From positions 42,558 through 106,557 of the IMG/VR virus record IMGVR_UViG_3300012662_000001: 64,000 nucleotides of DNA. One strand, written 5' to 3'. Source of the stretch: a virus. Both the position numbers and the translations under genes were made by a program. The notes below the pieces were generated by a model. That model was given only the letters and a program-made list of their open reading frames with translations, made no database searches and had not been told where the DNA came from. This document shows positions 1 through 64,000 of the stretch, in pieces (position 1 is the first letter of the stretch; each line of letters opens with the position of its first letter).

Positions 1-10
1 ATGGCCACTC

Positions 11-490
11 GTGATGGGAGTGGTTGCATTTGTAGGCATTGTATTCACTGTAACACGATGCACTCACAGAACTGACGAGGTGGTGGAGGAATGTGAAGAA
101 CACCACTTTGACGACACTGTGCAGAATGCAGAGATTATGGAATCCGTCTATGATAGAATCTTCCAGCTCCGTCTGGATCACCCTGACATCGTGATGGCGC
201 AGTGTATTCTGGAAAGCGGTGAGTTCACTTCCGACCTGTTCAAGGAGGGTAACAACTGTCTCGGTATGAAAGTTCCTGGACATCGTCCAACGTTTGCCGT
301 GGGTGTATATAGAAATCACGCCAAGTTCAGGTCGTGGCACGACTGCATCGCCGACTATGCTCTGTGGCAGAGCGCCTATGGGAGGGGTCTTTCGGATGAC
401 GCCTATCTGGCTCTGCTGGATAGAATATATGCCGAGGACGGCTCGTATGCAGGCAAGTTGAAATCAATCATTCGCAAATATAATCTATAG
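11..490 (+). CDS. peptidoglycan hydrolase with glucosaminidase domain (FlgJ/LytD-like) and N-terminal hydrophobic anchor; frame is open to the window edge, so the 5' end may be truncated
   Basis: The N-terminus VVAFVGIVFTVT is hydrophobic. AQCILESGEFTSDLFKEGNNCLGMK matches the glucosaminidase core (AQaiLESGwG...NN.FGiK). Confidence 0.7.
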   Translation: MMGVVAFVGIVFTVTRCTHRTDEVVEECEEHHFDDTVQNAEIMESVYDRIFQLRLDHPDIVMAQCILESGEFTSDLFKEGNNCLGMKVPGHRPTFAVGVYRNHAKFRSWHDCIADYALWQSAYGRGLSDDAYLALLDRIYAEDGSYAGKLKSIIRKYNL

Positions 491-493
491 TCT

Positions 494-649
494 ATGTGGA
501 AAATAGTCAAGTCCCGTGTGGACAGAAACGCTGACTTCTTCAAGCAGATGGAGGATCAGGGGTGGGAACTGAAGTCAGCCCTCTACTCGTGTATGGATGG
601 AATGTATCACTATATCTTTAGAAAGGAGAGTGACGATGCACAGCGGTAG
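494..649 (+). CDS. small hypothetical ORF (51 aa), below the ORF-track cutoff
   Basis: An ATG 4 nt after the upstream stop opens a frame MWKIVKSRVDRNADFFKQMEDQGWELKS...; no motif recognised. Confidence 0.25.
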   Translation: MWKIVKSRVDRNADFFKQMEDQGWELKSALYSCMDGMYHYIFRKESDDAQR

Positions 650-1022
650 AGCGGAGCGATTCCATCCCCATTGTTGCATCGTTCCGGGCAATGTCACACT
701 TCTGCTATACTACATCACACGTGTCATCGGGAAGCCCGTGTTCGCCAGAACACAGCTTTCCCTTTTCCGAACTCCAGTGTGGTGGCAATGGATTCAGGAG
801 AACAATCTACCTCCTTCAATAGTCAATCTTATGGACGGCACACTGGAGGAGAACTATGGTCTTAAGATAGAGGGCGGTGACGTGGAGACGACGAACATCA
901 ATCTCGCTGATGACAGCGCTCTAATCTGTGAGCGGTGGCTGGAAGGGTGGCGCAAGCAGTGCGCTCATCGCTCATACAGGCAGCACAACACCACGGAGTT
1001 CCGACCTCTGCTTGCGAATTAG
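597..1022 (+). CDS. hypothetical protein (start uncertain; ATG at 636 is also possible)
   Basis: This is the only long ORF in the gap. The C-terminal half looks protein-like; no motif recognised. Confidence 0.3.
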   Translation: MECITISLERRVTMHSGRAERFHPHCCIVPGNVTLLLYYITRVIGKPVFARTQLSLFRTPVWWQWIQENNLPPSIVNLMDGTLEENYGLKIEGGDVETTNINLADDSALICERWLEGWRKQCAHRSYRQHNTTEFRPLLAN

Positions 1023-1086
1023 GTGGATGAATCCAGGGAATATTCAATGGAATGCACGTTATGTCTTTTTAAATTTATAAAGAAGT

Positions 1087-1416
1087 ATGAGACAGTCAGA
1101 ATTATGCAAGGAGATAGCCGCCAGAACGGCTGTCAGACCGTTAGGCGTCAGGGCGTGTCTTGAAGCGTTCACGGACATTCTCAGGGAGAAGACCCTTGGG
1201 GAGGGCGTGGAGATCATCACTCCGTTCGGCAAGTTTGGCCGCAAGACGTTTGCGGCCAGAAAGTGTCGAAACCCGAAGACAGGAAAGATCACCGTGACGC
1301 AGGAGACACGAGCACTGGCGTTCAGCACCAGAAAGAAGCTAAAGCTTCACCTGATGGAGGACGGCTCCTATAAAGCCATTCCACCACGCAAGCGCAAGTC
1401 AACAGTAAAGAAGTAG
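1087..1416 (+). CDS. HU/IHF-family histone-like DNA-binding protein
   Basis: FGKFGRKTFAARKCRNPKTGKITVTQETRALAFSTRKKLK matches the HU beta-arm signature (GFG.F..r.r.aR.GRNP.TGe.i.i....v..Fk..k.lk). Confidence 0.8.
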   Translation: MRQSELCKEIAARTAVRPLGVRACLEAFTDILREKTLGEGVEIITPFGKFGRKTFAARKCRNPKTGKITVTQETRALAFSTRKKLKLHLMEDGSYKAIPPRKRKSTVKK

Positions 1417-1420
1417 CGTT

Positions 1421-1912
1421 ATGGCAGCACCGAGAAAAAAATCAGCAGCGTCGGACGTAATCGTTCCGAAATGGAACGCTCGATTCGAGATTCAACCTGT
1501 GAAATTTGATCTTCACGACCACATCGACTTTCACAATAGATGGTGGCCAAAAGTCATCTGGATGGATGGGGTATGGCCAAAGCGTAACAGCAACATCATT
1601 GTGGACGTCACAGGTCAGACGTACACGTTCCGTCAGGTGTCAGTTCGCTCAACGAATATGGAGACACCCTTCCCGACTGAAGCCCTCTACCTGATAGAGA
1701 CGCCAAGCACCGTCACCGTCTGCTCCAGCTCCTCCTTCTGGAGCTATGGCAAGAAAGTTCTCGCCGAGGGACGCAAGGGTGCTCGTATGTGGCCGTCCTA
1801 CCTCAACTATCTTATGGAGTTTGCCCTTGTGACGTACAGCCGTGAGGACTGGGGCAGGCTTCAGGCCGAGGGACACATCACCATTGTCGAGAGTCAAATC
1901 AAACAGCAGTAA
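1421..1912 (+). CDS. hypothetical protein
   Basis: Long ORF tightly packed against its neighbours. Confidence 0.5.
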   Translation: MAAPRKKSAASDVIVPKWNARFEIQPVKFDLHDHIDFHNRWWPKVIWMDGVWPKRNSNIIVDVTGQTYTFRQVSVRSTNMETPFPTEALYLIETPSTVTVCSSSSFWSYGKKVLAEGRKGARMWPSYLNYLMEFALVTYSREDWGRLQAEGHITIVESQIKQQ

Positions 1913-1918
1913 CGCATT

Positions 1919-2341
1919 ATGAAAAAGTGGATTAAGAAGAAGTTCAAGGGGTTTTTCGAGTGGGCTTTCAGTGAAGAACTCGACAATATGAGAACCACCT
2001 GTGACAGACAGCAGCACACAACATCCCAGATGCAGAAGGAGATAGAAGACTTGCGCATCCTTCAGAACCAACTCAACATCTATGAGAGAAAGTTGAAGGC
2101 ACTTCTGGGCAGCATCTCTGTGTCGGCCAATCTCCCTAAAAAGGCGGAAAACTGGGCGGTGATATCCATTCAGGGTGAGCAGATAGACTATGTGAAGTTC
2201 ATCGCTCTACCGAAGAACGATATGATCGCCATCAGTCAGTTCCTTGCACAGTTCCAGTCTCACGCACTGGAGACAAGTCCAGCGAACTATAATCTTGTGA
2301 ACGGCAAGATAATCGAAATTAAGAACAACAAACAGCAGTAG
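1919..2341 (+). CDS. hypothetical protein, coiled-coil-like
   Basis: ORF packed in the operon; heptad-like QMQKEIEDLRILQNQLNIYERKLKALL. Confidence 0.5.
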   Translation: MKKWIKKKFKGFFEWAFSEELDNMRTTCDRQQHTTSQMQKEIEDLRILQNQLNIYERKLKALLGSISVSANLPKKAENWAVISIQGEQIDYVKFIALPKNDMIAISQFLAQFQSHALETSPANYNLVNGKIIEIKNNKQQ

Positions 2342-2343
2342 AA

Positions 2344-3120
2344 ATGAAACTTTCAGAAAAAAGAATCGTGTTCGTCGATATGGACGACACCCTAATTAAG
2401 ACAGCGTCAGGCAAGACCTTTCCTCTGGGCGTGTACGATATGACGCTTCGCCTGGACGTGTTTGCAAAGATAAAGATGATAGCCCCGAATGCGGTGTTCA
2501 TCGTGTCCAATCAGGGTGGTCTGGAGACAGGTAACGTCAACCCAACGCTCTTTCAGCACAAGTTTATGTATGTGATAGCGGCTCTGCAGGAGTTTCTCGG
2601 ACTGCACACATTCGTCGCAGGAAAGTTCTGCCCGACCCAGAACCCAAAATTTGAGGGTCGCAAGCCGAACACAGCAATGCTCACTTCTATGCTGGACGAG
2701 TTTGAGCAGATAGTGAAGGACTACAAGTTTACCAAGGAGGAGTGTGTGTACATCGGTGACACGCTCATTGACACGGAATGGAAGACGGCTGAGAACTTCG
2801 GATGTGACTTCGTGCCTGTGGAGGACTTCCTCGGTATGCACGTTGATCCTCCCACCTATCGCATCGTGAACAAAAAGGACTGTTCCGACTATGACGGCAG
2901 GATTCTTACCAAGGCTGAGGCCGTGCAGATAGTGCGTGAACACACTAATGAGAACGGTGAAACGGAATGGGACATCGTTCCAAGCAAGTTCCTCCCTCCA
3001 AAGCCTGATGCAGCTCCGGAACCTGAGGACAAAAACAAGCCGAGATCAAAGAAGGAAGTCAAGGTCGTCGTTCCTCCGTTCGTGAAAAAGGCGGCTGAGA
3101 AAGGAAAACTGAAGAACTAA
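2344..3120 (+). CDS. HAD-superfamily phosphatase, polynucleotide-kinase-3'-phosphatase (PNK3P)-like, with lysine-rich C-terminal tail
   Basis: FVDMDDTLIKTASGKTFP (DxDxT plus the PNKP-type TLI.T.SGK.FP), VSNQGG, GRKPNTAML and IGDT match HAD motifs I-IV. Confidence 0.65.
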   Translation: MKLSEKRIVFVDMDDTLIKTASGKTFPLGVYDMTLRLDVFAKIKMIAPNAVFIVSNQGGLETGNVNPTLFQHKFMYVIAALQEFLGLHTFVAGKFCPTQNPKFEGRKPNTAMLTSMLDEFEQIVKDYKFTKEECVYIGDTLIDTEWKTAENFGCDFVPVEDFLGMHVDPPTYRIVNKKDCSDYDGRILTKAEAVQIVREHTNENGETEWDIVPSKFLPPKPDAAPEPEDKNKPRSKKEVKVVVPPFVKKAAEKGKLKN

Positions 3121-3124
3121 GATT

Positions 3125-3151
3125 TTCGGGGAGCAATCCCCGAATTTCTTT
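3125..3151 (+). terminator. intrinsic terminator hairpin
   Basis: 8-bp stem TTCGGGGA/TCCCCGAA with a GCAA loop, followed by TTTCTTT. Confidence 0.6.
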
Positions 3152-3191
3152 ATGACATCAGTTATATCTACAACAAATAAAATTACAGATT

Positions 3192-3875
3192 ATGAATTCA
3201 GAGAACTACTATTTCGTGTTTAAGGATATGAACAGTTCCTGTGGACGTGTCAAGGTTATGACATACCCCATTGAGAATCCAAGCAAGAACGCCCTTAAGA
3301 AAAAGGCCAAGAACATCATTGACAACGCTCAGAAAGCAGGAATGCGGCTGGCTCTGCTGGAAGCCTATCCAGTAACTGAAAATGTATCTCAGAATCTACC
3401 GAAGCTGTCACGTCACACCAGAAATGAGCACCTTTACAAATATGAAATTAATATGGGTGACATCCGTAGTGACAGAACCATTCGTGTTGACATCTATGAG
3501 TGCAGCACCGCTCCATATCTTCTCAATGAGAAACGTATCAAGGTTGTGTCTGAGGAATATGTGCAGAACGAGATTCGCAACGGCTATGAGATACTTGGAA
3601 TCGCCTTTATGGGCGAAGAACAGTTTGTCACCGAGCCTATTAGTGACAGTGTGGTGGAAAACTCTCGCAAATCGTCTAAAAAGGACGAATATGTGTGGGT
3701 TAAGGTCAAGGACGGTGATGACGGTAACGGCATTAATTGGATTCCGGCTCGCAGAACCTCCAACGGTGAGATTGTGTCCTTCGTGGGTCTTATGTTCACG
3801 GACACTCCGAAGGAGGACACTCGCTCGTTCACGGACTGTCCAGTTCCTGGATACGTTATTACTACAACGATGTAA
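3192..3875 (+). CDS. hypothetical protein
   Basis: Long ORF bounded by terminator hairpins. Confidence 0.5.
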   Translation: MNSENYYFVFKDMNSSCGRVKVMTYPIENPSKNALKKKAKNIIDNAQKAGMRLALLEAYPVTENVSQNLPKLSRHTRNEHLYKYEINMGDIRSDRTIRVDIYECSTAPYLLNEKRIKVVSEEYVQNEIRNGYEILGIAFMGEEQFVTEPISDSVVENSRKSSKKDEYVWVKVKDGDDGNGINWIPARRTSNGEIVSFVGLMFTDTPKEDTRSFTDCPVPGYVITTTM

Positions 3876-3920
3876 TGAGCATCGCATATTGTTTGTAAAT
3901 TCCATTTGAATAGGTTGTTG

Positions 3921-3953
3921 CCCGATCGCCTGTGACAGGTTATCGGGTTTTTC
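3921..3953 (+). terminator. intrinsic terminator hairpin
   Basis: CCCGAT...ATCGGG stem followed by TTTTTC. Confidence 0.55.
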
Positions 3954-3989
3954 TTTATATTAATCCTTGGATAATTCCAGACATTCCAC

Positions 3990-3997
3990 TATATTTG
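3990..3997 (+). promoter_or_regulatory. Bacteroidota-type -7 promoter box (TAnnTTTG)
   Basis: TATATTTG lies 29 nt upstream of the ATG at 4026. The extended TATATTTGCCGT recurs at 13774. Confidence 0.5.
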
Positions 3998-4025
3998 CCG
4001 TATAATCATTAAATCACGTTACACT

Positions 4026-4304
4026 ATGAACAGCAGCATCACATTAAAATCATTCAAATTTCAGAACAGCTCAGGATACATCAAGACGGACTATGTTCAG
4101 ATATGGTTCAAGGACAGAGAAGTGGGGGTCATCGCTCCGGAGGGCATCTTTCTTCGTATGTATGATCCTCACTGCAAGGAGGGCATCCTGAGGCCAATTG
4201 AAGCACCCAAAACAAACGATGTTTCAGTGCTTACAAGGTTCTTCAGGGGTCACTTTGACGCCATCAATGACCGCTACACGACTGTGTTCAGAAATGAGCA
4301 GTAG
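4026..4304 (+). CDS. hypothetical protein
   Basis: ORF directly downstream of a promoter box. Confidence 0.5.
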   Translation: MNSSITLKSFKFQNSSGYIKTDYVQIWFKDREVGVIAPEGIFLRMYDPHCKEGILRPIEAPKTNDVSVLTRFFRGHFDAINDRYTTVFRNEQ

Positions 4305-4487
4305 GTTGCACATAAAACAAACTAAACGTATATTTGCCCCAAAGAAAAACGTTTCATAAGGGTGAATTGGTTTAGTCTTTTTGTTAGTGTTTAGGTTAAA
4401 CTGGGGATTGACATTGCGGCTTACGAACTTCTTTCTTGTTGTTTGATTGGTTGTTATGTATTTGCTTAGATTTCTTTTCAATGAGCA

Positions 4488-4536
4488 GCCGAGGAGTACG
4501 GGCGTGACGCTTCTACTTCCTCGGCAATCCTTTTGT
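4488..4536. terminator. hairpin between convergent transcription units
   Basis: GCCGAGGAG...CTTCCTCGGC stem (about 9 bp) followed by AATCCTTTTGT on the + strand. Confidence 0.45.
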
Positions 4537-4561
4537 ATATATATGTTCGCAGAAATGTTTC

Positions 4562-5017
4562 CTACACAATCGTGAAGTCAAGATGGACGTCGTCCACATC
4601 AATGAAGCCCTGTTCCACAAGCAGAGTTGCTATTGTACAGCCGTCCGTGAACCGCACGTCAATGACTGGATACAAATTAGTGACAACGGTGAACGAGCCA
4701 ACCTTTTCTCTGTGCAGATTGTCCCATACAGGCACGACAGGCGGCCTTCGCTCTCGTGTGCGCACGCCGAACGTGCCGCCATCCTTGAGAATCGTTCTTG
4801 GCTGAACCAGAACTGTCTCCAGAGACCTGATGTACTTGCGCTTCAGCAGACAGAATGCCGTTCTACAGACGTCTCTGTTCAGTGTGATGTAGTCAGCGGA
4901 CACGTGAAACTCCTCACGCACTCTATTACGAAAGTAGTTCGTGTCCTCCTTCAGCATATCGTCAAAGTCCATACGAAGCAGGTTCAAAAGCCGCTCCTCT
5001 ACTTTAGCATTACCCAC
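4562..5017 (-). CDS. hypothetical protein
   Basis: Long ORF, last gene of the leftward cluster, overlapping the upstream gene by 19 nt. Confidence 0.5.
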   Translation of the reverse strand: MGNAKVEERLLNLLRMDFDDMLKEDTNYFRNRVREEFHVSADYITLNRDVCRTAFCLLKRKYIRSLETVLVQPRTILKDGGTFGVRTRERRPPVVPVWDNLHREKVGSFTVVTNLYPVIDVRFTDGCTIATLLVEQGFIDVDDVHLDFTIV

Positions 5018-5595
5018 GATTCAATGATTTTATCAAAGTCACTTATAGGAAGACAGCCGTATCCATACGACCCCCAATCCAGACCCCACGTGTTCTTAAA
5101 GGTAAGTTCATCCTCACTGAACGCAGTCACCGTGACAGCGTGATAACCCACAGGGCGACCCTCTCCAAGCCAGAACTGATTCGTTGCATTGTAGACAGGC
5201 AGAGCGATGAGAATCGGACCGCACGACACAAGAGCCGACTTCATAGCCATAACGGACGGAATTCGAGCGTATAGAGAGACAATGCCGTTCTTCCGAAGTA
5301 TTTCCATACCCTCCCGAGGTGTCATTCCCTCAACGGCCTTATTCTGTCTTCTGTCGTACACCCATCGTCTGTCTATGGGACACGTGTCACGGCTCCACTT
5401 CTCTCTGTCATACCTGACCATCTCATATAGGCACTGAGACACGCAGCTTCCATCAGCACCCTGATTGATGACGTCATTCCTAACATCAGCTCCAAAGAGT
5501 TTTGGAGTGGCTGTTGACAGAATCTGAACATATTCCACGTCCTTTGAACTTGCTCCTGACGGCTCGCAGCCGCATCTAATGTTCTTCAGTATCAT
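4999..5595 (-). CDS. papain-like cysteine peptidase (family C1); no signal peptide seen
   Basis: NQGADGSCVSQC (Gln oxyanion plus GSC catalytic Cys), GYHAVTVTAF (His) and FKNTWGLDWGSYGYG (N-[ST]-W-G..WG..GY) are present in the canonical order. Confidence 0.85.
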   Translation of the reverse strand: MILKNIRCGCEPSGASSKDVEYVQILSTATPKLFGADVRNDVINQGADGSCVSQCLYEMVRYDREKWSRDTCPIDRRWVYDRRQNKAVEGMTPREGMEILRKNGIVSLYARIPSVMAMKSALVSCGPILIALPVYNATNQFWLGEGRPVGYHAVTVTAFSEDELTFKNTWGLDWGSYGYGCLPISDFDKIIESWVMLK

Positions 5596-5750
5596 AGTAG
5601 ATTGAAATTATCAGCCATATCAGTGAATCCGTGCAGACGCAGAACGTGCTGAAGCTCGTGCACAAACTCGACTTTTATGTTTCCAGACCAAAAACAATTC
5701 TTGTTTGAATCATAGTCCAGAATGAAGTCTGGATCCTCTTTATCACCCAT
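5592..5750 (-). CDS. 52-aa ORF carrying an HExxH zinc-metallopeptidase-type motif, translationally coupled (ATGA overlap) to the C1 peptidase gene
   Basis: Hand translation gives MGDKEDPDFILDYDSNKNCFWSGNIKVEFVHELQHVLRLHGFTDMADNFNLL. Its stop overlaps the ATG at 5595. It is below the ORF-track cutoff. Confidence 0.4.
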   Translation of the reverse strand: MGDKEDPDFILDYDSNKNCFWSGNIKVEFVHELQHVLRLHGFTDMADNFNLL

Positions 5751-5911
5751 AGAATAGGCCGCCCATCCTTGCTTCCAGCCGTCTCGCAGAAGCCGACTTC
5801 AATCTCTTCGTGTCAATCTTCAAAAGTTTCATCACAAAACGACATTCTTCTTGGTTTATTGCTAAAGATAACCTCCTCTCTGTGCTTCCAGTTTACCGCT
5901 ACCCACGCCAT
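5751..5911 (-). pseudogene. broken reading frames upstream of the HExxH ORF; possible decayed N-terminal part of a larger gene
   Basis: A 32-aa ORF (MAWVAVNWKHREEVIFSNKPRRMSFCDETFED*) starts 1 nt after the lipoprotein gene stop and ends at 5813. The HExxH frame is open only from 5798, so the open stretches do not overlap. Confidence 0.3.
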
Positions 5912-5912
5912 A

Positions 5913-6212
5913 CTACTTCCTTCTAAATCTAACGATTGATTTTTCATTCATTAGTTCCAAAACAGAAATGGTGTATGTTTTACGTCTAAATCTTACTTCA
6001 TTGTTCACCATTGTCATAGTTGTGGAATCACTTGCTGTGAGCACGGCTCTATCCGTCCACATATCATAGGGAAGCAGAATGAAACCGTTGGACGTTGTTA
6101 GACTGTCAATTGTCCTCTGTGGGGTGTAGGTGCGTACCTCCAGATACTGAACTCCGGAGCCACAGCCTACAAGCAACATTGCAGTCATAGTAATTATCAT
6201 TAATCGTTTCAT
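5913..6212 (-). CDS. small lipoprotein
   Basis: MKRLMIITMTAMLLVGCGSG shows a signal peptide with an L-V-G-C lipobox. Confidence 0.65.
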   Translation of the reverse strand: MKRLMIITMTAMLLVGCGSGVQYLEVRTYTPQRTIDSLTTSNGFILLPYDMWTDRAVLTASDSTTMTMVNNEVRFRRKTYTISVLELMNEKSIVRFRRK

Positions 6213-6724
6213 AAGTCGTATTCCTTTGCTATTTTAACGGATTCCTCCTTGGTCATCGGGCGAACGTGATCCCAGCCCAAGTCATCAAGCAAACCCTGTG
6301 TTATGGGATAGTTCACGTGAACGTTGCCGTCCAAAGTGCAGTAGCATCTATGCTCATCATCACGGAACAGCACCACGTCCGGATAATTCTGTCTCCAGAA
6401 TATAGGGTCGGAGAACGCCACCATAACGTCACTCCACTCCGTTTCCAGACCGTGCGGCCTGTCAACATTAGGTTGAACGGACATTATTGACCGAAATTCA
6501 CTCTCTGTGAGACGTCTTGCAGGTGCTTGCAGTGAACTGGACTGTTGCTGTTCCAGAAGTCGCTGTAACTCGGTGTTCTTGATCGTAAGCTCCTCAATCA
6601 GAGCGTTGGCGTTGTCAAGCTCCTTCTGTAGATCCTTGACCTCACGTTCCTTGAAATACATCTTTCTTTCAAGGCGGTCTATCTCCGCCTTGAAAGTTTG
6701 CATATTTTGTTCTATCACTGACAT
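6209..6724 (-). CDS. hypothetical protein with N-terminal coiled coil
   Basis: The N-terminus EIDRLERKMYFKEREVKDLQKELDNANALIEELTIKNTELQRLLEQ is coiled-coil-like; 4-nt overlap with the downstream gene. Confidence 0.55.
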   Translation of the reverse strand: MSVIEQNMQTFKAEIDRLERKMYFKEREVKDLQKELDNANALIEELTIKNTELQRLLEQQQSSSLQAPARRLTESEFRSIMSVQPNVDRPHGLETEWSDVMVAFSDPIFWRQNYPDVVLFRDDEHRCYCTLDGNVHVNYPITQGLLDDLGWDHVRPMTKEESVKIAKEYDL

Positions 6725-6726
6725 TG

Positions 6727-7299
6727 TTAGTCCTTTAATGCAGTGTCCTGATTTATCTCCCCGATACCGAACTCCTTATAGTCTCGACCAATGAAGACGA
6801 TGTAGATTCTTGAAGCATAAGGCTTGTCCCAGAACTGATAATTGTATCTAAATGTATGCTGATGTTCTGTAAGATACATAATCTCTTCTCGAGGATTGCC
6901 ATCACTATGATAGTTATAGACTTCACATTCCTTTTCCAGTATCTTACAGTATTCCTCTATTGCCTGTTGTCTGTTGGAACTTACACCGTCTTCCTTGAAT
7001 AAAGGGAGTGTCTTTATCATTCGAGTGTCACTCCAGATAATATTCTTGCTGTTGGCCGCAAGCATAACTTCCCCAATGGATCTCAATCCAGCATCACTGC
7101 ATCTACCAAAGTTGATATAGACCTGATTATAGCCGACTACTTCATAGGAAACATTTCCCTTGCGAAGCTCTGAAAGCAGAACTGTGAGATTACCACCGAC
7201 GTGCATTTCCTCGATGGAGAAGAAATCAGCGGCATAGACTGAAATCGAAAGACAAAATGCTGCAATGACAGCAGCGATAATTGTAATAAATCTTTTCAT
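6727..7299 (-). CDS. secreted hypothetical protein (cleavable signal peptide)
   Basis: MKRFITIIAAVIAAFCLSISVYA/ADFF. Confidence 0.55.
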   Translation of the reverse strand: MKRFITIIAAVIAAFCLSISVYAADFFSIEEMHVGGNLTVLLSELRKGNVSYEVVGYNQVYINFGRCSDAGLRSIGEVMLAANSKNIIWSDTRMIKTLPLFKEDGVSSNRQQAIEEYCKILEKECEVYNYHSDGNPREEIMYLTEHQHTFRYNYQFWDKPYASRIYIVFIGRDYKEFGIGEINQDTALKD

Positions 7300-7312
7300 A
7301 ATACGAAATTGT

Positions 7313-8266
7313 CTATAGTTGTGAAAATATGTGTTTCAGTAGAATGCCAACGAAGTTCACGTCCCAGCCGTTGCCAGCTCTGTTCCAGAGTTGATTGGGT
7401 GTCAGTCCGGCATAGTCAAGTTCACCGTCTCTAAACCCCATAAATCTGAATCGTTCATCAGCGGACATACGTCTGACAATTTCTCTTCCGTCACGTGGCG
7501 GCTCAACCACATAGAAAACGTTGTGTTCCTCCAGTATGGTTCCAGAGAGACCGTCCGTGCGAACCTTGCGATTGTAGAGGTCGAGATTGGCGGCTTCAGT
7601 GACCTGAAGCTGATTGCCGAGCCTGTACTTCTCTTTGATGTACTGTATACGCTTATCACTAAGATACAGTGATGGGTCTGGGTGCTCGTCAAGAAGATCC
7701 TTGAAGCGCAGACTAGAAGGACACTTCGATGGAACAATACTGAACCCCTCCGGAAGACCTCCAAGCCGTGCGAATATCCAGACACGTTCCCTGTTCTGCG
7801 GTATGCCGTAGTCCTTGCTGTTCATAAGGCCGTAGGCGATATCACCATAGCCAAGCTCCTTGAATGCGTCTTTGATAAGGTTAAATGTCTCTTCAAACTT
7901 CCTGGATAGGAAGCCCTTGACATTCTCCAGAAGAACATACTTCGGCTTCTTAACGGAGCACACATAGATGATGTCAGCGAAAAGTGTGCCACGACCATAG
8001 CGGTCTCTTTCTCCTTCCTGATCACCTATGAGGCTGAACGGCTGACACGGAAAGCCGCCTGTGAACAGGTCAAAGTCAGGCAGCTCCTCTGGATTCAACT
8101 TGGTGATGTCACCGTAGTTCCTGATGTCAGGGAAGTTAGCGGCCAAAAGTTTGTTGGCATCCTTGTTGATGTCGGACTGACCCACTACCTTAAACGGTAT
8201 TCCGGAGCGTCTTAGACCGAATGACGCTCCACCGTATCCTGCGAATGTTTCAAATACTCGTAGCAT
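7313..8266 (-). CDS. dcm: DNA (cytosine-5)-methyltransferase
   Basis: Motif I FETFAGYGG, motif IV GGFPCQPFS, motif VI LLENVKG, motif VIII QNRERVWI, motif X GNGWDV. Confidence 0.9.
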   Translation of the reverse strand: MLRVFETFAGYGGASFGLRRSGIPFKVVGQSDINKDANKLLAANFPDIRNYGDITKLNPEELPDFDLFTGGFPCQPFSLIGDQEGERDRYGRGTLFADIIYVCSVKKPKYVLLENVKGFLSRKFEETFNLIKDAFKELGYGDIAYGLMNSKDYGIPQNRERVWIFARLGGLPEGFSIVPSKCPSSLRFKDLLDEHPDPSLYLSDKRIQYIKEKYRLGNQLQVTEAANLDLYNRKVRTDGLSGTILEEHNVFYVVEPPRDGREIVRRMSADERFRFMGFRDGELDYAGLTPNQLWNRAGNGWDVNFVGILLKHIFSQL

Positions 8267-8268
8267 AA

Positions 8269-8541
8269 TTATCTGTAGTTTTGGATTTTCTCGAAAAAGA
8301 CATTAATGGCTTCCAGAATGGCCTGAAGATCCAGACCGCTGAACTCTGACGGCTCATATTCATTACCCCAGATGTCGGCCACGTTGATCCAACCGTTCCC
8401 CTTGCGAATCACTGACTTAATCTGTGCGAAGTCACCGTTAACAGTTGCACAGTCAAGTGGGTGTGAAAAGAAAAGTTCCGTGTTAAGAGGAAGAGTGGAC
8501 TTGATGAATGACTTAAAGTCAGAAACTGAAAAACGTGCCAT
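8269..8541 (-). CDS. hypothetical protein (ATG at 8541 preferred over the alternative start at 8568)
   Basis: ORF downstream of a minus-strand TACCTTTG box; begins MARFSVSDFKSF... Confidence 0.5.
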   Translation of the reverse strand: MARFSVSDFKSFIKSTLPLNTELFFSHPLDCATVNGDFAQIKSVIRKGNGWINVADIWGNEYEPSEFSGLDLQAILEAINVFFEKIQNYR

Positions 8542-8596
8542 AATGCAAAGCAAAATAAAAACCAACAAACAAAGGCAACCAACCTGATTGCAAGTG

Positions 8597-8604
8597 CAAA
8601 GGTA
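8597..8604 (-). promoter_or_regulatory. Bacteroidota-type -7 box on the minus strand (TACCTTTG)
   Basis: The reverse complement of CAAAGGTA lies upstream of the 8541 start and heads the leftward operon. Confidence 0.4.
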
Positions 8605-8654
8605 GTCATCTTTCTTGGAAATCCAAGGATTTTATCAAGAATTTTCTAAAAAAT

Positions 8655-9446
8655 CTATTCGTCCAAAGATGGGTTTTTATTACTCATACAGCCGTTATCT
8701 GTAACCTTAAATCTTATGCCAATAACACGAGCCCTTTTCTTGGCAATCACCTTTTTAAGAATATATTCATACTCGAATGTAAGCCTACATCCTCTATCAT
8801 CAATCTCCTTTTTACATTCCTTAATATAGTCCGTAACAAAGCGATTAGTGTCTATCTGTTCTGGACAGTCCAGCCGCTTGCGAAGTTCCTGCAAGTCCGC
8901 ATCCCAAACTCCAGCACCATATTTAGGATGCTTGCGGTTAAGGTTTTCTGACAAATAAAGGTACAAATTCATAGATGTAGGCCGTTGAAGAGCCATAAAA
9001 GATTGAACACAAAAAGAAGCATAACCTGTTTTCTTGGAAAAGTCCAACAACCATCTAAGAGAACGTGGTGGAATTCCCACCCAATATCTTCCATCCTTAT
9101 TTAGAAGAGTGTAGAATAGAGGAAATGTAGCCTTTCTACCTTGTTCATCCACTTCATCTATGACGTTAATCTGCGTCATCTTTTCAAGTAGAGATCTTAC
9201 ACTGCCATTATGAGACATTACATATTTAGGTTCGATCTCTACTTCAAATTCAGAAAGGCTGTTTAGTGGAAAAATTTGTTTTAACCTTTCTGTGTCAAGA
9301 GTTTTCCAGTCCACTTCTTCATTTCCTGGAATAAATTCCTGCAAGGCTTCCACTACAACAGCCCAACAGCGTTTCTGTCGAGCAGAACTGTATTTTGTCA
9401 CATCTCTTGTTGCACGTTTCGTTGTGCGTAAAATTCTTTTGCTCAT
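8655..9446 (-). CDS. replication initiator, winged-helix Rep (plasmid Rep_3/RepB-like); ATG at 9446 preferred
   Basis: The pattern ...YWVGIPPRSLRWLLDFSKKTGYASFCVQSFMALQRPTSMNLYLYLSEN...LQELRKRL...FVTDYIKECKKEIDD...IGIRFKV resembles iteron-binding initiators. Iterons lie directly upstream. Confidence 0.6.
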   Translation of the reverse strand: MSKRILRTTKRATRDVTKYSSARQKRCWAVVVEALQEFIPGNEEVDWKTLDTERLKQIFPLNSLSEFEVEIEPKYVMSHNGSVRSLLEKMTQINVIDEVDEQGRKATFPLFYTLLNKDGRYWVGIPPRSLRWLLDFSKKTGYASFCVQSFMALQRPTSMNLYLYLSENLNRKHPKYGAGVWDADLQELRKRLDCPEQIDTNRFVTDYIKECKKEIDDRGCRLTFEYEYILKKVIAKKRARVIGIRFKVTDNGCMSNKNPSLDE

Positions 9447-9466
9447 TTCGTTTGTAATTTGATGCA

Positions 9467-9474
9467 CAAATATA
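9467..9474 (-). promoter_or_regulatory. -7 promoter box (TATATTTG on the minus strand) for the rep gene
   Basis: CAAATATA on the + strand, 20 nt upstream of the ATG at 9446. Confidence 0.5.
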
Positions 9475-9510
9475 CAAATTATTTTCATAAACTATAATCC
9501 GTTCGTCTGT

Positions 9511-9590
9511 GGGGGGTTTTACACCTCTATTTGGGGGGTTTTACACCTCTATTTGGGGGGTTTTACACCTCTATTTGGGGGGTTTTACAT
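9511..9590. repeat. iterons: 3 perfect plus 1 partial tandem copies of the 22-bp unit GGGGGGTTTTACACCTCTATTT; putative origin of replication
   Basis: Copies at 9511-9532, 9533-9554 and 9555-9576, with a partial copy at 9577-9590. These are followed by TTCTGTAAA x2 and an AT-rich stretch. Confidence 0.8.
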
Positions 9591-9664
9591 TTCTGTAAAA
9601 TTCTGTAAATGAAATAGTTATCGGGAAAAGAGGCCTCCTGTAATAGTAGGGGTAATAGATATTG

Positions 9665-9736
9665 GGTAATAGTATGATTGTTTATTGATAGTATTACTCC
9701 TAAAGTCGTAATACATATCACAATCATACTATTACC
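9665..9736. repeat. perfect 17-bp inverted repeat (GGTAATAGTATGATTGT / ACAATCATACTATTACC) with a 38-bp spacer, plus three GTAATAG half-sites
   Basis: Arms at 9665-9681 and 9720-9736 are exact reverse complements. GTAATAG also occurs at 9640, 9652 and 9666. Confidence 0.75.
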
Positions 9737-9785
9737 TGAAATAGAAGGGAAATTAAGAAAAGGGAACCGAAACGTCACATCTGAA

Positions 9786-10083
9786 AATGGAGGGGCTTCG
9801 AAAGGGGACTCCTCCCTTACGGTCGGAGGTCTTGTCTTCCCCTTTCTACGCCCAGGAGAGGGTCGACAGAGCGACCCTGTTTCCTTATAGGAGAATCCTG
9901 TATGAAATGCCGTTATACAAACAGTCGTGTCAAGGCCGCAAAGAATTCAACATTCTTCCCTTCACACGCTTGAGAACGGATAGCATAGATGGGCAGTGCA
10001 GTTCCCTATGAAAGTCGTTTATGGAGCAGACATAAAAAGACACATAGCGAAAAGACGGTTGGTTCGATTCCACCTCCGTGGCC
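9786..10083 (+). ncRNA. candidate structured non-coding RNA or DNA element ending in a tRNA T-arm-like motif; identity unknown
   Basis: The segment is GC-richer than its flanks. Local hairpins occur at 9789-9815 (GGAGG...CCTCC) and 9859-9878 (AGGGTCG/CGACCCT). GTTGG-TTCGATT-CCACC-TCCGTGG lies at 10058-10081. Only short ORFs are present. Confidence 0.25.
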
Positions 10084-10327
10084 TAATTATTTCGGCCTTG
10101 TGCTGTAACGTGTTTTGTATTTGATTTGTGATTAGGTGAATTTGTCAGTTTTTAGACGATTTAGGCGATGTTTGATGTTGGTTCAGTGTAGTTGTCAGGT
10201 TTGTGATTAGTTTGTTCCTATATTGCGTAGAATTTTAGTTTGGATATCATATTTACGAAAAATTGAGTTTTATCAGTAGTTTTAGAGTTTACAGAATTTT
10301 TCTTTTTCGTGTCATTATGCAGGTCGT

Positions 10328-10369
10328 CCACCGTCTGGGAAGTAAGGTTCTCCACGGTGGGCATTTTTA
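10328..10369 (+). terminator. intrinsic terminator-like hairpin
   Basis: CCACCGT...ACGGTGG stem followed by GCATTTTTA. Confidence 0.45.
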
Positions 10370-10412
10370 TGAAAAATCGTGAAAAGTTCATTGGAAATTT
10401 CAGAAAGGCCAC

Positions 10413-10420
10413 TATATTTG
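10413..10420 (+). promoter_or_regulatory. -7 promoter box TATATTTG
   Basis: Upstream of the ATG at 10503; heads the rightward morphogenesis block. Confidence 0.5.
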
Positions 10421-10502
10421 TAGTGTGATAAGACAGAGTGATAGTTCTTTTAATAGGCTTGTTCTGCCTATATTTGTATCACGAAATTTTAATTCTTTAG
10501 AT

Positions 10503-12065
10503 ATGGCAGAAAAGAAATTGGTTCCAGTCGAGAGGTTCAGGGAGGTTGCCCTGAACAACGGCTATGAAGTGTTTGATGAGACACAGGTGGCGGACTATGC
10601 CAAGGACGCTATGATGAAGTCTCAGGCAGGTGTTCTTTCAAAGGAGGACAAGGATGAGTTCGCCGTGGAGATGGCGGGACTTATGAAGGCTATCTGTGCG
10701 AATGGGGACGGCAGTCAGTGCACTCTCTACTATCGCAAGCCGCTTGTTGACTGGAAAGTTGACGGCAACGGTGTCGTGATGAAGGGGATCGCAGGAACGT
10801 ACACTGACACCCCTGAGAACAGAAAGTTGAATCGTGTGGGTCAGGCTTATGTTCCAAGTTCTGATGTTATTAAGTCTATCTATGGTGCTGGAAAGGAGGA
10901 CATCGAGGAGAATAAGGTTGATGCTGAGATGGCAGAACAGGCCTCTTTCATTAGAAAGTCCTGTGCCGTTGTGGCCGCTGATGCGGAGAGAAGACTTGCC
11001 CTTGGTGAGATTGATGAAAAGCTCTGCAAGTCAGTGAAGACCGAGGTTGGTATGTATCTGACTTCGTGGGGTGACACGCTTGATGAGTGCTGCGACGTTG
11101 TGAAGTCTGAGGACTTGGCTGACGTGCGTGAGGACTTGGCTGACGCCAAGGCGGCATTTGTTGACATTGTCAAGGCCGCTCACGGTCGCTATGCTGACAC
11201 CGCCAAGAATAGAAGACTGCATCGTGTTGGTCAGGAGTACGGCAAGGCGGCTCAGGAGAAGGACAAAGATGAGAAGAAGCAGGGTGCGACTGATGGTGTA
11301 TCAGGTGGGAAGCCGTCTCGCAATGGTGATTCCGTGAAACGTGATCTTTCCATTCTTGAGGAGAACAAGGATAGGATTGTTGAGAAGTACGGCCAGGAAG
11401 CCTATGATAGGAAAGTTGAAACCCTAAAGAAGGAGGGTGATGACTACGAGCAGAAGGAGACCGTGAAGCAACTCAAGGAGCGTGCTGACAAGCAGGACGC
11501 TGAGGAGGAGGAACGCAAAAAGGCTGATAAGAGAGCCAAGCGTCAGGAGAAGCGCAGAGCACGTCACGCAGCCAAGCGTGAGGCCGCTAAAAAGGCCAAG
11601 GAGGAAGTCGAAGTCAAGGCAAAGGCTGAAGTGGAGAAACAGCATCCTGAGGAGAAAGAACAACCTGAAAAGAATGCGAATAGCATTGAGTTGACTTCTA
11701 AGGGCATTAAGGACTATGTTGACAAGAATAGCAGTACCCCTGATGCTCGTATGCAAGCGATGGCCGCAGCCTATAAGGCACTCAAGGATAGTGGCAAGAG
11801 TAAGAAAGTTGACACGTTTGTTAAGGAGGTGTCAACTGGAAGTCCAAAAGTTGATATGGTTACACGGAAGTATGTGGAAGCTACTATGGCTGGAGCCACA
11901 CACGAGGAAGCCAAGGCGTTTGCTGAAAAGGAGTTCAACTTACTTGAGCACGGTATTCAGATGGCTCAGACTGCCATAGAGGACAATCTTCCTCAAGGTA
12001 TGGCACAGCATTTGATGAAGACAGCCTATGCCGTCTTTGATAAGGCGAAGTTTACAAAGAAGTAG
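10503..12065 (+). CDS. highly charged protein with two copies of a Y-x-D-x-x-x-N-R-[KR]-L-x-R-V-G-Q-x-Y motif and a K/E/R-rich low-complexity core; candidate packaged/internal protein
   Basis: YTDTPENRKLNRVGQAY and YADTAKNRRLHRVGQEYG. The C-terminal module is paralogous to the next gene. ATG at 10503 is chosen because the GTG at 10425 abuts the promoter box. Confidence 0.6.
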   Translation: MAEKKLVPVERFREVALNNGYEVFDETQVADYAKDAMMKSQAGVLSKEDKDEFAVEMAGLMKAICANGDGSQCTLYYRKPLVDWKVDGNGVVMKGIAGTYTDTPENRKLNRVGQAYVPSSDVIKSIYGAGKEDIEENKVDAEMAEQASFIRKSCAVVAADAERRLALGEIDEKLCKSVKTEVGMYLTSWGDTLDECCDVVKSEDLADVREDLADAKAAFVDIVKAAHGRYADTAKNRRLHRVGQEYGKAAQEKDKDEKKQGATDGVSGGKPSRNGDSVKRDLSILEENKDRIVEKYGQEAYDRKVETLKKEGDDYEQKETVKQLKERADKQDAEEEERKKADKRAKRQEKRRARHAAKREAAKKAKEEVEVKAKAEVEKQHPEEKEQPEKNANSIELTSKGIKDYVDKNSSTPDARMQAMAAAYKALKDSGKSKKVDTFVKEVSTGSPKVDMVTRKYVEATMAGATHEEAKAFAEKEFNLLEHGIQMAQTAIEDNLPQGMAQHLMKTAYAVFDKAKFTKK

Positions 12066-12077
12066 AAAAATTCACAG

Positions 12078-12107
12078 AGCACTCCTTGGAATCTCCTGAG
12101 GAGTGCT
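12078..12107 (+). terminator. hairpin AGCACTCC...GGAGTGCT abutting the next promoter
   Basis: 8-bp perfect stem followed by TATATTT. Confidence 0.5.
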
Positions 12108-12115
12108 TATATTTG
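12108..12115 (+). promoter_or_regulatory. -7 promoter box within a 19-nt element TTATATTTGCATTGTGAAA that recurs at 59496
   Basis: Identical 19-mer at 12107-12125 and 59496-59514. Confidence 0.55.
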
Positions 12116-12137
12116 CATTGTGAAAAAATTGAGAGTT

Positions 12138-13319
12138 ATGTTAATAGAGAAATCAAGAAGTGGTGTCTATCAGGACAATCCGGAAAATAGGCGGCTGCAT
12201 CGTGTCGGTCAACGCTATGGTGAACAGAAACAATCGGAGGAAAAGAAAGGTGGTGATGATGGTGTAAGGGATGTGGAGATTGTTACTTCCAAGCAGGGGG
12301 TTAAGACATTTCTTTCCGGGAAAGTTGGTGGCGACTACTATAAGGCTGTTGCTGAAGCCCATAAGGCATTAAAGAGAAGTGGTAAGAATAAGTCTGTTTC
12401 TCTTATGCTTGCTGAATCCGGAAGCGGTGAGCCGTCCAAGGATGTTCCTGCAAGGAAATATGTGGAAGCTGTTAATGGTGGTGCTTCTCACGATGAGGCC
12501 GTCGTCTTTGCCAATGGCTGTTACGATGAACTTCTGGCAAAGATAAAGAACGTTCAGGAAAAGGTTCATAGCGAGGGTGTTAGCTCTTCCGCTTCTACGA
12601 AGATGTTTGCGGCTGTGAACAAGTGGTTTAATGATCAGAAGTTTGAGAAGAAAGTTATTTCAGAATCTAAATCCATTGCTGATAGAATGAAGGAAGCAGG
12701 GTTTAAGCAGACTAATGAGGGGTGGGAGAAGTCCAATGGGGATATAACTGTGTCAGTTAAGAAACTAGCTTCGGGATATTACATTGGTGCAAATGATGGT
12801 AAACCCAAAACTTTAGTGCCTACACAGGCACATTTTTCTGGAGATCCATTTGAAAAGATGCTTGCGGCTGTTGACAAGCGTCTTGTTTCTGCGGAAGCAG
12901 CCAGAAAACAGGCTGAGGAGATTGATAGAGGGGTTCGTGCGGCAGAGGAGAAGCACAATCTGGAGGAGATTAAGCGAATTAATGAGAAGATGAATGCTTT
13001 TATGAAGAAGCAGCCCGACGCTGATAAGAAATCGACTGAAACGTCGGAAAAACCGACTTCACGTGTCACGTTTGTTGATGTTCCACACGCCAAGGATGTA
13101 AATTTGAAGAAATATCTTACTGATTCAAGGCGTAAGCAAGTTGATTATTTGATGAAGGCTGCAGAAGTTATGCCGAAAAGCACTTTGAAACAGATGCACG
13201 ACGAAGCCGTTAAGAAGTTCAATGACAACTTTGACAGTATGAAGAAGTCAGAGCGTGCTTCCGCTCTTTATGTCATTATGAAATATAAGGACTTGATGAA
13301 TAAAAAAATCCTTAAATAA
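12138..13319 (+). CDS. paralogue of the preceding gene (one NRRLHRVGQ motif); candidate packaged/internal protein
   Basis: YQDNPENRRLHRVGQRYG. KAVAEAHKALKRSGKNKSV...ARKYVEAVNGGASHDEAVVFA parallels AAAYKALKDSGKSKKV...TRKYVEATMAGATHEEAKAFA in 10503..12065. Confidence 0.6.
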   Translation: MLIEKSRSGVYQDNPENRRLHRVGQRYGEQKQSEEKKGGDDGVRDVEIVTSKQGVKTFLSGKVGGDYYKAVAEAHKALKRSGKNKSVSLMLAESGSGEPSKDVPARKYVEAVNGGASHDEAVVFANGCYDELLAKIKNVQEKVHSEGVSSSASTKMFAAVNKWFNDQKFEKKVISESKSIADRMKEAGFKQTNEGWEKSNGDITVSVKKLASGYYIGANDGKPKTLVPTQAHFSGDPFEKMLAAVDKRLVSAEAARKQAEEIDRGVRAAEEKHNLEEIKRINEKMNAFMKKQPDADKKSTETSEKPTSRVTFVDVPHAKDVNLKKYLTDSRRKQVDYLMKAAEVMPKSTLKQMHDEAVKKFNDNFDSMKKSERASALYVIMKYKDLMNKKILK

Positions 13320-13329
13320 GGAGAAGAAT

Positions 13330-13728
13330 ATGAAAATGCACGACGATATAGTCAAGAGAATGTCTGATGCCAAGGTGTCATTCGGTTCCATAGAGGATGT
13401 TCTTAGGGAGGGGGCAAGAAGTAAGAGCGGTGACTCCGGAGCCTATGTTGGTGACATTGAAGTTGACCTCAGTGGTTCTTATAATGAGCACGCCTGGAAT
13501 TCTTCTGGCAGGAACAAGCCAAAGAAGACATATCAACTTATAATTCACACGAAGAAGATAGACGGTGTGGATAACTTTGGTATCGTGCGAGCCTTTAATG
13601 ACGGCACTCTTACAAGAGATCAGATCGAGAGTGTCACTCTTGCGGAAAGTAATCCGTGGGAGGGTTACTGGACAAAGATTAGAGAAGTGGATTTGGATGA
13701 TATGCCTGTAAAGGCCGATAGAAAATAG
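13330..13728 (+). CDS. hypothetical protein
   Basis: ORF packed after the paralogue pair. Confidence 0.5.
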   Translation: MKMHDDIVKRMSDAKVSFGSIEDVLREGARSKSGDSGAYVGDIEVDLSGSYNEHAWNSSGRNKPKKTYQLIIHTKKIDGVDNFGIVRAFNDGTLTRDQIESVTLAESNPWEGYWTKIREVDLDDMPVKADRK

Positions 13729-13773
13729 TTGTGGTCAGTTGATATCAATTGATTATTTCAACTTTGAAATGAT

Positions 13774-13781
13774 TATATTTG
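13774..13781 (+). promoter_or_regulatory. -7 promoter box TATATTTG
   Basis: TATATTTGCCGT lies 38 nt upstream of the ATG at 13819. Confidence 0.5.
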
Positions 13782-13818
13782 CCGTGTAGTCAGTGAGTGA
13801 TTAAAAATTACATAAGAG

Positions 13819-14493
13819 ATGAAAAAGTACATTTACACCAAGGAGAGTGAATTCGTTATCGTGGAGACTGACGGTCTTGGCAGAATCGATAATTTTATGG
13901 TGACAGGTGTCATCGGAAAGAATTACAGCAATCTTGTGCAGTCCGGATTCTGCTTCAAGATGGGTGATGAGGTCAGCATTGCTTCTATGCTTAATATGGC
14001 GAAGCTCTGCAAGGCCAAGGTTGAGTGTTTCGAGGGCAACGCTCTTGTTTCGGATGAGTCAGTTGACTACACTGAGGAGCCTGTTGTTGAGCCAGTGGTT
14101 TCAGTGTATGGCGTTTCAATTGAGCGTCCGGAGAATGTCGTTGCAGGTGAGACATACGATGTCAAGACAACACTTAAGACCCTTACCAAGGGTGACAAGG
14201 GCTATGACAAGGTGATTGTCAGGTTTGCCACCGTGGCTCCGGAGGGTGGTGAGTGCACGATGACGCTCGTTGATTCTCAAGGCAGTCAGTTCAAGTTTGT
14301 GAATAACGGTACTTGGGGTCCGAGTGAGGGCTTTCCTCTTCCAGCGGAGTATGAAGCCACGACTCCTATGCAGGTGTCCTACAATCAGGCCGGAACCTAT
14401 GTTCACACGACAGAGCTTGTGAACCTTGAGGATAACAGCGTTATTATATCAGACACAGCCGAGGTTACTGTGGTTGAAAAGTCTGGGGACTAA
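13819..14493 (+). CDS. hypothetical protein with Ig-like C-terminal half
   Basis: Beta-rich C-terminal segment (VVAGETYDVKTTLKTL...TYVHTTELVN...AEVTVVE). Confidence 0.45.
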   Translation: MKKYIYTKESEFVIVETDGLGRIDNFMVTGVIGKNYSNLVQSGFCFKMGDEVSIASMLNMAKLCKAKVECFEGNALVSDESVDYTEEPVVEPVVSVYGVSIERPENVVAGETYDVKTTLKTLTKGDKGYDKVIVRFATVAPEGGECTMTLVDSQGSQFKFVNNGTWGPSEGFPLPAEYEATTPMQVSYNQAGTYVHTTELVNLEDNSVIISDTAEVTVVEKSGD

Positions 14494-14514
14494 TTATGTA
14501 GAAACATTTTCTAT

Positions 14515-16233
14515 ATGTCAAGAAGACAGCGAAATAGAAGTCATCGTATGGGAGCTGAATCAACGGCTCCCATAGATGCTTTAGAGGGGATGTCCATTCA
14601 GGAGTTGAGCCTGATGTCACAGGCCGCTCCGCTTGCTCTTCAGAATCGGCTGGAAAAGGCTCTTCGTTCAGAGAACGTTGAGGACGTGCTAAAGGCACAG
14701 GCGTTCATCGCACAGCAGGAGAAGAGCGGCAGAGCTGTCAAGCCTGACATCAAGTCCATCCTATGGAATCCATCTGACATAGGGTTCAATGGTCGTGGCT
14801 ATCGTGATCCGAACAATGGCATACCGTTCACCACACTTCAGCGGATGGGTGATATCTATATTATTAAGGCCATCATTAACACTCGTATTGAACAGATACA
14901 GAATTTCTTGCGATATAGTGATGATGATCAGAAGCCTGGATTCCAGCTGCGATACAAGCAGATGCTCGGCGGTGACATTAAAGAGATATCCAAGAAGGAT
15001 ATGAAAGTTGTTGAGGGGCTTGTGCGCTTTTTGGAGGATGGTGGTGAGAATGATAAGTGGTCTTCGGAGGACAATTTTCAGGATTTTACACGTAAGACCA
15101 TCAAGGATTCACTCTGTCTGGATCAACTCTGCTTTGAGGTTGTTCGCAGTCGGAGTATGAAAGTGAATAAGTTCAGAGCGGTGGATGCCTCTTTGATACG
15201 GCAACTTGACACGGATGATCCTCGCTATGCAAGTATGTTTGAATCATATAGGTGGCACGGTTATCTTCCTCGCTATGCGATGGTCTATGACAGTCAGATA
15301 ATACGTAATCCAGCAACTGATGAGCTTGTTGTCTACTATCCGTGGGAACTTGGTTACGGCATACGTAATAAGACGACCAATGTGTTTAGGAATGGCTATG
15401 GCTGTTCTGAACTGGAGACCCTTATAGAGGTCGTGACGTGGATTCTGTGGGGTATGCAGTATAACGGTAATTTCTTTAAGCAGGGTTCACAGCCAAAGGG
15501 ATTCATTAATGTCAAGAATTCCAATATTGACCAAGGCACGCTGAATGAGTTTCGTCAGGACTGGAAACAGACGATGTCCACTGTTTATAATGCTCACAAG
15601 ATTCCTGTAATACAGGGTATTGATCTTGAGTGGGTAGACTTGCAGCAGTCCAACAAGGATATGGAGTTCACGGAGTGGATTAAGTTCCTTTTCGTGGTGA
15701 CGTGCGCTGTGTATCGTATTGACCCATCAGAGTTGGGTTTTCAGTTTCAGGATGCAGCAAGGGTGTTCGGACAGGACGGTCAGAAGGAGCGTCTTGACCA
15801 TTCACAGAAGAAAGGTCTCTTTCCTCTACTCATTTTCTTTCAGAACATTGTGAATCGCTATATCATATCTGAGATAGATGACCGTTTTGAATTCGTGTTT
15901 ACAGGCGTGGACATCAAGGACGAATCTGCTCAGATAGAGATTGACAAGAAGAAGTTGGACGCAGGTGTTGTTTCTCTGGAGGATATGTTCCGCAAGTATT
16001 CGGGGCGTGACCTTGACCCTGAGAAGGATACCATTCTCAATTCCATCTATCAGACGGCACAGAGCAACAAGATGATGGGTGGTGAGGATATGAACGGAGC
16101 CGTTGATCAGATGAACGGTGAGGGTGGCGGTGACGACTTTGACATTGCTGATATGCTTATGCAGAAGTCACAGGGCAACCCTATTCTTGGCAAGGCACTG
16201 GAGTTTATTGATAATCAGTTATCGGCAAAATAA
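14515..16233 (+). CDS. portal protein (positional and size-based call)
   Basis: 572 aa, immediately upstream of the MuF-like head protein; acidic C-terminus. Confidence 0.65.
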   Translation: MSRRQRNRSHRMGAESTAPIDALEGMSIQELSLMSQAAPLALQNRLEKALRSENVEDVLKAQAFIAQQEKSGRAVKPDIKSILWNPSDIGFNGRGYRDPNNGIPFTTLQRMGDIYIIKAIINTRIEQIQNFLRYSDDDQKPGFQLRYKQMLGGDIKEISKKDMKVVEGLVRFLEDGGENDKWSSEDNFQDFTRKTIKDSLCLDQLCFEVVRSRSMKVNKFRAVDASLIRQLDTDDPRYASMFESYRWHGYLPRYAMVYDSQIIRNPATDELVVYYPWELGYGIRNKTTNVFRNGYGCSELETLIEVVTWILWGMQYNGNFFKQGSQPKGFINVKNSNIDQGTLNEFRQDWKQTMSTVYNAHKIPVIQGIDLEWVDLQQSNKDMEFTEWIKFLFVVTCAVYRIDPSELGFQFQDAARVFGQDGQKERLDHSQKKGLFPLLIFFQNIVNRYIISEIDDRFEFVFTGVDIKDESAQIEIDKKKLDAGVVSLEDMFRKYSGRDLDPEKDTILNSIYQTAQSNKMMGGEDMNGAVDQMNGEGGGDDFDIADMLMQKSQGNPILGKALEFIDNQLSAK

Positions 16234-16403
16234 TGGCTTATAGAGAACGAGTTCCAAGAGTGCAGAGACACGTTGACCCTATGCGCTATCCAGCTGTGCA
16301 GGGGCGATATGAACGTGAAGCGATGAAGAGTTTTGCACCTGTGGAGCTGTTTGGCAATATTGTTGAGACGATGACGAAGATAGTCAAGGAGAAGCGAGGT
16401 TGA
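16233..16403 (+). CDS. small ORF (56 aa) filling the portal-MuF gap
   Basis: TAATG overlap with the portal stop; MAYRERVPRVQRHVDPMRYPAVQGRYEREAMKSF...; below the ORF-track cutoff. Confidence 0.35.
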   Translation: MAYRERVPRVQRHVDPMRYPAVQGRYEREAMKSFAPVELFGNIVETMTKIVKEKRG

Positions 16404-16404
16404 T

Positions 16405-17352
16405 ATGCTTTTTACGGACAAGGACATACAGCGTATTCTAAAGGAAGTGGACTTGTCCACGGCCAAGTTGGTGGCTCGTGTTCTTGGCAGAAATTACCTG
16501 ACGAAGTATGACCTCGATTTGTTGAAGAAGCGTGGTGTTGACCTATTAAAGTTGATACCGAAGTTTCCAGTGCATTATCAGTCGTTCCTGTTTGGTCGTG
16601 TTTCGGCCGCACTGGGCGATTCCATCACTAGAACGATGGGTTATTCTGATCTGTTACAGTTTCTTCCTAAAATGGGTGATTTTGTCCCGACTGCGATGGA
16701 ATTGTCCTTCTATGACGTGGCGGCTAATAAGACCTACACACATATAAAGGGCTTTGGTGATAGACTGAAGAATGACGTGCGAAACGCTATTTCCGCCGAG
16801 GAGATGTCCTATATACAGACTGAACAGGCCGCAAGGGCGAACAAGGTCATTCACGATGAGATATTGAATGGTACTGTTCAGAAGCGGACGGTGCAGAAGA
16901 TTGCTTCCAATATAGCACATCAGATGGATGACTGGAATAGGGATTGGGGGCGTATTGTGGAGACGGAGTGTCAGGATGTGTTCAATCTTGGTAGGGCACA
17001 GACGTTTATGCAGGATGACGCTGATCCCAAGGTGTTCTTTCAAGTGTATCCTGGAGCCTGTAAGCACTGCATCCGTCTATATTTGACACACGGTGTGGGT
17101 TCACAGCCGAGGATATTCAGGCTTTCAGAGTTGTTGGCCAACGGCACGAACTATGGTGTTAAGTCGAAGGAATGGAAGCCTACCGTTCACCCAGTACATC
17201 CCTTTTGCCGCTGCCAAATAACCAGACTTCCAGAGGGTTATGTATGGAGTGAGGAGAATCACAGGTTTGAACCTCCTAAGAACTATGTTCGTAAGGTACA
17301 GCGCAGGAGCAAGGTTCACATTGATATCGGTGACAAACATTATGACGTATAA
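16405..17352 (+). CDS. minor head protein, Mu gpF / SPP1 gp7 family
   Basis: WNRDWGRIVETECQDVFNLGRAQ...YPGACKHCIRLY...VHPVHPFCRCQI matches the terminal HP.CRC signature of Phage_Mu_F. Confidence 0.85.
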   Translation: MLFTDKDIQRILKEVDLSTAKLVARVLGRNYLTKYDLDLLKKRGVDLLKLIPKFPVHYQSFLFGRVSAALGDSITRTMGYSDLLQFLPKMGDFVPTAMELSFYDVAANKTYTHIKGFGDRLKNDVRNAISAEEMSYIQTEQAARANKVIHDEILNGTVQKRTVQKIASNIAHQMDDWNRDWGRIVETECQDVFNLGRAQTFMQDDADPKVFFQVYPGACKHCIRLYLTHGVGSQPRIFRLSELLANGTNYGVKSKEWKPTVHPVHPFCRCQITRLPEGYVWSEENHRFEPPKNYVRKVQRRSKVHIDIGDKHYDV

Positions 17353-18688
17353 AAATTATATGATTATGAGATTCAAGAAATGGCTTGGGATAATGACTCC
17401 GCAGGAAAAGCTGGAGGAGTATCACGATCTTAGAAAGCGGCTTGCTCAGATAGAGGATGAGGGTAAAGAACTTGCTCATCAGTTCTCTATTCAGAAGTCC
17501 ATTGTTGACAGCATTGGTGAGGGTGTGCCTGATTCCAGAAGAGCGGAGGTGCTTGCGAAGCACACCGACTTTATGAAAGGTCACACGAAGCGTGTCACTG
17601 CCTGTGTCAATGAGCGTGAAAAGATTCTGAAGGGAATTGCCGTGCTTGTTGAGGAATGTCAGGAGGTGCGTGATGAGATTGCCAAGAGCCGCAAGTTGAA
17701 CGGTCTGATGGAACTTCGCAAGGTTGGCAAACTGAACGAGAGTGAATATTTTAATCTTGTCAAGTCAGTGGACGGCAAGCCTGTTCGGTATGCTGATATG
17801 GTTGCTATGCGTGAATCAGACGGCAAGATTCTCATTCTGCATCGTGTGGATGATGAGATGTGTTCGACAGGTGAGGTGTGCATTCCTGGAGGTCACGTTG
17901 AGCCTGACGAGGACTTTAAGACAGCGGCCTTGCGTGAGTTTAAGGAAGAGACGAATCTTGATCCTATTGTGGCCAGAGGTATTCGTTATCTCGGTGAGTA
18001 TAAGAGCGTTGATGCTCACATTCAGTATTTTCAGGTCTATGTGGATCCAGGACAGCCGATTACGGTTGATGCCACAGAGGAGTGCTTCTATGAGTGGATA
18101 GACATAAGTGAGATTCCGTTCAAAAACTTTATCTTTGACCAAGGGAAGAATGTGCTGAATATGATGAACAGGGTATGGCGTATGGATTCCGTTGAGCCGC
18201 TTGACACGGTTGTTAAGGCTGTTCAGGATGGTCGTATGTCCGTTCAGTGTTTTAAGGAAATCTGTTCTGACATTGTGAAAAAGGCACTGGCCACGGAGAA
18301 CGCAGCACCTGTCATTCCGGAGAGTATGGAGGGTGACGTGAAGAAACTCACTATGCCTGTTCGTGACCCGATGTGTGGTGTTGAAACGCTTTTGAAGGGA
18401 ATCAACGGTGTTGACGAGGTGGTTGTGAACGGCACGGAGACTATTAAGTTTGTTAAGCCGTTGTTCATTCATAGTGTTTCCTATGAGGAAAATCCGGAGA
18501 CAAATAGACTTGTTCAATGTGAGGTTGCCTATGTTGGTGAGGATTCAGATATGAGCAAGCTGATTGACGTCTTGCGGAATGGTTTGAGGAATGGTTCGGT
18601 GAATTTCAGAGTTAAGGAAGAGGAATTTACTTCCGTTAATGAGAACGGCACGGACTATGTCGGTGACCCCATCTTTGCGGTTATGTAA
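17342..18688 (+). CDS. Nudix-hydrolase-domain protein with coiled-coil N-terminus and unknown C-terminal domain (start uncertain: 17342, 17360 or 17366)
   Basis: Nudix box GGHVEPDEDFKTAALREFKEETNLD (Gx5Ex7REUxEExGU). Confidence 0.75.
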   Translation: MTYKNYMIMRFKKWLGIMTPQEKLEEYHDLRKRLAQIEDEGKELAHQFSIQKSIVDSIGEGVPDSRRAEVLAKHTDFMKGHTKRVTACVNEREKILKGIAVLVEECQEVRDEIAKSRKLNGLMELRKVGKLNESEYFNLVKSVDGKPVRYADMVAMRESDGKILILHRVDDEMCSTGEVCIPGGHVEPDEDFKTAALREFKEETNLDPIVARGIRYLGEYKSVDAHIQYFQVYVDPGQPITVDATEECFYEWIDISEIPFKNFIFDQGKNVLNMMNRVWRMDSVEPLDTVVKAVQDGRMSVQCFKEICSDIVKKALATENAAPVIPESMEGDVKKLTMPVRDPMCGVETLLKGINGVDEVVVNGTETIKFVKPLFIHSVSYEENPETNRLVQCEVAYVGEDSDMSKLIDVLRNGLRNGSVNFRVKEEEFTSVNENGTDYVGDPIFAVM

Positions 18689-18697
18689 GTTTCTGAT

Positions 18698-18705
18698 TAT
18701 TTTTG
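18698..18705 (+). promoter_or_regulatory. -7 promoter box TATTTTTG
   Basis: 20 nt upstream of the ATG at 18725. Confidence 0.35.
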
Positions 18706-18724
18706 TCCATAATTATTGACGTGA

Positions 18725-19387
18725 ATGAGCGGAACGAATGACTTTAACTTCTTTCTTCCAGCTGATCTTGTAAAGGCGGAGGATTCAACTCGGTATCCTC
18801 GTGGTGACGAAAGACGCTACGAGAATATGGTGTTTGAAGGAATCGCGAGTGACAATAGCAAGGACTATGAGGGAGAGAGTATGGAGCCGAAAGGCTTTGA
18901 CTTGAGTCACTTCCTGAAGCACGGTCTGTTGAATCTTGATCACCTTACTATAAGAGCGAAGGAACTAAAGTCCAGATTCTGGATTGGTGAGCCGCTGGAG
19001 GCCAAGATTGTTGACAACAAACTCTGGGTGAAAGGTAAGCTCTGGAAGGATAGTCCTGAAGCAAGGGCGTTCTGGGATAAGTGCATTGAGATGGCTGAGA
19101 GTGGCTCGACACGCAAGCCAGGAATGTCCATCGAGGGGCGTGCTCTGGAACGTGACCCGAAGAACCCAAAGCATATACTCAAGGCTATTATCAATAATAT
19201 AGCGATGACGTTCACTCCAGTGAACTTCAATTCCTATATTGAGATTGCAAAGGGAATTCAGTCGCAGGATTTCTATCCTACTGACGGTTCAATAGCAGTT
19301 AGTGATGATGTGATGCTGGAGGTTGTGCGTGGTGGCAGGAAGTTTATTATTAAATCAGATTTTACAACGGTGGAAGAAAGCATCTAA
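18725..19387 (+). CDS. prohead maturation protease (HK97/S78-like)
   Basis: Its position is between portal/MuF and the scaffold. FEGIASDNSKDYEGESMEPKGFDLSHFLKHGLLNLDH resembles the N-terminal S78 block. Confidence 0.5.
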   Translation: MSGTNDFNFFLPADLVKAEDSTRYPRGDERRYENMVFEGIASDNSKDYEGESMEPKGFDLSHFLKHGLLNLDHLTIRAKELKSRFWIGEPLEAKIVDNKLWVKGKLWKDSPEARAFWDKCIEMAESGSTRKPGMSIEGRALERDPKNPKHILKAIINNIAMTFTPVNFNSYIEIAKGIQSQDFYPTDGSIAVSDDVMLEVVRGGRKFIIKSDFTTVEESI

Positions 19388-19432
19388 TGGCTACGATTCC
19401 AGTAGAATGTAAACAATAAATTTTTTAGTGTT

Positions 19433-20197
19433 ATGTTAGAATTGACAGAAAACCAGAAGAATGATGAACTCGTAAAGTCTCTGTTGGATAGCGGCTTTTC
19501 TGAGGAGACCATTGCAGGTTGGATCAACTCTGGCGACATTACCCTGAAGTCTGAGGAAACCAAGGGCGACGGTGGTGAGGAAGAGGAGCCAAAGAATGAT
19601 CCTGACAACGGTTCTGAGGGTGAGGGCGGTGAGCACGAGCCTGAGGAAGAGGATGACAAGGACAAGAAGGAAAAGTCCGAAGGCTGTGACGGTGACGGCA
19701 AGGAGGGTGAGAATGATGACCCCGAACCGCCTATTGCCAAGAGCCTTGACAAGGATGATCTGATGAAGAGCCTTGCTTCCGTGCTTGATGAGCGTGATGA
19801 CGTTCTGAAATCTATGGTTGCTGATTCCTTTAAGGATGTGCTTGCAAAGGTTGACGGTCTTGTTAAGTCCATTGACGGTCTTGTTACAAAGATTGATGCA
19901 ATCGGTGATCAGGCTCCAGCGTTTAAGTCAGTTGGACTGAATCGTGCTGTACTTGAGAAGTCCATTGGTGGCGGCGCAAAGGATGACAATGACAAGACTA
20001 TTCTCAGTGTCAGCCGTGATCGTATGGTTGTTAGAGCGCTGATTGAAAAGGCCATTGACGAGGAGAAGGATGAGGTTATTCAGAAGTCACTTCGTGACGA
20101 GACCCTGAACTACCTTATAGATCCTATTGGTGGTGCAATCGGTGAGACAGCCGCACGCTATATGTACAATAACAAGAACGTGCGTCTTGTGAAATAA
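19433..20197 (+). CDS. scaffolding protein (acidic)
   Basis: Long D/E-rich tract, helical C-terminal half, located directly upstream of the capsid gene. Confidence 0.55.
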   Translation: MLELTENQKNDELVKSLLDSGFSEETIAGWINSGDITLKSEETKGDGGEEEEPKNDPDNGSEGEGGEHEPEEEDDKDKKEKSEGCDGDGKEGENDDPEPPIAKSLDKDDLMKSLASVLDERDDVLKSMVADSFKDVLAKVDGLVKSIDGLVTKIDAIGDQAPAFKSVGLNRAVLEKSIGGGAKDDNDKTILSVSRDRMVVRALIEKAIDEEKDEVIQKSLRDETLNYLIDPIGGAIGETAARYMYNNKNVRLVK

Positions 20198-20234
20198 TTT
20201 CGCAGTTATAAACTACTTAATTTTATAGTTCATT

Positions 20235-21752
20235 ATGGATTTGTTTAACTACACAGGCAACGAAAATGCCAATTCGCTTGAGTCAATGTCCTCAGAGGAG
20301 ATTCTCAAGGCGATGGAAGCTGGTCTGCTGACTGGAATGCAGTATGACAATCAGCTCAACAACGGTGGCGGTCTGAAACCGGAATCTCTGGACGGAGTTC
20401 TCAAGAACCTCGAGAACAGGCTTGATCAGCTTGTTTTCTGGAATGAACTCGGAAGACAGAGAATCGAGAACACCGTACATCAGTACAATCAACTCTACAA
20501 GTACGGTCAGGAAGTCGGCATCTTCAATGTTGAAGGAGAAACCCCTACCGAGACCGATTCTATCTACAGACGTAAGTCAGTAGTTGTGAAGTTCACAGGC
20601 GTTACTGGACAGGTAACTCATCCGGGAATGATTGTGAAGACCGTTGTGGGCTCGCTCTACACCAAGGAGGTTGAGAATAAGACAATTTTGCTTCAGACCA
20701 TTCTTGACAAGAAAGTCATTGATGCTGATTCTAACAAGGTTCCGGAGGAGTTTGACGGTGTGTTCGCACAGCACGTTGCAGGTATCAATGACATCACAGG
20801 TGGTCTTCTCGGTAAGACTTCTGAGCAGGTGCTTGACGCCTACTTCGGAGACGTGGCCGTTATTAACGCAAATGGTTCAGTTCTTACTGACGCACTTGTT
20901 GAGGATGCCGCACAGGCTGTTGTCAATGACAGAAACGGTATCATCGATCGCATTGTTTCCTCTCCAGTCGTATTCAACAACTATGTTAAACTCTTTCACG
21001 AATCGAAGCGTGTCATTGTTGGAATGCAGGGTGGCGTCGTAGGTGCTACTATGGGTCAGTCCGTCAACGATATCACAACTCAGTTCGGTAAGGTTGCTAT
21101 CAAGGCCGACAAATACTTTGACTGGAACGCTCCAGTGAAACTTGGTCGCGCCAAGACATCTGACAAGGCTCCAAACGCTCCAGTGAAGGACACTTCCGCA
21201 GCCGTATCAGTGGCCGTTGATGCAAAGGGTCAGTTTGGTACAATGCACGCTGGAAACTACTTCTATGCAGTGGTGGCTGTTAATAGATATGGTGAATCAG
21301 AACTCGTACTTCTTAACGATGATGCACAGGCGGTAGGTGCAACACAGTCTGTGACATTGAAGTTCACAGGTGCTATATCGTCTGCATATCCTGAGACCTG
21401 TTATGTTATCTATCGTACCGAAGCCAATCCAGCAGACAAGAACGTTGCTGACTTTTATCCTATTTTCAAGGTATCCAAGACCGAGCTTGTAGCAGGTTGG
21501 GACGGTGCGGAGGCAGGATCAGTTCACGACCGCAACAGGTGGATCGCTGGAACGAAGTCCGCTCTCGTTTACTTCAACGGTTCTGAGATGCTCGAGTATC
21601 TTGAGTTGGGTGGCACAATGAAACTTGACTATGCTATTGTCGGTCCGAGGAGGTCATTTTCCGTGCTGAATTATGGTACTCCAGTGCTCTATCAACCAGG
21701 AAAGATCGCTCGTATCATCAATATCGGTAAGATTGGTCTTCCTACCCTTTAG
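20235..21752 (+). CDS. major capsid protein (positional call)
   Basis: 505 aa, follows the scaffold and is followed by a strong terminator. Confidence 0.6.
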   Translation: MDLFNYTGNENANSLESMSSEEILKAMEAGLLTGMQYDNQLNNGGGLKPESLDGVLKNLENRLDQLVFWNELGRQRIENTVHQYNQLYKYGQEVGIFNVEGETPTETDSIYRRKSVVVKFTGVTGQVTHPGMIVKTVVGSLYTKEVENKTILLQTILDKKVIDADSNKVPEEFDGVFAQHVAGINDITGGLLGKTSEQVLDAYFGDVAVINANGSVLTDALVEDAAQAVVNDRNGIIDRIVSSPVVFNNYVKLFHESKRVIVGMQGGVVGATMGQSVNDITTQFGKVAIKADKYFDWNAPVKLGRAKTSDKAPNAPVKDTSAAVSVAVDAKGQFGTMHAGNYFYAVVAVNRYGESELVLLNDDAQAVGATQSVTLKFTGAISSAYPETCYVIYRTEANPADKNVADFYPIFKVSKTELVAGWDGAEAGSVHDRNRWIAGTKSALVYFNGSEMLEYLELGGTMKLDYAIVGPRRSFSVLNYGTPVLYQPGKIARIINIGKIGLPTL

Positions 21753-21776
21753 TCGGGTAATGACCGTAGAATCATC

Positions 21777-21808
21777 GGGGAGGGGTGAACAACTCCCTCC
21801 CCATTTTT
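21777..21808 (+). terminator. strong intrinsic terminator
   Basis: GGGGAGGG...CCCTCCCC stem followed by ATTTTT. Confidence 0.75.
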
Positions 21809-21815
21809 AATTAAA

Positions 21816-22448
21816 ATGGATTTAGTTATGAAACTTTTTGATAAGAAAATAGGCAATCAGATAGTAAACTTCAATGGAAGAAAGGTTACGTTTGTTAATT
21901 CAGTGGCTGAGGTGGATGACACCTTTGGTGCTGAGATACTGAAGATGGGTTTTGCCGACCTCTATGAACTTGGCAAGCAGCCTGTCTATGAGACACCGAA
22001 GGAGATTCAGATGAAGACTGACTTCTCTGAGAAGGAGGAGTGGTATAAGGGTGAGTGTGCTCGACTTCGCAATATAGCGGATTCTCGCAAGAAACAGGTT
22101 GAGGATCTGGAAGCGGAGGTGAAACTCTGGAAGGAGGAATACGAGAAGGAGAAAATGGCACGCTTGGTTCTTGTTGAGAATTTTTCAAGGGATGCCGAGC
22201 CAACACCTGAGATACCTGAGGAACACGAGCCAGAGCAGCCTAAAAACGACGAGCAGGGTGGTGACAAGGAAGCCGCAGGTGAAGCCGCTCCAGAGGAGAC
22301 TTCTGATGAGGCCTTGCGTGAGGAACTTGCTTCTTTGAAGAAGGATGAGCTTCTTGCCTTTGCGAAGGACAACGGTCTGGAAGTAGACGGTCTTGAGAAA
22401 AGAACAAAGGCCGACATCATAGAGTTTATTGTGGAATCTACAAAATAG
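21816..22448 (+). CDS. hypothetical head-associated protein with C-terminal HeH/Rho-N-like motif
   Basis: LASLKKDELLAFAKDNGLEVDGLEKRTKADIIEFI. Confidence 0.45.
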   Translation: MDLVMKLFDKKIGNQIVNFNGRKVTFVNSVAEVDDTFGAEILKMGFADLYELGKQPVYETPKEIQMKTDFSEKEEWYKGECARLRNIADSRKKQVEDLEAEVKLWKEEYEKEKMARLVLVENFSRDAEPTPEIPEEHEPEQPKNDEQGGDKEAAGEAAPEETSDEALREELASLKKDELLAFAKDNGLEVDGLEKRTKADIIEFIVESTK

Positions 22449-22454
22449 TTGGAG

Positions 22455-23255
22455 ATGGGACAGCTTGTCTTGACTTTGAAAACCAGAAAGAATGACGGTA
22501 TGATGTTCAATCCGTCAGAGATATTTGCACTGTATCTGTACGGCATAACTATTCAGGGCGGTGACGGCACGTCATTCAGCAATGAGAGTATGCGCTTCTA
22601 CATACAGTCAGCGCAGCAGGAGGTGGAGAGTTTCTTCAATCTCAAACTTCTGAAGCAGTTTATCAGTCAGGAGAAGCTCACGTTCTATCGTGCTGATTAT
22701 TGGCAGCAGTTTCCTATCTTGTTCACGAATTACCCTGTCAACAAGCCTATATCGTTGACAGGGCGATTCAATAACATAGAGCAGATTTCCTATCCTACGG
22801 AGTGGCTTACCACACATCAGAATAGTTACGGTCTTTATAAGAGGAGGGTGTCTCTTGTTCCTACTGGAAGTGCCACTTGTCAGGCCAATGCGGAAGTGAT
22901 TCTTTCAGGTATCACTACACAGCTTGGAAGTCAGCGATTCAAAATGATTCCAGATTATTTTGACTTGCAGTATGTGACAGGCTTTGACTTGGATAAAATG
23001 CCTTTAGACTTAATTAATTTAGTAGGGAAGTTGGCTTGTTTTGGTCCTCTTAATATAGCTGGAGATTTAATTCTTGGTGCTGGAATTGCAAGTCAGAGTT
23101 TAGGTGTGGACGGATTAAGTCAGGGTATATCGTCAACTTCCTCGGCCACAAATAGTGGGTACGGAGCTCGTATTACGGCATACCAGAAAGAAATTAAGGA
23201 CACTATTGCTCGTATAAAATTGATATATGACGAAATAAAAATAGGAGTTGTGTGA
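22455..23255 (+). CDS. hypothetical structural protein (head completion/connector candidate)
   Basis: ORF position in the late operon. Confidence 0.45.
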   Translation: MGQLVLTLKTRKNDGMMFNPSEIFALYLYGITIQGGDGTSFSNESMRFYIQSAQQEVESFFNLKLLKQFISQEKLTFYRADYWQQFPILFTNYPVNKPISLTGRFNNIEQISYPTEWLTTHQNSYGLYKRRVSLVPTGSATCQANAEVILSGITTQLGSQRFKMIPDYFDLQYVTGFDLDKMPLDLINLVGKLACFGPLNIAGDLILGAGIASQSLGVDGLSQGISSTSSATNSGYGARITAYQKEIKDTIARIKLIYDEIKIGVV

Positions 23256-24049
23256 TGTTGGTTGGTTACATATATTGCGTAACCTGTCTGGTTAATGGAA
23301 AATGGTATTTTGGTCAGACACAGAGACGATTTATTCAAAGCAGGGTGAATGGACATATTTATTCTGCCAATATGGGTTCTGATCATAAGTTTCATCGAGC
23401 CATACGCAAGTATGGCGAGGAGAACTTCTCCATTGAGGAGGTTATGCACGTGGAAGCCCCTACGAAGGAGGAACTGAAAGCGAAGCTTGATTTTCTTGAG
23501 AAGTATTTTATTCAGAAGTTTGACACCAGACGAAACGGTTATAATTCCACTGATGGTGGTGAGGGGTGTCTTGGTCGGTCAATGTCAATAGAAACTCGTA
23601 AACGGTTGCGTGAAGTTAATCTTGGTGAACACAATCCTATGTTTGGTAAAAGGCAATCTGTTGAAGCGAGAATAAAATTATCTAAAGCCTTAAAGGGTAA
23701 GACTGGTTTTTTCAAAGGTAAGCATTTGACTGAAGAACATAAGAAGAGGATTGGGTTGGCTCATTTAGGCAAGACACATTCAGATAAGACTAAACTAAGA
23801 ATTTCTTTGGTAAAAAGAGAACAGAATATTAGGTTATCTGATGATGAAAAACGTAAACGTTCTATGGCGTTGGGTGGGCGACCTATTCTACAATTTGATT
23901 CAAATGGTATGCTTGTGAAAGAGTGGGCTAGTTTACGTTCAGTATTTAATGAATTACCAATAGATAGAACACGGTTAAGGAAACACATTGCTTCTGGAAC
24001 TTTATATCACGATTCCTATTGGCGATATAAGGAGGTTTTTGTATGCTAA
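23252..24049 (+). CDS. free-standing GIY-YIG homing endonuclease with NUMOD3-type repeats
   Basis: GYIYCVTCLVNGKWYFGQT...RVNGH...E..F..NGYNST is the GIY-YIG core. SxExRxKxSxAxKGK-like repeats (SIETRKRLREVNLG, SVEARIKLSKALKG, TEEHKKRIGLAHLG, SDKTKLRISL) follow. Confidence 0.85.
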   Translation: MMLVGYIYCVTCLVNGKWYFGQTQRRFIQSRVNGHIYSANMGSDHKFHRAIRKYGEENFSIEEVMHVEAPTKEELKAKLDFLEKYFIQKFDTRRNGYNSTDGGEGCLGRSMSIETRKRLREVNLGEHNPMFGKRQSVEARIKLSKALKGKTGFFKGKHLTEEHKKRIGLAHLGKTHSDKTKLRISLVKREQNIRLSDDEKRKRSMALGGRPILQFDSNGMLVKEWASLRSVFNELPIDRTRLRKHIASGTLYHDSYWRYKEVFVC

Positions 24050-24891
24050 CACTGACCGAAATATACTTGATGAAGTCTTATAAGTACATTCGTCGTGAGT
24101 GGCGTAATGGACGGTGGAGATATTGGTATGATACCGTGTCTCCGAAGGAGCAGTGGCGTAAGGGTGGATTTGGAAAGATTCATCAGGGGTATTGGCATAA
24201 TATTCACGGTGCGTTTGATAAGTTGATGAAGGATCAGAAAGGTCAGGTTGAGGATGTCTTTAGTATTAAATTGCCGTTTGTATATCTTGATGAAAACACT
24301 GGGAACTGGACTATTGCGAAGGATAAGAGCGGCAAGGTAATAAATCAGAAAGTTGGGGTTGATTTAGTGTGGGGAAATAGACAAGCTGAAGTTGGATTGG
24401 ATCATATTTTGGATAAACATTTTCAGCGATATGATCATTATCATAGCATAGATGACATCGTTGATGCTTTGGATGATTCTGTAAAGGAAATAAATTCATC
24501 ATCTAATGTGAATGTGGAGACCTGTTTTGTTGATGAGAATGGTGTTAATTTAAGGAATCCAAATTTTGTGGTGACAACACCTAATGGCAATAGAATGGTG
24601 ATTGCTGTTAAGAAGTATGATGATGGTAATGGTCACATTGCTGTGAAGCATTTTATATTGACATCATTTGTGGTTGATGAAAATTGGAGGAGTAGGCGTA
24701 ATGATATGTCTGAAAGAAATAATAGGATATTACAACAAAAGCAACGGAAACAAATCCGTTGCCCTGTCGATTTAGAAAGTCTTGCTGACCCCGATGGCCA
24801 CCTGATTAAGGGTGTTAAACCATCTAAACCCCTTTCAGCAAGTTTAATGAAAGAAGAATGGGTTACTTTCAACTTTCTTCTGCAAATATAA
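24043..24891 (+). CDS. hypothetical protein; the N-terminal YKYIRREWRNGRWRYWY motif and GLDHILDKH are reminiscent of nuclease modules of phage polyvalent proteins (weak)
   Basis: ORF overlaps the GIY-YIG stop; the motif resemblance is from recall only. Confidence 0.4.
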   Translation: MLTLTEIYLMKSYKYIRREWRNGRWRYWYDTVSPKEQWRKGGFGKIHQGYWHNIHGAFDKLMKDQKGQVEDVFSIKLPFVYLDENTGNWTIAKDKSGKVINQKVGVDLVWGNRQAEVGLDHILDKHFQRYDHYHSIDDIVDALDDSVKEINSSSNVNVETCFVDENGVNLRNPNFVVTTPNGNRMVIAVKKYDDGNGHIAVKHFILTSFVVDENWRSRRNDMSERNNRILQQKQRKQIRCPVDLESLADPDGHLIKGVKPSKPLSASLMKEEWVTFNFLLQI

Positions 24892-24959
24892 CGTGATTTC
24901 TTGGAATCACAATGAACAAAATAGAAAATTCGTGAGAAATATCATAAAATATCCAGAAT

Positions 24960-25754
24960 ATGCTAAAGGATAGAAACATAATTGACTCTCCGGAGGCTTC
25001 TCTATACGGACAGCCTCAAGTTCAGTTCAGACCCAATGACTTTGATGCGGCCATTTGGTCACACGGTTATGACGTGGTCTGTGAACAGGCTGTCAGATGT
25101 CCTTGTTGTGGAAGTTCTGATGCGGCACTTCCGGACTGTGAAAACTGTCACGGATTTGGGTATTTTTTCATCAATCCAGTGCGTACCAAGGCTCTTATAA
25201 CAGGGTTGAATCGTTCCACGAACTATGTTCAGTGGAATCCGGAGTTGATGGGAACAGCGGCCATCACGGTTCGTGATGAGGACAGACGGCTTGTGTCCTT
25301 TTTGAATAGAGTGACCATTGAGGATGAAATTGCGACCTTTACGGAATCACGGCTTGTTACTGAGACCGTTGATGGGAACGTGATGTGTTTCCTTTCCTAT
25401 GCGCCTGTAACGATTGAAAGGGTGTATAAATTTTATGGCTCTGATCAGAAGCTGTATCGGCTTGATGACACGTGCTATGAGATTATGGAGAACAATCCCT
25501 ATTGTCTTAGATTTACAAAGGGAAATGTTGAGCCTGAGACGGCCATTTCCATAGTCTATACACATAGGGTTGAATATCATATAATAGATATGCCGCACGA
25601 GATAAGGGCTTCACTCGGCAGGGATAAGGTGTCTGGGCAGTTTCAGATATTGAAGATGCCTGTTCAGAGCATCGGCAGGAGAACCCATCTACTTGTCGGG
25701 AAGCCTAACTATGGTGGTGGCGGTTTGTTGAACAATGACGATATAGAGAGATGA
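24960..25754 (+). CDS. hypothetical structural protein with CxxC...CxxCxGxG zinc-ribbon
   Basis: CPCCGSSDAALPDCENCHGFGYF. Confidence 0.45.
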   Translation: MLKDRNIIDSPEASLYGQPQVQFRPNDFDAAIWSHGYDVVCEQAVRCPCCGSSDAALPDCENCHGFGYFFINPVRTKALITGLNRSTNYVQWNPELMGTAAITVRDEDRRLVSFLNRVTIEDEIATFTESRLVTETVDGNVMCFLSYAPVTIERVYKFYGSDQKLYRLDDTCYEIMENNPYCLRFTKGNVEPETAISIVYTHRVEYHIIDMPHEIRASLGRDKVSGQFQILKMPVQSIGRRTHLLVGKPNYGGGGLLNNDDIER

Positions 25755-26524
25755 TGCCTTTGAATATAGACCTCAGTGAAGTGGTTGAAGAGTTTGCTCT
25801 TACGGCTACACAGTCAATGGAATTGAGTGATGTCATCATTGATAGGATAGTCGCGGAGTATACCTCCAAATGGGAGAATCTTGTTGACAATGGTCTGAAA
25901 GGGCTTCGCAGCACCTATAAGAATGCGATGTATGTTGACAAGAAGAGTTCCTCTGAGGTTATATTTGGTCTGCGTGAGGGTGAAAACGGTCTTGCTATGG
26001 CCTTGGAGGAGGGTAAGGCGGCTTGGGATGAAAAGCCGTTCTTTGAGGCCTCCCCACGGAAGCATCGTAAGGCTATGGGTGACGGCTGGTATCTGACGGT
26101 TCCATTCAGACACGCCACTCCGGAAGCGGTTGCTGAATCAGGCATATTTCAGAGTGTTCTACCGAAGGAGATTTATGATATAGCGAAGAACAACGGTGGT
26201 CGTAGGGTGTCTATGGCGCAGCTTCCGGAACAGTATAGACAGCTTGGTAGTAGAAAGGAGATTGTTACAGCGAGTGGTGTTATTCCAGAGTACACTCACA
26301 AGGCTCCGAAGTATCTCGGTCTGGTGCGTGTGAATGTTTCATCCACCAACAAGGAGGACCGAGGTGGCTATATGACATTTAGACGTGTGAGTGATAGGAG
26401 TGACCCTAACTCGTGGATTCATCCTGGATTTGACGCCCACAGGTTTATGGACAAGGCGTTGGATCAGGCTGATATCTACACCGTGGCTGATATGGCTATT
26501 GATAATTTTTTGGCGCAATTATGA
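25751..26524 (+). CDS. hypothetical structural protein
   Basis: 4-nt overlap coupling within the late operon. Confidence 0.45.
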   Translation: MMPLNIDLSEVVEEFALTATQSMELSDVIIDRIVAEYTSKWENLVDNGLKGLRSTYKNAMYVDKKSSSEVIFGLREGENGLAMALEEGKAAWDEKPFFEASPRKHRKAMGDGWYLTVPFRHATPEAVAESGIFQSVLPKEIYDIAKNNGGRRVSMAQLPEQYRQLGSRKEIVTASGVIPEYTHKAPKYLGLVRVNVSSTNKEDRGGYMTFRRVSDRSDPNSWIHPGFDAHRFMDKALDQADIYTVADMAIDNFLAQL

Positions 26525-27399
26525 TACTTGTAGCGAGAATTAAGAGACTTGTCACAGGGCTGATTGACTACATTCAGCGAGACTACAACAGTGGAATTCC
26601 TGAGACACAGACATTCCTATATCAGATGTTCTGGGGCGCTCGGGACGGGAGTTTTGATTTCTATGAACAGGCCAGAAAGATGTTTCTGCGAACTAATGAG
26701 AGCCCTCGCAAGGTGGCTGTCACGCTGGAGTACCCGAAGGACAAGGTGGCTCTTCCGTGCATTGTGATTCGGGAACCATCACGTCAACAGACACAGCCTA
26801 ATCCACTTGGAGGAATCGGTGATCCAGAGAGTTTGTTTGGCGCTCCTGGATATCAGAGGGAGGCATTCAATGTGACAAGCGGTTCAAAGGTGAATCTGAT
26901 GTGCTTCAGTGATAATCCTATGGAGTCACTGTTGATGGGTGAGGTACTTTATGCCTTATTGCAGGGGGCGAGGAACACATTTGAGGAGGAGTTTTTGAAC
27001 TTTTCATTCTCCACGTCTGAACTTGTGGCTGAAAATAGCCTGTTTCCTCTACCTATCATTATAAAGACAGTGTCCATAGACGTTACTGAGAACGAGGACT
27101 ATGCTTCACTTATACGTCAGGACTTGATGTCGTGTGTGAAGTTTGAGCCGCCTATTCCAGTCAGTGACTTTGAAAGGCCGGAGCCGGAGCCAATTGGAAA
27201 GTACTTTTTCTTTACCAATCCATATCTGTGGCTGGATGCCTTGGTGGCTGAGGGTGATATGGGTATTCTGTCGAACACGGACTGGATTTTGGAATATGGT
27301 GGAGAACTGTTCAACTTTGGGGTGGATGTTCTCTATCTGAATAATGAGGACTATGGCGAGCAGACAATCATCGCTCAGACAACGTGGACGCTTGAATAG
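26521..27399 (+). CDS. hypothetical structural protein
   Basis: 4-nt overlap coupling within the late operon. Confidence 0.45.
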   Translation: MILVARIKRLVTGLIDYIQRDYNSGIPETQTFLYQMFWGARDGSFDFYEQARKMFLRTNESPRKVAVTLEYPKDKVALPCIVIREPSRQQTQPNPLGGIGDPESLFGAPGYQREAFNVTSGSKVNLMCFSDNPMESLLMGEVLYALLQGARNTFEEEFLNFSFSTSELVAENSLFPLPIIIKTVSIDVTENEDYASLIRQDLMSCVKFEPPIPVSDFERPEPEPIGKYFFFTNPYLWLDALVAEGDMGILSNTDWILEYGGELFNFGVDVLYLNNEDYGEQTIIAQTTWTLE

Positions 27400-27420
27400 T
27401 GTGGAAATATGTTTTATAAC

Positions 27421-27447
27421 TATATTTGTGTCGTAATTTGTGTCGTA
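27421..27447 (+). promoter_or_regulatory. -7 box TATATTTG overlapping a perfect 12-bp tandem repeat (ATTTGTGTCGTA x2)
   Basis: Box at 27421-27428; repeats at 27424-27435 and 27436-27447, upstream of the BACON gene set. Confidence 0.45.
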
Positions 27448-27502
27448 TAAGGAAAGGAACTTTATAGTTTCATTATAGTGTTTAATTAAATCTTTTTGTT
27501 CT

Positions 27503-28135
27503 ATGGCAAAAGCAGCTTGGTTGACTCTCAACCCGATGTCGGGACAGGGTAACGCAACCGTACAAAACACCGCCACCGTTCATACCGGACGTGTGCAGAG
27601 GGAGACCACAGTAACAGGTGTGGCCACTGGAGTTTCTCCGAATAAGACCTACACCGTTATTCAGAAGCCGAAGACTGAGTTCGTATCCTTCGACAACGGT
27701 ACTGAGATCACCGTCGGCAAGGAGGGTGGTTCTCTCACCATCAAGGGTAAGTCCAACTCTGCCAAACTTGCGTTTAGTCTTGTTGACAACGCAGAGGGCA
27801 CGGCCAATGACCTTTCTCTTACTCTTCCTGCAAATTACACCGCAGCAGGAGCAGAGACCGCCAACAGTGCGGCTATCACAGGCGACCCTGGAGCTTCAGC
27901 GGAGTATGCGTTCAGCATTACTTTCACAGGTATCGCTGAGAACCTCACCATCAATGAGCTTCAGTGCGCTCTCGCTGTTGCGGCAGGTGATAATGCGGCC
28001 ACCGCTCAGATCACCATCAAGCAGACCGCTGGAGACCCTACATTCAACTTCGACAACGATAACATCACCATCGAGGCAAGCGGTGAAGCAGTATCTCAGG
28101 GCGTTAAGTCCAACACTTCTTGGACACTCTCGTAG
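27503..28135 (+). CDS. BACON/Ig-like domain surface protein (paralogue A)
   Basis: AAWLTLNPMSGQGNATVQNTATVHTGRVQRETTVTGV...YTVIQ fits the BACON pattern W..vsP.sG.G...v.....N.g..R...v.v......v.Q. Confidence 0.65.
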   Translation: MAKAAWLTLNPMSGQGNATVQNTATVHTGRVQRETTVTGVATGVSPNKTYTVIQKPKTEFVSFDNGTEITVGKEGGSLTIKGKSNSAKLAFSLVDNAEGTANDLSLTLPANYTAAGAETANSAAITGDPGASAEYAFSITFTGIAENLTINELQCALAVAAGDNAATAQITIKQTAGDPTFNFDNDNITIEASGEAVSQGVKSNTSWTLS

Positions 28136-28170
28136 TGTTTCTGGGAGTAGGTGTTTTATCTGGCAGAAAT

Positions 28171-28204
28171 GAGGGGTGGGGCTGTTACCCCACCTCTCTT
28201 TTTA
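28171..28204 (+). terminator. strong intrinsic terminator
   Basis: 11-bp stem GAGGGGTGGGG/CCCCACCTCTC followed by TTTTTT. Confidence 0.75.
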
Positions 28205-28220
28205 ATTAAGAGGAGGAACT

Positions 28221-28406
28221 ATGATAAATGAGGAATTTGACAGAGAGGTGAGAATCACAGGCAGATTGACTGAAGGAACGCTTCCAGCGGAGGATTCCTT
28301 TGTTGTCGTTCATCTTGGTCTGCGAGAGCCGTTTATACCTATGGGGGATGAGGATTCAATGCTTGTGGCTGATGATGCCACCTATGGGGTGCTGAAGGAA
28401 CAGTGA
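28221..28406 (+). CDS. small hypothetical protein
   Basis: 61-aa ORF following the terminator. Confidence 0.35.
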   Translation: MINEEFDREVRITGRLTEGTLPAEDSFVVVHLGLREPFIPMGDEDSMLVADDATYGVLKEQ

Positions 28407-28446
28407 CACTATAATTTTTAATGAAAATTGTTTAATACTTTAGATT

Positions 28447-28662
28447 ATGGCATACAAATCAAAATTTACTGGAGCCGAGGTGGATGCTGCGATTGAGCAG
28501 GTTCGCAACTGGAAGAATAACCCTTCCACTATTATGACTTCTGAACAGATTCTGGCCAATCTTACAGGTCAGCAGATTATTGATAAGATCAACTCTGTGT
28601 CCGGGAACATTGTGTTCACCAAGTTTGTTGATGCACAGGGTGGGGCTGGAAACACGAAGTAG
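28447..28662 (+). CDS. small hypothetical protein
   Basis: 71-aa ORF. Confidence 0.4.
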   Translation: MAYKSKFTGAEVDAAIEQVRNWKNNPSTIMTSEQILANLTGQQIIDKINSVSGNIVFTKFVDAQGGAGNTK

Positions 28663-28665
28663 CGT

Positions 28666-29553
28666 ATGGCGGAACTTAGACCTTTCGCGACGGCCAAACA
28701 GGCGGCTGACATCGGGAGCATTACCCCGACTGATATCGGCGTGTCTGCGACGGCCTTTGTTCGCAAGAGCGAGCTTGTCAAGACAGGCAAGTTCGATGAG
28801 ACGAATCTTGCTTCCTATCAGGATGCTTGGTTCGTGAATCTGGATGCCGTTAAAAAGGCTTCCGGAGGATCTATACTTCATATTGAGTGGCTTCCATTTT
28901 CAAGTGTTCTGGCGAATGCCACTGAAGTATCAACATTTGTGTCCTGTCAGGGCGACTATGTTGGTGATCCTGTTGTTGCTATTACAGGTGCGTTGAAGAA
29001 CGCTTCCGTTCGTATTGAAAAATATACTGAGAATTCTTCCGGATGGACGCATCGTATCTATGTGACGTTCGATAAAAACTGGACTTTGAATGATTTAGTC
29101 TCCTCCGTTACGGTTACTATTACAGATGCGGATGGTAAGAGTGAATCAAGTTCAGCAAATGTCACTCAGAATGGTGCAAAGTTTGAGTACCACCCCACAA
29201 CACTATCATTTGATGCAGATGACACCATCACACAGCAGGTTGTGACTATTGTCTCCCCAAGCTCCTTTTCTGTTTCCACGGATTCATCGTCTTGGATTGG
29301 TTTTAGTAAACAGGTGGACGCGACTGTAAAGGTCTATATGCTCGCCAAGAATACTTCTGGTTCAGATCGTAGTGGAAAACTTATCTTGACCTATGATTAT
29401 ACAGGGGATAAGTTTGAGGTGGCGGTAGTTCAAAAGGGTGAAGGCGCTTCTCATAATCTGGTAGTTTCGCCTACTTCTATGAATTTTGGTGCGAATCCTA
29501 CTTCTGGTAAGGATCTTACCATTACAGCCACTGGCGACTGGACAATAGAATAG
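28666..29553 (+). CDS. BACON/Ig-like domain surface protein (paralogue B)
   Basis: SSWIGFSKQVDATVKVYMLAKNTSGSDRSGKLILTY...VAVVQ. The C-terminal LVVSPTSMNFGA...LTITATGDWTIE matches the C-termini of the neighbouring genes. Confidence 0.6.
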   Translation: MAELRPFATAKQAADIGSITPTDIGVSATAFVRKSELVKTGKFDETNLASYQDAWFVNLDAVKKASGGSILHIEWLPFSSVLANATEVSTFVSCQGDYVGDPVVAITGALKNASVRIEKYTENSSGWTHRIYVTFDKNWTLNDLVSSVTVTITDADGKSESSSANVTQNGAKFEYHPTTLSFDADDTITQQVVTIVSPSSFSVSTDSSSWIGFSKQVDATVKVYMLAKNTSGSDRSGKLILTYDYTGDKFEVAVVQKGEGASHNLVVSPTSMNFGANPTSGKDLTITATGDWTIE

Positions 29554-29563
29554 GAGGTATATT

Positions 29564-31804
29564 ATGGCAAAATCATCTTGGCTTACTGTATCTCCTATGT
29601 CCGGCTCAGGGAACGCCACCTTGACGAACACTGGAACTAATCACACTGGACGAAATTCTCGTTCCACGAGTGTGACTGCCACCGTCAAGGGGCTTTCCGT
29701 AAGCCGTTCCTACACGGTTGTTCAAAAGGCTCTGGCGGAGTTTGTGTCCATCACAGGCAGTGCGTCCGTTACCGTGGATAAGGAGGGTCAATCACTTACA
29801 TTGAGTGGAATTTCTAATTCCTCCAAATTGACATTTGCTTCGGATTCCACGAGTGTGACTGTTCCGACTTCCTATACAGTTAATGAGGAAGCAGCCACCA
29901 ATGGAACGGCAATCTCAGGTGATCCTGGAACGTCCGCTCAATATGCGTTCAGCATATCAGTGACTGTTCCTGTGAACACTACGACATCGGTTCGTAGTTT
30001 TACGATTACGGTTACGACTGCAAGCGGTGCAAAGGCGACGTGGACATTGAATCAGGAGGCTTCGTCCATCACCTATACACTTACACTTTCACCATCTGTG
30101 GTAATCATTGCCGCAAAGGGTGGTTCTTCCACTATTTCCGGCACGTTGCGGACGTACAGAAATGGCACACTTATTTCAACGGATAGCGTTACTCCGACCT
30201 GTACCGTGTCAGGCAGTGTGTTTAGCGTGTCGTCTGGAAATGTCGTATCAGTTGACTCTCGTGGAACTACTGTCGGTGACGCACGTTCAACGACCGTGAC
30301 AGGTTCATACAACGGAACCACGGCCACTGTGACAGTTTCACAGGAGGCAAATAAGGTTGAAAGTTCTGTTAATTCAGGTGGAGCCATCACCTATGGCAAT
30401 GTGACTATTGGAACTATTACGAATGCCACCATTGCGGCAAGAGGTGGCACTGGAACGGCCACAGCCGGAAAGGGTTCCCAGAGTAAGACTGTTGCGGCCA
30501 CGTATCGTACTGACACCTATACGTCAGAAGTTACCAATAGAGTGCAGACGGCAGAGACTGTAACGACCATTGAATCCATTGATCCTTCAGTTTCTTCCGT
30601 TTCAGGTACGGCATCATCCAAGGGAACGATTATTTCCAGCATTACTACGGTGAAGTCTCAGGTCGTCATCTGGACTGGAAACGACTCGAAGTCTGTTTCA
30701 GGAACAATGTATGTCTATCAGGAAGCGAACAGTCGTACCTTGGAAAGGTATTCTACCCCTGTTTCATATTCAGATATAGGTGCTGATGGGAGTGCAGCTA
30801 TTCCTACAATTATCGATTATCCTTGTTATTGGAGTTACACTTCTGGAGGTAGCATTGATATTGCAAGGAGTTCATTGACTATTTCTTATTCCAAGAATTG
30901 GGGCGGCGGAAGTTCTTACAATAATGCTTCCATTAATACATCTAATGGCTATGTAACAGCGGATAGCCTTGGCACGACTGCGAAAAGTCGAAAGAACGTT
31001 CTTGATTCCAGGATAACGTTTGCAATAAATAGTTTATCTGTGTCGGAGGTTGTCTATGTCTATCAGGCGGCCAATGCCAAGACTTCAGTTGAATATGGTA
31101 CACCATCAGTTTCGTTAACTGTTGAGGATATTCCAGCAAGCGGTGGAACGGTGTCCAGTGGTATTGTTTCATATTCTCAGAGCCAGAATCAGTATTACAC
31201 TTCTGGTGCGTATGAGGCATTGTCAACGGTTACTTCTGGAGGAACAGTGTCTTATGGATCATCAGTAAGTGCGGATAGTCTTGGTACAACGGTGAAATCA
31301 AGATCAAGTGTTGGAACGTTGACAGTAACAGTGACCCTTAATGGTAAGTCTGGTTCTGATTCGGCCACTGTGTACCAACAAGCAAATTCCGCCATCTATG
31401 GGGCTGTTTCTGTTACGGCTGACACTCCAGTTTCAATGTTGGCCTCTGGTGGAACAAGCACGATATCACCTACTGCAAGCCAGACGGTGAGTTATACTTC
31501 CGGAAGCACTCGTGCTGGAAGTGTGTCACTATCCTATGCAGTTAAGACAAGCAAGACTGGATTTAGTTTGAGTGGGGCGACTGTAACTGCAACACAGAAC
31601 ACTTCTACTTCAGATAGAAATGGTTTTGTGGTGACGGTTACGGCCACTGGAGAGGGTTCAAAATCAGCTACGACTGATGTCACGTTTAATCAGGCTGGAG
31701 CAAGTGCCACCTTGTCTGTTTCTCCTGCATCACTGTCCTTTGTGGCGGATGGAGAGGGCAAGACAATTACCATTACTTCCAATGGAGATTGGACGATTTC
31801 CTAA
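29564..31804 (+). CDS. large S/T-rich multi-repeat BACON/Ig-like surface protein (paralogue C)
   Basis: The N-terminus MAKSSWLTVSPMSGSGNATLTNTGTNHTGRNSRSTSVTA is about 60 percent identical by eye to 27503..28135. Modules ending in V[SY]Q[EAQ]AN recur. Confidence 0.65.
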   Translation: MAKSSWLTVSPMSGSGNATLTNTGTNHTGRNSRSTSVTATVKGLSVSRSYTVVQKALAEFVSITGSASVTVDKEGQSLTLSGISNSSKLTFASDSTSVTVPTSYTVNEEAATNGTAISGDPGTSAQYAFSISVTVPVNTTTSVRSFTITVTTASGAKATWTLNQEASSITYTLTLSPSVVIIAAKGGSSTISGTLRTYRNGTLISTDSVTPTCTVSGSVFSVSSGNVVSVDSRGTTVGDARSTTVTGSYNGTTATVTVSQEANKVESSVNSGGAITYGNVTIGTITNATIAARGGTGTATAGKGSQSKTVAATYRTDTYTSEVTNRVQTAETVTTIESIDPSVSSVSGTASSKGTIISSITTVKSQVVIWTGNDSKSVSGTMYVYQEANSRTLERYSTPVSYSDIGADGSAAIPTIIDYPCYWSYTSGGSIDIARSSLTISYSKNWGGGSSYNNASINTSNGYVTADSLGTTAKSRKNVLDSRITFAINSLSVSEVVYVYQAANAKTSVEYGTPSVSLTVEDIPASGGTVSSGIVSYSQSQNQYYTSGAYEALSTVTSGGTVSYGSSVSADSLGTTVKSRSSVGTLTVTVTLNGKSGSDSATVYQQANSAIYGAVSVTADTPVSMLASGGTSTISPTASQTVSYTSGSTRAGSVSLSYAVKTSKTGFSLSGATVTATQNTSTSDRNGFVVTVTATGEGSKSATTDVTFNQAGASATLSVSPASLSFVADGEGKTITITSNGDWTIS

Positions 31805-31826
31805 TTTTGCTGTGAATTTATGTTGG

Positions 31827-31860
31827 ACTGGAGTGGGTCATTCTCACTCCAGTTTGATTT
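31827..31860 (+). terminator. intrinsic terminator hairpin
   Basis: ACTGGAGTG...CACTCCAGT stem followed by TTGATTT. Confidence 0.55.
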
Positions 31861-31942
31861 ATAGTGAACTGATTTCGCAGGAAAGCACTACCTTTACATC
31901 GTAATAGTATGAACGTAGAATTTTCATAATTATAATTGCAGT

Positions 31943-33577
31943 ATGGCGACAAGTGTTTATTTCAACGGTAAGATGAGAACACTCCCTGGAGTGTACTCCA
32001 CCATCACTTCCGGAGATAACACCCAGACCAGAACTCTTGACTATGGTACGGTGCTCCTCATAGACACTGGAGTTTTTGGTAGCGGTTGGGGCGGTGGCTC
32101 CGGCGTGAATGGTGTTGACAAGCAGGGGAAGGATGCCGTCTACGAGTTTGATGACTTGCAGACATTTAGAGACTTTGTCAAGGGTGGTATGTACTGGAAA
32201 GCGGCTGAGGCTCTTTTTACTCCAGACCCTTATAATCAGGATGCGGCTGGTATCAGCAGACTTTTGTTTGCTCGTGCCTGTACGACAATTCCTGCGAAGA
32301 TGGAACTTGCTTCTGGAAGCAGTAAGTTCGTTGTCAGGACAATTGATGAGGGCTTGAATGCCAACGGTGTTCTTGACGGTGAATATCTGAAGTTCGGTTA
32401 TGCCTATACGATAGAGCAGGGGGTTGATGATGAATCAACCTTTGTGGTGAAGTTTTGGAGAGGAACCTATACAGGTGACTATATTGACCCTGTGACAGGT
32501 GTGACACTTTCCTATGATGAGCTTACTATTGCACAGGCCGAGCCGTTGCTTATCTGTCAGTCTCCTGAAGTTAAAACGATTCAGGATTTGATTGCGTGGG
32601 CGAATGTTGATGAGAATTTTGGTGCAAGATTTGTTTTGGACGCTGATTCTCGTTATACGGATGGTGATTCCATTACTAATCCAACGTTGAACACCTATGT
32701 TCTGGCTGATGGTGGCACGGAGGACTATAAGACAACTGATCTTGATGATCTTCTTAATGCTATTCCTGACGTTGACTACAATATTGTGTTCACGGATCAG
32801 GTTGAGACCAATGCCAATTCCGCCAAGCAGAAGAAAGTGATTGCTCATCGTAATACACAGGCGAAGTTTGACAAGTTCGTCTACGTTGGTGCATACAGCA
32901 CAAAGGCAAGATTTAATGATTCCTTGAATGTCGCCAAGTCACTGAATAGTCAGTGGATTGTTGCCGTTCACGGTGGTGTTGCCACGGCTTCTGACGCCAC
33001 GGCATCAGGATTTAGGTGGTGGACAGTGTTCTACAATCTGTGTCAGATTGTCGGTAGAGTGTCTGGAAAACCACCTTATATTCCAGTGACGAACAAGACT
33101 ATTGGCGGTGACAAACTTCAGCACATTCCTACCGAGAAGGAAATGGAGAAGGCTCTTAAGTTTGGTCTTGTGGTTGTTTACCCTAATCCATATCTTCAGA
33201 GGTTTGTGGTTCTTCAGGGTGTCACCACTCTTCAGGACAATACGTTGCTTTTTAATAAAAAGGGTGCGTCATTTAGCATTCAGTTTATGCGTATCATTGC
33301 ACAGCTGAACAAGGAGTGTGTTGTGAACGCTTCCATTGACCTCCTCGGGGATGAAAACGGTGTGAACATCAATACCCTGTCAAAGGGTGCTCTTGAGACC
33401 TGGACAGCCAACTTCCTTCAGACAAGGGTGGCCACGGATCAGCAGGACAATCTGATTCAGAGGTTTCAGAACGTTGTTGCCAAGAGGGTGGATGACTGTT
33501 ACTATGTTTCCTATGAGGTGGTTCTCAATAATGAGGTGACGAAGATATTCTTTACGGGATTCCTTCTCAGAAATTAA
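31943..33577 (+). CDS. contractile tail sheath protein
   Basis: 544 aa, N-terminal LPGVYSTI motif, followed by the tube, chaperones and tape measure. Confidence 0.65.
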   Translation: MATSVYFNGKMRTLPGVYSTITSGDNTQTRTLDYGTVLLIDTGVFGSGWGGGSGVNGVDKQGKDAVYEFDDLQTFRDFVKGGMYWKAAEALFTPDPYNQDAAGISRLLFARACTTIPAKMELASGSSKFVVRTIDEGLNANGVLDGEYLKFGYAYTIEQGVDDESTFVVKFWRGTYTGDYIDPVTGVTLSYDELTIAQAEPLLICQSPEVKTIQDLIAWANVDENFGARFVLDADSRYTDGDSITNPTLNTYVLADGGTEDYKTTDLDDLLNAIPDVDYNIVFTDQVETNANSAKQKKVIAHRNTQAKFDKFVYVGAYSTKARFNDSLNVAKSLNSQWIVAVHGGVATASDATASGFRWWTVFYNLCQIVGRVSGKPPYIPVTNKTIGGDKLQHIPTEKEMEKALKFGLVVVYPNPYLQRFVVLQGVTTLQDNTLLFNKKGASFSIQFMRIIAQLNKECVVNASIDLLGDENGVNINTLSKGALETWTANFLQTRVATDQQDNLIQRFQNVVAKRVDDCYYVSYEVVLNNEVTKIFFTGFLLRN

Positions 33578-33594
33578 TTAAATGAGAGAATATT

Positions 33595-34083
33595 ATGACT
33601 AAAGGAAAAGTTTTTACGGCTCCAAAGGCGTTTATCAAGATAGATAATCAGGTTGCGGGATATGTCCGCAACCTGACATTCTCAGAGAACGTTCAGAGAG
33701 CCAATGTTCAGGGTCTTGGCAGTTTAACCTATCAGGAGGCTCCGCCTGTTGTCTATACCTGTAATTGGCAGGTTGATCAGTATTTCATCTCCTTTGACAC
33801 TCCTGTGATGAAGAAGATGTTGAAGAAGTTTGGTACTATCGCTGAAATCAAGAATAGTCTGGTTCTTGGTGATATCGCCTTTGACATTACTGTCTATTCC
33901 AAGACTGTTCAGTCAGAGGATCAGCAGACCAAACTCGTGACAGAGGTTGACAACACAGGTCAGACGATAGCTCGTCTTCAGGGGTGCTTGCTGAATTCAC
34001 AGTCCTTTCAGCTTTCTGAGGCAGGGCTTGCAGGTGTGAATATTCAGGGTATCTATCTGGAGCCGATTTCTATGGCGAAATAA
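33595..34083 (+). CDS. tail tube protein
   Basis: 162 aa, located directly after the sheath. Confidence 0.6.
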   Translation: MTKGKVFTAPKAFIKIDNQVAGYVRNLTFSENVQRANVQGLGSLTYQEAPPVVYTCNWQVDQYFISFDTPVMKKMLKKFGTIAEIKNSLVLGDIAFDITVYSKTVQSEDQQTKLVTEVDNTGQTIARLQGCLLNSQSFQLSEAGLAGVNIQGIYLEPISMAK

Positions 34084-34101
34084 CGTTGTAAAAAGAAAAA
34101 A

Positions 34102-34467
34102 TTGATTATGTTGCAGGAGGAAGTAAAATTTGTCGTTAAAGGGCACGAATACACGGTTAAGTTTCCTACCGTGGGTCAGTATTATAGCATTGAAGCATTG
34201 AAGCAGTCTCTTGGTCGGGGGAACTATAATATGATGGTTCAGAGTCCGCTTCGCAGTGTGCAGGATGCGTTGGATATGATTGATATTGAAGCGACCCTTA
34301 CGATAATGTGTCCAGACCTTATTAAGGATTTGAAAGTGCCGATTACGGAGCTTGATATTCGGGATTATCTTGATGTCAAGTCTGCCTATTTGAAGCAGGT
34401 TGCACCGTTCTTTAAGTCGGTGAATGATGCTTTGCACGGTATAACGGATTCTGAAAATGTAGGGTAA
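34102..34467 (+). CDS. tail assembly chaperone candidate
   Basis: Positioned between the tube and the tape measure. Confidence 0.45.
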   Translation: MIMLQEEVKFVVKGHEYTVKFPTVGQYYSIEALKQSLGRGNYNMMVQSPLRSVQDALDMIDIEATLTIMCPDLIKDLKVPITELDIRDYLDVKSAYLKQVAPFFKSVNDALHGITDSENVG

Positions 34468-34468
34468 T

Positions 34469-34786
34469 ATGGAGCGTTCCGAACTGGAACAGGCAGTTGT
34501 CAGTTGGAATAATCGATTCCCTCTGGACAGGTGGTGGCGTAACAAGCACGAAGTCGCATTTATGTCCCCTGTTCATAGGGAATCTTCCTTCTTATATCAG
34601 TTGTTTGAGTTTGAGGAGGATAAATTGTTTTCCAAGGCGGTTGTTGATGCAGTTACTACAACGAACAAGGAAATGTATGTTCCTGGGAGTGGTGACATAT
34701 TTAAGACTCCAGCCACTATGGAGGACTTCACGAAGGAAGCACAGAGGGAGATTGATGAAATGTTAAAGATGGAAGAAAATGGCTGA
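34469..34786 (+). CDS. tail assembly chaperone candidate 2
   Basis: Positioned directly before the tape measure, with its own ATG in TAATATG. Confidence 0.45.
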   Translation: MERSELEQAVVSWNNRFPLDRWWRNKHEVAFMSPVHRESSFLYQLFEFEEDKLFSKAVVDAVTTTNKEMYVPGSGDIFKTPATMEDFTKEAQREIDEMLKMEENG

Positions 34787-36953
34787 TAAACAGATTAGAG
34801 TGACTACTGATACTTCTGGTATTGAGCGATTTAGGTCAGAAGTGAATAGTCTGTATAGGGATCTTGAAAAGATTCATCAAAGTCAGGAGCGAATCACAGG
34901 TCAGGATGCTGATAGGATATATCGGCAGTTTAATGATTTGACGCATTCCTATAATGAAGTTGGTGCAGGTAATGATCAACAGGCTAATGGTGATTATTTT
35001 AATCTAACTCGGTTGTATTATCAGAATAATTATCATCGAGTGATTGAAGGACAGCGAAATCAGTATCTTGCACAGCAAAGGGATCAACAACTTAATAATC
35101 AACGTAGAATTGATAATCCTGAAGTTTCTGAGAATGATTCTAATTCACGAAAGTCTATTCTTGAACAGATTCGTGATACATTGAACAAGATGTTCAATAA
35201 GAATCAGACTGTTGGTGGAAAACCCTTACAGTCAAGAGACGGTCAACGAGGTGAAGAAAGCAATGATGGTGATGAAGAAAGTGGTTCAATTCTAAGACCT
35301 GATGTTCAAGGTGGTTTACAGTCGATTGCTTCTGGAGATTTTGTTGGCGGTCTTGGAAAACTGATGGGACTGGCCGGACTTGGTATTGCTGGAGCTGGAT
35401 TAGTCAAGGCTTTTCAGGATGTGTATCGTTCACAGACGAATGTTTATAGAGCAGGGTCTTCCATCGAACGAGAACTTGAGCGTTTGGATGTCTGGAGTTG
35501 GCTTCCATTCAGTAGTAGAGGCCGAAATGTAGAGACTACTCGTGAAAATCTTACTGCCTACTGGAACAATCGTGGTGCTCAATATCAGACAGCCTTGATG
35601 AATGGCACTGGTATTGATGAAGCCTTTAATTATCAGATAAGAGGTTCCAAGGTTCTTGGTAAGGATGACGGTAATCCAGAATATTCTCGTGCTATGTCAA
35701 AGGCTATTCAATTGGCTGGATCTATTGGTGCTGGAGGAGCCGCTGTGGGTACAGCAATAGCCCCTGGAATAGGTACAGCGATAGGTGGTGGAATTGGTGC
35801 TTTTGCTGGATTTTTAGGGGGTGCTGGATTAGGAGCCTGGAATGAATATATGAGTCATAATGTTCCTGAAATGGAAGTTCATAATAGAGGTTCCATTGTT
35901 CTTGGAAAGAATATTTCTGAGATGGCTTCTGATCTCTATGATTATAGAAGAGCCGCTGTGTCATCAAGAAATGCTGATAATGAATCCATTTGGCAGACAA
36001 TGCTTGCTGAAAAGACTTATGGACTGGATAAAGGTACTTTATCAGGTGTATATGCAGCCAATAGATATCAGAATGGTTCGTTAAGTGCTGATAAGGTTGC
36101 TGGAGGATTGCTTGCGTCATTACAGAGGCAGACAAGCGATCCTTTTGAAAGGTCAGTTCGGCTTCAGGAGGATCTTGGCACATACACACAAGTGGCGAAT
36201 TCCATTATTGGACAGACAGGTGCATTTGATTCAGAGGAATTGCGTAATATCATTCAGGGGTTGACTGCCAGAGGTGTTCAAGGGCAGAATCTCTCCTCTA
36301 TGGCGCAATCTTTTGCAGGTAATACAATGTCGGGTTCTCAGATGTCTCGTGCCTTGATTATGCAGGCCGCCACTATGTCTGGAAAGGGTGGTTCGTTGCT
36401 TGACTTACAGGCTGAATTGGAGCATCCAGAGGGAGCGACAATGAAGACCTTGATAAATAATCTCTGGAATATGTCTGGTGGTAATAAGGACTTCTTTGAG
36501 ACAACACTTTCATCCACACTTGGTATAAGCGCTTCCAGATTAAGAAATGCCAAACGTGATGCAGCCAAGAATGGAATGAATTTCCTATATGATAAGAATG
36601 GAAATCTGGATATAGATTCTATCTATAGCAGTGGTATTTTAGGAAAGGAATTTTCTGAGGATGAAGCGGCTGCAATGGTGACAGATCAGGAGAGAAGCGA
36701 AGCAGGAACAGCCAATAGAAATATTATTGCAGGTAAGATGCAGCAAGATGCCTATCAGCGTGGTGATGAAGATTGGTTTAAGTCTTTTAAGCAGATAGAG
36801 AAGAATCTGGATACATTGCTTCAGATGGTGAATAGTGGTGTTGATGTTAATATAAAGAGTGTGTCTGCCAGAGCAGCAGGTCAAGGAGGAACAACAAGTT
36901 ATGTTAGTGGTAGAGGGTCTTCAGGTTATTCTGCAGGAGGTGGTGGTAGATAA
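34779..36953 (+). CDS. tail tape measure protein
   Basis: 724 aa with a Q/N-rich helical N-terminus, a glycine-rich hydrophobic segment (GLAGLGIAGAGL, GAGGAAVGTAIAPGIGTAIGGGIGAFAGFLGGAGLGA) and the expected position. Confidence 0.7.
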   Translation: MADKQIRVTTDTSGIERFRSEVNSLYRDLEKIHQSQERITGQDADRIYRQFNDLTHSYNEVGAGNDQQANGDYFNLTRLYYQNNYHRVIEGQRNQYLAQQRDQQLNNQRRIDNPEVSENDSNSRKSILEQIRDTLNKMFNKNQTVGGKPLQSRDGQRGEESNDGDEESGSILRPDVQGGLQSIASGDFVGGLGKLMGLAGLGIAGAGLVKAFQDVYRSQTNVYRAGSSIERELERLDVWSWLPFSSRGRNVETTRENLTAYWNNRGAQYQTALMNGTGIDEAFNYQIRGSKVLGKDDGNPEYSRAMSKAIQLAGSIGAGGAAVGTAIAPGIGTAIGGGIGAFAGFLGGAGLGAWNEYMSHNVPEMEVHNRGSIVLGKNISEMASDLYDYRRAAVSSRNADNESIWQTMLAEKTYGLDKGTLSGVYAANRYQNGSLSADKVAGGLLASLQRQTSDPFERSVRLQEDLGTYTQVANSIIGQTGAFDSEELRNIIQGLTARGVQGQNLSSMAQSFAGNTMSGSQMSRALIMQAATMSGKGGSLLDLQAELEHPEGATMKTLINNLWNMSGGNKDFFETTLSSTLGISASRLRNAKRDAAKNGMNFLYDKNGNLDIDSIYSSGILGKEFSEDEAAAMVTDQERSEAGTANRNIIAGKMQQDAYQRGDEDWFKSFKQIEKNLDTLLQMVNSGVDVNIKSVSARAAGQGGTTSYVSGRGSSGYSAGGGGR

Positions 36954-36966
36954 TTGTAAGTAAGTT

Positions 36967-39684
36967 ATGGGTGATATAAGTAAGAATTATTCCTATGCCG
37001 AGTTTTCACGGTCTGGGACAGCGGCGAAAAAGGGGTGGGACAATTCCATTCCGGAACAGTATAGGACAAACATTCAAAGGCTTTGTACGACCACTTTACA
37101 ACCTATAAATGATGCAACAGGGTGGATTAATATAATTACCTCGGGATATAGGTCAAAGCAGTTGAATAAGGAAGTTGGTGGAGTGGATTCGTCTCATCAT
37201 CTAACAGGTTGTGCAGCTGACTGTAATTTCTATAAGGTTACTAATGGTAAGAGGGAACGAGTTGACTGTAAGACAGTGATGGACAAGGTTAAGAAACTTG
37301 GTGTTCCCTACACTCAGATGATTCCGTATAATGAGAAAGGCTTCGTTCATATTTCCTATACTGGAACCCCGACGAAGAAAGTGAAGATGGAGGATTCATC
37401 TGACGGTGCTGATATTCAGGTGGAGTATCCTGTGAATGAAGTTATAGGGCAATATTGTCTTTATACAACACAAAAGACAGATGATGTTGATGAACAGGGA
37501 AATATTATACTTGAGAAACTTAACGAAGCATTAAAGAAACTTGGATTTACCTTTGGTGATGATGGCAAACCGAATGAGGATTGGTTAAAGTTTACCGACG
37601 GTAATCAGACGAATCTGGAACGTATTGTGGAGATGTTTTCTCCTACAGAAAAGGTTAAGTACAAGGACAATATTGAGAATGGTAGAGTGCCTTATGTTAA
37701 GGTCGGGACACGATTGTTGGTTAAGTCATCGGAATTGGAAGCTCAGAGGGTGAAGTTTGAGAACTCCAATGTATTTGAGGTTCCTGACAAGACGGCTGTG
37801 ATGTACTGGACTGATAACATAAAGAAGATAACAAGTGATTCTTTATATCAGTCTGTGTGGAAGAATCCACTTGGCAATGTTGTGGTTCAACAGAAGAATC
37901 TTAATGCTAAGATTTGGGTCTGGAGCAGGGCATTTGGGCGGCTTGTGGACATATCCCCTTATGTGCTGTCCGTTTCTACAAATAAGAGTAATTTTAACGG
38001 TTCATTTTCTATTCAGGTTAATCCTGTTAAAGTAGCCAGAAATGTCCGTGGGTTTAACTATAATGAGGTGAATCAGTTTAATGCTGACACTGAACTTGGT
38101 GGAAATGATAGTGATGTTGATACTGATAAGGCTAAAGGATATTCCAAGACGCTTGATTGGTTCAGTGTGTTTATGCAGCAGAATGATATGGTCTGGCTTC
38201 GTTTTGAGGAACTTCAGATGGAGGAGAAATATCAGGTTGATGAAAATGATTCACTTGTTAAGGCAAGCACTGATTTGACGAGTTCTCTTATTTGGGATAT
38301 GATAGGCTTTGTGGATAATGTTACAAGTAGTGTAAACTATGATGGCAATGCCTATTCTATATCTATAGAGGGGAGGGATTTTTCGAAATTATTTGAGGAT
38401 GACGGTATAAGTTTTATTCCGTTTAATTCCATATTTGGCTCCGCTCATAATATGATGCTAATGACAAGTGATGAAAGCCCTTGGCTTCGCAGGAACGGCG
38501 ATGGAATGATTGCCTTTGGAATGTATTTTCAGTCCATTAAGTCCAGTCTTGGGTTTATTTTTGAGAAGTGTTCTCAAATAGAGATGGTTCCGGATGGTCT
38601 CTTTCAGACTTGTGATAGATATTTGGATGCGGCTGACGAGGAAGCCTTTGATCCAAAGGGTGTCTGGAGACTGTTTAAGATATGGTGTGATGGACAACTT
38701 GATAATAGAATTTTTTATAATAATGCTCTTGTGAATCCTGATGGCAGTATAGCGGATTTTATTCGATCAACGTGCAAGGAGCCGTTTGTGGAGATACTTG
38801 GTGACACTTGGGGTGCAGGGTATGACCTGATAATTCGCAAGCCACCGTTTGATAAGTCGTCTATTCAGACGATGTATTACGCCAAGAACAGTCAGGGTGC
38901 TTCTGCTGATTCCTATATTGACATTGCTGATGAGGACTTGTTTAGTTTTAATCTGTCATTTGATAATAGGGTTTATTCGTGGTATAAGATAGTTCCGGCT
39001 GATGGGCTTATTCCTGGACTGGATGCTAATACAGTGTCCATTATTATTCCAGTGTTCTATCTGGATGCCTATGTTAAGGTCTTTGGAAATAAGCGGTGCA
39101 TTGTGCAGGATCCGTATGTACTTTCTGCCTATCTTGGTGGTAATAAGTCTGAAAAGAAAACGAATTCATTGTTTACCACCTTGGCGGCTGATTACATTTA
39201 TGCGATAGAGAGTACAGCGTATCTTCCATTTACTCGTAAAGGAACGATAACCATTAACGGTGATAGGCGTATTAAAGTTGGAACATTTGTTCATCTTGAG
39301 GCCACTAATGAGATATTTTACGTTACAGGAGTGCAACAGAGTGTTTCATTTAGTGAATCCAGTTTGGAGAGGCAGACAGTGCTTACTGTTGAACGAGGAA
39401 TGGTGGTTGACTATATTACGAATGAGAAGTATAACTACTTTAATATTGTGAATATAGATGGTCTTAAGGATGCACTTGAAAAAGCCTTGACCTCTGGTGT
39501 GGCTAATACGGAGTTTAATACTACGCTTACTCGTGAGGGTGATGTGTTCAACTTTTTCTTAGGTCGTAGGCAATTTGTGAAGAATGTTAGGGAGACTTGG
39601 ACACTTACTGGAGGAGTGTTTGAAGGAGAGGGAAATCTTGCTGCATTTGAGACGAATAAGATTTTGAGTGAAAAACAGAATTAA
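36967..39684 (+). CDS. baseplate hub / tail-associated lysin with N-terminal peptidase M15 (LAS, D-Ala-D-Ala carboxypeptidase-like) domain
   Basis: SGYRSKQLNKEVGGVDSSHHLTGCAADCNF...GFVHISY matches the SxHxxGxAxD plus H zinc-ligand pattern; 905 aa, following the tape measure. Confidence 0.7.
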   Translation: MGDISKNYSYAEFSRSGTAAKKGWDNSIPEQYRTNIQRLCTTTLQPINDATGWINIITSGYRSKQLNKEVGGVDSSHHLTGCAADCNFYKVTNGKRERVDCKTVMDKVKKLGVPYTQMIPYNEKGFVHISYTGTPTKKVKMEDSSDGADIQVEYPVNEVIGQYCLYTTQKTDDVDEQGNIILEKLNEALKKLGFTFGDDGKPNEDWLKFTDGNQTNLERIVEMFSPTEKVKYKDNIENGRVPYVKVGTRLLVKSSELEAQRVKFENSNVFEVPDKTAVMYWTDNIKKITSDSLYQSVWKNPLGNVVVQQKNLNAKIWVWSRAFGRLVDISPYVLSVSTNKSNFNGSFSIQVNPVKVARNVRGFNYNEVNQFNADTELGGNDSDVDTDKAKGYSKTLDWFSVFMQQNDMVWLRFEELQMEEKYQVDENDSLVKASTDLTSSLIWDMIGFVDNVTSSVNYDGNAYSISIEGRDFSKLFEDDGISFIPFNSIFGSAHNMMLMTSDESPWLRRNGDGMIAFGMYFQSIKSSLGFIFEKCSQIEMVPDGLFQTCDRYLDAADEEAFDPKGVWRLFKIWCDGQLDNRIFYNNALVNPDGSIADFIRSTCKEPFVEILGDTWGAGYDLIIRKPPFDKSSIQTMYYAKNSQGASADSYIDIADEDLFSFNLSFDNRVYSWYKIVPADGLIPGLDANTVSIIIPVFYLDAYVKVFGNKRCIVQDPYVLSAYLGGNKSEKKTNSLFTTLAADYIYAIESTAYLPFTRKGTITINGDRRIKVGTFVHLEATNEIFYVTGVQQSVSFSESSLERQTVLTVERGMVVDYITNEKYNYFNIVNIDGLKDALEKALTSGVANTEFNTTLTREGDVFNFFLGRRQFVKNVRETWTLTGGVFEGEGNLAAFETNKILSEKQN

Positions 39685-39685
39685 T

Positions 39686-40837
39686 ATGGGAATGTTCGAT
39701 CAGGAGATATATGTTGACATTTCTGGTTATAAGGAGGGGATCACACCTGTTACGGTTGACTTGGGAGGTCAGAGTGTGGGGCTTGCTCGTGTGATTGTTC
39801 CATCAGGGGTTGATAGAGACCAGTATGTTGCGGACTGTTATCGTACAGGCAGAATCGACCTCTATGATGAAAGTCAGGGGACATATCTGAAGCAGTGTTA
39901 TGTCACTAATGAGGTTCTTGCCAATCTAAAGTTTCCAAGAGGTGTTGGTGATATTGGAGACCCTGTTGTGTGGGTGGCACAGCCTACTATATTCAACAGG
40001 CCTATGGTTGTGGGGACGTTTCCAAGCGGTGATAGGATGCGCCTTGGTACTGATCAGACAATTGAGGTTCACAAGGAATGGGACAAGGGGTATGTTGATG
40101 TTACGGCTGACGCCAAGGACGGTTCCCTGAATGTGGTGGTTCACGGTCAGGAGAAGAACGGTGGAACAGTGCGTGTTTCAGTGCTTGGTGATGAGAAGTC
40201 TATTCTTGAAGTGAAGTCTGACGGCCTTGTGTCAGTTGAATCCGGAAAGGAACTTTGTGTGCGTTCCTATGAAAGGATAGATTTACAGTTGGAGAATCCA
40301 AAGAATCTGGATCAGACAGGTGTTGTGGTTACGAAGGATGGTGTTGATATTGCGGCCAACTATTCCGTGGATGAGGAGGATTCTGAAAAGGTGAACTACA
40401 CCAAGGTTCACGTTGACAAGGATGGTATGTCCTGTGAGGAGTACTTTTGTGAGGATGATGATGCAACGAAGTATAATGTTGACATTAATAAGGAGAGTTT
40501 TACGGCAAAATCAGCGATTAAGGGTGATGAAGTGCAGTTTACTCACACAATCACTGATGAGGAATACAGAATCGAATTTAAGGACGTTATTTTCTCACTA
40601 AAGGAGAAACTTGCAGTTCTCCAGCAGGGTGAGAACACCAAGATAGAATTGAAGGACGGCAAGGTTGCCATAATTAATTCCGGAACTGGAATGAATGACA
40701 TTCTTTCCTTGCTTGTTGACACGATAGAGAAATTGACAGTGGCAACCTCTATGGGGCCGAGTGGCACACCGCTTCCCCCTACAATTCAGGCGACGACACA
40801 GTTAAAACAGAAGTTGAATCAATTTTTTAACGAATAG
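39686..40837 (+). CDS. baseplate central spike candidate
   Basis: Position after the hub; beta-rich repetitive sequence. Confidence 0.4.
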   Translation: MGMFDQEIYVDISGYKEGITPVTVDLGGQSVGLARVIVPSGVDRDQYVADCYRTGRIDLYDESQGTYLKQCYVTNEVLANLKFPRGVGDIGDPVVWVAQPTIFNRPMVVGTFPSGDRMRLGTDQTIEVHKEWDKGYVDVTADAKDGSLNVVVHGQEKNGGTVRVSVLGDEKSILEVKSDGLVSVESGKELCVRSYERIDLQLENPKNLDQTGVVVTKDGVDIAANYSVDEEDSEKVNYTKVHVDKDGMSCEEYFCEDDDATKYNVDINKESFTAKSAIKGDEVQFTHTITDEEYRIEFKDVIFSLKEKLAVLQQGENTKIELKDGKVAIINSGTGMNDILSLLVDTIEKLTVATSMGPSGTPLPPTIQATTQLKQKLNQFFNE

Positions 40838-40841
40838 AATT

Positions 40842-41063
40842 ATGGCACTTGTATCACAGAATCTGGCCACGCAGTTATATGGATTTTTTCAGAAGATGCG
40901 TAATGTCACTGAGGTTGATGATATGGCGATGGCGCAGGAATTTGCTAACATTATAGATGGATATATTAAGACAGCGCAGGTTGCTCCTGGAATCCCAGTG
41001 GCGACGGCAGGAACGGCAGCGGCTCAAACTGGAGCGACCACTGGGCCTGGAACTTTGATATAA
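40842..41063 (+). CDS. small hypothetical baseplate-region protein
   Basis: 73-aa ORF. Confidence 0.4.
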   Translation: MALVSQNLATQLYGFFQKMRNVTEVDDMAMAQEFANIIDGYIKTAQVAPGIPVATAGTAAAQTGATTGPGTLI

Positions 41064-41068
41064 TTTTG

Positions 41069-41076
41069 TATCTTTG
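41069..41076 (+). promoter_or_regulatory. -7 box TATCTTTG
   Basis: 22 nt upstream of the ATG at 41098. Confidence 0.35.
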
Positions 41077-41097
41077 CGTAAAAGAATGAGGTGAATT

Positions 41098-41940
41098 ATG
41101 TCAGATGTGACGGAATATTTGCAGAATCGTGGAAACACTGTGATAAATGAGGCGATTAGACTTACCAAGTCTATTGGCCTTCAAGCTGTTGCGACTGCAA
41201 TGCCATATGAGTTTGAGTGGTATATGGTTGCCCTGGAACTTGCCACCGCTGACAATAAGACGATAGATTACCTCACCTTTCCTATAATGCCTAATTCACT
41301 TTCCAAGGTGGAGCAGAATCGTACTTCCATTAAGAAGTCCTTGAGTGGCGTGACTGTTTTGCAGAATTCAGCGCTTCCGCTTGGAGAGATTGTTCTTCAG
41401 GGGAATTTTGGACGTGGGTTTAAGAATCTTGTGGGTGTTAGCAATGATATTTTTGGTGGTGCTCAAGCCTATAGTATGAAAGCAGGGAAGTATGATCTTT
41501 ATTCTCTTCAGGAGGGTAGCGGTAATAAGATTCCAAAGGTTAAGACTTTCAATACCGCTGTTAAGACAGGGTATGGAGTTGTGAAAATGCTTCAGGCCAT
41601 ATTGAGTAAGAGTGTGGGGCACGATAATCAGGGTAGACCATTTCGTCTCTTCTTTTATAATATGGCATTTGGAGAGAGTTATCAAGTGGTTGTTCCCTCC
41701 AATGGTATGCGATTCTATCAGGATCTTTCTAACAATATGATATGGAACTACGATTTGCGGCTTACTGTTGTGGCTCCTCTTGATGCCGTTGTTAAGGATT
41801 CGAGAAAGTGGAAACAACTTGCGGCTTCAGCTATTAAGGGGAGTGTGGATATCGTTAGTTCTGAGGTTAAGAATGTTGTTGGCGATCTTGGAGAAAAAGC
41901 AAGTATGAAGATTGATGACTGGACTAATATAGGAAGTTAA
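41098..41940 (+). CDS. hypothetical baseplate protein
   Basis: Position in the baseplate block. Confidence 0.45.
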   Translation: MSDVTEYLQNRGNTVINEAIRLTKSIGLQAVATAMPYEFEWYMVALELATADNKTIDYLTFPIMPNSLSKVEQNRTSIKKSLSGVTVLQNSALPLGEIVLQGNFGRGFKNLVGVSNDIFGGAQAYSMKAGKYDLYSLQEGSGNKIPKVKTFNTAVKTGYGVVKMLQAILSKSVGHDNQGRPFRLFFYNMAFGESYQVVVPSNGMRFYQDLSNNMIWNYDLRLTVVAPLDAVVKDSRKWKQLAASAIKGSVDIVSSEVKNVVGDLGEKASMKIDDWTNIGS

Positions 41941-42854
41941 TGAATACAAAGGTTTTTGAAAGATTTCAGACTATCACAGGGTATGACATTAAATTATATC
42001 TTGAGAACTTTGTATTGTTCTGCCGAAATTCCTTTCCTACGATTGTTCAATATTACAATGGACAGATAGTTGACACTAAAAAAGTGTTCAGCGAATTGGA
42101 CTACCTCTTGACTCAGACGGAAACGATAGAATCTCTCTTTGTCTTGAAGGCTAATCAGATGGATACTATAGACTACTGGGAATTGCTGGATGTGTTTACA
42201 AATAGTCAGACAAAATTATGGACGATAGACAATTCTTCCAAATGGTTTAGAAGTGCCATTATAGGTCGGTATGGGAACAACACTGTTGTTCAACGTACAT
42301 TGAAGTCCAGGGAGACATTCGAGAATGTCATCAACTCACTTGGAATGACTGAATCTGATGATTCGTGGGTCGATATAGCGAGACCGAATCAGATTGAGGA
42401 GGAGGACTACACTCCCGATGAGGGCTCCTCTATGTTCAAGATTAATATAAAGACAAGTGGTGTGTCATTAATTGACAACATTGTTGATTCATTGAGTGAA
42501 AAGAGCATTCTTGGAAAGGATATTGATAAGAAGTTTACATTTTCGGGAAATGATTTGGCGACTGTTGAGTATGATGATGCTGTTCGACAGGCACTTGACA
42601 CCATTCTTAATAGTATACAGGGTTCCATTCCGGAATTTCCGGAATACGGCTTTGCTGACACGGCAATAGGTGTTTCAATGAAGGCTCTCTCCTATCCTAC
42701 CATTATAAAGAATATGATGGATATGTTCAGCAGAGACGGTCGATGGGATGAGGTGAATATTCTTGATTTATACGTTAAGGATGACAATGTGTTCTGTAAG
42801 ATTAATGCACGGACTGTGACAAATAATTACATCATAACGAATGTTCAGATATGA
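41940..42854 (+). CDS. baseplate wedge protein with gp25/GPW-like C-terminal domain (tentative)
   Basis: IPEFPEYGFADTAIG...IIKNMMDMFSRDGRWDEVNILDL; position directly upstream of baseplate J. Confidence 0.45.
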   Translation: MNTKVFERFQTITGYDIKLYLENFVLFCRNSFPTIVQYYNGQIVDTKKVFSELDYLLTQTETIESLFVLKANQMDTIDYWELLDVFTNSQTKLWTIDNSSKWFRSAIIGRYGNNTVVQRTLKSRETFENVINSLGMTESDDSWVDIARPNQIEEEDYTPDEGSSMFKINIKTSGVSLIDNIVDSLSEKSILGKDIDKKFTFSGNDLATVEYDDAVRQALDTILNSIQGSIPEFPEYGFADTAIGVSMKALSYPTIIKNMMDMFSRDGRWDEVNILDLYVKDDNVFCKINARTVTNNYIITNVQI

Positions 42855-44053
42855 TAACAAAGACAGATAATACCATTAACACTCTGAAGAACCTGTTCTT
42901 GGAGGTGCTTCTGAATAAGACAGATAAGGTGTCTGATATCACGGATAATTCCGTCTTGAACGGTGTTGCCTATGGTGCGGCCAAGATTGCTCAGAAGGCC
43001 ATTAAGGACGTGGCTATTGTGGAGACGCAGATATTTCCGGAAACGGCATCAGGTGAGTGGTTGGATCGTTCAGCGTTGCTGTTTGGTGTTACACCAAGGA
43101 AGTCCGCTCACGGTTCTTCCACTTATGTCTGTGTGTTTGCCAATCCTGGAACAGTGTATGATAAGGACACTCAGATATTTACGAACACCAATGGAGTTCG
43201 CTTTCAACCTGAGGAAACCGTTGTTGTCGGTGATTATGGCTATGCCTATATAAAGGTTAGGAGTGTTGGTGAGGGGACTTATACCAATGTGGCCGCAAAT
43301 AGTATTCTCCGTGTTGCGCCTGTTCCTACTGGACATATCGCCTGTACGAATGAATACTATGCACAGGGCGGTCGTGATGAGGAGGATGATGATACCTTTA
43401 GGCGTAGGATTCTTAACCACCAGAATCTATTTGCGACAACCACTCTGGAAAAGATTACACAGGTGTTTCAGAATTTTGATGATAGAGTTCTTAAGATTCT
43501 GTGGGTTGGTGTTATGGAGGACGGTTTTCTTCACATTGAGATTGCCACTCAGAACGGTCAGGATTTATCAGAAGATGAACGTAGTTCATTACTGGAACAG
43601 GCACGTCCCTATTTTGGTCTTAGTGACTTGATTGTTAGTGGTCGATTAATGGGCATTAAATTGGATAATGTTCAGTGGTACGAGGTTGGTGGTGAAGTAG
43701 GTCTTGACTTCAGGTGTGAACTGGAAGCAGGGTATGAAATCGCTGACGTGCGCAGAAGGATTCAGATTGGTGTCACCAAGTATCTTGACTGGAGGTATTG
43801 GGCAGCAGGTTCAAAGGTGGAATGGGATAACATTCTTGAGATAGTGAAAAACACGGAAGGGGTGAAGTATGTGGCCTCGGAATGGTTCTATCCAAATGAG
43901 GACGAGTATGTGTCTGAATTTATGCTTCCTCGTGTGAAGAGGTTTATTATGAGGAACCTGGACGGTACTGTGATGGTGGATTCATCCACTTCCACGGAGA
44001 TTGAACAGCGATACAACGAGTTGTTCCCTTCCTATTATGCAGCGAATATTTAA
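42851..44053 (+). CDS. baseplate J-like protein (T4 gp6 / P2 gpJ family)
   Basis: LNGVAYGAAKIAQKAIKDVAIVETQIFPETASGEWLDRSALLFGVTPRKSAHGSSTYV fits the Baseplate_J N-terminal pattern. Confidence 0.65.
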   Translation: MITKTDNTINTLKNLFLEVLLNKTDKVSDITDNSVLNGVAYGAAKIAQKAIKDVAIVETQIFPETASGEWLDRSALLFGVTPRKSAHGSSTYVCVFANPGTVYDKDTQIFTNTNGVRFQPEETVVVGDYGYAYIKVRSVGEGTYTNVAANSILRVAPVPTGHIACTNEYYAQGGRDEEDDDTFRRRILNHQNLFATTTLEKITQVFQNFDDRVLKILWVGVMEDGFLHIEIATQNGQDLSEDERSSLLEQARPYFGLSDLIVSGRLMGIKLDNVQWYEVGGEVGLDFRCELEAGYEIADVRRRIQIGVTKYLDWRYWAAGSKVEWDNILEIVKNTEGVKYVASEWFYPNEDEYVSEFMLPRVKRFIMRNLDGTVMVDSSTSTEIEQRYNELFPSYYAANI

Positions 44054-44076
44054 TTTTGTGGTATAGATATACGATT

Positions 44077-44376
44077 ATGGGACAGAGTTACAATATGGGG
44101 AATTACGCTCAGACAACAGGTGTTAAGATGAAGTCTGAGGACGGCTTGCGTGATCTTACAGTGCAGATAGGCGAGCTTTGGAACATTTCAGGTGACTTTA
44201 TGTCAACGGAGCCGTTCGCTATCAAAAATATTTCTGAGGATAATGTTCTCTTGAATGTGCGTCTCTATGGTATGACGGAGTTCATTGAGACAGTGTTCTA
44301 TCCGGGCTGGAATATTGAACTTGTGTGTGAGGTTAAGGCAGTTCCGGCTGGAATCATACAGGGGGGTCGTCTGTAA
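44077..44376 (+). CDS. hypothetical protein
   Basis: ORF; ATG at 44077 preferred over the TTG at 44056. Confidence 0.4.
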   Translation: MGQSYNMGNYAQTTGVKMKSEDGLRDLTVQIGELWNISGDFMSTEPFAIKNISEDNVLLNVRLYGMTEFIETVFYPGWNIELVCEVKAVPAGIIQGGRL

Positions 44377-44585
44377 TGAACATTATCGGAAACATACATA
44401 TCATTGGTAAGAAGGCCTTAAAAATTATTTTGAGGTTCTTCTTTAAGAAGGATGTTGTATGGATTGATGATAATACACTGGAGGGGGGTCAGGAGGTGGT
44501 CTCCAATACGGACTGGAAACTTTATAAGGAAGGAGAACTTGCGGATGAAGACACTGGAACTTATTCTGTTGAGGACAGAATTTAA
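44376..44585 (+). CDS. small hypothetical protein
   Basis: 69-aa ORF, ATGA-coupled to the upstream gene. Confidence 0.35.
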   Translation: MNIIGNIHIIGKKALKIILRFFFKKDVVWIDDNTLEGGQEVVSNTDWKLYKEGELADEDTGTYSVEDRI

Positions 44586-45012
44586 TGAGAAGAGAACCAT
44601 TGGGGAACTCTTTGCTGACGGCATAAAACTGGCTGACACACTTGAGGATACGTTGCGTGACTTGCCTGAAAAGTGTCTGAGCACCCCTAAATTTAAGCCT
44701 TGTGCCTGTTCTGAGAAAGTATATGGTAAGACGTGTATTCCAGCAGGACGATATAGAGTGAGGTATCTCTATTCTAATCGGTTTAAACGGAAGTATCCGT
44801 GTCTTCAGAATGTCCCTCATTTTCTTGGCATTTTGATTCACGCAGGTTCCAATGAGGGACACACTGAGGGGTGTATTCTTGTGGGTACTCTGGCTCAGGA
44901 TGGGCAGCATCTTGTGGACACCTTTAAGGCTCGTGATAGGGTCTGCAACATTGTTGAGGATGCCGAGAAAAGTGGGTTGGAAGTGTGGGTAACCATTAAA
45001 AATGAAAAGTGA
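44545..45012 (+). CDS. DUF5675-like protein; possible cell-wall-active enzyme (H...GC catalytic-type motif)
   Basis: TIGELFADG...IPAGRYRVRY...VPHFLGILIHAGSNEGHTEGCILVG; the family assignment is from recall. Confidence 0.45.
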   Translation: MKTLELILLRTEFNEKRTIGELFADGIKLADTLEDTLRDLPEKCLSTPKFKPCACSEKVYGKTCIPAGRYRVRYLYSNRFKRKYPCLQNVPHFLGILIHAGSNEGHTEGCILVGTLAQDGQHLVDTFKARDRVCNIVEDAEKSGLEVWVTIKNEK

Positions 45013-45653
45013 TTATGTGGAACGCTGTCTGGAAGTTTGTTTGTAGAAACTGGAAATGGGTCGTGATGGGTGTGCTTGTCGTGGCGTTGCTTGCTTCTAT
45101 GACCTATTCCAGAAGTATGCGGTTGCGGTGGCTTCGTGAGAAAGGCAATGTGGACGCCCTCACTATGGACTATAAGCTGTCCGAGACAAGGAGGGGTGAA
45201 GCTGTGGCCACCATTCAGGAGCTTCAATATACGGTTGATGAGTTTAAGAGACGTCAGATTGGTGATGCGGCCACAATAAAAGAACTGAGAATTCGTGCGA
45301 GTGAGGTACGTGAGGTGGTGAAGACGGTTGTTGAGACAAGGATTGTATATCGGGACACTATGATTTTGATGCGACCTGATTCTGTCTTGCATTGGAACTA
45401 TGGCACAAAGTGGTGGTCAGTTGACCAGACTATAGATTTGGCGAAAAATCCGCCCATTACGGAATTTAATCTGCATACTCGAGATAGTTTGACACACTAT
45501 CTGTATCGTGTTCCCAAATGTCGGTTTTTGGGTCTGCATTTTGGTGTTAAGGGGTATGAGATAAAGGTTGTGAATCACAATCCTAATTCCACGATAAGTT
45601 ATGCAAGGTGGATCTCAGTGTCAAGGGATAAACAGAAAAGAAACAGAGAATAA
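45009..45653 (+). CDS. type II membrane protein with coiled coil (spanin/holin-accessory-like)
   Basis: Transmembrane segment WKWVVMGVLVVALLASMTY followed by a helical region; ATGA-coupled to the DUF5675-like gene. Confidence 0.45.
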   Translation: MIMWNAVWKFVCRNWKWVVMGVLVVALLASMTYSRSMRLRWLREKGNVDALTMDYKLSETRRGEAVATIQELQYTVDEFKRRQIGDAATIKELRIRASEVREVVKTVVETRIVYRDTMILMRPDSVLHWNYGTKWWSVDQTIDLAKNPPITEFNLHTRDSLTHYLYRVPKCRFLGLHFGVKGYEIKVVNHNPNSTISYARWISVSRDKQKRNRE

Positions 45654-48197
45654 ATGGCTTCATTTGTATTGGCGGAGTTCCCGCAGGTCGGGACAGGTTT
45701 CACGATAAGGACACAGTCAATTCCATTGGCTGGTCTTGTCTGTGTTATGCGTATGGCGAGAGCTGACTCCGGAAGCCTGTTCAGGTATTCACTTGATGGT
45801 GGTCTGACATACACAGGATGGTACACTGTTAATGATGATTCCTTGAAGATGTGTCTTTTTATGAAGGACACCTTTGAAGTTGTACTTGACTATGTGACCA
45901 AGGTTAAGGGGGTGGTTCCGTCCGGAAGAATAATATTCAGTAAGGATATTCTGGATATGCCGTCCAGTGGTTTTCCAGTACAGAACGGCATATCTTCAAG
46001 TGATGCGTGGGAGATAACCATTGGTGCTGAGAGTGAATCCACCGAGCCTGTTGAAGACGGAATGCAGCCTGTTGATTCTGTGGTGTTTGATAGAACAGGC
46101 TTTAAGAATTTCTTTGACGTAAACGATCTGGAAGTTGTTGGGTGGGCTTGGAACGTCCTTGAAAAAATGTATATTCACGGTGTTGTTCCTATCTATATAT
46201 CCAGAGTCAATGCCGATGATTTCAATTCCTTTTTCCTTGCGATCACTCATCTATTTGCGATAATAGTTGTTTATGGTCGCAAATATCGCAGGATAGAAAA
46301 TAGCGAAGTCTTGATGAAGACATTCCTTGAACAGTGGGGTATTGTATATGAGACAATATCCACTCAGGAGGAACGAACAAATATTTTCAATGACTGGATA
46401 GGTGAGTTCAGCAGGAGGGGTACTTCACAGATATCAGATGAGGGTGTTCCTAATAGTGAACTTCGTAGGTTGCTTGGGTATAGCAAGCCGAGTGAGTTTC
46501 TGTTTTCTGTTTTGGAACCTTGCAATGTTGGATGGTGTGTTGGGTACTCTTCTCCTATGTGGTATGGCACTGAATCCGTGAACGCTGTCTCCAAGGGGTG
46601 GGACTATGGACTGGACTGGCTTCGTGGTGATGGGGTGCGAGGGGTTGGTTCATCTGAAATCTATCCTATTGTAGGTAATCTTACAAGAGTGAACACCGTT
46701 GATGGGTATGTGTTTCAGACAGGTTCTGGAAGATGCGGTCTATTTTCCACCAATAAGTCCAAGGCTGTGGAAGTTTACGCTGGAATGGACTATGAAGTGA
46801 CTGTGTGGGTTAAGGTGCTGTCTTCAGACGGTGTTCAGAATATTGACTTTGGCGTAAACTGTTTTGATGCCAATGGTGGTGCTCTGAAGCAGGTCAGTCT
46901 GACTGATCTTCGAATGTCAGATAGTTTCTTTGAGCGAGACGCTGATTACAGTCCGTGTCTTGTGCCTAATGTGTGGTATAGACTTCGTGGTGTGATTTAT
47001 AACGTGCTTGCGGATAGAGATCAGAGTATGTATCTGAATTTTAAGGGTGGAAGACCTTTGAAGTTTGTCAACGGTACGGCATATCTTGCCCCATACATCA
47101 TTCAGGGGGATCAATCCAGTGTTACGATGCAGATTGGCGGTGTGATAGTGAAGCCGTTGAATCTCTTCCCGAAGCATCAGACATACAATGTGTCCATTGG
47201 TGATTTCGTTCCTATGTTGATGGAGGGTTATCCTGTTCAGGAACATTCGTGGAAGAACGGTGCTGGAGATGATATGGTTACGACAATATCTCCAGTGGGG
47301 CAGGGTTTTCTTGGTTCAAAGGATGTTGTAGCCATTTATTCACAGATAAATTCAGCCAGAACCAAGAAGGATATTGAATCCTTTATTAGAAATTATCTCC
47401 TTTCCTACAAGGAGGTGTTCTGGGGTGCGTGGCTTGATTATATTCGTCGCTCTTCCTTTTATCTTACATTTGCTGTGACAAAGGCCATTAATGGAGTTCC
47501 TCTCGTGGATGCTGTTGTTACGCTTGATAATGGTCTTTCGGGTGTTACGGATGAGGAGGGGTATATTCGATTTGAGATTGAGACAGGCGTTACTGTGAAC
47601 TGGGAAGTCACGAAGAAAGGTGTTCGTGAGATTGGCACGGTGCAGATGACTGATGATAGATTGGTGGAAGTTGCATTGAATCTGCCTGTTGATGTGAATG
47701 TTTCTATCTATCAGGATGGATGGGGTACTGTTGATGTTGGTGGTTCGCTTGTTCCAGGATCAACTATGACCTTGACGGCTGTTGCCACAAATGGGTTCAC
47801 GTTTAAATCCTGGGAAGTGAATTATGAGGAGTTTACGGCCAATCCGTTAAGTTATTCTGTTACAGGGTATGTGGATCCAATTGATGTGCTCGCCATATTT
47901 GAAAGGAGCGGTGAATTCACGTTCGTTCCACATAGAGTTGAGATTCCTTATGATGGTGGAACGGCTACCGTTAAGGCCATATCATCCAAGAAGTGGGCTT
48001 TGGACACCATTGATGCGGATTGGGTGTCTGTAAGTCCGAAGTCTGGGGAAGCAGGTACAACTGAGGTAAGAATTGAGGTTGGTGATGTCACCTATGATAA
48101 GTTCACTGTGAAGTCTGAGGACTCTAATGATTATGAGGACTTTACCTGTGAGACTGGAGGAAGTGTTGCTGATGAATTGTTTGTAAAAAGTAAATAG
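45654..48197 (+). CDS. tail fibre / receptor-binding protein with carboxypeptidase-regulatory-like and C-terminal BACON-like domains
   Basis: 847 aa. VDAVVTLDNGLSGVTDEEGYIRFEI is CarboxypepD_reg-like. DADWVSVSPKSGEAGTTEVRIEV is BACON-like. Confidence 0.55.
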   Translation: MASFVLAEFPQVGTGFTIRTQSIPLAGLVCVMRMARADSGSLFRYSLDGGLTYTGWYTVNDDSLKMCLFMKDTFEVVLDYVTKVKGVVPSGRIIFSKDILDMPSSGFPVQNGISSSDAWEITIGAESESTEPVEDGMQPVDSVVFDRTGFKNFFDVNDLEVVGWAWNVLEKMYIHGVVPIYISRVNADDFNSFFLAITHLFAIIVVYGRKYRRIENSEVLMKTFLEQWGIVYETISTQEERTNIFNDWIGEFSRRGTSQISDEGVPNSELRRLLGYSKPSEFLFSVLEPCNVGWCVGYSSPMWYGTESVNAVSKGWDYGLDWLRGDGVRGVGSSEIYPIVGNLTRVNTVDGYVFQTGSGRCGLFSTNKSKAVEVYAGMDYEVTVWVKVLSSDGVQNIDFGVNCFDANGGALKQVSLTDLRMSDSFFERDADYSPCLVPNVWYRLRGVIYNVLADRDQSMYLNFKGGRPLKFVNGTAYLAPYIIQGDQSSVTMQIGGVIVKPLNLFPKHQTYNVSIGDFVPMLMEGYPVQEHSWKNGAGDDMVTTISPVGQGFLGSKDVVAIYSQINSARTKKDIESFIRNYLLSYKEVFWGAWLDYIRRSSFYLTFAVTKAINGVPLVDAVVTLDNGLSGVTDEEGYIRFEIETGVTVNWEVTKKGVREIGTVQMTDDRLVEVALNLPVDVNVSIYQDGWGTVDVGGSLVPGSTMTLTAVATNGFTFKSWEVNYEEFTANPLSYSVTGYVDPIDVLAIFERSGEFTFVPHRVEIPYDGGTATVKAISSKKWALDTIDADWVSVSPKSGEAGTTEVRIEVGDVTYDKFTVKSEDSNDYEDFTCETGGSVADELFVKSK

Positions 48198-48205
48198 GTT
48201 GTGAT

Positions 48206-49105
48206 ATGAGTAGAATTAATATTCACAGAGGAACATTTCTGGAGAAGGAGGAACTTGTGCGAATGCTGTCATTTCTGGAGAATAGAGATGATATATCAGC
48301 GGTTCTTTCATCTTCATTGACATACGGCATTGTCTCTCCAGGAGCAAAGGCAGGAACGGCATTTTCTGTCTCTGTTTCAGCAAAGGGTAATGCGGTGGAC
48401 ATTGCAGGAGGTTATATCATAACTCCGTCCAATAAGGCGTTTAGACTGCCTGATACGACAGAGTTTGCCATTCCAGTGGATAATCAATTTTATTGGTTGA
48501 AGATTAGTCCAAGAGAACGCAATTATGAGGACGGAACCGTTCAGGTGGACGTGTCCGGGAATGTTTCCGGAAGTGTGTTCTTTAACGGTGTTGTTCGCAG
48601 TCAGTCCTCAGGCGTGCCTACCTGTATTAAGTTCGTGAAGAGCGACGGTTCCACACCGAAGAATAGTCAGGTTTATCAGGTGGTGGACATTGTGGATGAT
48701 AATAATATCATTCTGTCAGGCGGTCAGGTGTTTGTGAAGGAATCTGATCTTAAGGTTGTGGTGCTTGGTTCCATTCCTATGGGTAGGAGGTTCACCGATG
48801 AACAATTGGAGGGTCTATACACCTTTACTGACGTGGAAGTTAGTCTTGTCGAGGAGGTTTCCACTGGAGAGGCTCCACAGAAGGACACTGATGAATATTA
48901 CATCGCCAGAATAAAAAACAATGGTGGGAACATTGTCTGGGGTGATGAACGTTCAGAGTTTTGGAGTCTTGGAACAGGCAGTGGTGGTGATACACCGACA
49001 CCTCCTACTCCATCAGGGTATGAGAATTATCAGGTTCTTACTGAAACTGGTTTGTATGAGGACTTTGAGGTTACTGATGGTGTTATGCAGGTGGTTGAAC
49101 AATAA
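48206..49105 (+). CDS. hypothetical tail fibre-associated protein
   Basis: Position. Confidence 0.4.
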   Translation: MSRINIHRGTFLEKEELVRMLSFLENRDDISAVLSSSLTYGIVSPGAKAGTAFSVSVSAKGNAVDIAGGYIITPSNKAFRLPDTTEFAIPVDNQFYWLKISPRERNYEDGTVQVDVSGNVSGSVFFNGVVRSQSSGVPTCIKFVKSDGSTPKNSQVYQVVDIVDDNNIILSGGQVFVKESDLKVVVLGSIPMGRRFTDEQLEGLYTFTDVEVSLVEEVSTGEAPQKDTDEYYIARIKNNGGNIVWGDERSEFWSLGTGSGGDTPTPPTPSGYENYQVLTETGLYEDFEVTDGVMQVVEQ

Positions 49106-49117
49106 GGGAGGTGAATT

Positions 49118-49693
49118 ATGCAACTCTATTATACAACAACAACAGGCTACAATGCCATTCAGACCAATCCAAGCAGGTCTCTTGGAGGATTTAAGTCATC
49201 AACACTTGTCATTAATGATGACTTTTCCAATCTCTTTGATGACATATCTATTATGACGGTGCGTAATGCACGTCCGGAATATCGAGCCATTATCCTTAAG
49301 AATGAATTCGCCAATCAGGTTCGCAAGGTGAAAGTGTCAGTTCAAAGTACGAATGATTCCATCTGCCGATATAAGATGGCCGTGGAATATCTCGTTACGG
49401 CGGATAAGTACGGCACAAAGAAGATGAGCAACGTGCAGTCGGCTCAAAGCAGACCATTTGCCGCACAGTTTGTGGATATGACGGAGGGTGTGACACTTGA
49501 TCTCGCTGAGACGCTTAATTCAGGTCAGGAGGTCGGCATCTGGATATGCCGTGAAATTGATAAGGTCAGGGCTAAAGAACAATATGACAATGTCTGCAAG
49601 CCTGACCCTACAGACCCTACTGGAAGATGCTATGTGGCGGTGGAACGACTAACTGAGGAGACCGTTGATATAGTGGTTGACTGGAAAGGTTAA
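49118..49693 (+). CDS. hypothetical protein
   Basis: Position. Confidence 0.4.
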   Translation: MQLYYTTTTGYNAIQTNPSRSLGGFKSSTLVINDDFSNLFDDISIMTVRNARPEYRAIILKNEFANQVRKVKVSVQSTNDSICRYKMAVEYLVTADKYGTKKMSNVQSAQSRPFAAQFVDMTEGVTLDLAETLNSGQEVGIWICREIDKVRAKEQYDNVCKPDPTDPTGRCYVAVERLTEETVDIVVDWKG

Positions 49694-49724
49694 TCAACCG
49701 AATTAAGTTAGAAATGATTTCGTT

Positions 49725-50252
49725 ATGCTGTATGACACAGACACCTATCAGAACATTGTTCTGACACTATATGACTATCTTCAACGGAGTGTGAAGAAGT
49801 CTCCACGTTCCATAAAGTGGGAAAAGCCGTCTCATCAGAAGACGGTTCTTTCCTTTATAGAAAGTCTGCCTGATACGGCTGGGGTGCAGTTCATCTGGGA
49901 CTTTCTTGTCTTTCAGTTCTATGTGTATAATTTTCAGGATCAGCAGTTAAGACCTCTTCCAGCTTGGTTTATGGGTAAGGAGGCCTGGAATAGGTGGAAC
50001 TCCTATGATGACGGTGCAAGGCATCACACCCTTGAATGGGCGAAGGATCATCATATAGAGAATCCATTGAGGAATGTGAACTATAAGAGTGTTTCTCAGG
50101 CGGCACTGGAGGGGGAACGGCTACGAATGTCTCGTATTTCTGGGCCGAACTATTGCGGCCTGAAGTATGAGAACCCCTATGATGATTCCAGCAGAATATG
50201 TATGTCGTGCCCTTTTGTGCTGGACTGTGACATTCTTTATGGAGGAAAGTGA
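49725..50252 (+). CDS. hypothetical protein (first gene preceded by the conserved leader motif)
   Basis: AGAAATGATTTCGTTATG leader at 49710-49727. Confidence 0.45.
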   Translation: MLYDTDTYQNIVLTLYDYLQRSVKKSPRSIKWEKPSHQKTVLSFIESLPDTAGVQFIWDFLVFQFYVYNFQDQQLRPLPAWFMGKEAWNRWNSYDDGARHHTLEWAKDHHIENPLRNVNYKSVSQAALEGERLRMSRISGPNYCGLKYENPYDDSSRICMSCPFVLDCDILYGGK

Positions 50253-50253
50253 T

Positions 50254-50649
50254 ATGGGTGTGAAAGGTGTGTGTCGCAAGTGTGGACGTGAGACAATAAT
50301 AGTCAATAGGACGCACTGTCTATGTGATTCGTGCAATTATAGACGTCTGCATAATGGTCTATCACGATTTGAGTACAAGTTTACGACAAAGAAGTTTCCA
50401 GAAAGAGCACGAAGGAAGCGCACTGGAGAAGCGGAGCTTTTTAAGGAGATATGGGAAGAGCGTCCGCACGTCTGTTCACATTGTGGTAGGCAACTCCCTT
50501 CTCCTATGCGAGCAGGTTATTTTAGTCATATTCACTCCAAGGGGGCGAGACCTGACTTACGATTTTGCAAGGATAATATAGAGTTATTATGTTTGGAGTG
50601 CCATTCACAGCACGAATTTGGATTTAATTATGAAAGAGATTCTTGTTAA
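50254..50649 (+). CDS. HNH-type zinc-finger endonuclease, NinG/Rap-like
   Basis: CRKCGRE...CDSCNYRR plus FSHIHSKGARPDLRFCKDNIELLCLECHSQHE. Confidence 0.55.
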   Translation: MGVKGVCRKCGRETIIVNRTHCLCDSCNYRRLHNGLSRFEYKFTTKKFPERARRKRTGEAELFKEIWEERPHVCSHCGRQLPSPMRAGYFSHIHSKGARPDLRFCKDNIELLCLECHSQHEFGFNYERDSC

Positions 50650-51019
50650 GTTAAAACTACTGGCTGACATTCTTGGAATAGGTGCTGTGTCAGCGGAGGT
50701 TGAAAAGATTATGCTTCAGGAGCAGCAGGTTTCAACAGAGACAGTTCTTCGTCTTCTTGGTGAGTTGCTTTCAGTGCTGTCCACTATGAGTAGAAGGATG
50801 ATGCGCTTTAGGGATAGAACAGGGCAGATTCTTTCTAAGGGCTTTATCATTATGTTTCGCAAGAGTGAGACAGTTGAGGGTGAGCCCACCATTGTCATAA
50901 ATGACTTTGGTGCAGGGTTAAAGGCTGAGAATAATCCTGTTATAGAACTGGAGCTTGTTTATGACGATGTTGATGTGCGTGATGAGGACTTTGACACGTT
51001 GTTATTAATGAAAAACTAA
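50630..51019 (+). CDS. hypothetical protein
   Basis: ORF with ATG at 50630. Confidence 0.4.
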   Translation: MKEILVKLKLLADILGIGAVSAEVEKIMLQEQQVSTETVLRLLGELLSVLSTMSRRMMRFRDRTGQILSKGFIIMFRKSETVEGEPTIVINDFGAGLKAENNPVIELELVYDDVDVRDEDFDTLLLMKN

Positions 51020-51032
51020 AAATGATTTTGTT

Positions 51033-51692
51033 ATGAATTCCACGATTAGATACATAATTGTTGGCGATAGTGAGACTGGAGGTCTTCCTAATAAGGACAA
51101 ACAGGCTTTCTATGACATTGCATTATGTGAATTTGCCTTTGTCGTCATAGATATTCAGGAAATGAAAGTGGTGGAGGAATGGAGCACTCTTTTCAGACCC
51201 TATAAGGACAATCTTGAATACAACCCCAAGGCACTTGAGGTCAACGGTCTTACGGTTGAGCAGTTGCAGGAGAGTGGTGATGACTTGAAGAACATTTACA
51301 AGGAGATGGTTACACTGTTTAAGAAGTATAAGAATCCTCGTATAGGGGCAGTGCTTGCAGGGCATAATTTTCAGCCGTTTGATATGCCTTTCTTGATTAA
51401 TATGTTTGAGTTCTGTGGCGACAATATCTGGAACTATGTCACATTTGTGGAGGATACGATGAAATTGGCTTGGTATCGTGCCACGGAGCAGGAGAATTAC
51501 AAGCTCGGAACGTGCTGTCGTATGGAGGGTGTTGACTTGGTTGATGCTCATCGTGCCCTTGCTGACACCAAGGCAAATGCTCTGTTGCTTCTAAAATATA
51601 TTTCCTATCTGCGTGGCTCTGGGGAGGGTTTAGATGTTGCGGCTCCAAGGATGAAGCCGTCTTCCTTTAGAGAGACGTTTCAACTTGTGTAG
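51033..51692 (+). CDS. DnaQ-like 3'-5' exonuclease (DEDDh)
   Basis: Exo I IVGDSETGGL, Exo II LAGHNFQPFDMPFL, Exo III HRALADTKA. Confidence 0.8.
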   Translation: MNSTIRYIIVGDSETGGLPNKDKQAFYDIALCEFAFVVIDIQEMKVVEEWSTLFRPYKDNLEYNPKALEVNGLTVEQLQESGDDLKNIYKEMVTLFKKYKNPRIGAVLAGHNFQPFDMPFLINMFEFCGDNIWNYVTFVEDTMKLAWYRATEQENYKLGTCCRMEGVDLVDAHRALADTKANALLLLKYISYLRGSGEGLDVAAPRMKPSSFRETFQLV

Positions 51693-51694
51693 TG

Positions 51695-54600
51695 ATGATT
51701 GAGTTTAATGAGAATAATAGTCTTTCTTTTCGGCAGTTGGATAGCATTATAGACACTGTGACGAGAATAGTACAGAACCTCCCTGTAAAGGCCGTAAATC
51801 AGCTTATGGAAGCATATAAGGGAGATCAGGACGCTATGCTGTCAGAGATATTTCGTCAGACGGAGAATGTTCTGAAGTTGAACACCACACTGGAGACGGA
51901 GCGTTTGTCCTATGTGGATCAACTGACTGAGAGTATGGATGATTCTCTGAAAATAATGTCATATAACTACTTTAAGACCACAATGCTTCCTAACTTTAGA
52001 CAGGGGTGGAGGAATCTTGAATGGGGTAATATGATTCAACTGTATCCGAATAGTGGCTATCTTGCGGCTCGTTCTCACGGAAAGTGTTTTCTGGCTGGAA
52101 CTCATATATTGATGGCTGACTGGACAGTGAAGAGCGTGGAGGATATCTATCCTGGAATGGAAGTGATGGGTATGGACTTCACTCCGAGAAAGGTTCTTAC
52201 ACGGCATATCGGTCGGTCACAGATGTTTACCGTGCATCAGGAGAACGGTATTTCCTATACCGTGAATAGATTTCACATTCTCTGTCTATGGGATACGAAG
52301 AGGAAGCACTATGTTGAGGTTCCGATGGGAAACTTCTTGAAGTATCCTCAGGAGAAGCAGAATAGGTTTAGGGGGTATAGAGTGTTTTCGAGTGACAATC
52401 CAATACTGGAATATTCACCTATAACCGTTGAATCGTATGGTGATGGCTCATATTATGGCTTTGCCTGTGATGGTGACCATAAGTTTCTTCTGGAGGATAA
52501 TACAGTTGTTCACAACTCCTATGAATTCTGTATGGCGTTTCCTTTGTGGAGAATGTATTCCTATCGTAGACCGAACTTTATGAAGCCTGATATTCCGGAT
52601 AATAAGAATAGAAAGGAAACGTGTATTATAACCAATACGGAAACACTCGGTAAGGAACATCTGGATAAGGTTAAGGAGGAGATTCATACCAATGAAGCAC
52701 TTTCAGCGGTGCTTAATCCGAACGGCAAGGCTTCTCTTGGTGCTACTGGCTTTGAATGTGAGAATGGATCCAAGTTGCATCTTAGAGGAAAGGACGGCTT
52801 TATCCGAGGTCTTCACGTGGGGGCGGCTGTGTCTGATGACCTCCCTGATGATAGTTCCATTTATAGTCTTGAACAAAGAGAAAAATTGAGAGATTTATTC
52901 AAGGGTGCTATCACGCCTATTGTGGAGCCGTATGGTTACAATATCGTGGACGGCTGTGTTACGCCTGATACACTTGTGCTAACGGCTGATGGCATTAAGG
53001 AAATTGGGCAGCTTGCGCCTGTTGGTCTTGACTCTGAACGTGGTTACTATGACTGGAAAGGTCAGGCGTATAATGGTCAGAATCTGGAGAATGTGTTGTC
53101 TTATTATGTGAATGGCAATACTGAGACAATTCGTGTGATACTTGACAGAGGGTTTGAATTAGAGACAAGTCACGTTCATCCAGTGCTTGTGTGTGACACG
53201 GATGGTAGGTTTGTGTGGCGTAAGTGTGAGGATCTTTCTGTTGGTGACTATGTGGCCGTGAAAATTGGTTCTAATGTATGGGGCAAGCCTTTGAATATTG
53301 ATAGAGAGGAATTGTATCAGATGGGAATGTGTGTGGCTGATGGGTGCTTGAGTGAAGATAGAATAACAATAGCCAAAAAGGTTGATGGAATACGAAAGTA
53401 CTTTATTGATGAACAGGGCTGGCATCCTGTGAAAGGTGCTACACACGATGATATTTACTTTAGGTGGTATAGACAGGAGAAACGTGAACTTTGGCATTCT
53501 CTTGGTTATGAATATGGTCTGTATAGTCACACTAAATCCATTCCAGAGAAAGTGCTTTCAGCTTCCAAGGCTGACTTGTGTGCATTTCTTTCAGGGTATT
53601 TTGACGGTGATGGATGTTTAACAAGAAATGATAGAGATCATTATCATATCAGTTGTTTTTCTGTAAGTAAACGACTAATTCAGCAGATTCAGTTCGTGCT
53701 TTTGAATATGGGCATAGTTTCACACGTTGCCTATAAGAAATGTCAATCCACTGAAAAGGTTAAGACAGATAGAATGGGATATCTATTGCGTATAAATTCT
53801 CAGAATATGATTCAGAAATTTATGCGTGAAATTGGTTTTCCTCATTCGGGCAAGGCGGATAAATATGTTGACTCAGAAGTTAAGGTGAATAATGTCTGTC
53901 AATACGGTGTGCCTTATCAACGTGACTTGTTTAAGCGAATAAGAAAACAGATTCACTTGACTGATGAAGATAAGAAGCAGTTTGGGTTGGAATCATTTAA
54001 GACACAGAATAGAACAGAGATTCCTATCTATACTGTGAGTGAAATGCAGAGATTGTCCAAGTGGGTTGAAAATTCAGAGTTGCGAAATGAAGATGCTTCT
54101 ATCTTTTTGAGTAATGCAAGATTAGGGTATGTTTTCTTACCTGTGAAGTGCTTGGAACAGGGGCAGAGTGTTACAGTTGATTTTTCAATGCAGGAGACAC
54201 ATTCCTTTGTTTCCAATGGAATTATTTCTCATAACACGCCGTATCAGGCCCAAGATCTCTATTATGAACTGAAGCAGGATCCAAAATTTATGGTATTTGA
54301 ATATCCAGCGATATTTCCTGATGGTAGACTTCTGGCTCCTGACCGTTTCACGTTTGACAAGTTAATGGAGGAGAAGAAGTCCGTTGGTACGCTTGTGTTC
54401 AGTCGTGAATATCTTGTTGTTCCCATTTCGGATGATTCCACCATATTTCCTATGGAGATATTAATGCGAAGCACGATAGGAATGGAGAATGTGCGGCTTG
54501 TGGATAACATTGAATCGTTTCCATTCAAGTTGTCCAGAGTGGTTGTGGGGTGTGACTTTGCCGTGTCAGGAAACGTGGGTGCTGACTACACCTGTTACAC

Positions 54601-55075
54601 GGTGTGGGGGAAGGACTTGAACGGTTCCTATTATCTTCTGTATATCTATCGGGAAAAGGGTCTTTCCCATAATGAGCAGATAAACAAGATAGAGTATTTG
54701 AATACGGTGTTCAAGCCGAATGAGATTGTGGTGGAGAACAATGGCTTTCAGTCCATTCTTGCTGATATGTGCGTGCAGAGAGGAATAAGGAATATATTTC
54801 CGTTTACCACCACTTCGGGGAACAAGAAGGACTTGCGAACAGGGTGGGCGTCACTTGCGGCCTTATTTGAGCGAGGTGACATACGATGTCCATATCACCC
54901 TGACACACGACAGAGAATAGACACTATGTTCGGGGAGTTTACATCCATTGCATTCCGTTCTGATAGAGGTACGTTGGAATCCATCAGTGGTCACGATGAC
55001 ACGGTGTCTTCCTCGTTTATGGCAATAAACAGATTACGTGAATCGGCTCTTCAGATCAAGGTCGATGCAGTATAA
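51695..55075 (+). CDS. terL: terminase large subunit precursor containing two inteins
   Basis: The spliced Walker A is LAARSHGK/SYEF. The nuclease-domain C-terminus reads VVGCDFAVSG...VVENNGFQS...GHDDTVSS. Confidence 0.8.
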   Translation: MIEFNENNSLSFRQLDSIIDTVTRIVQNLPVKAVNQLMEAYKGDQDAMLSEIFRQTENVLKLNTTLETERLSYVDQLTESMDDSLKIMSYNYFKTTMLPNFRQGWRNLEWGNMIQLYPNSGYLAARSHGKCFLAGTHILMADWTVKSVEDIYPGMEVMGMDFTPRKVLTRHIGRSQMFTVHQENGISYTVNRFHILCLWDTKRKHYVEVPMGNFLKYPQEKQNRFRGYRVFSSDNPILEYSPITVESYGDGSYYGFACDGDHKFLLEDNTVVHNSYEFCMAFPLWRMYSYRRPNFMKPDIPDNKNRKETCIITNTETLGKEHLDKVKEEIHTNEALSAVLNPNGKASLGATGFECENGSKLHLRGKDGFIRGLHVGAAVSDDLPDDSSIYSLEQREKLRDLFKGAITPIVEPYGYNIVDGCVTPDTLVLTADGIKEIGQLAPVGLDSERGYYDWKGQAYNGQNLENVLSYYVNGNTETIRVILDRGFELETSHVHPVLVCDTDGRFVWRKCEDLSVGDYVAVKIGSNVWGKPLNIDREELYQMGMCVADGCLSEDRITIAKKVDGIRKYFIDEQGWHPVKGATHDDIYFRWYRQEKRELWHSLGYEYGLYSHTKSIPEKVLSASKADLCAFLSGYFDGDGCLTRNDRDHYHISCFSVSKRLIQQIQFVLLNMGIVSHVAYKKCQSTEKVKTDRMGYLLRINSQNMIQKFMREIGFPHSGKADKYVDSEVKVNNVCQYGVPYQRDLFKRIRKQIHLTDEDKKQFGLESFKTQNRTEIPIYTVSEMQRLSKWVENSELRNEDASIFLSNARLGYVFLPVKCLEQGQSVTVDFSMQETHSFVSNGIISHNTPYQAQDLYYELKQDPKFMVFEYPAIFPDGRLLAPDRFTFDKLMEEKKSVGTLVFSREYLVVPISDDSTIFPMEILMRSTIGMENVRLVDNIESFPFKLSRVVVGCDFAVSGNVGADYTCYTVWGKDLNGSYYLLYIYREKGLSHNEQINKIEYLNTVFKPNEIVVENNGFQSILADMCVQRGIRNIFPFTTTSGNKKDLRTGWASLAALFERGDIRCPYHPDTRQRIDTMFGEFTSIAFRSDRGTLESISGHDDTVSSSFMAINRLRESALQIKVDAV
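52085..52516 (+). mobile_element. mini-intein 1 (144 aa) inserted in the terminase Walker A P-loop
   Basis: Starts CFLAGTHILMADW, ends YYGFACDGDHKFLLEDNTVVHN, followed by Ser+1. Excision restores GKS. Confidence 0.8.
52955..54235 (+). mobile_element. intein 2 (427 aa) with LAGLIDADG homing endonuclease domain
   Basis: Starts CVTPDTLVLTADG. DOD motifs LYQMGMCVADGC and AFLSGYFDGDGC are present. Ends THSFVSNGIISHN, followed by Thr+1. Confidence 0.85.
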
Positions 55076-55095
55076 TAAAGAAGAAATGATTTTGT

Positions 55096-56634
55096 ATGCA
55101 GACAAAGAAATTTGATGCGGTGTTGAGTCCGACATTTGTTGAGGAAATGCTTCGGCTCGCATATTCCAACAAGACATTCGCAAGGCTTGTGGTTGAGAAT
55201 GTTAATGTAAGCAATTTCCCTCGTGAGCTTGGTGCGTGCAAGGCGATGCTCAAGGTTCTGGCTGACAACTATCGTAATGGGGTGTTCGCTACCTTGGGAA
55301 TGGTTGAGATGGCTTTCCCGAAGAGTGAGGAAGTGGCCAAGAAGATTGCTGAGATAAAGAATATGCCTGTTCCCTCCTATGACGGTATGGTTAGGCAGTT
55401 GGAGACATTCATTCGTCGGCAGACGTTTGTGGCGGTTCAGCACGAGGTCAGTGATATGTATAACGAGGGCAAGCCTGATGAAGCGATGGACTTGTTGGGG
55501 CGCAGAATGTCTGAGATACTATCCTTTTCTCTGGAGCAGGATGCAAAGGGAAAGTTTTCCAGAATATATAGAGACTTCGTGCGTAATATAGCGATTGCGC
55601 AGCAGAAGCAGGATGACGAGGTCAAGCGACCAAAGATTCCGCTTGGCATCACGTCTCTGGATGATCTGACTGATGGCGGTGTTCCTCGTCAGGACATTGT
55701 ACTTTGGATTATGCGCTCCGGAGTGGGAAAGTCCACAGCCTTGAAGTATCACGCTTGGTACAATACGTCAATATCACATAACCACTGTCTTCACATTCAG
55801 TTGGAGGGTGGTGAGCAGGAAGCAGTTGTAAAGTTTGACCAGATGCTTGCACAGACCACCTATGCAAAGGTATTGCGAGGTGAGATTACGGCTGACACTC
55901 AGAAGCGTGTGCAGTCTCTCATCAGGAGGGCTGTTACGGTGAATTCTGATATAGACGTGTATGCCTCTGAGGAGATGATGGAAATGACAATAGCGGATAT
56001 TGTTAAGGTGGTGGAGGACTATTATCTGGAGTACGGCTATTATCCTGACTTGATAACACTGGATTCCATTGACCTCTTGCTTACAGGTCAGAACAACAAG
56101 ATAGACTATGATCCTAATTTTATCAAATATAGACTTCAGAAGTGTGCACAGCGGCTCAAGGATATAGCCACGAAGTATGACTGTGTCGTGATTACGGCCA
56201 CTCAGACGTGTGATGTTCCTATGGAACTATGGAATGACCCATCTCGTGTCATAACACGTCAGCACACAGAGGGGGATAGAACACTGGTTAAGCCGTTTTC
56301 CTTTGTGTTTACAGGTAATGTGACCAACGAGGAGGGTGCTCAGAATGTTATGCGTATCTTTTGTGATAAACTTCGAAATTACCGAAATAACGGAATAATT
56401 GTGAAGATACCGACCAACTATGAGAACGGCTTCTTTTACGACCTGAAACGCTCTGTAAAGGAGGAACAAGTGCTTGATATGAATGCTATGCTGAAGATGG
56501 ACAGCGCTCCTACACGCAGAAGACGCACGAGTGATGGCAGACAGACGGAGACAAAAACGGTTGAGGTGTCAAGCGGTGTGTTCGTGATTCAGAATGTTGA
56601 GAAGAAGAAAGTGCCACAGAGGAGGAATGCCTGA
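55096..56634 (+). CDS. DnaB-like replicative DNA helicase (RecA-fold C-terminal domain)
   Basis: IPLGITSLDDLTDGGVPRQDIVLWIMRSGVGKST (Walker A) and DLITLDSIDLL (Walker B). Confidence 0.7.
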   Translation: MQTKKFDAVLSPTFVEEMLRLAYSNKTFARLVVENVNVSNFPRELGACKAMLKVLADNYRNGVFATLGMVEMAFPKSEEVAKKIAEIKNMPVPSYDGMVRQLETFIRRQTFVAVQHEVSDMYNEGKPDEAMDLLGRRMSEILSFSLEQDAKGKFSRIYRDFVRNIAIAQQKQDDEVKRPKIPLGITSLDDLTDGGVPRQDIVLWIMRSGVGKSTALKYHAWYNTSISHNHCLHIQLEGGEQEAVVKFDQMLAQTTYAKVLRGEITADTQKRVQSLIRRAVTVNSDIDVYASEEMMEMTIADIVKVVEDYYLEYGYYPDLITLDSIDLLLTGQNNKIDYDPNFIKYRLQKCAQRLKDIATKYDCVVITATQTCDVPMELWNDPSRVITRQHTEGDRTLVKPFSFVFTGNVTNEEGAQNVMRIFCDKLRNYRNNGIIVKIPTNYENGFFYDLKRSVKEEQVLDMNAMLKMDSAPTRRRRTSDGRQTETKTVEVSSGVFVIQNVEKKKVPQRRNA

Positions 56635-57668
56635 TGAAGTACGATAAGGAAAATATCATTGACGAGCTTGGGCTTGTCCCATTCGGTTCTCAGGGGTGGC
56701 TGTCGAACAAGGAGATGGTCTGTCCATTCTGTGGTAAGTCGGGGAAGTGGGGTGTTATATTTAATGACACTGGAGGGGCGACATTTCATTGCTGGAAATG
56801 TCCACGCAAAACCTCTCTATATGAATTTCTTAAGAAAATAGATAGGGCGGATCTTGCAAAGGTTACATATACTGTCAAGCCTGATGAGGTGTGTCCTAAA
56901 ATAGGTGAGGAGCAGACAGAGGAATCACAGTGGATGATTTCTACGGAGTTGCAACCGTTGGAACTGAAACCTGTTGCACTTCCATTACGACTGAAACCAC
57001 TTGTAGGTGATGAGTACCTTGAAAATAGGGGATTCAATGACTATCATTATAGACTGTTTGAACCCTCCTATACCAATACGCCACTGGAACCGAAGTTGAG
57101 AAATTATATTGTGTTTAAGATGAAGATGGACGGTGTGTGTGTAGCGTGGTGGGCGAGAAGTCGCTATTCAAAGGAATGGCATAAGGAGAATCTGGAACTT
57201 TATAAGCAGCACAAGGCTGAACTTGTGCTTCGGTATAGAAATTCTGAGAGCAACTTTCAGGACTTGCTTGGTGGCTATGATCAACTTGTTGCGGATGTTA
57301 CACAGACGGTGATTCTTGTTGAAGGGATCTTTGATATGATAAATATCACAAATATTCTGGGACTTGCTGATGTAAGTGATGTCAAGTGTTGTTTTACATT
57401 CGGCAATAGCATTGGTAGAGGACAGATAGAATCACTCTTAAGGAAGAAAGTTAGGAATATAGTACTTTTGTACGATGACGGGACAATAGATGAGAGCCGT
57501 GAGGCCGCCTTACGAATGAGAGAACTGTTTGATACAGTGATGGTGGCGGCTATAAGGCGTAGAGGTGTTGATCCTGGAAATATAGATATAGACTATTTGA
57601 CGGAGGTGCTGGGATCAGCCTGTGATCCATTGACGTTTTCCTATAATAGGCTTGAAATGAAGATTTAG
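56634..57668 (+). CDS. DNA primase (zinc finger plus TOPRIM)
   Basis: CPFCGKSGKW...HCWKCPRK, VILVEGIFDMINI and IVLLYDDG. Confidence 0.75.
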   Translation: MKYDKENIIDELGLVPFGSQGWLSNKEMVCPFCGKSGKWGVIFNDTGGATFHCWKCPRKTSLYEFLKKIDRADLAKVTYTVKPDEVCPKIGEEQTEESQWMISTELQPLELKPVALPLRLKPLVGDEYLENRGFNDYHYRLFEPSYTNTPLEPKLRNYIVFKMKMDGVCVAWWARSRYSKEWHKENLELYKQHKAELVLRYRNSESNFQDLLGGYDQLVADVTQTVILVEGIFDMINITNILGLADVSDVKCCFTFGNSIGRGQIESLLRKKVRNIVLLYDDGTIDESREAALRMRELFDTVMVAAIRRRGVDPGNIDIDYLTEVLGSACDPLTFSYNRLEMKI

Positions 57669-57671
57669 ATT

Positions 57672-58130
57672 ATGAACAAGGAAGTTATTAGGTCTCAGGA
57701 GGAGTTTATTCATAAGTTGGAGATGGAGTATCTTACGCACAAGTTGAGGTCACTTGTGTATCGTAAGATGAAGTACATAAAACTTTCCAGAGATATGGCA
57801 GCGAAGAAGAAGGAGAAGATTCAGGCGCTTGGTGCGAAATTTGGTATATCTACGATGTTTGACACAGGTGTGGCGGAGTTTGTGAATGAACACTTTTGGA
57901 ACAAGTGTGGACTTCCGAATCTTTCCTATAAGGATAGCGAACAGAAACGTGTGCAGGGTAATTATGACGCTTGGTATCTTCTGTATCGTGGGACTGTTAT
58001 AATGTATAACGGTGAGCCTTGCATGGTTGTAAGTAATAATCCTTCCACAAGAACAGTTCAGGTGTTTGATGGTTGTTTTGCAATGAGTTATGATGAAATA
58101 TCTCTTGTGAACGACTATGACTGGGAATGA
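57672..58130 (+). CDS. hypothetical protein
   Basis: ORF. Confidence 0.45.
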   Translation: MNKEVIRSQEEFIHKLEMEYLTHKLRSLVYRKMKYIKLSRDMAAKKKEKIQALGAKFGISTMFDTGVAEFVNEHFWNKCGLPNLSYKDSEQKRVQGNYDAWYLLYRGTVIMYNGEPCMVVSNNPSTRTVQVFDGCFAMSYDEISLVNDYDWE

Positions 58131-58157
58131 CGTTTTACTAAAAAGACAAAAATAAAA

Positions 58158-58418
58158 ATGATTAAGGTAAAGATTTTTAATGAGAGTAAGTTCTTGGAAC
58201 CGAAGTATCTTCCGGAATACAAGAGCTTGGGTGCGTCAGGCGTGGATCTTAGAGCTGACATTGATGAGGACATTGTACTGCATCCTATGCAGCGAATGCT
58301 GATTTCGACAGGGTTGAGGATGGCTATTCCGCAGAACTATGAAGCGCAGGTTCGTTCTCGTTCAGGGCTTACGGTGAAGAACGGTGTTATTGTTCTTTCT
58401 CCAGGTACTATTGACGCT
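58158..58418 (+). CDS. dut: dUTPase exon 1
   Basis: GASGVDLRA (motif 1), VRSRSG (motif 2) and SPGTIDA (first half of motif 3). The frame then runs into a stop after 4 more codons. Confidence 0.8.
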
Positions 58419-58464
58419 GGACTTTTATCATAATATGTCAATGTCAATAGTTCCATAAAATATT

Positions 58465-58472
58465 TATATTTG
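58465..58472 (+). promoter_or_regulatory. -7 box TATATTTG inside the intron, upstream of the HNH ORF
   Basis: 21 nt upstream of the ATG at 58493. Confidence 0.4.
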
Positions 58473-58492
58473 CACATAAATTGAGTGTAAAT

Positions 58493-59143
58493 ATGAAACA
58501 AGGTAAAGAGTATAATTGTATTTGTCCAATTTGTGGTGTAGCTTTTTACACAAAGCCTTCCAGATTAAAAAGAACTAAGAATGGTGTATGCTGTTCTATG
58601 TTATGTGGTCGTAAATTGAGAGCGAAATTTATGCTTGGTATGGGGAATCATCAATATGGTTTAACTGGAAAATTAAATTCGAGCTATAAGCATGATGAAA
58701 AAATAAATAATGCAGGGTATCGAATGATAAATGTTCCAGGACATCCAAAAGGAGCTAAAGATCGCAGGTATGATGAAATGACTTATATCTTGGAACACAG
58801 GCTTGTAATTGAACAAAATTATAATTTCTTTCCTAAAGAGTTTTTCGAAATGAAAAATGGTTGGTTTGTTTTGAAGGATTGTTATGATGTTCATCATATA
58901 AATCATGATAAATTGGATAATCGGTTAGAAAATTTAGTGATTATTACCAGAGGGGAGCATACAACACTTCATAATTTTGAAAAACAAATAATAAGGGACT
59001 GTAAGACAGGGCGTATAATTGGCGTCATTAAACAGGGTGAATTGCTGGAAAATCCAGAAGTGGACAATCAGCAGCCAAGTCAAGATGGCAACATTTTGAA
59101 AGGTTCAACGACTAACAACCGAACCCATGAATGTGGGCAGTAA
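58493..59143 (+). CDS. intron-encoded HNH homing endonuclease
   Basis: VHHINHDKLDNRLENLVIITRGEHTTLH plus an N-terminal CxxC...CC...C zinc finger. Confidence 0.8.
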   Translation: MKQGKEYNCICPICGVAFYTKPSRLKRTKNGVCCSMLCGRKLRAKFMLGMGNHQYGLTGKLNSSYKHDEKINNAGYRMINVPGHPKGAKDRRYDEMTYILEHRLVIEQNYNFFPKEFFEMKNGWFVLKDCYDVHHINHDKLDNRLENLVIITRGEHTTLHNFEKQIIRDCKTGRIIGVIKQGELLENPEVDNQQPSQDGNILKGSTTNNRTHECGQ

Positions 59144-59260
59144 TGTTGACACGAGTGCCCTGTGCAGGTAAAACTGTAAAGATATAGTCTGAACTCTATG
59201 TATAACTTAATATTGAAGATAGAGAATATTTGGATAAAGAGCCAAATAGATAACAAAATG

Positions 59261-59455
59261 GATTATAGAGGTGTTATTGGTATTCCTTTGGCCAATTTGG
59301 GTGATGAGGACTTTGTGATTCACAGAGGGGATCGCATTGCACAGCTTGTCTTTCAGAAAGTGGAAAAGGCTTGGTTTGAGGGTGTCGGTTCTGTTGAAGC
59401 ACTTGGTTTCACTGATCGTGGTGACGGTGGTTTTGGGCATACAGGGGTGAAGTAG
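59261..59455 (+). CDS. dut: dUTPase exon 2
   Basis: [14 protein letters not shown] (motif 3), GDRIAQLVF (motif 4) and [10 protein letters not shown] (motif 5). The spliced product is 151 aa. Confidence 0.8.
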
Positions 59456-59496
59456 AAAAATTCAGGAATATTCCTTGGATATCTAAGATAAGTGAT

Positions 59497-59504
59497 TATA
59501 TTTG
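59497..59504 (+). promoter_or_regulatory. -7 box within the second copy of TTATATTTGCATTGTGAAA
   Basis: Identical 19-mer to 12107-12125. Confidence 0.55.
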
Positions 59505-59540
59505 CATTGTGAAATTTTAACAACTAAATCAAAAACGATT

Positions 59541-60140
59541 ATGGAACAGAAAGAATTGTCCGTAAGGATGAAGATCCGCAAGTTCAAGAATGACGCTGAC
59601 AAGTTGTCAGAAATCATCGAATCAGAAACGTCCACTGAACTGGAGAAGAAAGTGGCCTCAGAGTACCTTGCCAAGTTGCAGGAAGCCGAGCAACCTGAAC
59701 AATCAGAAGCACAGATAGCCGCTCCGGAGGAGACGACACTCTTCCCAGAGGCAGAAGAGGAGAAACCAACTCCTAAGAAGGAGGAACCTATTAGTTCTGA
59801 ACTTACTCCTGAGGAAGTTGAACGTCTTGATGCGGCTGAGAAGAAATTTGATGAGCGTCAGGCCAATCGCAAGACACCGTCCAAGGCGGACAAGAATATG
59901 CGTGAGGAACGCAAGAAGATACGTTCAACCGCCAATCTGCACGAGGGTAAGAGAGAGAACCTTGAGGAATCCACAGAGGTTCCTGGTCTGAAAGTCGGTT
60001 CCACTGTAAAGGTGGGTGACGAGGAGTGTTCCGTTATTCGTGTCTATCGTAGCACTGACGGCAAGGAGAAGTGTATGATCAAGATTGGAGACGGCAAGAC
60101 TGTCAAGAAGCGTGTCACTTCAGTGACACTCGTAAAATAG
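59541..60140 (+). CDS. hypothetical protein: charged disordered region plus small C-terminal beta domain
   Basis: ORF; ATG at 59541 chosen because the ATG at 59502 lies inside the promoter box. Confidence 0.5.
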   Translation: MEQKELSVRMKIRKFKNDADKLSEIIESETSTELEKKVASEYLAKLQEAEQPEQSEAQIAAPEETTLFPEAEEEKPTPKKEEPISSELTPEEVERLDAAEKKFDERQANRKTPSKADKNMREERKKIRSTANLHEGKRENLEESTEVPGLKVGSTVKVGDEECSVIRVYRSTDGKEKCMIKIGDGKTVKKRVTSVTLVK

Positions 60141-60149
60141 TTAGGTTTT

Positions 60150-60884
60150 ATGGTTACGGATTCAGGAACCATAATCCTTATCAAGGGGGTCAGTGGAAGC
60201 GGTAAATCCACAAGGGTTTATTGCTTCCTTGATTTCTTGGAAAGCATTGGTATGGAACTGAAACCGTACCAATTTGTGAACATACTTGGACAGACGCAGG
60301 AGATAGGTCTATACTCTGAGGAGTTGAATATGCTCTTTTTGGGGAAATTTTATAACGACAATGGTGTTCGTAGATGGCAGGGTCTGGACGCTGTCACAGG
60401 GCGACTGCATACGGCTGAGGGTCTTTCCTATTTTCTGAAATGGGCAGGTCAACATAAACTGAATGTGGTGCTGGAGGGTGCTGGAACTTCCGTGACGTGG
60501 CGATTGCGTCCGATGGAGATATGTGCCGAGTATGAATATCTAAACATCCTTTATCTGGTCTATACGTTTAAGTTGGAGCAGTATGATGACTATATCAGGA
60601 GAATAGAGTATCGTTCCGGTAAGGCTCCGAAAAGCGACGCTATGTGGCGGAAACGTAAGGGGTTTGAATCCGACTATACCCAGACTGTCGCTGAAGCGAA
60701 GGACTTGAATGCGGCAGGAGCGGACATTGTTATCAAGTATAATTTATTTGATGCCGTGCCGTGGGATCTTGGTGTAAGCATTATGCAGTATTTCGGTCTT
60801 GATGAATTGTGCAATGAGTTTAGGCAGTTTGTGGGGAATGGCGGTTACATTGAACAGAATTCTTTTGAAAACATTGGGAAATGA
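60150..60884 (+). CDS. P-loop kinase (candidate 5-hmdU DNA kinase or nucleotide kinase)
   Basis: Walker A IKGVSGSGKST; ATGA-coupled to the next gene. Confidence 0.55.
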   Translation: MVTDSGTIILIKGVSGSGKSTRVYCFLDFLESIGMELKPYQFVNILGQTQEIGLYSEELNMLFLGKFYNDNGVRRWQGLDAVTGRLHTAEGLSYFLKWAGQHKLNVVLEGAGTSVTWRLRPMEICAEYEYLNILYLVYTFKLEQYDDYIRRIEYRSGKAPKSDAMWRKRKGFESDYTQTVAEAKDLNAAGADIVIKYNLFDAVPWDLGVSIMQYFGLDELCNEFRQFVGNGGYIEQNSFENIGK

Positions 60885-61891
60885 GCAGGATAGTTCCAAA
60901 TGACAATCTGACATATTTCTTCTATTGGTGTTGTGAACGAATGAATATATTCTGGAAACGCTACAATGGTGAGAAGCAACCGTGGACTGATGATGAAATA
61001 TTGCGACAGTATAAGTTCACGAATGTGTATCGTGTGCTGGATAGATCAAGTCAGTATATGCTTCGGAACGTTATTTATAACGGTAAGCAGTATTCTTCTG
61101 AGGATATGTTCTTTCGCATTCTACTTTACAAGTATTTTAATCTTCCTGATACGTGGGATGCTTTGATTAAAGAGTTCAGTGATGTTACATACGACACTGG
61201 ATGGGAGAATATTGCACGTTTTCTTGATGATAGAATCAGGCAGGACATCACTATTTATTCCAATGCCTTTATGCTGACAGGGTGGTTTTATACGTTGCCG
61301 AGATATGCGTGCATTCGTGGGAAGTCAAAGCATAGAGGATACTTTGAAGTCTTTAGACAGAGAATATTCGATAACGGCAGGATTGACGTTTTCCTTCGTG
61401 CCACGAGGTTTGAGGAACTGTTTAATCTGTTCAAGGAGTTGGAGCCGTTTAGTGATTTTATGGCACAGCAGTACTGTCTTGACTTAAACTATTCCCCTCT
61501 ATACAATTTTACGGAGAATGAGTTTGTGGCGGTCGGTCCAGGAAGCAGGAGGGGGATTCAGTTTGCCTTTAAGGGGGATCACAAGGATGACGGTGAAGTT
61601 GTTATACGGTGGACACAGGAGCACTTTGAGGAACTGATGACACGATTTTGTCACGATTCAGGTATGGTCTGGAATCCATTGCCGTGGGAGCCAGTGCCGA
61701 CGTTGACAAATATTCAGAACTGTTTCTGTGAACTATCGAAATACGCCAAGGCTATGGGTGTGACATTTAATGGGAAGTCCAGAGGGCGTGTGAAGAATGT
61801 GTATAGTGCATTAAAATCTGAAATTCCTTATATGTTTCCAAGGAAATGGAACGTGGAGATGCCGTTAAAAGGGCAGATAGAAACTTATTAA
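60881..61891 (+). CDS. candidate DNA base-hypermodification protein (resembles the aGPT-pyrophosphorylase / 5-hmdU-kinase-helical families; assignment from recall)
   Basis: N-terminal block IFWKRYNGEKQPWTDDEILRQYKFTNVYRVLDRSSQY; located between the kinase and TS-like genes. Confidence 0.4.
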   Translation: MSRIVPNDNLTYFFYWCCERMNIFWKRYNGEKQPWTDDEILRQYKFTNVYRVLDRSSQYMLRNVIYNGKQYSSEDMFFRILLYKYFNLPDTWDALIKEFSDVTYDTGWENIARFLDDRIRQDITIYSNAFMLTGWFYTLPRYACIRGKSKHRGYFEVFRQRIFDNGRIDVFLRATRFEELFNLFKELEPFSDFMAQQYCLDLNYSPLYNFTENEFVAVGPGSRRGIQFAFKGDHKDDGEVVIRWTQEHFEELMTRFCHDSGMVWNPLPWEPVPTLTNIQNCFCELSKYAKAMGVTFNGKSRGRVKNVYSALKSEIPYMFPRKWNVEMPLKGQIETY

Positions 61892-61906
61892 AAATAAGAA
61901 ACGATT

Positions 61907-63034
61907 ATGTATTTTGAATTTGATAATCTCAGTCAGGCACTTGTTGGTCTGTCGTTGAGTCTTAACGCCAATGGTGTGTGGACAAAGAGGGGAACCAATC
62001 CAGCAGGAAACGGGTGTCTGGAATTTCCGGAAGCGGTTCTTATAAAGATAGAAAATCCATTGAATAGGTATGTCTTTGTTCCGGAACGCAAGTGGAACAG
62101 GACACTTGGGTGGATTGAGTCACTTTGGATTGCCAGAGGGGATAACTCTTTGGAAATGCCGTCATCCTATGTTAAGAATCTGTTGACATTCTCCGATGAC
62201 GGTGAGACAATGCGTGCAGGATACGGTCCGAGGATTCGTGGGTTTGGTGGCCATCTTTGGAATAAGGCTATTCGGGATGTGGATGGTTCAGTGCTATATT
62301 GGATGGAAAAACAGTATGATTCCAGGAATAGTTGTCATAATCTTGGTACGGTGGATCAGCTGAAGTTTGTAGTGGATAAGTTTAAGCAGGATCCAACAAC
62401 AAGAGAGGCCGTCATCACCATTCACGATCCTATGGCCGATGACTTTAATGGTAATGAAATCCTCAGGACGAAGGACACCCCTTGCACTCGTTCCATTCAC
62501 TTTATGATTGTGAACGGCAAGATGAACTGTTATGTGGATATGAGATCCAATGACCTGTTCTGGGGTTTCAGTGCTGTTAACGTTTTCAACTTCACCTTGA
62601 TGCAGGAATATGTCGCTGCGATGGTTGGTGTGCCTGTTGGTGTGTATTTCCATAAGGTGGACAATCTGCATATCTACGAGGGTTCTCTTCCTATGCTTCA
62701 GAGCATAATTGCAGTCAATGAGACGCCACGAGGTGTTGAGGTGTGGTCAGATTGGTATAGATTCTCGGAATGCAGTGATTGGCACGGCTATAAGCATACC
62801 TACAGAACTTTGGAAGGCTTTGATGCACGAATTGGTCTACTGTCCAATTTTGAACGTGGAATGCGTGGTGTTGATGACTTGCCGTATAGTAATGATGAGG
62901 CTCTGGACGAGATAGAAGCCAAGTTCTGGGACGAACCGATGTTTAGGGACTGGGCAAAGGTTATCTATCGCAAGTGGTCAAAGGACACGACCGTGACATT
63001 TGACAATCCGTATCTGACAAAGTTATTTGTCTGA
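61907..63034 (+). CDS. thymidylate synthase / pyrimidine hydroxymethylase superfamily enzyme (candidate dUMP hydroxymethylase)
   Basis: DQLKFVVDKFKQDPTTREAVITIHDP, the catalytic Cys context TKDTPCTRSIHFMIV, MRSNDLFWGFSAVNVFNFTLMQ and DNLHIYE are collinear with ThyA motifs. At 375 aa it is longer than ThyA. Confidence 0.7.
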   Translation: MYFEFDNLSQALVGLSLSLNANGVWTKRGTNPAGNGCLEFPEAVLIKIENPLNRYVFVPERKWNRTLGWIESLWIARGDNSLEMPSSYVKNLLTFSDDGETMRAGYGPRIRGFGGHLWNKAIRDVDGSVLYWMEKQYDSRNSCHNLGTVDQLKFVVDKFKQDPTTREAVITIHDPMADDFNGNEILRTKDTPCTRSIHFMIVNGKMNCYVDMRSNDLFWGFSAVNVFNFTLMQEYVAAMVGVPVGVYFHKVDNLHIYEGSLPMLQSIIAVNETPRGVEVWSDWYRFSECSDWHGYKHTYRTLEGFDARIGLLSNFERGMRGVDDLPYSNDEALDEIEAKFWDEPMFRDWAKVIYRKWSKDTTVTFDNPYLTKLFV

Positions 63035-63101
63035 AGTTACTTTGTAGAAACCATAAGAACAGCCGTGCAACCTCTGGTCGGGAAGCCTATTTAATCGTAC
63101 C

Positions 63102-63131
63102 TTGATGGAATTGAAATTGATGGAATTGAAA
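63102..63131. repeat. perfect 15-bp tandem duplication TTGATGGAATTGAAA x2 (TGATGG occurs three times)
   Basis: Copies at 63102-63116 and 63117-63131, with a third TGATGG at 63134. Confidence 0.8.
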
Positions 63132-63202
63132 CGTGATGGGTAAGGAGGAAGTTCGAGACTTCTCACGGTTGCAAGTTTAACCAAGTTAAAAATGATTTCG
63201 TT

Positions 63203-63742
63203 ATGAACTACAAAAAGATTGACTATCTACTTCAGATGAAGCAGATACAGAGACTTCCAAATGTTCCTCACCACAGAAGTTACAATATTCTTGAGCACGG
63301 CTTTGTGGTCGGTATGCTCTTCAGGTGGTTTGCTTCCGCCTGTGATGTATCCTATGATATCAACGTGTGGGACAAGGTGCTTATGCACGACTATTTGGAA
63401 GCGTTCACAGGAGACCTGAACTTTGTTGTTAAGAATCTCACTGAAAAAACTTCAAGTGCGTGGGCTACGATAGAGAAGGAAGTCTGTGACCGTGACACCG
63501 CCCTGAACCACTATTCAGATGAAGCCATTAAGTCCGCTATGACAGAGGAGCAGCACACCCTCTTTAAGGCGTGTGACTATCTTGATTTGTGGATATTCTG
63601 CAAGCAGGAGGAAGCACTTGGCAACACCACGACTGGAAACAAGGCTGTTATAGACAACTGCAAGAGACTCATCTGTAATCTTTGTGGGCAGGACAGAAAA
63701 TGGCTTCCAATCTTTGATTTTATGGCTAAATACACAGCGTAA
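63203..63742 (+). CDS. HD-domain phosphohydrolase (YfbR-like 5'-deoxynucleotidase family)
   Basis: HHRSYNILEHGFVVG ... LMHDYLEAFTGD (the H...HD...D pattern). Confidence 0.7.
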   Translation: MNYKKIDYLLQMKQIQRLPNVPHHRSYNILEHGFVVGMLFRWFASACDVSYDINVWDKVLMHDYLEAFTGDLNFVVKNLTEKTSSAWATIEKEVCDRDTALNHYSDEAIKSAMTEEQHTLFKACDYLDLWIFCKQEEALGNTTTGNKAVIDNCKRLICNLCGQDRKWLPIFDFMAKYTA

Positions 63743-63744
63743 TT

Positions 63745-64000
63745 ATGGATGAGAGAATTCCAGTTGAAATATATGCTTTTGTCGGAGTGATAGGCTCTGG
63801 AAAGAGTTATCGGCTTGAACAGATGAAGAAGGAATATAGCGGTGACGGTCAGGTTGTTATCACCGCTGATTTCTCGGATGGCATACGTGAACTGGCACGG
63901 CAGTTGTTTGGATATGATGCTCACTTTGGTGATGTGAATTCTCAGGAATATCGTGACTGGAAAGAAAATATGGCTTGTGTGACCATTCATAATGGAGCGG
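63745..64000 (+). CDS. P-loop kinase, dNMP-kinase-like (3' end beyond the window)
   Basis: Hand translation gives MDERIPVEIYAFVGVIGSGKSYRLEQMKK.... There is no stop before the window end, so it is absent from the ORF track. Confidence 0.5.
   Translation, partial: MDERIPVEIYAFVGVIGSGKSYRLEQMKKEYSGDGQVVITADFSDGIRELARQLFGYDAHFGDVNSQEYRDWKENMACVTIHNGA

Follow-up and report, generated by a model that had tools for sequence, protein, structure and literature searches.

A Rep_3-type initiator gene and its iteron array as the probable replication origin of an uncultured gut Bacteroidota myovirus

We analysed the locus of rep2, which encodes a 263-aa protein, within a 64,000-nucleotide stretch of viral DNA (the window). 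The phage genome comprises 106,557 bp (CheckV completeness 100%) and is that of an uncultured gut Bacteroidota myovirus, from a clade with genomes of ~100 kb; it is designated G000, and the related phage genomes are designated G001, G002, and G003. The repeat array upstream of rep2 lies in a 980-bp intergenic region between divergent transcription units. The features of the locus are summarized in Table 1.

Table 1. Features of the rep2 locus and two replication genes of the phage (positions in the window).
Feature	Position	Strand	Basis or comparison
rep2, 263-aa initiator with two winged-helix domains (predicted)	8655-9446	-	Pfam, PHROG, AlphaFold2/Foldseek
Orphan iteron of foreign specificity	8660-8681	-	Agrees at 21/22 positions with the iteron of the divergent G002 Rep at the same site
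14-nt imperfect inverted repeat (12/14) spanning the rep2 start codon and leader	9422-9435 / 9456-9469	.	Partly conserved in close relatives
rep2 promoter (inferred) and 5' leader	9447-9510	-	Read from sequence
Bacteroidota-type -7 box TATATTTG	9467-9474	-	Read from sequence; also upstream of rep in L005, L022, L024, and L025
Iteron array of 22-bp period: GGGGGGTTTTACACCTCTATTT in 3 perfect copies, then 13 nt of a fourth	9511-9589	.	Repeats read from sequence, TRF
TTTTACA-N4-TGTAAAA: partial fourth iteron and inverted copy of its half-site	9583-9600	.	Read from sequence; partly conserved in G001
AT-rich spacer between iterons and palindrome	9590-9639	.	Low GC, helix stability profile
Constant origin core (candidate): GTAATAG sites around a 72-nt palindrome	9640-9736	.	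Comparison of G000, G001, and G002
Conserved GC-rich element with hairpins	9745-9925	+	~90% identical in G001, 83% in G002
Phage DnaB-like helicase	55096-56634	+	PHROG 19, 5.6e-40
DNA primase	56634-57668	+	PHROG 47, 3.5e-23

The preliminary description of this DNA had likened the rep2 product to winged-helix Rep_3/RepB initiators, and this assignment was borne out by profile and fold searches. Rep2 scored 24.1 bits against Pfam Rep3_C (PF21205; cut-off 21.1; residues 185–247) and matched PHROG 4402, "replication initiation protein" (2.4e-11). The score against Rep3_N (PF01051) was below the cut-off (16.2 and 22.4 bits, respectively). Rep3_N was passed by homologs of the Rep clade, namely the G003 Rep (27.9 bits), P0019 (34.4 bits), and P0034 (36.5 bits); P0019 also passed Rep3_C (29.8 bits), and the far tail of the family consists of classic Rep_3 proteins. 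When the AlphaFold2 model of Rep2 (pLDDT 86.5, pTM 0.86) was compared with the PDB using Foldseek, all 46 matches with E ≤ 0.001 were RepE54, π, or Rep-DUE complexes, and RctB came next. The matches to 1rep, 2nra, and 8aan (the best) and to 7soz had a probability of 1.00, E values of 5e-9 to 1e-6, and TM values of 0.52–0.68, and the alignment to RepE54 and π covers both domains over ~260 columns. Sequence identity to the solved initiator structures was only 11–18%, and a profile of the Rep family gave no match to PDB sequences; the fold search alone succeeded. These results indicate that Rep2 is, as predicted from sequence and model, a divergent Rep_3 (RepE/π-type) initiator with two winged-helix (WH) domains. 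The homologs start at the Met encoded by the ATG at 9446, and this is therefore the right start of rep2 rather than that of the longer ORF from 9488.

The three perfect and one partial 22-bp repeats that had been reported upstream of rep2 are present. The perfect copies of GGGGGGTTTTACACCTCTATTT occupy 9511–9532, 9533–9554, and 9555–9576, and the fourth copy matches over 13 nt (9577–9589) and diverges beyond, where the array ends. TRF assigned to the array a period of 22, 3.6 copies, 100% matches, and a score of 160, the top score in the window. No further copy of the 22-mer exists in the 106,557-bp genome, even when as many as 6 mismatches are tolerated. The gap between the array and the ATG is 64 nt, one less than first given. 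An array of 21- or 22-bp period precedes rep in each of the 15 related loci for which enough upstream DNA was available; these arrays have 2.3–4.3 copies, lie 60–130 nt from the gene, and are unrelated in sequence.

We compared the recognition helices of the Rep proteins with the two halves of the iterons. The WH1 recognition helix (residues ~78–92) tracks the rep-proximal 12 nt of each iteron, and the WH2 helix (residues ~192–216) tracks the distal 10 nt. In a set of 10 phylogenetically related pairs, with the iteron register picked by eye from the DNA alone, Mantel tests gave r = 0.60 (p = 0.006) for WH1 against the proximal half and r = 0.53 (p = 0.0003) for WH2 against the distal half, whereas the crossed controls were not significant (r = -0.09 and 0.10). 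Rep2 and the P0002 protein are 91% identical, with 9 of the 23 differences lying within residues 72–88, and the change between their iterons is confined to the proximal half (AGAGGTGT to CGGGGCAT); the proximal halves in this comparison are AAATAGAGGTGT and AAATCGGGGCAT, and the other half is AAAACCCCCC. Predictions were written before further loci were fetched, and that for P0005 proved correct, that for P0007 half correct, and that for P0010 partly correct. The WH1 and WH2 types appear to recombine independently, each with its iteron half. In π and RepE, each WH domain reads one iteron half (reviewed in PMC4980987), and this mode of reading was recovered in the phage Rep family through co-variation. 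The conserved architecture and the two-part co-variation in the 15 loci point indirectly to the 22-mers as the binding sites of Rep2 and uphold the iteron-replicon architecture that had been proposed for the locus.

The AT-rich stretch, the three GTAATAG sites, and the perfect 17-bp inverted repeat described earlier all lie on the far side of the array from rep2. The GC content is 35% at 9580–9639 and 29% at 9640–9740 compared with 44% for the whole window, and the 40-nt helix stability in this region is near the 95th–99th percentile of the least stable windows. GTAATAG occurs at 9640, 9652, and 9666 and as an inverted copy at 9729 (four of the nine copies in the 64 kb). The inverted repeat (9665–9681 / 9720–9736) is the outer portion of a longer, 72-nt palindrome (9665–9736), which folds much better than shuffled sequence (z = -5.3; none of 200 shuffles was as good). 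The 36-nt centre of the palindrome (9685–9720) is identical across G000, G001, and G002. In G002, every GTAATAG site is GTTATAG, the outer arms differ yet stay complementary, and the element adjoins a different Rep and iteron cassette. The segment 9640–9736 is a candidate unwinding or priming element.

The RSF1010 (IncQ) oriV has 3.5 iterons at 22-bp spacing followed by GC-rich and AT-rich segments and then by a large palindrome. This palindrome carries single-strand initiation sites for the plasmid primase, and the plasmid requires no host DnaA and relies on a helicase of its own. The layout of this origin resembles that of the phage locus, although RepC belongs to another family, and purely by analogy the phage palindrome might be a priming signal. 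No DnaA box (TTATCCACA, ≤1 mismatch) was found in 9400–10450. Most Rep_3 plasmid origins carry a DnaA box, whereas IncQ plasmids do not have that requirement. Beyond the core, the GC-rich element contains a terminator-like hairpin (9859–9878), and a single compensatory pair was seen in its consensus fold across 3 sequences; it might encode a small RNA or act as a single-strand initiation signal. Rfam gave no match in the region at gathering thresholds.

Farther along, a T-arm-like piece around 10055–10085 was considered as part of a tRNA or attP. The tRNA-like piece here (9976–10079) scored 19.6 bits against Rfam tRNA (threshold 29) with a 42-nt insert, and its 3' 23-mer has an exact match in one unrelated Syntrophobacteria MAG only; because of the sub-threshold score, the single unrelated match, and the absence of an integrase, it was not accepted as an attP. 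ARAGORN found no tRNA or tmRNA at default or relaxed settings and gave inconsistent calls at very low thresholds.

In regards to the promoter of rep2, the TATATTTG box is its probable -7 element. The array ends ~36 nt upstream of this box and abuts the -33 region, so that the proposed overlap of the iterons with the rep promoter is an approximate description. The inverted repeat around the start codon is possibly an operator or a translational hairpin, and TTTTACA-N4-TGTAAAA possibly a Rep-dimer site; neither of the two shows clear derivation from the iterons or strong conservation. A 10-nt repeat, GTAAAATTCT, occurs at 9428 and 9595, which is within chance expectation for a 1-kb region. The abutting array, the position between divergent transcription units, and the autoregulation of Rep_3 proteins as dimers would also suit a Rep2 that acts as a transcriptional regulator only, with the repeats as operators for the divergent promoters of the intergenic region. 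We regard this as scarcely credible: Rep2 has a complete predicted two-domain initiator fold, the repeats are direct and 22-bp phased, unlike palindromic operators, and the combination of array, AT-rich DNA, and palindrome is conserved. Moreover, other promoters of the phage use a different cassette (seen at 8612–8629 and 10391–10418), which is absent here.

As read from the sequence, rep, its promoter, the iterons, and the AT-rich region follow one another as in iteron theta replicons. The locus is probably the phage's own replication origin, with Rep2 as the iteron-binding initiator and the adjoining DNA as its cognate origin. By analogy with RepE, π, and TrfA, Rep monomers would fill the phased iterons, two helical turns apart, and the bound Rep would bend and melt the adjoining AT-rich DNA (9590–9740) that holds the palindrome and the GTAATAG sites. 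Rep2 would then recruit the DnaB-like helicase and the primase of the phage, its presumed clients. Host DnaA is probably dispensable, because a DnaA box is absent, and Rep binding to the iterons may also damp rep transcription, given the position of the array against the -33 region.

The two-winged-helix fold is common to the initiators of RepE/ori2 of mini-F, π/γ ori of R6K, RepA of pPS10, and pSC101 and, by prediction, to Rep2. In RepE/π-type replicons and the phage locus alike, direct 22-bp-phased iterons adjoin rep, and an AT-rich region lies on the far side. The phage locus differs from these replicons in lacking a DnaA box and a clear operator of inverted half-iterons at the promoter, and in having a constant core that includes a 72-nt palindrome flanked by short repeats. 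Furthermore, it resides in a 106-kb myovirus with its own DnaB, primase, and DnaE and with two modules per genome. In λ (O/ori-λ) and SPP1 (G38P with oriL and oriR), the initiator likewise binds repeats, melts AT-rich DNA, and brings the helicase. SPP1 is virulent and encodes the helicase G40P, and a single initiator binds both of its origins, whereas the two putative origins of the present phage have two different initiators. Lambdoid phages swap O/ori specificity modules, and the λ iterons lie inside the O gene; the phage iterons are upstream of rep and not within the initiator gene. λ O and SPP1 G38P belong to protein families different from that of Rep2.

The cassette structure of the locus emerged from the comparison of the related genomes. 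At the site of rep2, G000 and G001 carry Rep2, and in G002 the site is occupied by a highly divergent Rep and the 22-bp iterons that go with it. The orphan iteron within rep2 matches those of the G002 Rep and encodes the last codons of rep2 (NKNPSLDE and the stop codon); because it forms these codons, Rep2 is without the C-terminal tail present in most homologs. G001 and the P0002 locus have two tandem copies of the orphan iteron in the same place. From its sequence, the orphan iteron can be read as the scar of a cassette exchange. An interpretation of G002 as having lost rep2 and kept a 31-nt remnant and the palindrome, the latter being replicon-independent, was rejected, since the third divergent Rep sits there with its iterons; the 31-nt "remnant" is a copy of the iteron of this Rep. 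A second, paralogous module is found in G000 12.5 kb to the left (around 39.5–39.9 kb of the genome), with a Rep1 that is 46% identical and has its own iterons, and G001 and G003 have a single module each. No complete relative is without an intact Rep and intact iterons. Comparison thus shows Rep and its iterons as an exchangeable specificity cassette beside a constant core.

Exchange between close relatives with scars left behind, rapid diversification of specificity, and the persistence of orphan iterons of foreign specificity are also what a captured or selfish plasmid-derived cassette might display, one with no role in phage replication that is a passenger or an exclusion or incompatibility device titrating or handcuffing the origins of relatives. 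A precedent is found in the PLE satellites of ICP1, in which the RepA DNA-binding domain and the iterons are swapped as a unit between near relatives, accompanied by reshuffling of domains, under nuclease attack (PMC8263062). Unlike Rep2, PLE RepA belongs to the RepA_N family, and the PLEs are integrated satellites rather than phages; the selective agent in the PLE case is the Odn nuclease. A selfish cassette is very improbable here: every complete relative has kept an intact Rep and intact iterons, the Rep clade is almost confined to the ~100-kb contigs of this phage group and was absent from the plasmid collection, and the cassette always adjoins similar AT-rich DNA that bears a palindrome. 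Furthermore, no initiator other than Rep was found in the annotated part of the phage proteins, although the phage brings its own helicase and polymerase.

The preliminary description had gone beyond an origin and suggested a phage-plasmid or carrier state. P1 has RepA/oriR with incC and incA iterons, ParAB/parS, Phd-Doc, the C1 repressor, Cre/lox, and a second replicon, RepL/oriL, of a different type. P1 and the present phage have in common an iteron-binding initiator in a tailed-phage genome, no integrase, and a second replication module. However, the corresponding partition, addiction, repressor, and recombinase families were not found in the phage, its modules are paralogs of each other, and it has only the orphan iteron of foreign specificity where P1 has a downstream copy-control array of cognate iterons. 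Phage-plasmids have been defined in the sense of P1, N15, and SSU5 (Pfeifer et al. 2021, PMC7969092). The phage combines structural and packaging genes (portal, major head protein, sheath, and terminase) with a plasmid-type initiator, and a partition system, which is expected for large low-copy phage-plasmids, was not found with the profiles searched.

The Rep/iteron module, or one of the two, would, on the phage-plasmid reading, maintain the genome as a low-copy episome between lytic bursts, as with oriR/RepA of P1 or as proposed for the two crAssphage RepL origins. Rep_3 iteron replicons are a classic copy-controlled plasmid system, and the absence of an integrase, first noted for the window, extends to the complete genome, in which the Phage_integrase and Resolvase profiles gave no match. 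The two initiator modules of different specificity recall the two P1 replicons and the two crAssphage repL genes, and persistence without lysogeny is known among gut Bacteroidales phages. crAssphage (Carjivirus communis) has two RepL genes, to which two lifestyles have been ascribed by proposal, and two predicted origins, and it has been proposed as a phage-plasmid, with no iterons described; the near-zero GC3 skew of plus-strand genes between the modules of the present phage is a pattern also remarked there (PMC10983915). Both are gut Bacteroidales phages with no integrase, two plasmid-type initiator genes, and near-zero skew between them. RepL (PF01719) is unrelated to Rep2, and crAssphage is podovirus-like and its phage-plasmid claim rests on culture data, whereas the present phage is a myovirus known from sequence. 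In plus-strand genes, the GC3 skew has no sign change at either module. The inflection of GC skew that had been suggested as a check does exist as a local minimum, but it coincides with a coding-strand switch and is therefore uninformative as an origin marker.

Several results speak against episomal maintenance. No match to AAA_31 or CbiA (ParA), ParB_N, StbA_N (ParM), or Tubulin (TubZ) at E ≤ 1, nor to HTH_3, the repressor family searched (CI/Cro-type), was found in the complete genome, which is weak evidence as divergent Bacteroidota partition or repressor proteins could escape these profiles. The proposed search of host assemblies for episomal copies yielded none: relatives of Rep were absent, integrated or episomal, from 185,579 species (one genome each), and tblastn gave no match in 72,556 plasmid records. 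Searches of phage records with Rep (tblastn) and with the DNA of the region gave no match. The phage encodes its own replisome (DnaE, DnaB, primase, and ligase) and thymidine-hypermodification (hmdU-modification) genes. Its capsid is of a virulent-type myovirus lineage and is closest to those of SPO1-like phages and of the Bacteroides DAC phages, for which B. thetaiotaomicron was the isolation host. As G001 and G003 have a single module, two origins for two lifestyles are no trait of the clade. An iteron-binding initiator does not by itself imply plasmid maintenance, because the strictly phage origins of λ O and SPP1 G38P work likewise. Taken together, these results do not support the phage-plasmid idea for this phage, and we consider it unlikely.

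Returning to the locus as the phage's own origin, a somewhat speculative extension, which we put forward as conceivable though rather improbable, is that the clade runs a "plug-in" origin, in which Rep/iteron cassettes are swapped beside a constant core made up of the palindrome, the short repeats, and the structured GC-rich element, and WH1 and WH2 shuffle independently with their iteron halves. Genomes with two modules might use them for two modes, e.g., plasmid-like carriage and lytic amplification, as P1 does and as has been suggested for crAssphage, or the second module might aid escape from origin-directed attack or from incompatibility with co-infecting relatives.

The locus offers a concrete origin and initiator for ~100-kb uncultured gut Bacteroidota myoviruses, the biology of which is otherwise obscure. 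The paired variants of helix and half-site constitute a small recognition code, which is usable for studying or engineering the specificity of Rep_3 proteins and for constructing compatible Bacteroidales replicons. A plasmid replicase in a phage serves as a phage-plasmid marker in screens, and its presence here in an otherwise virulent-looking phage calls for caution in such screens. If one module does support episomal carriage, this would bear on the persistence of gut phages without lysogeny.

The protein encoded by rep2 had been likened to winged-helix Rep_3/RepB initiators. In Pfam, Rep2 scored 24.1 bits against Rep3_C (cut-off, 21.1) and 16.2 bits against Rep3_N (cut-off, 22.4), and it matched the PHROGs family 4402 "replication initiation protein" (2.4e-11). 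An AlphaFold2 model built with 15 homologs as input was confident (pLDDT 86.5, pTM 0.86), and its significant PDB neighbours (46/46) were iteron-plasmid initiators (RepE54 of mini-F, pi of R6K, and Rep-iteron-DUE complexes) aligned over approximately 260 columns, with RctB next in the ranking. Among 1.84 billion representative proteins, a profile search recovered a compact clade of 29 clusters (E ≤ 1e-10), almost all of 250–275 aa, and a tail of approximately 500 weaker matches. The clade member P0019 carries both Pfam Rep3 domains above the cut-off, and P0040 and P0060 of the tail are classic Rep_3 proteins. These results place Rep2 in the Rep_3 family as a divergent member, in agreement with the earlier assignment.

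The iterons, ORF, AT-rich DNA, GTAATAG sites, and inverted repeat of the preliminary description were all found in place (see the table). The upstream elements lie in a 980-bp intergenic region flanked by divergent genes, those on the minus strand reaching 9446 and those on the plus strand starting at 10425. The iteron array, separated from the rep2 ATG by 64 nt, was the top tandem array of the window by TRF (period 22, 3.6 copies, 100% matches, score 160), and no further copy of the 22-mer with ≤6 mismatches was found elsewhere in the 106,557-bp genome. The 72-nt palindrome folds much better than shuffled sequences (z = −5.3), and no DnaA box was found in the origin region. The putative rep promoter has a Bacteroidota −7 box (TATATTTG), a sequence clue to the host; because the array ends approximately 36 nt upstream of this box, Rep bound there may also reduce transcription of rep, and the imperfect inverted repeat over the start codon is another possible control point. 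The GC-rich element, with 1 compensatory pair among 3 sequences, may encode a small RNA or act as a single-strand initiation signal. The minus-strand block of rep2 also contains, two genes further downstream, a C-5 cytosine DNA methyltransferase gene (7313–8266; PF00145, 2e-56).

Features of the two Rep modules and their surroundings (window coordinates unless marked genome or G000, this phage)
Feature	Position	Description
rep2	8655–9446 (−)	263 aa; ATG at 9446; start Met same in homologs
Imperfect inverted repeat		Spans rep2 start codon
Iteron array	9511, 9533, 9555	Perfect GGGGGGTTTTACACCTCTATTT; fourth copy agrees for 13 nt, then differs
Spacer		Past array, on side away from rep2; 35% GC
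GTAATAG sites	9640, 9652, 9666	Inverted copy at 9729
Perfect 17-bp inverted repeat	9665–9681 / 9720–9736	Outer stem of 72-nt palindrome
GC-rich element	9745–9925	Kept in relatives G001 and G002; several hairpins; terminator-like hairpin 9859–9878 (+)
tRNA-like element	9976–10079	D-arm, T-arm, 5-bp acceptor stem; 42-nt insert in anticodon arm
Rep1 gene	genome 38634–39503 (−)	289 aa; 3.0–3.9 kb before window start
Rep1 module	G000:C1:38634–39641	Locus L006; 2.9–3.9 kb before window start

Contigs from IMG/VR, ENA, Logan, and JGI supplied 15 related loci. Wherever upstream DNA is retained, an array repeating every 21 or 22 bp (2.3–4.3 copies) stands 60–130 nt upstream of rep, and the array sequences are unrelated apart from period and position. 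Short-read k-mer assemblies of relatives often break within the array (contig ends L001, L004, L020, L022, L024, and L025); because arrays are systematic breakpoints, a contig "start" inside one is uninformative about genome ends.

The N- and C-terminal halves of Rep recombine independently in the alignment, and the iteron halves go along with them. Proteins sharing the helix LDCPEQIDTNRF.TDYI of the C-terminal winged-helix domain (WH2) share the distal half AAAACCCCCC, and those sharing S.KPTLLKM in the N-terminal domain (WH1) share the proximal half AAATCACGCT. In Mantel tests on 10 Rep-iteron pairs, a small, phylogenetically related set with the iteron register set by eye from the DNA, the WH1 helix correlated with the proximal half (r = 0.60, p = 0.006) and the WH2 helix with the distal half (r = 0.53, p = 0.0003), whereas the crossed controls did not (WH1 with distal, r = −0.09, p = 0.60; WH2 with proximal, r = 0.10, p = 0.18). 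P0002, 91% identical to Rep2, is the sharpest case: 9 of its 23 substitutions fall in residues 72–88, which cover the predicted recognition helix of WH1 and the residues leading into it, and its iteron differs in the proximal half only (AGAGGTGT to CGGGGCAT, with AAAACCCCCCAAAT kept). Iteron predictions were set down before four further loci were retrieved. The prediction for P0005 was correct; P0007 had the predicted AAATCACGCT with a different other half; and P0010 shared the AAACGA core alone. This pattern is that of pi and RepE, in whose crystal structures each WH domain reads one half-site (PMC4980987). The ubiquity of the arrays and the two-part co-variation support, from comparative sequence data, the earlier proposal that the 22-bp repeats are the iterons of Rep2.

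Conservation with G001 (99 kb; Rep 97% identical) runs from the iterons through the spacer and palindrome and across the next 180 nt. G002 (98 kb) has, in place of rep2 and its iterons, a 267-aa ORF that is oriented like rep2 and has its own perfect array 77 nt upstream (2.6 copies of 22 bp, AATAAAAACCCATCCTTGGACG). This ORF is a remote relative within the Rep2 family (94.6% probability by hhalign across 220 columns; Rep3_N 21.3 and Rep3_C 18.9 bits). The palindrome region is kept beside this different Rep: the three genomes share an identical 36-nt centre, the outer arms differ in sequence and keep their complementarity, and in G002 every flanking site reads GTTATAG in place of GTAATAG. Furthermore, one G002-type iteron (21/22 match) lies at 8660–8681 and codes for the last residues of Rep2, and two copies are kept in G001 and the P0002 locus; because this scar forms its end, Rep2 has no acidic C-terminal tail of the kind found in most homologs. 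These features show that rep and its iterons are exchanged as a cassette next to a core that stays constant.

Rep1 is 46% identical to Rep2 (BLASTP 1e-83), and its module contains a separate set of 22-bp iterons (TTACATACAGAAACGAGGTGTA, 2.3 copies) together with phased TCCCGA repeats, CTATTT repeats, and a hairpin. A broadened profile found two Reps each in this phage and G002 and one each in G001 and G003, and the Rep1 module is wholly absent from G001; therefore, one module suffices, and two are no fixed trait of the clade. On locus L005 (an ENA scaffold of 104,906 bp), a Rep2-like gene has its own iterons, and a further array, of Rep1-like iterons (TTACATTGCAAAACGAGG, ~5 copies), lies upstream at 3470–3640. 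This second array is accompanied by a duplicated hairpin and CTATTT block, has no adjoining rep gene, and is an orphan or trans-served origin. Plus-strand genes between the two modules (genome 39.9–47 kb; window ~−2650 to 4450) showed a third-position GC skew of −0.03 (n = 6) versus +0.23 to +0.32 elsewhere; possible causes are expression level, recent acquisition, or fork direction.

The IMG/VR virus record is complete (CheckV 100%), with a 77-bp terminal overlap, and encodes a portal, major head protein, tail sheath, and large terminase, as well as a DnaE-type polymerase, NAD-dependent ligase, DnaB-like helicase, and primase; two more proteins look, by eye, like UvrD-type helicases. The capsid protein is nearest to those of Bacteroides thetaiotaomicron phages DAC19-23 and SJC03 (35% identity), followed by SPO1-like Bacillus phages. 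A 5-hmdU DNA kinase (PF18723, 1.4e-73) beside a thymidylate-synthase homolog (60881–63034) points to hypermodified thymidine in virion DNA. The polymerase III alpha is encoded at genome 460–6065, outside the window, by a pair of neighbouring ORFs (552 and 975 aa), of which the second carries an intein (Intein_splicing; Hint-like CIAENS...VVANC). The terminase ORF (51692–55075) is unusually long (1127 aa); because the terminase match spans only residues ~420–1120, its first 400 residues form an additional domain or a fusion. A group I intron (58960–59207; Rfam RF00028, 64.7 bits, E = 4e-14) lies in the nucleotide-metabolism region between ORFs 58481–59143 and 59502–60140.

The initiator and iterons had also prompted the suggestion of a phage-plasmid or carrier state; the replicon part stands, and the maintenance part found no support in our searches. 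The reported absence of an integrase from the window extends to the complete genome, in which Phage_integrase, Resolvase, the partition profiles AAA_31, CbiA, ParB_N, StbA_N, and Tubulin, and the repressor profile HTH_3 had no match at E ≤ 1; known genomes used as positive controls matched all of these profiles except StbA_N (1/14 controls, never above the cut-off). Episomal copies in host assemblies had been proposed as a check, and no Rep relative was found in 185,579 prokaryote species (one genome each) or 72,556 plasmids. The tRNA-like element, with T-arms that differ in G001 and G002 by compensatory changes (GGTGG/CCACC versus GACAG/CTGTC), was rejected as an attP: it is below the gathering score as a tRNA (Rfam, 19.6 bits), and its 3' end matches no gut-bacterial tRNA. 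Because the profile, Rep-relative, and attP searches were negative, neither integration nor plasmid maintenance has positive evidence. Carriage of the genome as an episome is thus improbable, though we keep it in consideration because divergent partition or repressor proteins could escape the profiles and because crAssphage, a gut phage with plasmid-type initiators, is reported to be carried episomally (PMC10983915).

In the mechanism that we propose for replication of this phage, Rep2 monomers would fill the phased iterons and the AT-rich DNA (9590–9740) would melt. The palindrome may extrude as a priming or loading signal by analogy with IncQ oriV, where palindromic single-strand initiation sites act as priming signals; the phage DnaB and primase would then be loaded. 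By descent and architecture, the unit belongs to the Rep_3 iteron replicons, and its context likens its way of working to that of the phage origin-binding initiators lambda O and SPP1 G38P. Its cassette exchange with domain shuffling is paralleled in the replication modules of lambdoid phages and the RepA-iteron modules of PLE satellites (PMC8263062). The Rep2 replicon is divergent and new, and its kind is already well known. What this replicon adds is a natural two-part recognition code, a constant core with a swappable cassette, and a pair of modules in one genome.

What the first reader, a model, noticed from the sequence alone, without database searches (positions are those of the whole stretch)
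51695..55075. Large terminase invaded by two inteins at two different ATPase motifs
Seen in sequence: the 1127-codon ORF contains two segments with complete intein hallmarks.
- Intein 1 (52085..52516) starts at Cys1 (CFLAGTH) and ends VVHN followed by Ser+1. It sits exactly between GK and S of the Walker A loop (AARSHGK|SYEF).
- Intein 2 (52955..54235) starts CVTPDTLVL, ends IISHN followed by Thr+1, and carries two LAGLIDADG blocks. It splits NIVDG|TPYQ, which by position is likely the ATPase coupling motif (TTP/STP-like).
Inteins in terminases are known, but two in one gene, one mini and one endonuclease-bearing, both in catalytic loops, make packaging strictly dependent on protein splicing.
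Basis: partly seen in the sequence, partly recalled or inferred. Interest (0 to 1): 0.6.

Follow-up and report, generated by a model that had tools for sequence, protein, structure and literature searches.

The report
Phage terminase gene with two inteins

Summary
The ORF 51695..55075 (1126 aa) is the only large terminase (TerL) of a complete 106,557-bp gut phage.

- **Intein 1** (52085..52516, 144 aa) is a PI-SceI/Prp8-type mini-intein between K and S of Walker A.
- **Intein 2** (52955..54235, 427 aa) is a LAGLIDADG intein between G and TP of the ATPase coupling motif.
- **Spliced product.** The 555-aa extein aligns without a break with natural intein-free TerLs.

Among 150 relatives every state occurs at both sites: empty, mini, full-length and partly deleted. 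The mini-intein is in all 47 sampled members of the window's clade. It descends from a nuclease-bearing intein and is as constrained as the host protein (dN/dS 0.019).

Intein 2 is sporadic, with at least 13 presence/absence changes on the extein tree. A close relative has the exact empty site. Against one relative it is 89% identical in DNA where the flanks are 64-77%. Its tree conflicts with the host gene's tree (AU p 2e-5 and 1e-48). It therefore moves by homing.

The novelty claim is overstated. Cyanophage Mic1 and a crAss-like phage have published two-intein TerLs, and both sites are known from mycobacteriophages. Splicing itself was not tested. This scan has noted TerL P-loop inteins in many other genomes, but not this gene.

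The parts
51695..55075 (+). TerL precursor gene (1126 aa plus TAA). A GTG at 51692 is an alternative start. It is the only large terminase in the complete genome.
   Evidence: phrog_38, E 7.6e-57 for the extein; single Terminase_6C hit in G000
51695..52084 (+). N-extein, aa 1-130. It ends in the Walker A residues AARSHGK (nt 52064..52084).
   Evidence: The T7 gp19 profile alignment puts RGIGKS on RSHGKS. The model has a beta-strand at 119-122 just before it.
52085..52516 (+). Intein 1: a 144-aa mini-intein of the PI-SceI/Prp8 (Hom_end_hint) type. Key residues are Cys1, block B N61-x-x-H64, block F D129/H132, and His143-Asn144, followed by Ser+1. It has no endonuclease.
   Evidence: Hom_end_hint E 7e-17. 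PI-SceI E 4e-10, matching the N- and C-terminal Hint segments. Prp8 intein, TM 0.87 over 144 columns; key residues conserved in 119 copies; it aligns as a deletion derivative of 345-358-aa LAGLIDADG inteins at the same site; dN/dS 0.019.
52517..52954 (+). Middle extein, aa 275-420. It starts with Ser+1, which completes Walker A (GK|S), followed by a helix. It holds Walker B GAAVSDD (nt 52820..52840) and ends in the strand YNIVDG (nt 52937..52954).
   Evidence: ADDV of T7 gp19 aligns with SDDL. D381 and D382 invariant..
52955..54235 (+). Intein 2: a 427-aa LAGLIDADG homing-endonuclease intein. Key residues are Cys1, block B S72-x-x-H75, block F D409, and His426-Asn427, followed by Thr+1. The LAGLIDADG motifs lie at nt 53315..53353 and 53585..53623.
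   Evidence: LAGLIDADG_3 E 1e-13. TIGR01445 and TIGR01443 over their cut-offs. PI-PfuI alignment keeps both catalytic acidic residues. TliVMA and PI-PfuI inteins, E 1e-18; exact empty site in L004; horizontal transfer, and dN/dS 0.062 in the nuclease domain.
54236..55072 (+). C-extein, aa 848-1126. It starts with Thr+1-Pro, which completes G|TP, the ATPase coupling (C) motif. It includes the RNaseH-like nuclease domain at nt 54548..55033.
   Evidence: Terminase_6C E 1e-9. G20c and P74-26-type TerL nuclease, E about 2e-5. G20c and Sf6 nuclease domains.

Best explanation
**What it is.** This is the single TerL (packaging ATPase-nuclease) gene of a complete 106.6-kb human-gut phage that probably infects Bacteroidota. 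It is translated as a 1126-aa precursor carrying two independent class-1-type inteins.

**How it is expected to work (inferred from the residues).**
- Each intein should excise itself by the standard route: Cys1 N-S acyl shift, attack by Ser+1 or Thr+1, cyclisation of the terminal Asn, then O-N shift.
- The product would be a 555-aa TerL in which Walker A (GK-S) and the coupling motif (G-TP) are restored.
- Until both have spliced, the ATPase cannot be built. Packaging therefore depends on two splicing events.

**The two inteins are at different stages of the intein life cycle.**
- Intein 1 is a deletion derivative of a LAGLIDADG intein that still exists full-length at the same site in related phages. 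It has lost its nuclease, is inherited vertically, and is present in every sampled member of the window's clade. Selection for splicing keeps it intact.
- Intein 2 still has an apparently intact, selectively constrained LAGLIDADG nuclease. It is present in only a minority of otherwise near-identical phages. It has moved between diverged TerL lineages, as expected for homing into the empty site GTGGACGGC|ACGCCGTAT during co-infection.
For: **Anatomy and profiles.** establish the segments and family matches. The extein matches phrog_38 TerL at E 7.6e-57.

**Intein-free natural alleles.** These align across both junctions:
- Bacteroides phage DAC19, 555 aa: AARGHSK|SFCF and VVG|TPFH.
- P0123-P0150.

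**Motif assignment.** The T7 gp19 and PhiV-1 terminase alignments place Walker A, Walker B and GTP. The secondary structure of the model agrees.

**Folds.** The model has mean pLDDT 74.6. It matches HEN-bearing inteins at E 1e-18, Prp8 mini-inteins at TM 0.87, and TerL nuclease domains.

**Catalytic residues.** C1, the block B His, the penultimate His, the terminal Asn and the +1 nucleophile are conserved in 119 of 119 intein-1 copies and 21 of 21 intein-2 copies.

**Intein 1.**
- It aligns to the Hint parts of 345-358-aa inteins with two LAGLIDADG motifs at the same site.
- Near-identical exteins occur with the site empty, full and mini: P0123, P0111 and P0112.
- All 47 rows of the window's clade carry the mini form.
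- dN/dS is 0.019 at dS 0.85, against 0.007-0.026 for the exteins.

**Intein 2.**
- The exact empty site is seen in L004.
- Its presence changes at least 13 times on the extein tree. Six or more near-identical extein pairs differ only by the intein.
- Against P0004 it is 92% identical in protein, where exteins are 80% and intein 1 is 66%.
- In DNA it is 89.4% identical against 64-77% for the flanks.
- dS is 0.48 against more than 1.8 or saturated for the rest of the gene. The nuclease domain has dN/dS 0.062.
- Intein and extein trees are incongruent, with AU p 2e-5 and 1e-48.
- Degenerate copies exist: P0011-14 lack LAGLIDADG motif 1, and P0010 has D to N in motif 2.

**Single copy.** There is only one TerL in the complete genome.
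Against: - Nothing here shows splicing or endonuclease activity directly. All of it is inferred from sequence, a model and comparative data.
- The Pfam Intein_splicing score for intein 2 is just under the curated cut-off (34.7 against 35.8 bits). The two TIGR intein models do pass.
- The clades used in the AU tests were chosen after the trees had been seen.
- Presence/absence changes cannot separate gains by homing from precise losses by recombination with empty alleles.
- The coupling-motif assignment rests on a profile alignment to T7 gp19 (E 7.5e-7) and a predicted structure, not on biochemistry.
- The model is of moderate confidence (pTM 0.44) and is poor at the junctions.
Co-occurrence of intein-plus and intein-minus alleles within one sample could not be examined.
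Confidence: 0.9

Rival explanations
1. One or both inserts are decayed or non-splicing Hint-like domains. These could be bacterial-intein-like or cleavage-only domains, or permanent insertions. TerL would then be a pseudogene, or would work with the inserts in place.
For: No splicing assay was done. Intein 1 has Asn rather than Thr in block B. The Pfam Intein_splicing score of intein 2 is marginally below its cut-off.
Against: - N-x-x-H in block B is the PI-SceI (VMA1) pattern, as N76/H79 (PMC6805012).
- All splicing nucleophiles and the His-Asn ends are invariant in 119 and 21 copies.
- Intein 1 has dN/dS 0.019.
- The inserts physically split the P-loop and the C-motif. An unspliced protein could not form the ASCE ATPase site.
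- This is the only TerL in a complete genome with terminal repeats.
- The same architecture recurs in at least 15 protein clusters from independent samples.
Confidence: 0.04
2. The double-intein allele is an assembly chimera of co-occurring strains, one with intein 2 and one without. It would not be a real haplotype.
For: Intein-2-plus and intein-2-minus alleles with 99% identical exteins exist. Metagenome assemblers can merge strains.
Against: - Every member of the window's clade has intein 1, so any intein-2-bearing haplotype in the clade must carry both.
- Double-intein ORFs of 1117-1127 aa occur in at least 13 clusters at 51-96% identity, on contigs up to 106,785 bp from several sources.
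- The reading frame is intact across all four junctions.
Confidence: 0.02
3. The inteins are retained as conditional switches, not only as selfish elements. Splicing of one or both Cys1 inteins would respond to a signal such as redox state, and so time the activation of packaging.
For: - Intein 1 is in all 47 sampled members of the clade although it has no nuclease, and it is as constrained as the host protein.
- Both inteins use Cys1 and sit in catalytic motifs.
- Conditional splicing is documented for other ATPase inteins (PMC6195587, PMC5790916) and was proposed for Mic1 TerL (PMC7156551).
Against: - Fixation and strong constraint are equally expected for a nuclease-less intein that cannot be lost without a precise deletion and must splice for the phage to live.
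- Intein 2 is dispensable: near-identical phages lack it.
- Mycobacteriophage TerL inteins spliced fast and unconditionally in reporters (PMC5050341).
- No data here bear on regulation.
Confidence: 0.1

Closest known systems
Cyanophage Mic1 TerL with two inteins (Yang et al. 2020, PMC7156551)
   Same: One TerL precursor carries a mini-intein plus a large intein with a homing-endonuclease domain. Both have Cys1 and a terminal Asn. Packaging is proposed to depend on post-translational maturation.
   Different: [quoted passage not shown] Here both lie in the ATPase domain, inside Walker A and the C-motif. The host phage lineage is unrelated, and no population comparison was made for Mic1.
crAss-like Delta-group genome OBYQ01000140: TerL split by two inteins (Yutin et al. 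2021, PMC7886860)
   Same: It is a human-gut phage of Bacteroidota-type hosts whose TerL is encoded as three in-frame extein pieces separated by two inteins.
   Different: Those inteins are described as Hint-Hop type, and the gene uses TAG recoding. Here one is a mini-intein and one a LAGLIDADG intein, the genetic code is standard, and this TerL is not crAss-like (nearest cultured relatives: Bacteroides phages DAC19-23, 36% identity).
Mycobacteriophage TerL inteins TerL1-a (P-loop, K|T) and TerL6-f (C-motif) (Kelley et al. 2016, PMC5050341)
   Same: These are the same two kinds of insertion point: between the invariant Lys and the Ser/Thr of Walker A, and in the ATPase coupling motif of a terminase_6-type TerL. 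In that work the tested inteins spliced in reporters (TerL1-b, -c and -e, TerL6-f, Pham3880-g), and the nucleases of TerL1-b and -c cut intein-free alleles.
   Different: There each site is occupied in a different TerL family and phage, never both in one protein. I did not compare the inteins' sequences with those of the mycobacteriophage inteins.
PI-SceI (yeast VMA1 intein) and fungal Prp8 mini-inteins
   Same: Intein 1 is closest to these among solved structures. PI-SceI matches at E 4e-10, with 23 of 53 identical residues at the N-terminus. Prp8 inteins match at TM 0.87. It has the same block B N-x-x-H as PI-SceI. Like the Prp8 inteins, it is a nuclease-less remnant.
   Different: The host protein and domain of life differ. 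Intein 1 is 144 aa and has no endonuclease domain.
PI-PfuI, TliVMA and PhoVMA archaeal LAGLIDADG inteins (1dq3, 7qss, 7qst)
   Same: Intein 2 shares the Hint plus two-motif LAGLIDADG architecture. Both catalytic acidic residues are aligned.
   Different: Identity is only 13-16%, and the extein and homing site differ.

Membership tests
Class 1 intein (intein 1, nt 52085..52516) | N-terminal Cys/Ser nucleophile, block B His, C-terminal His-Asn, and a Cys/Ser/Thr at +1 | tested here: met
   C1, N61-x-x-H64, H143-N144 and S+1 are conserved in 119 of 119 copies, 88 of them distinct.
Class 1 intein (intein 1, nt 52085..52516) | Hint fold | tested here: met
   Hom_end_hint scores 62.6 bits against a cut-off of 32.1. 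PI-SceI Hint N- and C-segments match at E 4e-10. The AF2 model matches Prp8 inteins at TM 0.87 and 0.84 over about 144 columns.
Class 1 intein (intein 1, nt 52085..52516) | In-frame insert whose removal restores a contiguous host protein, with intein-free alleles existing | tested here: met
   DAC19 TerL and P0123-P0150 run straight through GK|S. Extein alignment A1 has K130 invariant.
Class 1 intein (intein 1, nt 52085..52516) | Autocatalytic protein splicing | not testable with these tools
   This needs expression with SDS-PAGE or mass spectrometry. The only indirect support is dN/dS 0.019 and a single TerL per genome.
Mini-intein (no homing endonuclease) | No endonuclease domain in the intein, and none encoded on the opposite strand or inside it | tested here: met
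   It is 144 aa. It aligns to full-length relatives with the roughly 210-aa LAGLIDADG part deleted. The antisense ORFs 51959..52207 and 52448..52687 have no Pfam match.
LAGLIDADG homing-endonuclease intein (intein 2, nt 52955..54235) | Intein N- and C-terminal splicing regions with Cys1, block B His, His-Asn and Thr+1 | tested here: met
   TIGR01445 scores 31.2 against 24.5, and TIGR01443 19.8 against 15.6. Residues are conserved in 21 of 21 copies. Pfam Intein_splicing scores 34.7, just under its 35.8 cut-off.
LAGLIDADG homing-endonuclease intein (intein 2, nt 52955..54235) | Two LAGLIDADG motifs, each with its catalytic acidic residue | tested here: met
   LAGLIDADG_3 matches at E 1e-13. In the PI-PfuI alignment, VADGC aligns with IAGDGC and FDGDGC with FDAEGH. 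Both motifs are kept in most of the copies examined, 8 of the 10 aligned; exceptions are the motif-1 deletion of P0011-14 and the motif-2 D-to-N of P0010.
LAGLIDADG homing-endonuclease intein (intein 2, nt 52955..54235) | Mobility: sporadic distribution, exact empty sites, and a phylogeny that disagrees with the host gene | tested here: met
   The empty site is seen in L004. Presence changes at least 13 times. DNA identity is 89% in the intein against 64-77% in the flanks. AU tests give p 2e-5 and 1e-48.
LAGLIDADG homing-endonuclease intein (intein 2, nt 52955..54235) | Site-specific cleavage of the intein-free allele | not testable with these tools
   This needs an in vitro cleavage assay on the empty-site DNA. 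The indirect evidence is dN/dS 0.062 in the nuclease domain.
Large terminase subunit (TerL), ASCE ATPase plus RNaseH-like nuclease | Walker A, Walker B and a coupling motif in the N-terminal domain, with a Terminase_6C-type nuclease at the C-terminus | tested here: met
   phrog_38 matches at E 7.6e-57 and Terminase_6C at E 1e-9. The profile search hits T7 gp19 (E 7.5e-7), the PhiV-1 terminase, and the G20c/P74-26-type nuclease. The fold search also matches TerL nuclease domains.

The most novel reading that the evidence does not exclude
The nuclease-less mini-intein in Walker A has been kept under host-like constraint throughout a prevalent gut-phage clade. It may have been co-opted as a conditional switch, for example a redox- or metal-sensitive one acting through Cys1, that delays activation of the packaging ATPase until late in infection of an anaerobic host. 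The mobile intein 2 would be a purely selfish rider. The clade would then be a natural system in which one gene carries one domesticated and one selfish intein.
Probability: 0.08. Interest if true: 0.55.

Novelty: new member of a known kind. Interest (0 to 1): 0.3.

Why it matters
The biology is textbook intein biology in the protein that phage inteins favour most, so the finding does not change any concept.

Its value is practical and illustrative.

1. **Annotation.** Annotators of this abundant, uncultured gut-phage clade should call one 555-aa TerL from a 1126-aa precursor. They should not report a giant or "hypothetical" protein. The nearest cultured relatives' TerLs are still annotated as hypothetical.

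2. **A natural record of the homing cycle.** The clade shows every stage at two sites 438 bp apart in one essential gene: empty, invaded, nuclease-degraded and mini. Many near-isogenic plus/minus pairs exist. This suits tests of how neighbouring inteins affect each other's spread (compare PMC10643990).

3. **Protein engineering.** The compact mini-intein, with 88 distinct natural variants recovered, could interest protein engineers.

Tried and rejected
- **Near-identical DNA in GenBank phages:** no match. The nearest records are MT835760 (58% TerL identity, intein 1 only) and the intein-free Bacteroides phages DAC19-23.
- **Endonuclease gene on the opposite strand of intein 1,** a lead from earlier scan notes on other genomes. 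The three antisense ORFs in or near the inteins have no Pfam match. Rejected.
- **A second, uninterrupted TerL in the genome:** none found.
- **Single-sequence PDB search with the extein:** only a marginal T7 gp19 hit at E 0.046. The profile of 19 exteins was needed to reach E 7.5e-7.
- **Topological conflict for the trio P0001/P0003/P0004:** none. They are also a clade on the extein tree, so for them the case for transfer rests on distances and dS. Conflict was found for P0010 instead.
- **IMG/VR scan:** among the best 80 loci none carries intein 2. Of these, 26 have the mini-intein only and 2 have a full-length intein 1. A motif script called 26 empty at both sites. The other 26 it could not classify, and their match lengths suggest they are intein-free too. 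So the double state is rare there.
- **Not done:** I did not use the second structure job or the representative-protein search. The question was already settled.


Full report
**1. The observation**

The window is the right-hand 64 kb of a 106,557-bp IMG/VR virus record. The record has direct terminal repeats and a CheckV completeness of 100%.

The ORF 51695..55075 on the + strand reads through to a TAA and gives 1126 residues. A GTG one codon upstream, at 51692, is an alternative start.

- Intein 1 is residues 131-274, nt 52085..52516, 144 aa. It runs CFLAGTH...TVVHN followed by Ser, and lies within AARSHGK|SYEF.
- Intein 2 is residues 421-847, nt 52955..54235, 427 aa. It runs CVTPDTL...GIISHN followed by Thr, and lies within YNIVDG|TPYQ.
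- Joining the three remaining pieces gives 555 aa.

**2. Are these inteins, and is the host a terminase?**

Profile searches say yes for all three parts.

- *Extein.* It matches PHROG 38, terminase large subunit, at E 7.6e-57 over residues 53-547. It matches Pfam Terminase_6C at E 1e-9.
- *Intein 1.* It matches Hom_end_hint at E 7e-17, 62.6 bits against a cut-off of 32.1.
- *Intein 2.* It matches LAGLIDADG_3 at E 1e-13. It also passes the NCBIfam intein N-terminal and C-terminal models: 31.2 against 24.5 and 19.8 against 15.6 bits. Pfam Intein_splicing falls just short, at 34.7 against 35.8.

Comparison with solved structures agrees.
- Intein 1 matches both ends of the PI-SceI Hint domain at E 4e-10. 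Twenty-three of the first 53 residues are identical.
- Intein 2 matches PI-PfuI, with the acidic residue of each LAGLIDADG motif aligned.

An AlphaFold2 model of the whole precursor was built with 53 homologues. It has mean pLDDT 74.6 and pTM 0.44. In a Foldseek search of the PDB it matches:
- endonuclease-bearing inteins (TliVMA, PI-PfuI) at E 1e-18;
- Prp8 mini-inteins at TM 0.87 and 0.84 over about 144 columns;
- TerL nuclease domains (G20c, Sf6).

**3. Where exactly do they sit?**

A profile of 19 exteins and natural intein-free relatives hits T7 gp19 (4bij, E 7.5e-7) and the PhiV-1 terminase (8dgc). The alignment pairs:
- RGIGKS with RSHGKS (Walker A);
- ADDV with SDDL (Walker B);
- LGTPQT with SGTPYS.

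In the model, a beta-strand at 119-122 leads into the P-loop. Intein 1 follows K130, and a helix starts right after Ser275. The strand 410-417 ends at G420, where intein 2 is inserted.

So intein 1 lies at the classic K|S/T site of the P-loop. Intein 2 lies at the end of the strand after Walker B, about 38 residues downstream. That is the position of the ATPase coupling (C) motif.

**4. Intein-free and other alleles**

The nearest GenBank records already show the pattern.
- Bacteroides phage DAC19 has a 555-aa TerL, annotated "hypothetical protein". It reads AARGHSK|SFCF and VVG|TPFH with no insert.
- A human-faecal contig, MT835760, has a 699-aa TerL with intein 1 only.

Two searches of the large protein collection gave 150 relatives. 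Aligning them to the extein shows inserts only at these two sites.

| Site a (after residue 130) | Site b (after residue 276) | Length (aa) | Examples |
|---|---|---|---|
| mini | empty | 692-704 | the majority |
| mini | full | 1117-1127 | the window, P0003-10, P0015-17, P0086 |
| mini | partly deleted (363 aa) | 1062 | P0011-14 |
| full (345-358 aa, two LAGLIDADG motifs) | full | 1337 and 1353 | P0090, P0113 |
| full | empty | 903 and 901 | P0111, P0114 |
| empty | full | 976 | P0109, P0110 |
| empty | empty | 550-567 | P0123-P0150 |

**5. Two inteins, two histories**

*Distribution.* On a tree of 69 exteins, presence of intein 2 changes at least 13 times and presence of intein 1 at least 7 times.
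- All 47 rows of the window's clade carry the mini-intein.
- Six or more pairs with near-identical exteins differ only by intein 2: P0001/P0018, P0004/P0074, P0006/P0065, P0009/P0087, P0015/P0094 and P0017/P0106.
- P0123, P0111 and P0112 have almost identical exteins with site a empty, full and mini.

*Intein 1.*
- It aligns to the Hint parts of the full-length inteins, with the nuclease part missing. It is therefore a deletion derivative.
- Against the contig of P0019 (L004) it has dN 0.016, dS 0.85 and dN/dS 0.019.
- That matches the exteins, at 0.007-0.026.

*Intein 2.*
- L004 lacks exactly nt 52955..54235, within one base of alignment ambiguity.
- Against P0004 the exteins are 79.6% identical in protein and intein 1 is 66%, but intein 2 is 92.3%.
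- In DNA the intein is 89.4% identical, against 64-77% for the rest of the gene.
- Its dS is about 0.5, where the rest is above 1.8 or saturated.
- The nuclease domain has dN/dS 0.062.
- The intein-2 tree groups P0010 with the window's intein, whereas the exteins group P0010 with P0015.
- AU tests reject each topology on the other data set, at p 2e-5 and 1e-48. The clades were named after the trees had been seen.
- Degenerate copies exist: P0011-14 lack the first LAGLIDADG motif, and P0010 has Asn for the second catalytic Asp.

*Catalytic residues.* Cys1, the block B His, His-Asn and the +1 nucleophile are invariant in 119 copies of intein 1 and 21 copies of intein 2.

*Block B.* In intein 1 it reads N-x-x-H, as in PI-SceI (N76/H79, PMC6805012).

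**6. Mechanism**

- *Shown:* the anatomy, the family membership by profile and fold, the insertion sites, the empty sites, the selective constraint, and the horizontal movement of intein 2.
- *Inferred:* both inteins splice by the class 1 pathway. The unspliced precursor cannot bind or hydrolyse ATP, because the P-loop and the C-motif are each split by a whole domain. Intein 2 spreads by cutting the empty site during co-infection and being copied in by repair.
- *Supporting the dependence on splicing:* the genome has only one TerL.

**7. Comparison with what is known**

TerL is the commonest intein host in actinobacteriophages, with 293 of about 780 inteins (bioRxiv 10.1101/2025.01.02.630785).

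Kelley et al. 2016 (PMC5050341) describe:
- TerL1-a inteins between the invariant Lys and Thr of the P-loop;
- TerL6-f inteins in the C-motif;
- fast splicing in reporters;
- nuclease activity on intein-free alleles.

Two inteins in one TerL are also published.
- Cyanophage Mic1 has a mini-intein plus one with a homing-endonuclease domain (PMC7156551).
- The crAss-like Delta-group genome OBYQ01000140 has a TerL split by two inteins (PMC7886860).

Relatives of both inteins are common in cultured phages, in terminases, helicases and RecA.

The finding is therefore a new member of a known kind. The only particular feature is that Walker A and the C-motif are both occupied in one protein. I did not find that exact combination described, but I did not search exhaustively.

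**8. Limits**

- No experiment was possible.
- Gains and precise losses of intein 2 cannot be told apart from the counts alone.

Noticed in passing
Outside the window: G000:C1 about 3138..5858 and beyond (L007 ORF 415..3135, open at its 3' end; intein about G000:C1 3900..4900): The genome has a third intein, in a DnaE/PolIII-alpha-like polymerase. It reads ...NTYGIF|CIAENSDVL...LLGYFLAEGS...IVGLLEGDGCM...FVVNGCVVAN|CFQEQ. It has Cys1, a terminal Asn, a penultimate Ala in place of His, and Cys+1. Pfam Intein_splicing scores 44 bits, above the 35.8 cut-off.
   Followed up: partly
L002 (MT835760) 5071..7596, compared with window 55096..56634: The DnaB-like helicase just downstream of TerL carries an intein in its P-loop in the relative MT835760 (841 aa). 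It reads SGTGK|ALTLDSK...FIVTHN|TTVLKW and starts with Ala, so it may be a class 2 or class 3 intein. The window's helicase (512 aa, SGVGKSTALKY) has that site empty.
   Followed up: no
window 52085..52243 (intein 1, residues 1-53): The N-terminal Hint segment of this gut-phage mini-intein shares 23 of 53 residues with the yeast VMA1 intein PI-SceI (E 4e-10). It also has the same unusual block B N-x-x-H. Relatives occur in TerL genes and other genes of many cultured phages, including 177 Salmonella phage records.
   Followed up: partly
window 51033..51692, 55096..56634 and 56634..57668: TerL sits between an RNase_T-type exonuclease gene and a DnaB-like helicase gene, followed by an unannotated 344-aa gene. 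It is not in a head-morphogenesis block. This order is conserved in relatives L004, L005 and L002.
   Followed up: partly
L003 (Bacteroides phage DAC19, MT074139.1) 2968..4635: The TerL of the cultured Bacteroides phages DAC19-23 and SJC03 is annotated only as "hypothetical protein". It is 36% identical to this extein over 96% of its length.
   Followed up: no

Follow-up and report, generated by a model that had tools for sequence, protein, structure and literature searches.

In Pseudomonas phage M6 (gp51-gp59, product 5-NedU), a 5-hmdU DNA kinase (gp54), a PF18723 protein (gp55), a thymidylate-synthase (TS) homologue (gp58) and an HD protein (gp59) are encoded in that order, along with an AADT (gp51), a PLP decarboxylase (gp52), an rSAM isomerase (gp53) and Nmad5 (gp56); the PF18723 family (aGPT-Pplase clade 1) is dispensable in the reconstituted M6 transferase reaction (PMC8989533). 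Salmonella phage ViI (Ackermannviridae, product 5-NeOmdU) clusters the kinase gp67, the TS homologue thyA, the dNMP kinase dnk and a dUTPase, and also encodes a PF18723 protein; its gp243 phosphorylates 5-hmdU in DNA in vitro, yielding 5-phosphomethyl-dU (5-PmdU) (PMC8989533). Bacillus phage SP10 carries a kinase-PF18723 fusion (gp186) beside its TS gene and a large additional protein (gp185) that is listed under radical SAM enzymes; it has kinase and PF18723 domains, is without the second Pplase (PF18724), and contains alpha-glutamylthymidine in its DNA (PMC5889632). Bacillus phage SPO1, in which 5-hmdU replacement is full, is among the phages listed without kinase and Pplase genes (PMC5889632).

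The locus described here occupies positions 58158 to 64000, with all features on the plus strand, of a 64,000-nucleotide stretch of DNA (the window) from an uncultured human-gut phage, which is myovirus-like and probably has its host among the Bacteroidota. Its genome of ~106 kb was rebuilt from matching and related contigs, one of which (L001) is 100% identical to the window across the overlap; ~20 kb was inferred from relatives showing ~80-87% nucleotide identity where they overlap. The modification genes lie within the replication module, amid primase, dUTPase and DnaE. Akin to SPO1, the phage combines a TS homologue of the dUMP-hydroxymethylase type with a pool-biasing dUTPase, nucleotidase and dNMP kinase, and its capsid lineage is distantly akin to Herelleviridae (28-30% identity to the capsid protein of Bacillus phages SP10/Nachito); unlike SPO1, it has both a kinase and a Pplase-type gene, under purifying selection. 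Unlike those here, the modification genes of ViI are scattered, and host and virion lineage are unrelated; the host of SP10 is a Firmicute. A sequence-only reading had named six consecutive genes of pyrimidine metabolism at this locus. All six are present at or near the positions it gave, with profile matches far above chance, and profile, pairwise and structural comparisons support the families it assigned, but they do not follow one another without a break: a group I intron interrupts the dUTPase gene, and a 212-aa ORF stands in front of the kinase gene.

The dUTPase (PF00692) had been recognised as such, without its intron. Exon 1 (58158..58418; 87 codons ending in GTIDA) covers PF00692 profile positions 5-69, and exon 2 (59261..59455; 64 codons plus stop, beginning with DYRG) covers positions 70-129. 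Taken separately the two ORFs score 32 and 52 bits, whereas the spliced 151-aa protein is matched in one piece, at 96.8 bits (E 1.1e-27, positions 5-129 of 129). The 842-nt intervening sequence (58419..59260) matches the Rfam group I intron family RF00028 over 58960-59207 (64.7 bits, gathering score 50) and encodes a 216-aa HNH homing endonuclease (58493..59143, from the ATG at 58493; PF13392 HNH_3, E 1.3e-8; gene call in L001). Exon 1 ends in U, as expected of a group I 5' splice site, and the last base of the intron is G. The junction is confirmed by three relatives (L095, L096 and L097) in which the dUTPase gene is uninterrupted and reads GTIDSDYRG; two others (L093 and L094) have the same intron. 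The 212-aa ORF that follows (59502..60140, between dUTPase and kinase) has an acidic, low-complexity centre and found no match in Pfam or PHROG searches. Homologues of it lie upstream of the kinase gene in L093-L097 and L106, with dN/dS of ~0.08-0.10 against L093, L095 and L096 and of 0.24 against L106.

The 375-aa TS-superfamily enzyme (61907..63034) matches PF00303 (E 3e-18) and, in PHROG, phrog_5131 (E 2.4e-60). Its best PDB match is the CMP hydroxymethylase MilA (7e-24, versus 1.9e-12 for ThyA), and by BLASTP its nearest homologues among the characterised or cultured phages compared are those of Nachito (2.5e-34) and SP10 (gp188, 1.7e-33), followed by ViI (6.6e-31) and M6 gp58 (5.5e-26), as against ~1e-12 for each of dCMP hydroxymethylase, td and ThyA. 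The RSxD motif aligns, as do both residues pointed out in the earlier reading, the uracil-type Asn and the catalytic Cys, and the enzyme falls among those of 5-hmdU phages and not with ThyA. These comparisons point to hydroxymethylation rather than methylation, and we predict the enzyme to be a dUMP hydroxymethylase. Were it instead to make dTMP, with both P-loop proteins of the locus serving as nucleotide kinases, the DNA would be canonical and the locus one of ordinary nucleotide metabolism. The Cys, Arg-Ser-x-Asp, Asn and His-x-Tyr that it has in common with ThyA fit that explanation, and many GenBank records label such genes thymidylate synthase or guanylate kinase. We nevertheless regard it as extremely improbable: besides being far nearer to MilA and the 5-hmdU-phage homologues than to ThyA or td, the enzyme lacks the ThyA C-terminal tail and has the C-terminal extension of the 5-hmdU-phage homologues, a tested member of the kinase family acts on 5-hmdU in DNA, and canonical metabolism has no role for a PF18723 protein.

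Two further genes would serve the nucleotide pool. The HD phosphohydrolase of the earlier reading is a 179-aa YfbR-like 5'-deoxynucleotidase (63203..63742; PF12917, E 1.4e-16), corresponding to M6 gp59 in family and position. The second P-loop gene (63745..64000) runs past the end of the window; the complete 220-aa ORF (L001 10543-11205) matches the dNMP kinase family phrog_139 (E 9.4e-11), in keeping with its provisional description as dNMP-kinase-like.

As the earlier reading had suggested, the first P-loop protein (244 aa, 60150..60884; Walker A GVSGSGKST) belongs with the 5-hmdU DNA kinases; its type is HMUD2. In a Pfam profile search it scored 78.5 bits against PF18747 (cut-off 25, E 6.6e-22), covering just the first 179 of 298 profile positions, and it is 31% identical (E 1e-19) to the validated ViI gp243, its closest tested homologue. 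ViI has kinases of both the HMUD1 and the HMUD2 type. The kinases of M6 and SP10 are by contrast of the HMUD1 type (PF18748 in M6, with zero BLASTP similarity to the kinase here; fused to PF18723 in SP10, a separate gene here). Within the transferase-less lineage the kinase gene has a dN/dS of 0.04, evidence for strong purifying selection on a functional gene.

The start codon of the next gene (60881..61891) overlaps the kinase stop codon by 4 nt (ATGA), and the two genes are predicted to be translationally coupled; they are also neighbours in M6, Golden, Nachito and L106. The 336-aa product matches PF18723 (248 bits, E 1.4e-73), the clade 1 family now named HMUDK_hel. The earlier assignment to the aGPT-Pplase type thus holds, but the protein belongs to clade 1 and not to the characterised transferase clade PF18724 (AADT), against which it gave no Pfam match. 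With a dN/dS of 0.05-0.07 within the same lineage, this gene too shows evidence of strong purifying selection and function. The invariant residues of the family are R20, F46, R51, D54, A129, F193, D201, G221, C283, E284 and K287. In its AF2 model (pLDDT 93) the protein most closely resembles SP10 gp186 (TM 0.77, E 5e-12). Predicted models of viral AADTs, the amino-acid/diamine:DNA transferases that include M6 gp51, PaMx11 gp46 and the Pplase2 of YuA and SH-Ab 15599, match at TM 0.41-0.46 and probability 0.96-0.97; the top PDB match to the clade 1 model, a weak one (E 0.5), is the PaMx11 gp46 crystal structure (PDB 8z2n), and HhH glycosylases are also similar. An HhH-like G-x-GP-[FW] motif is common to both clades, as is a C-terminal helix with a conserved Cys; the motif around this Cys is N-C-F-C-E-x-x-K in clade 1 versus E-T-x-L-C-K-W-K in AADT. 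Profile-profile comparison of the clades (hhalign) returned nothing significant, and on these models the relationship is structural only.

The title of PF18723 in Pfam, '5-hmdU DNA kinase, helical domain', suggests that the protein could assist the kinase by binding DNA or by targeting, and add no enzymatic step, the end product being 5-hmdU and/or 5-PmdU. The fusion in SP10 gp186, the overlap of the two genes here and the absence of transferase and tailoring enzymes would suit such a partner, and 5-PmdU by itself blocks NcoI (PMC8989533). Yet M6 gp54 alone and a C-terminal deletion of SP10 gp186 are active in vitro without the domain (PMC8989533), the PF18723 gene of ViI-like phages is distant from both kinase genes, and the invariant Cys-Glu pair with its conserved Asp and Arg looks catalytic; we consider a partner role unlikely. 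A merely redundant transferase is disfavoured because clade 1 and AADT occur together in many phages. The reading that we prefer, though tentatively, is that the Cys-Glu pair may exchange the phosphate of 5-PmdU for some nucleophile, by analogy with the structurally related AADT enzymes.

The earlier reading had suggested that further modification enzymes may lie beyond position 64000. Pfam scans of all sizeable ORFs and precomputed Pfam annotation disclosed neither an AADT (PF18724) nor tailoring enzymes in the reconstructed ~106-kb genome. Searches of six-frame translations by tblastn, with a broadened HMM for AADT and for the catalytic motif, disclosed none either, although a transferase that is peculiar to the strain or has diverged strongly could have escaped, ~20 kb of the genome being relatives' sequence. 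Thus, while the kinase, PF18723, TS and HD genes keep the order of M6, and the last three its Pfam families too, the M6 genes gp51, gp52, gp53 and gp56 have no counterpart here, nor have the serine:DNA transferase (gp247) and PLP enzyme (gp226) of ViI. In the distant syntenic relatives L107 and L101 an AADT gene sits between the kinase and clade 1 genes; here that slot is empty. Among relatives the PF18723 gene is constant and the transferase cassette variable.

That constancy would also fit a PF18723 protein that turns 5-PmdU in DNA back to thymine, leaving mature DNA with T or a T/5-hmdU mosaic. How PhiW-14 and SP10 get from 5-hmdU to T has long been unexplained, and such an activity would supply the route; PF18723 is a constant partner in all four classical hypermodifying phages, in whose DNA a single hypermodified base occurs beside T (PMC5889632), and the formation of thymidine from AADT and borohydride implies a reducible intermediate (PMC8989533). 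However, the protein is predicted to consist almost wholly of helices, no domain for hydride donation or cofactor binding can be recognised in it, and regenerating T alone brings no evident gain to a transferase-less phage, so that this route seems distinctly improbable.

PF18723 and TS homologues are also found in bacterial conflict loci, and the TS homologue, kinase and PF18723 protein might form a conflict system whose substrates are free nucleotides (serving, for instance, superinfection exclusion or counter-defence), the phage's own DNA being unmodified. PF18723 homologues of 35-39% identity occur in bacterial loci with TIR, ThsB_TIR, Nmad2, radical SAM and AbiH; in L099 one adjoins a TS homologue 37% identical to that of the window, and a bacterial system of TS, dNMP kinase, 5-hmdU kinase and NMAD has been validated as anti-phage (PMC13092281). 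The genes here lie instead in the replication module, in the order seen in phages whose DNA modification is chemically proven, and have no TIR or Nmad partner, which makes a conflict role very improbable.

Replacement of thymine by 5-hmdU followed by modification of the base within DNA is the likely course, and by homology the virion DNA probably contains 5-hmdU or a derivative. The dUTPase, made after self-splicing of the intron, would convert dUTP to dUMP, which the TS homologue would hydroxymethylate to 5-hmdUMP; the dNMP kinase would begin its conversion to 5-hmdUTP, while the YfbR-like nucleotidase would clear competing dTMP or other dNMPs. The DnaE-type phage polymerase would then incorporate 5-hmdU. 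After replication the HMUD2 kinase, judging from its tested homologue, would phosphorylate the 5-hydroxymethyl group to give 5-PmdU, on which the PF18723 protein would act next. As the known enzyme for the following step is absent, the final base would not be predictable from the genes. What is new is the genome-wide absence of transferase and tailoring enzymes, with an empty slot, despite purifying selection on the kinase and clade 1 genes. Taken together, the genes here are the set with which known phages place 5-hmdU in DNA instead of thymine and then phosphorylate it, and by its gene content this phage appears to hold a minimal hypermodification pathway.

The window proved to be a rotated copy of the ENA contig ERZ808263 NODE_7 (106,510 bp), with contigs L001 and L012 showing 100% identity to its two ends, and the genome is that of a tailed phage, encoding a portal, an SU10-type capsid protein, a baseplate J protein and a terminase, with BACON domains in several proteins. 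Human gut or faecal assemblies are the source of most contigs that match it or are related to it. The capsid protein ranked human faecal phage contigs first, followed by the Bacteroides thetaiotaomicron phages DAC16-23 and SJC03 (35% identity) and then by Herelleviridae including SP10 (28-30%), and a megablast search of GenBank phages with window 58000-64000 returned no near-identical DNA. According to the ORF listing, a co-directional block of plus-strand genes extends from 58158 to the window end. This is the block in which the sequence-only reading had seen a thymidine-replacement or hypermodification cluster; Pfam and PHROGs agree in confirming the genes it observed, and its coordinates for the three central ones, a kinase (60150-60884), a 336-aa protein (60881-61891) and a 375-aa thymidylate synthase (TS) homologue (61907-63034), are exact. 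A promoter and terminator scan of 57600-64000 gave counts not above those of shuffled sequence, and a tRNA search across the window found none.

Several features elsewhere in the genome were recorded alongside. The GC skew (plus strand) is positive across the co-directional block in window 10000-64000 and mostly strong (~0.2 to 0.28), dropping to 0.08-0.14 around window 20-22 kb and 26-34 kb. It differs in window 4500-9500, a minus-strand gene block in an otherwise plus-strand genome that includes a papain-like peptidase, a Dcm methylase and a 277-aa protein with a Rep3_C initiator domain, and that may be an inserted or plasmid-like module. The large terminase subunit (1127 aa, window 51692-55075, plus strand) appears to carry two inteins, with a Hint domain near residues 132-200 and a splicing domain plus LAGLIDADG endonuclease at 476-848; its counterpart in the related locus L106 is 699 aa long with one Hint domain. 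In the head-morphogenesis module, a 482-aa protein (window 17240-18688, plus strand) includes a NUDIX hydrolase domain (PF00293, E 1.5e-15). Finally, close relatives have genes in succession (L015 14790-19896) for a Gln_amidase protein with a papain fold, a P-loop kinase of 424 aa that resembles Zeta toxin, an HD_4 protein and an NAD-dependent ligase, which might together with the PNK3P phosphatase at window 2344-3120 constitute a nucleic-acid end-repair set.

The TS homologue matches PF00303 in Pfam (66.4 bits against a cut-off of 24.3, E 3e-18) and phrog_5131 (E 2.4e-60). Its DTPCTRS, MRSNDLF and NLHIY blocks align with PCH, RSCDVF and THLY of ThyA, and also with MilA, and correspond to the catalytic Cys, the Arg-Ser-x-Asp that contacts phosphate and ribose, and the His-x-Tyr. 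In HMMER alignments the Asn of SAVNVF pairs with an Asn in ThyA and an Asp in MilA, and it falls into one column with the Asn found in the ViI, M6, SP10 and Nachito enzymes; the base-specificity position is Asn (uracil), not Asp (cytosine). These alignments bear out the catalytic Cys and the uracil-specifying Asn that had been picked out by eye. Among solved structures, the CMP hydroxymethylase MilA comes first (7e-24; ThyA 1.9e-12). BLASTP placed the protein nearer to the enzymes of 5-hydroxymethyl-dU (5-hmdU) phages, namely the Nachito TS homologue (2.5e-34), SP10 gp188 (1.7e-33), ViI thyA (6.6e-31) and M6 gp58 (5.5e-26), than to methyl-forming ThyA and td, which scored about 1e-12, as did dCMP hydroxymethylase. 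A long C-terminal extension is common to the TS homologue and its 5-hmdU-phage counterparts, and the ThyA C-terminal tail is absent. From this resemblance, the TS homologue would hydroxymethylate dUMP to 5-hmdUMP; that the block merely serves canonical nucleotide metabolism seems, beside such alignments, scarcely probable at all.

The genes flanking this core would act on the nucleotide pool. The dUTPase is divided between two plus-strand ORFs (58158-58433 and 59198-59455; PF00692, 32 and 52 bits) with an HNH ORF in between, and an Rfam covariance model (RF00028, 64.7 bits against a gathering score of 50) identified a group I intron at 58419-59260 (plus strand) that contains this HNH homing endonuclease ORF. 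Its splice sites were read from the sequence: the 5' splice site lies after U58418 and the intron-terminal G is 59260. The spliced dUTPase, of 151 aa with the junction ...GTIDA/DYRG..., gives one continuous match to the trimeric dUTPase family PF00692 (96.8 bits, profile positions 5-129 of 129) and is colinear with the intron-less homologues of the related loci L095, L096 and L097, in which the uninterrupted gene reads GTIDSDYRG; the intron is common to two others, L093 and L094. Downstream of the TS homologue, a 179-aa YfbR-like HD 5'-deoxynucleotidase (63203-63742, plus strand; PF12917, 61.2 bits against a cut-off of 25.9, E 1.4e-16), whose H...HD metal-binding residues are readable in the translation as ILEHG and LMHDY, belongs to one family with M6 gp59 and holds the equivalent gene position, and the P-loop gene starting at 63745 (plus strand) is a dNMP kinase by PHROGs. 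The dUTPase, HD nucleotidase and dNMP kinase would bias the nucleotide pool, and the DnaE-type polymerase would then incorporate 5-hmdU.

In the spacer that separates the TS and HD genes, TTGATGGAATTGAAA occurs as two perfect tandem copies (window 63102-63131); window positions 63089-63132 are missing from the relatives L013, L014, L015 and L017. Between the dUTPase and the kinase lies a 212-aa ORF (59502-60140, plus strand) with no Pfam or PHROG match, whose product is acidic and of low complexity in its centre and has a small domain rich in Lys and Val at the C-terminus; the ORF is kept at the same site in L093-L097 and L106, with dN/dS of ~0.08-0.10 against L093, L095 and L096 and 0.24 against L106. 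The polymerase gene itself, just past the window end (L001 11202-16786), is divided into ORFs of 545 and 975 aa, the latter with an intein, separated by a 284-aa ORF without Pfam match; the related loci L101, L106 and L107 have a single intact DnaE of 1128-1160 aa.

The profile search against the 5-hmdU DNA kinase (5-HMUDK) families assigned the 244-aa kinase at 60150-60884, as anticipated, to one of them, Pfam PF18747, '5-hmdU DNA kinase 2' (HMUD2; 78.5 bits against a cut-off of 25, E 6.6e-22), the match covering profile positions 3-179 of 298 only and not its full length. The kinase is 31% identical to ViI gp243 over 181 residues (E 1e-19), its Walker A motif GVSGSGKST aligning with GTSGTGKGT; the ViI protein is larger (304 aa), scores 561 bits on PF18747, and adds one phosphate to 5-hmdU in DNA (PMC8989533, section 15). 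No BLASTP similarity was found to the HMUD1-type kinases (PF18748) M6 gp54 and ViI gp67, and among cultured phages HMUD2 homologues occur essentially in Ackermannviridae only. By homology to the tested enzymes, the kinase is predicted to phosphorylate 5-hmdU in DNA. In some contigs it is annotated as 184 aa; a truncation was considered and rejected, because the 244-aa ORF is open in the window, with which L001 agrees at 100% identity, and the shorter form comes only from the gene caller's choice of start codon.

The 336-aa protein, encoded directly after the kinase with overlapping stop and start codons (ATGA), matches PF18723, the former aGPT-Pplase clade 1 or HMUDK_hel (248 bits against a cut-off of 25, E 1.4e-73, profile positions 4-275 of 281). 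The suspected relationship to aGPT-Pplases therefore holds for clade 1 and does not extend to PF18724 (clade 2), which the protein does not match and to which the characterised transferases M6 gp51 and ViI gp247 belong, neither of them being PF18723. In M6 the kinase gp54 and gp51 are enough, and gp55, the PF18723 protein, is dispensable (PMC8989533, section 16). In an alignment of 39 clade-1 sequences, drawn from the phages M6, SP10 and Golden, a Klebsiella phage and metagenomic members, the residues R20, F46, R51, D54, A129, F193, D201, G221, C283, E284 and K287 are invariant. Searched against predicted viral structures, the AF2 model of the protein (pLDDT 93.2, pTM 0.91) matched the folds of SP10 gp186 (TM 0.77, E 5e-12), PhiW-14 C9DG43 (TM 0.64) and Lucky3 (TM 0.62-0.70), with amino-acid:DNA transferases (AADTs) ranking after the clade-1 proteins (probability 0.96-0.97, TM 0.41-0.46). 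Against the PDB, its top match was the 5-phosphomethyl-dU (5-PmdU) glycinyltransferase PaMx11 gp46, a weak one (E 0.5), followed by HhH glycosylases; a clade-1 sequence profile had no match in the PDB, and hhalign of clade 1 against clade 2 was not significant (probability 0.2). In these predicted models, the relation between the two clades is visible at the level of the fold only. Since there are fold matches to AADTs and the profile-profile comparison is null, the 336-aa protein is related to the transferases only distantly and in structure, has a conserved Cys-Glu pair of its own, and stands outside the transferase family.

We then asked what the rest of the genome encodes. The remaining ~42 kb were reconstructed from contigs of the exact genome (L001, L012), near-identical contigs (L084-L088) and relatives (L015 and L065, ~80-87% identical in nucleotide sequence to the genome in overlaps), a 25-kb gap in the exact genome being bridged with L015, L065 and L084-L088. 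Scans for the exact gap, of viral contigs with the LPD29 protein and of metagenome contigs with the SNF2 protein, recovered relatives only, and no database record was found for window ORF 597-1022, so that an upstream walk from it was not possible. Among the products of the reconstructed region are a split DnaE, SbcCD-like proteins, RecA, an NAD-dependent ligase, helicases, RNase H, GroEL, a sigma factor and a second Dcm methyltransferase. As two C5 cytosine DNA methyltransferases are encoded (317 aa at window 7313-8266, minus strand; 391 aa at L086 3168-4343), the phage may methylate cytosine alongside altering thymine.

No PF18724 member was found in the scanned ORFs (Pfam, E < 0.01) or in precomputed annotation, the 336-aa protein included, and the same Pfam scans and annotation contained no PLP, radical SAM, FAD, acetyltransferase or glycosyltransferase gene. 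Searching the genome by tblastn with the M6, ViI and SP10 enzymes likewise revealed no transferase or tailoring gene. A first AADT HMM (from A4) was too narrow, and its negative result is weak evidence because it missed the Pfam-positive AADT of L107; the HMM was therefore rebuilt with the L101 and L107 members, and a motif scan was added. With the broadened HMM, the best E over the genome was 0.39, and a six-frame regex scan for the AADT motif E-[ST]-x-L-C-x-[WYF]-[KR] found it in L101 and L107 only, not in the phage genome. Compared with the complete clusters of the M6, ViI and PaMx11 type, the predicted dUMP hydroxymethylase and the 5-HMUDK are present, whereas the AADT and all tailoring enzymes (PLP, radical SAM, FAD or acetyltransferase) are absent.

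Related loci place this absence in context. In L106, whose clade-1 protein is 56% identical to that of the window and falls in a cluster of 3,796 sequences, the minimal order of the window recurs: dUTPase, 240 aa, HMUD2, clade 1, TS, HD, 215 aa and DnaE. In L107 (2220-7014; clade-1 identity 40%) the order is HMUD2, GATase_6, ADDT, Amidoligase_2 (weak), 125 aa, clade 1, TS, HD and DnaE, and in L101 (5027-9868; 41%) it is HMUD2, 363 aa, 393 aa, clade 1, 252 aa, TS, HD and DnaE. L101's 393-aa protein has the AADT motif LESTLCCYKSW and is a divergent ADDT missed by Pfam; its score of 1.3e-81 on the broadened HMM comes from a model in whose construction it was itself used, and hhalign against the clade-2 alignment gives independent, weaker support (E 0.004). 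It follows from these gene orders that the core is constant and that the slot between kinase and clade 1 houses donor-specific enzymes, the slot being empty in the window's lineage; the extra slot genes of L107 and L101, both distant relatives with conserved synteny, probably make different, uncharacterised thymine modifications. Clade-1 protein clusters at 51-59% identity contain hundreds to thousands of member sequences.

With the slot empty, the kinase has a dN/dS of 0.04 and clade 1 one of 0.05-0.07 in comparisons with four relatives, and both genes are therefore maintained without a transferase, under strong purifying selection. The two genes are also adjacent in M6 and L106, overlapping in Microbacterium phage Golden and close together in Bacillus phage Nachito, and SP10 gp186 is a fusion of HMUD1 and PF18723. 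Although a second Pplase is missing from SP10 (PMC5889632, Table 3), this phage contains alpha-glutamylthymidine, and we found no enzyme assigned to its glutamyl transfer. The reading that we tentatively prefer, at somewhat less than even chances, is that clade 1 is a phosphate-displacing transferase acting on 5-PmdU, with the donor not specified. It is unlikely that clade 1 is instead an accessory of the kinase, the end product being 5-hmdU or 5-PmdU, and distinctly improbable that it forms thymine.

PF18723 homologues (35-39% identical) also occur in bacterial contigs, L098 and L099/L100 (112 to 669 kb), next to TIR or ThsB_TIR, Nmad2, radical SAM-SPASM and AbiH genes, and in L099/L100 a TS homologue 37% identical to that of the window adjoins the PF18723 gene, which suggests that bacterial nucleotide-based conflict systems use the same enzymes. 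That the phage block might itself be a conflict system acting on free nucleotides draws on these loci, which pair PF18723 with TIR, Nmad2 and radical SAM proteins and in L099 also with the TS homologue, and on a validated defence system that combines TS, dNMP kinase, 5-hmdU kinase and NMAD domains (PMC13092281); we nevertheless regard it as very unlikely.

Returning to the action of clade 1 on DNA, it is possible, if doubtful, that in this abundant lineage of gut phages PF18723 alone resolves 5-PmdU, either as a second family of DNA group transferases yielding a new thymine derivative or as a 5-hmdU-to-thymine enzyme. If so, this lineage would be the cleanest system for PF18723 function, because it naturally lacks an AADT, and the reading could help to explain alpha-glutamylthymidine synthesis in SP10. 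The conversion of 5-hmdU to T has been stated to be unknown (PMC5889632). Retention of kinase and PF18723 without a known transferase makes the function of PF18723 directly testable, and bears on both the 5-hmdU-to-T step and glutamyl transfer in SP10. The type of pathway is already known (PMC5889632, PMC8989533, PMC13458397); distinctive here are the uncultured gut-phage lineage, the DnaE-type polymerase, HMUD2 as the sole DNA kinase and the lack of a known transferase. A published metavirome survey used HMUD1-type kinases only as queries (PMC8989533, section 21) and probably missed the window's lineage, because its kinase has no BLASTP similarity to them. The cluster places a hypermodification pathway in a widespread, uncultured family of ~100-kb human-gut phages, probably infecting Bacteroidota. 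Thymidine hypermodification has been shown chemically in few cultured phages only. If the DNA of this family is modified, its sensitivity to restriction and CRISPR would be affected, and probably the efficiency of its sequencing and amplification as well.
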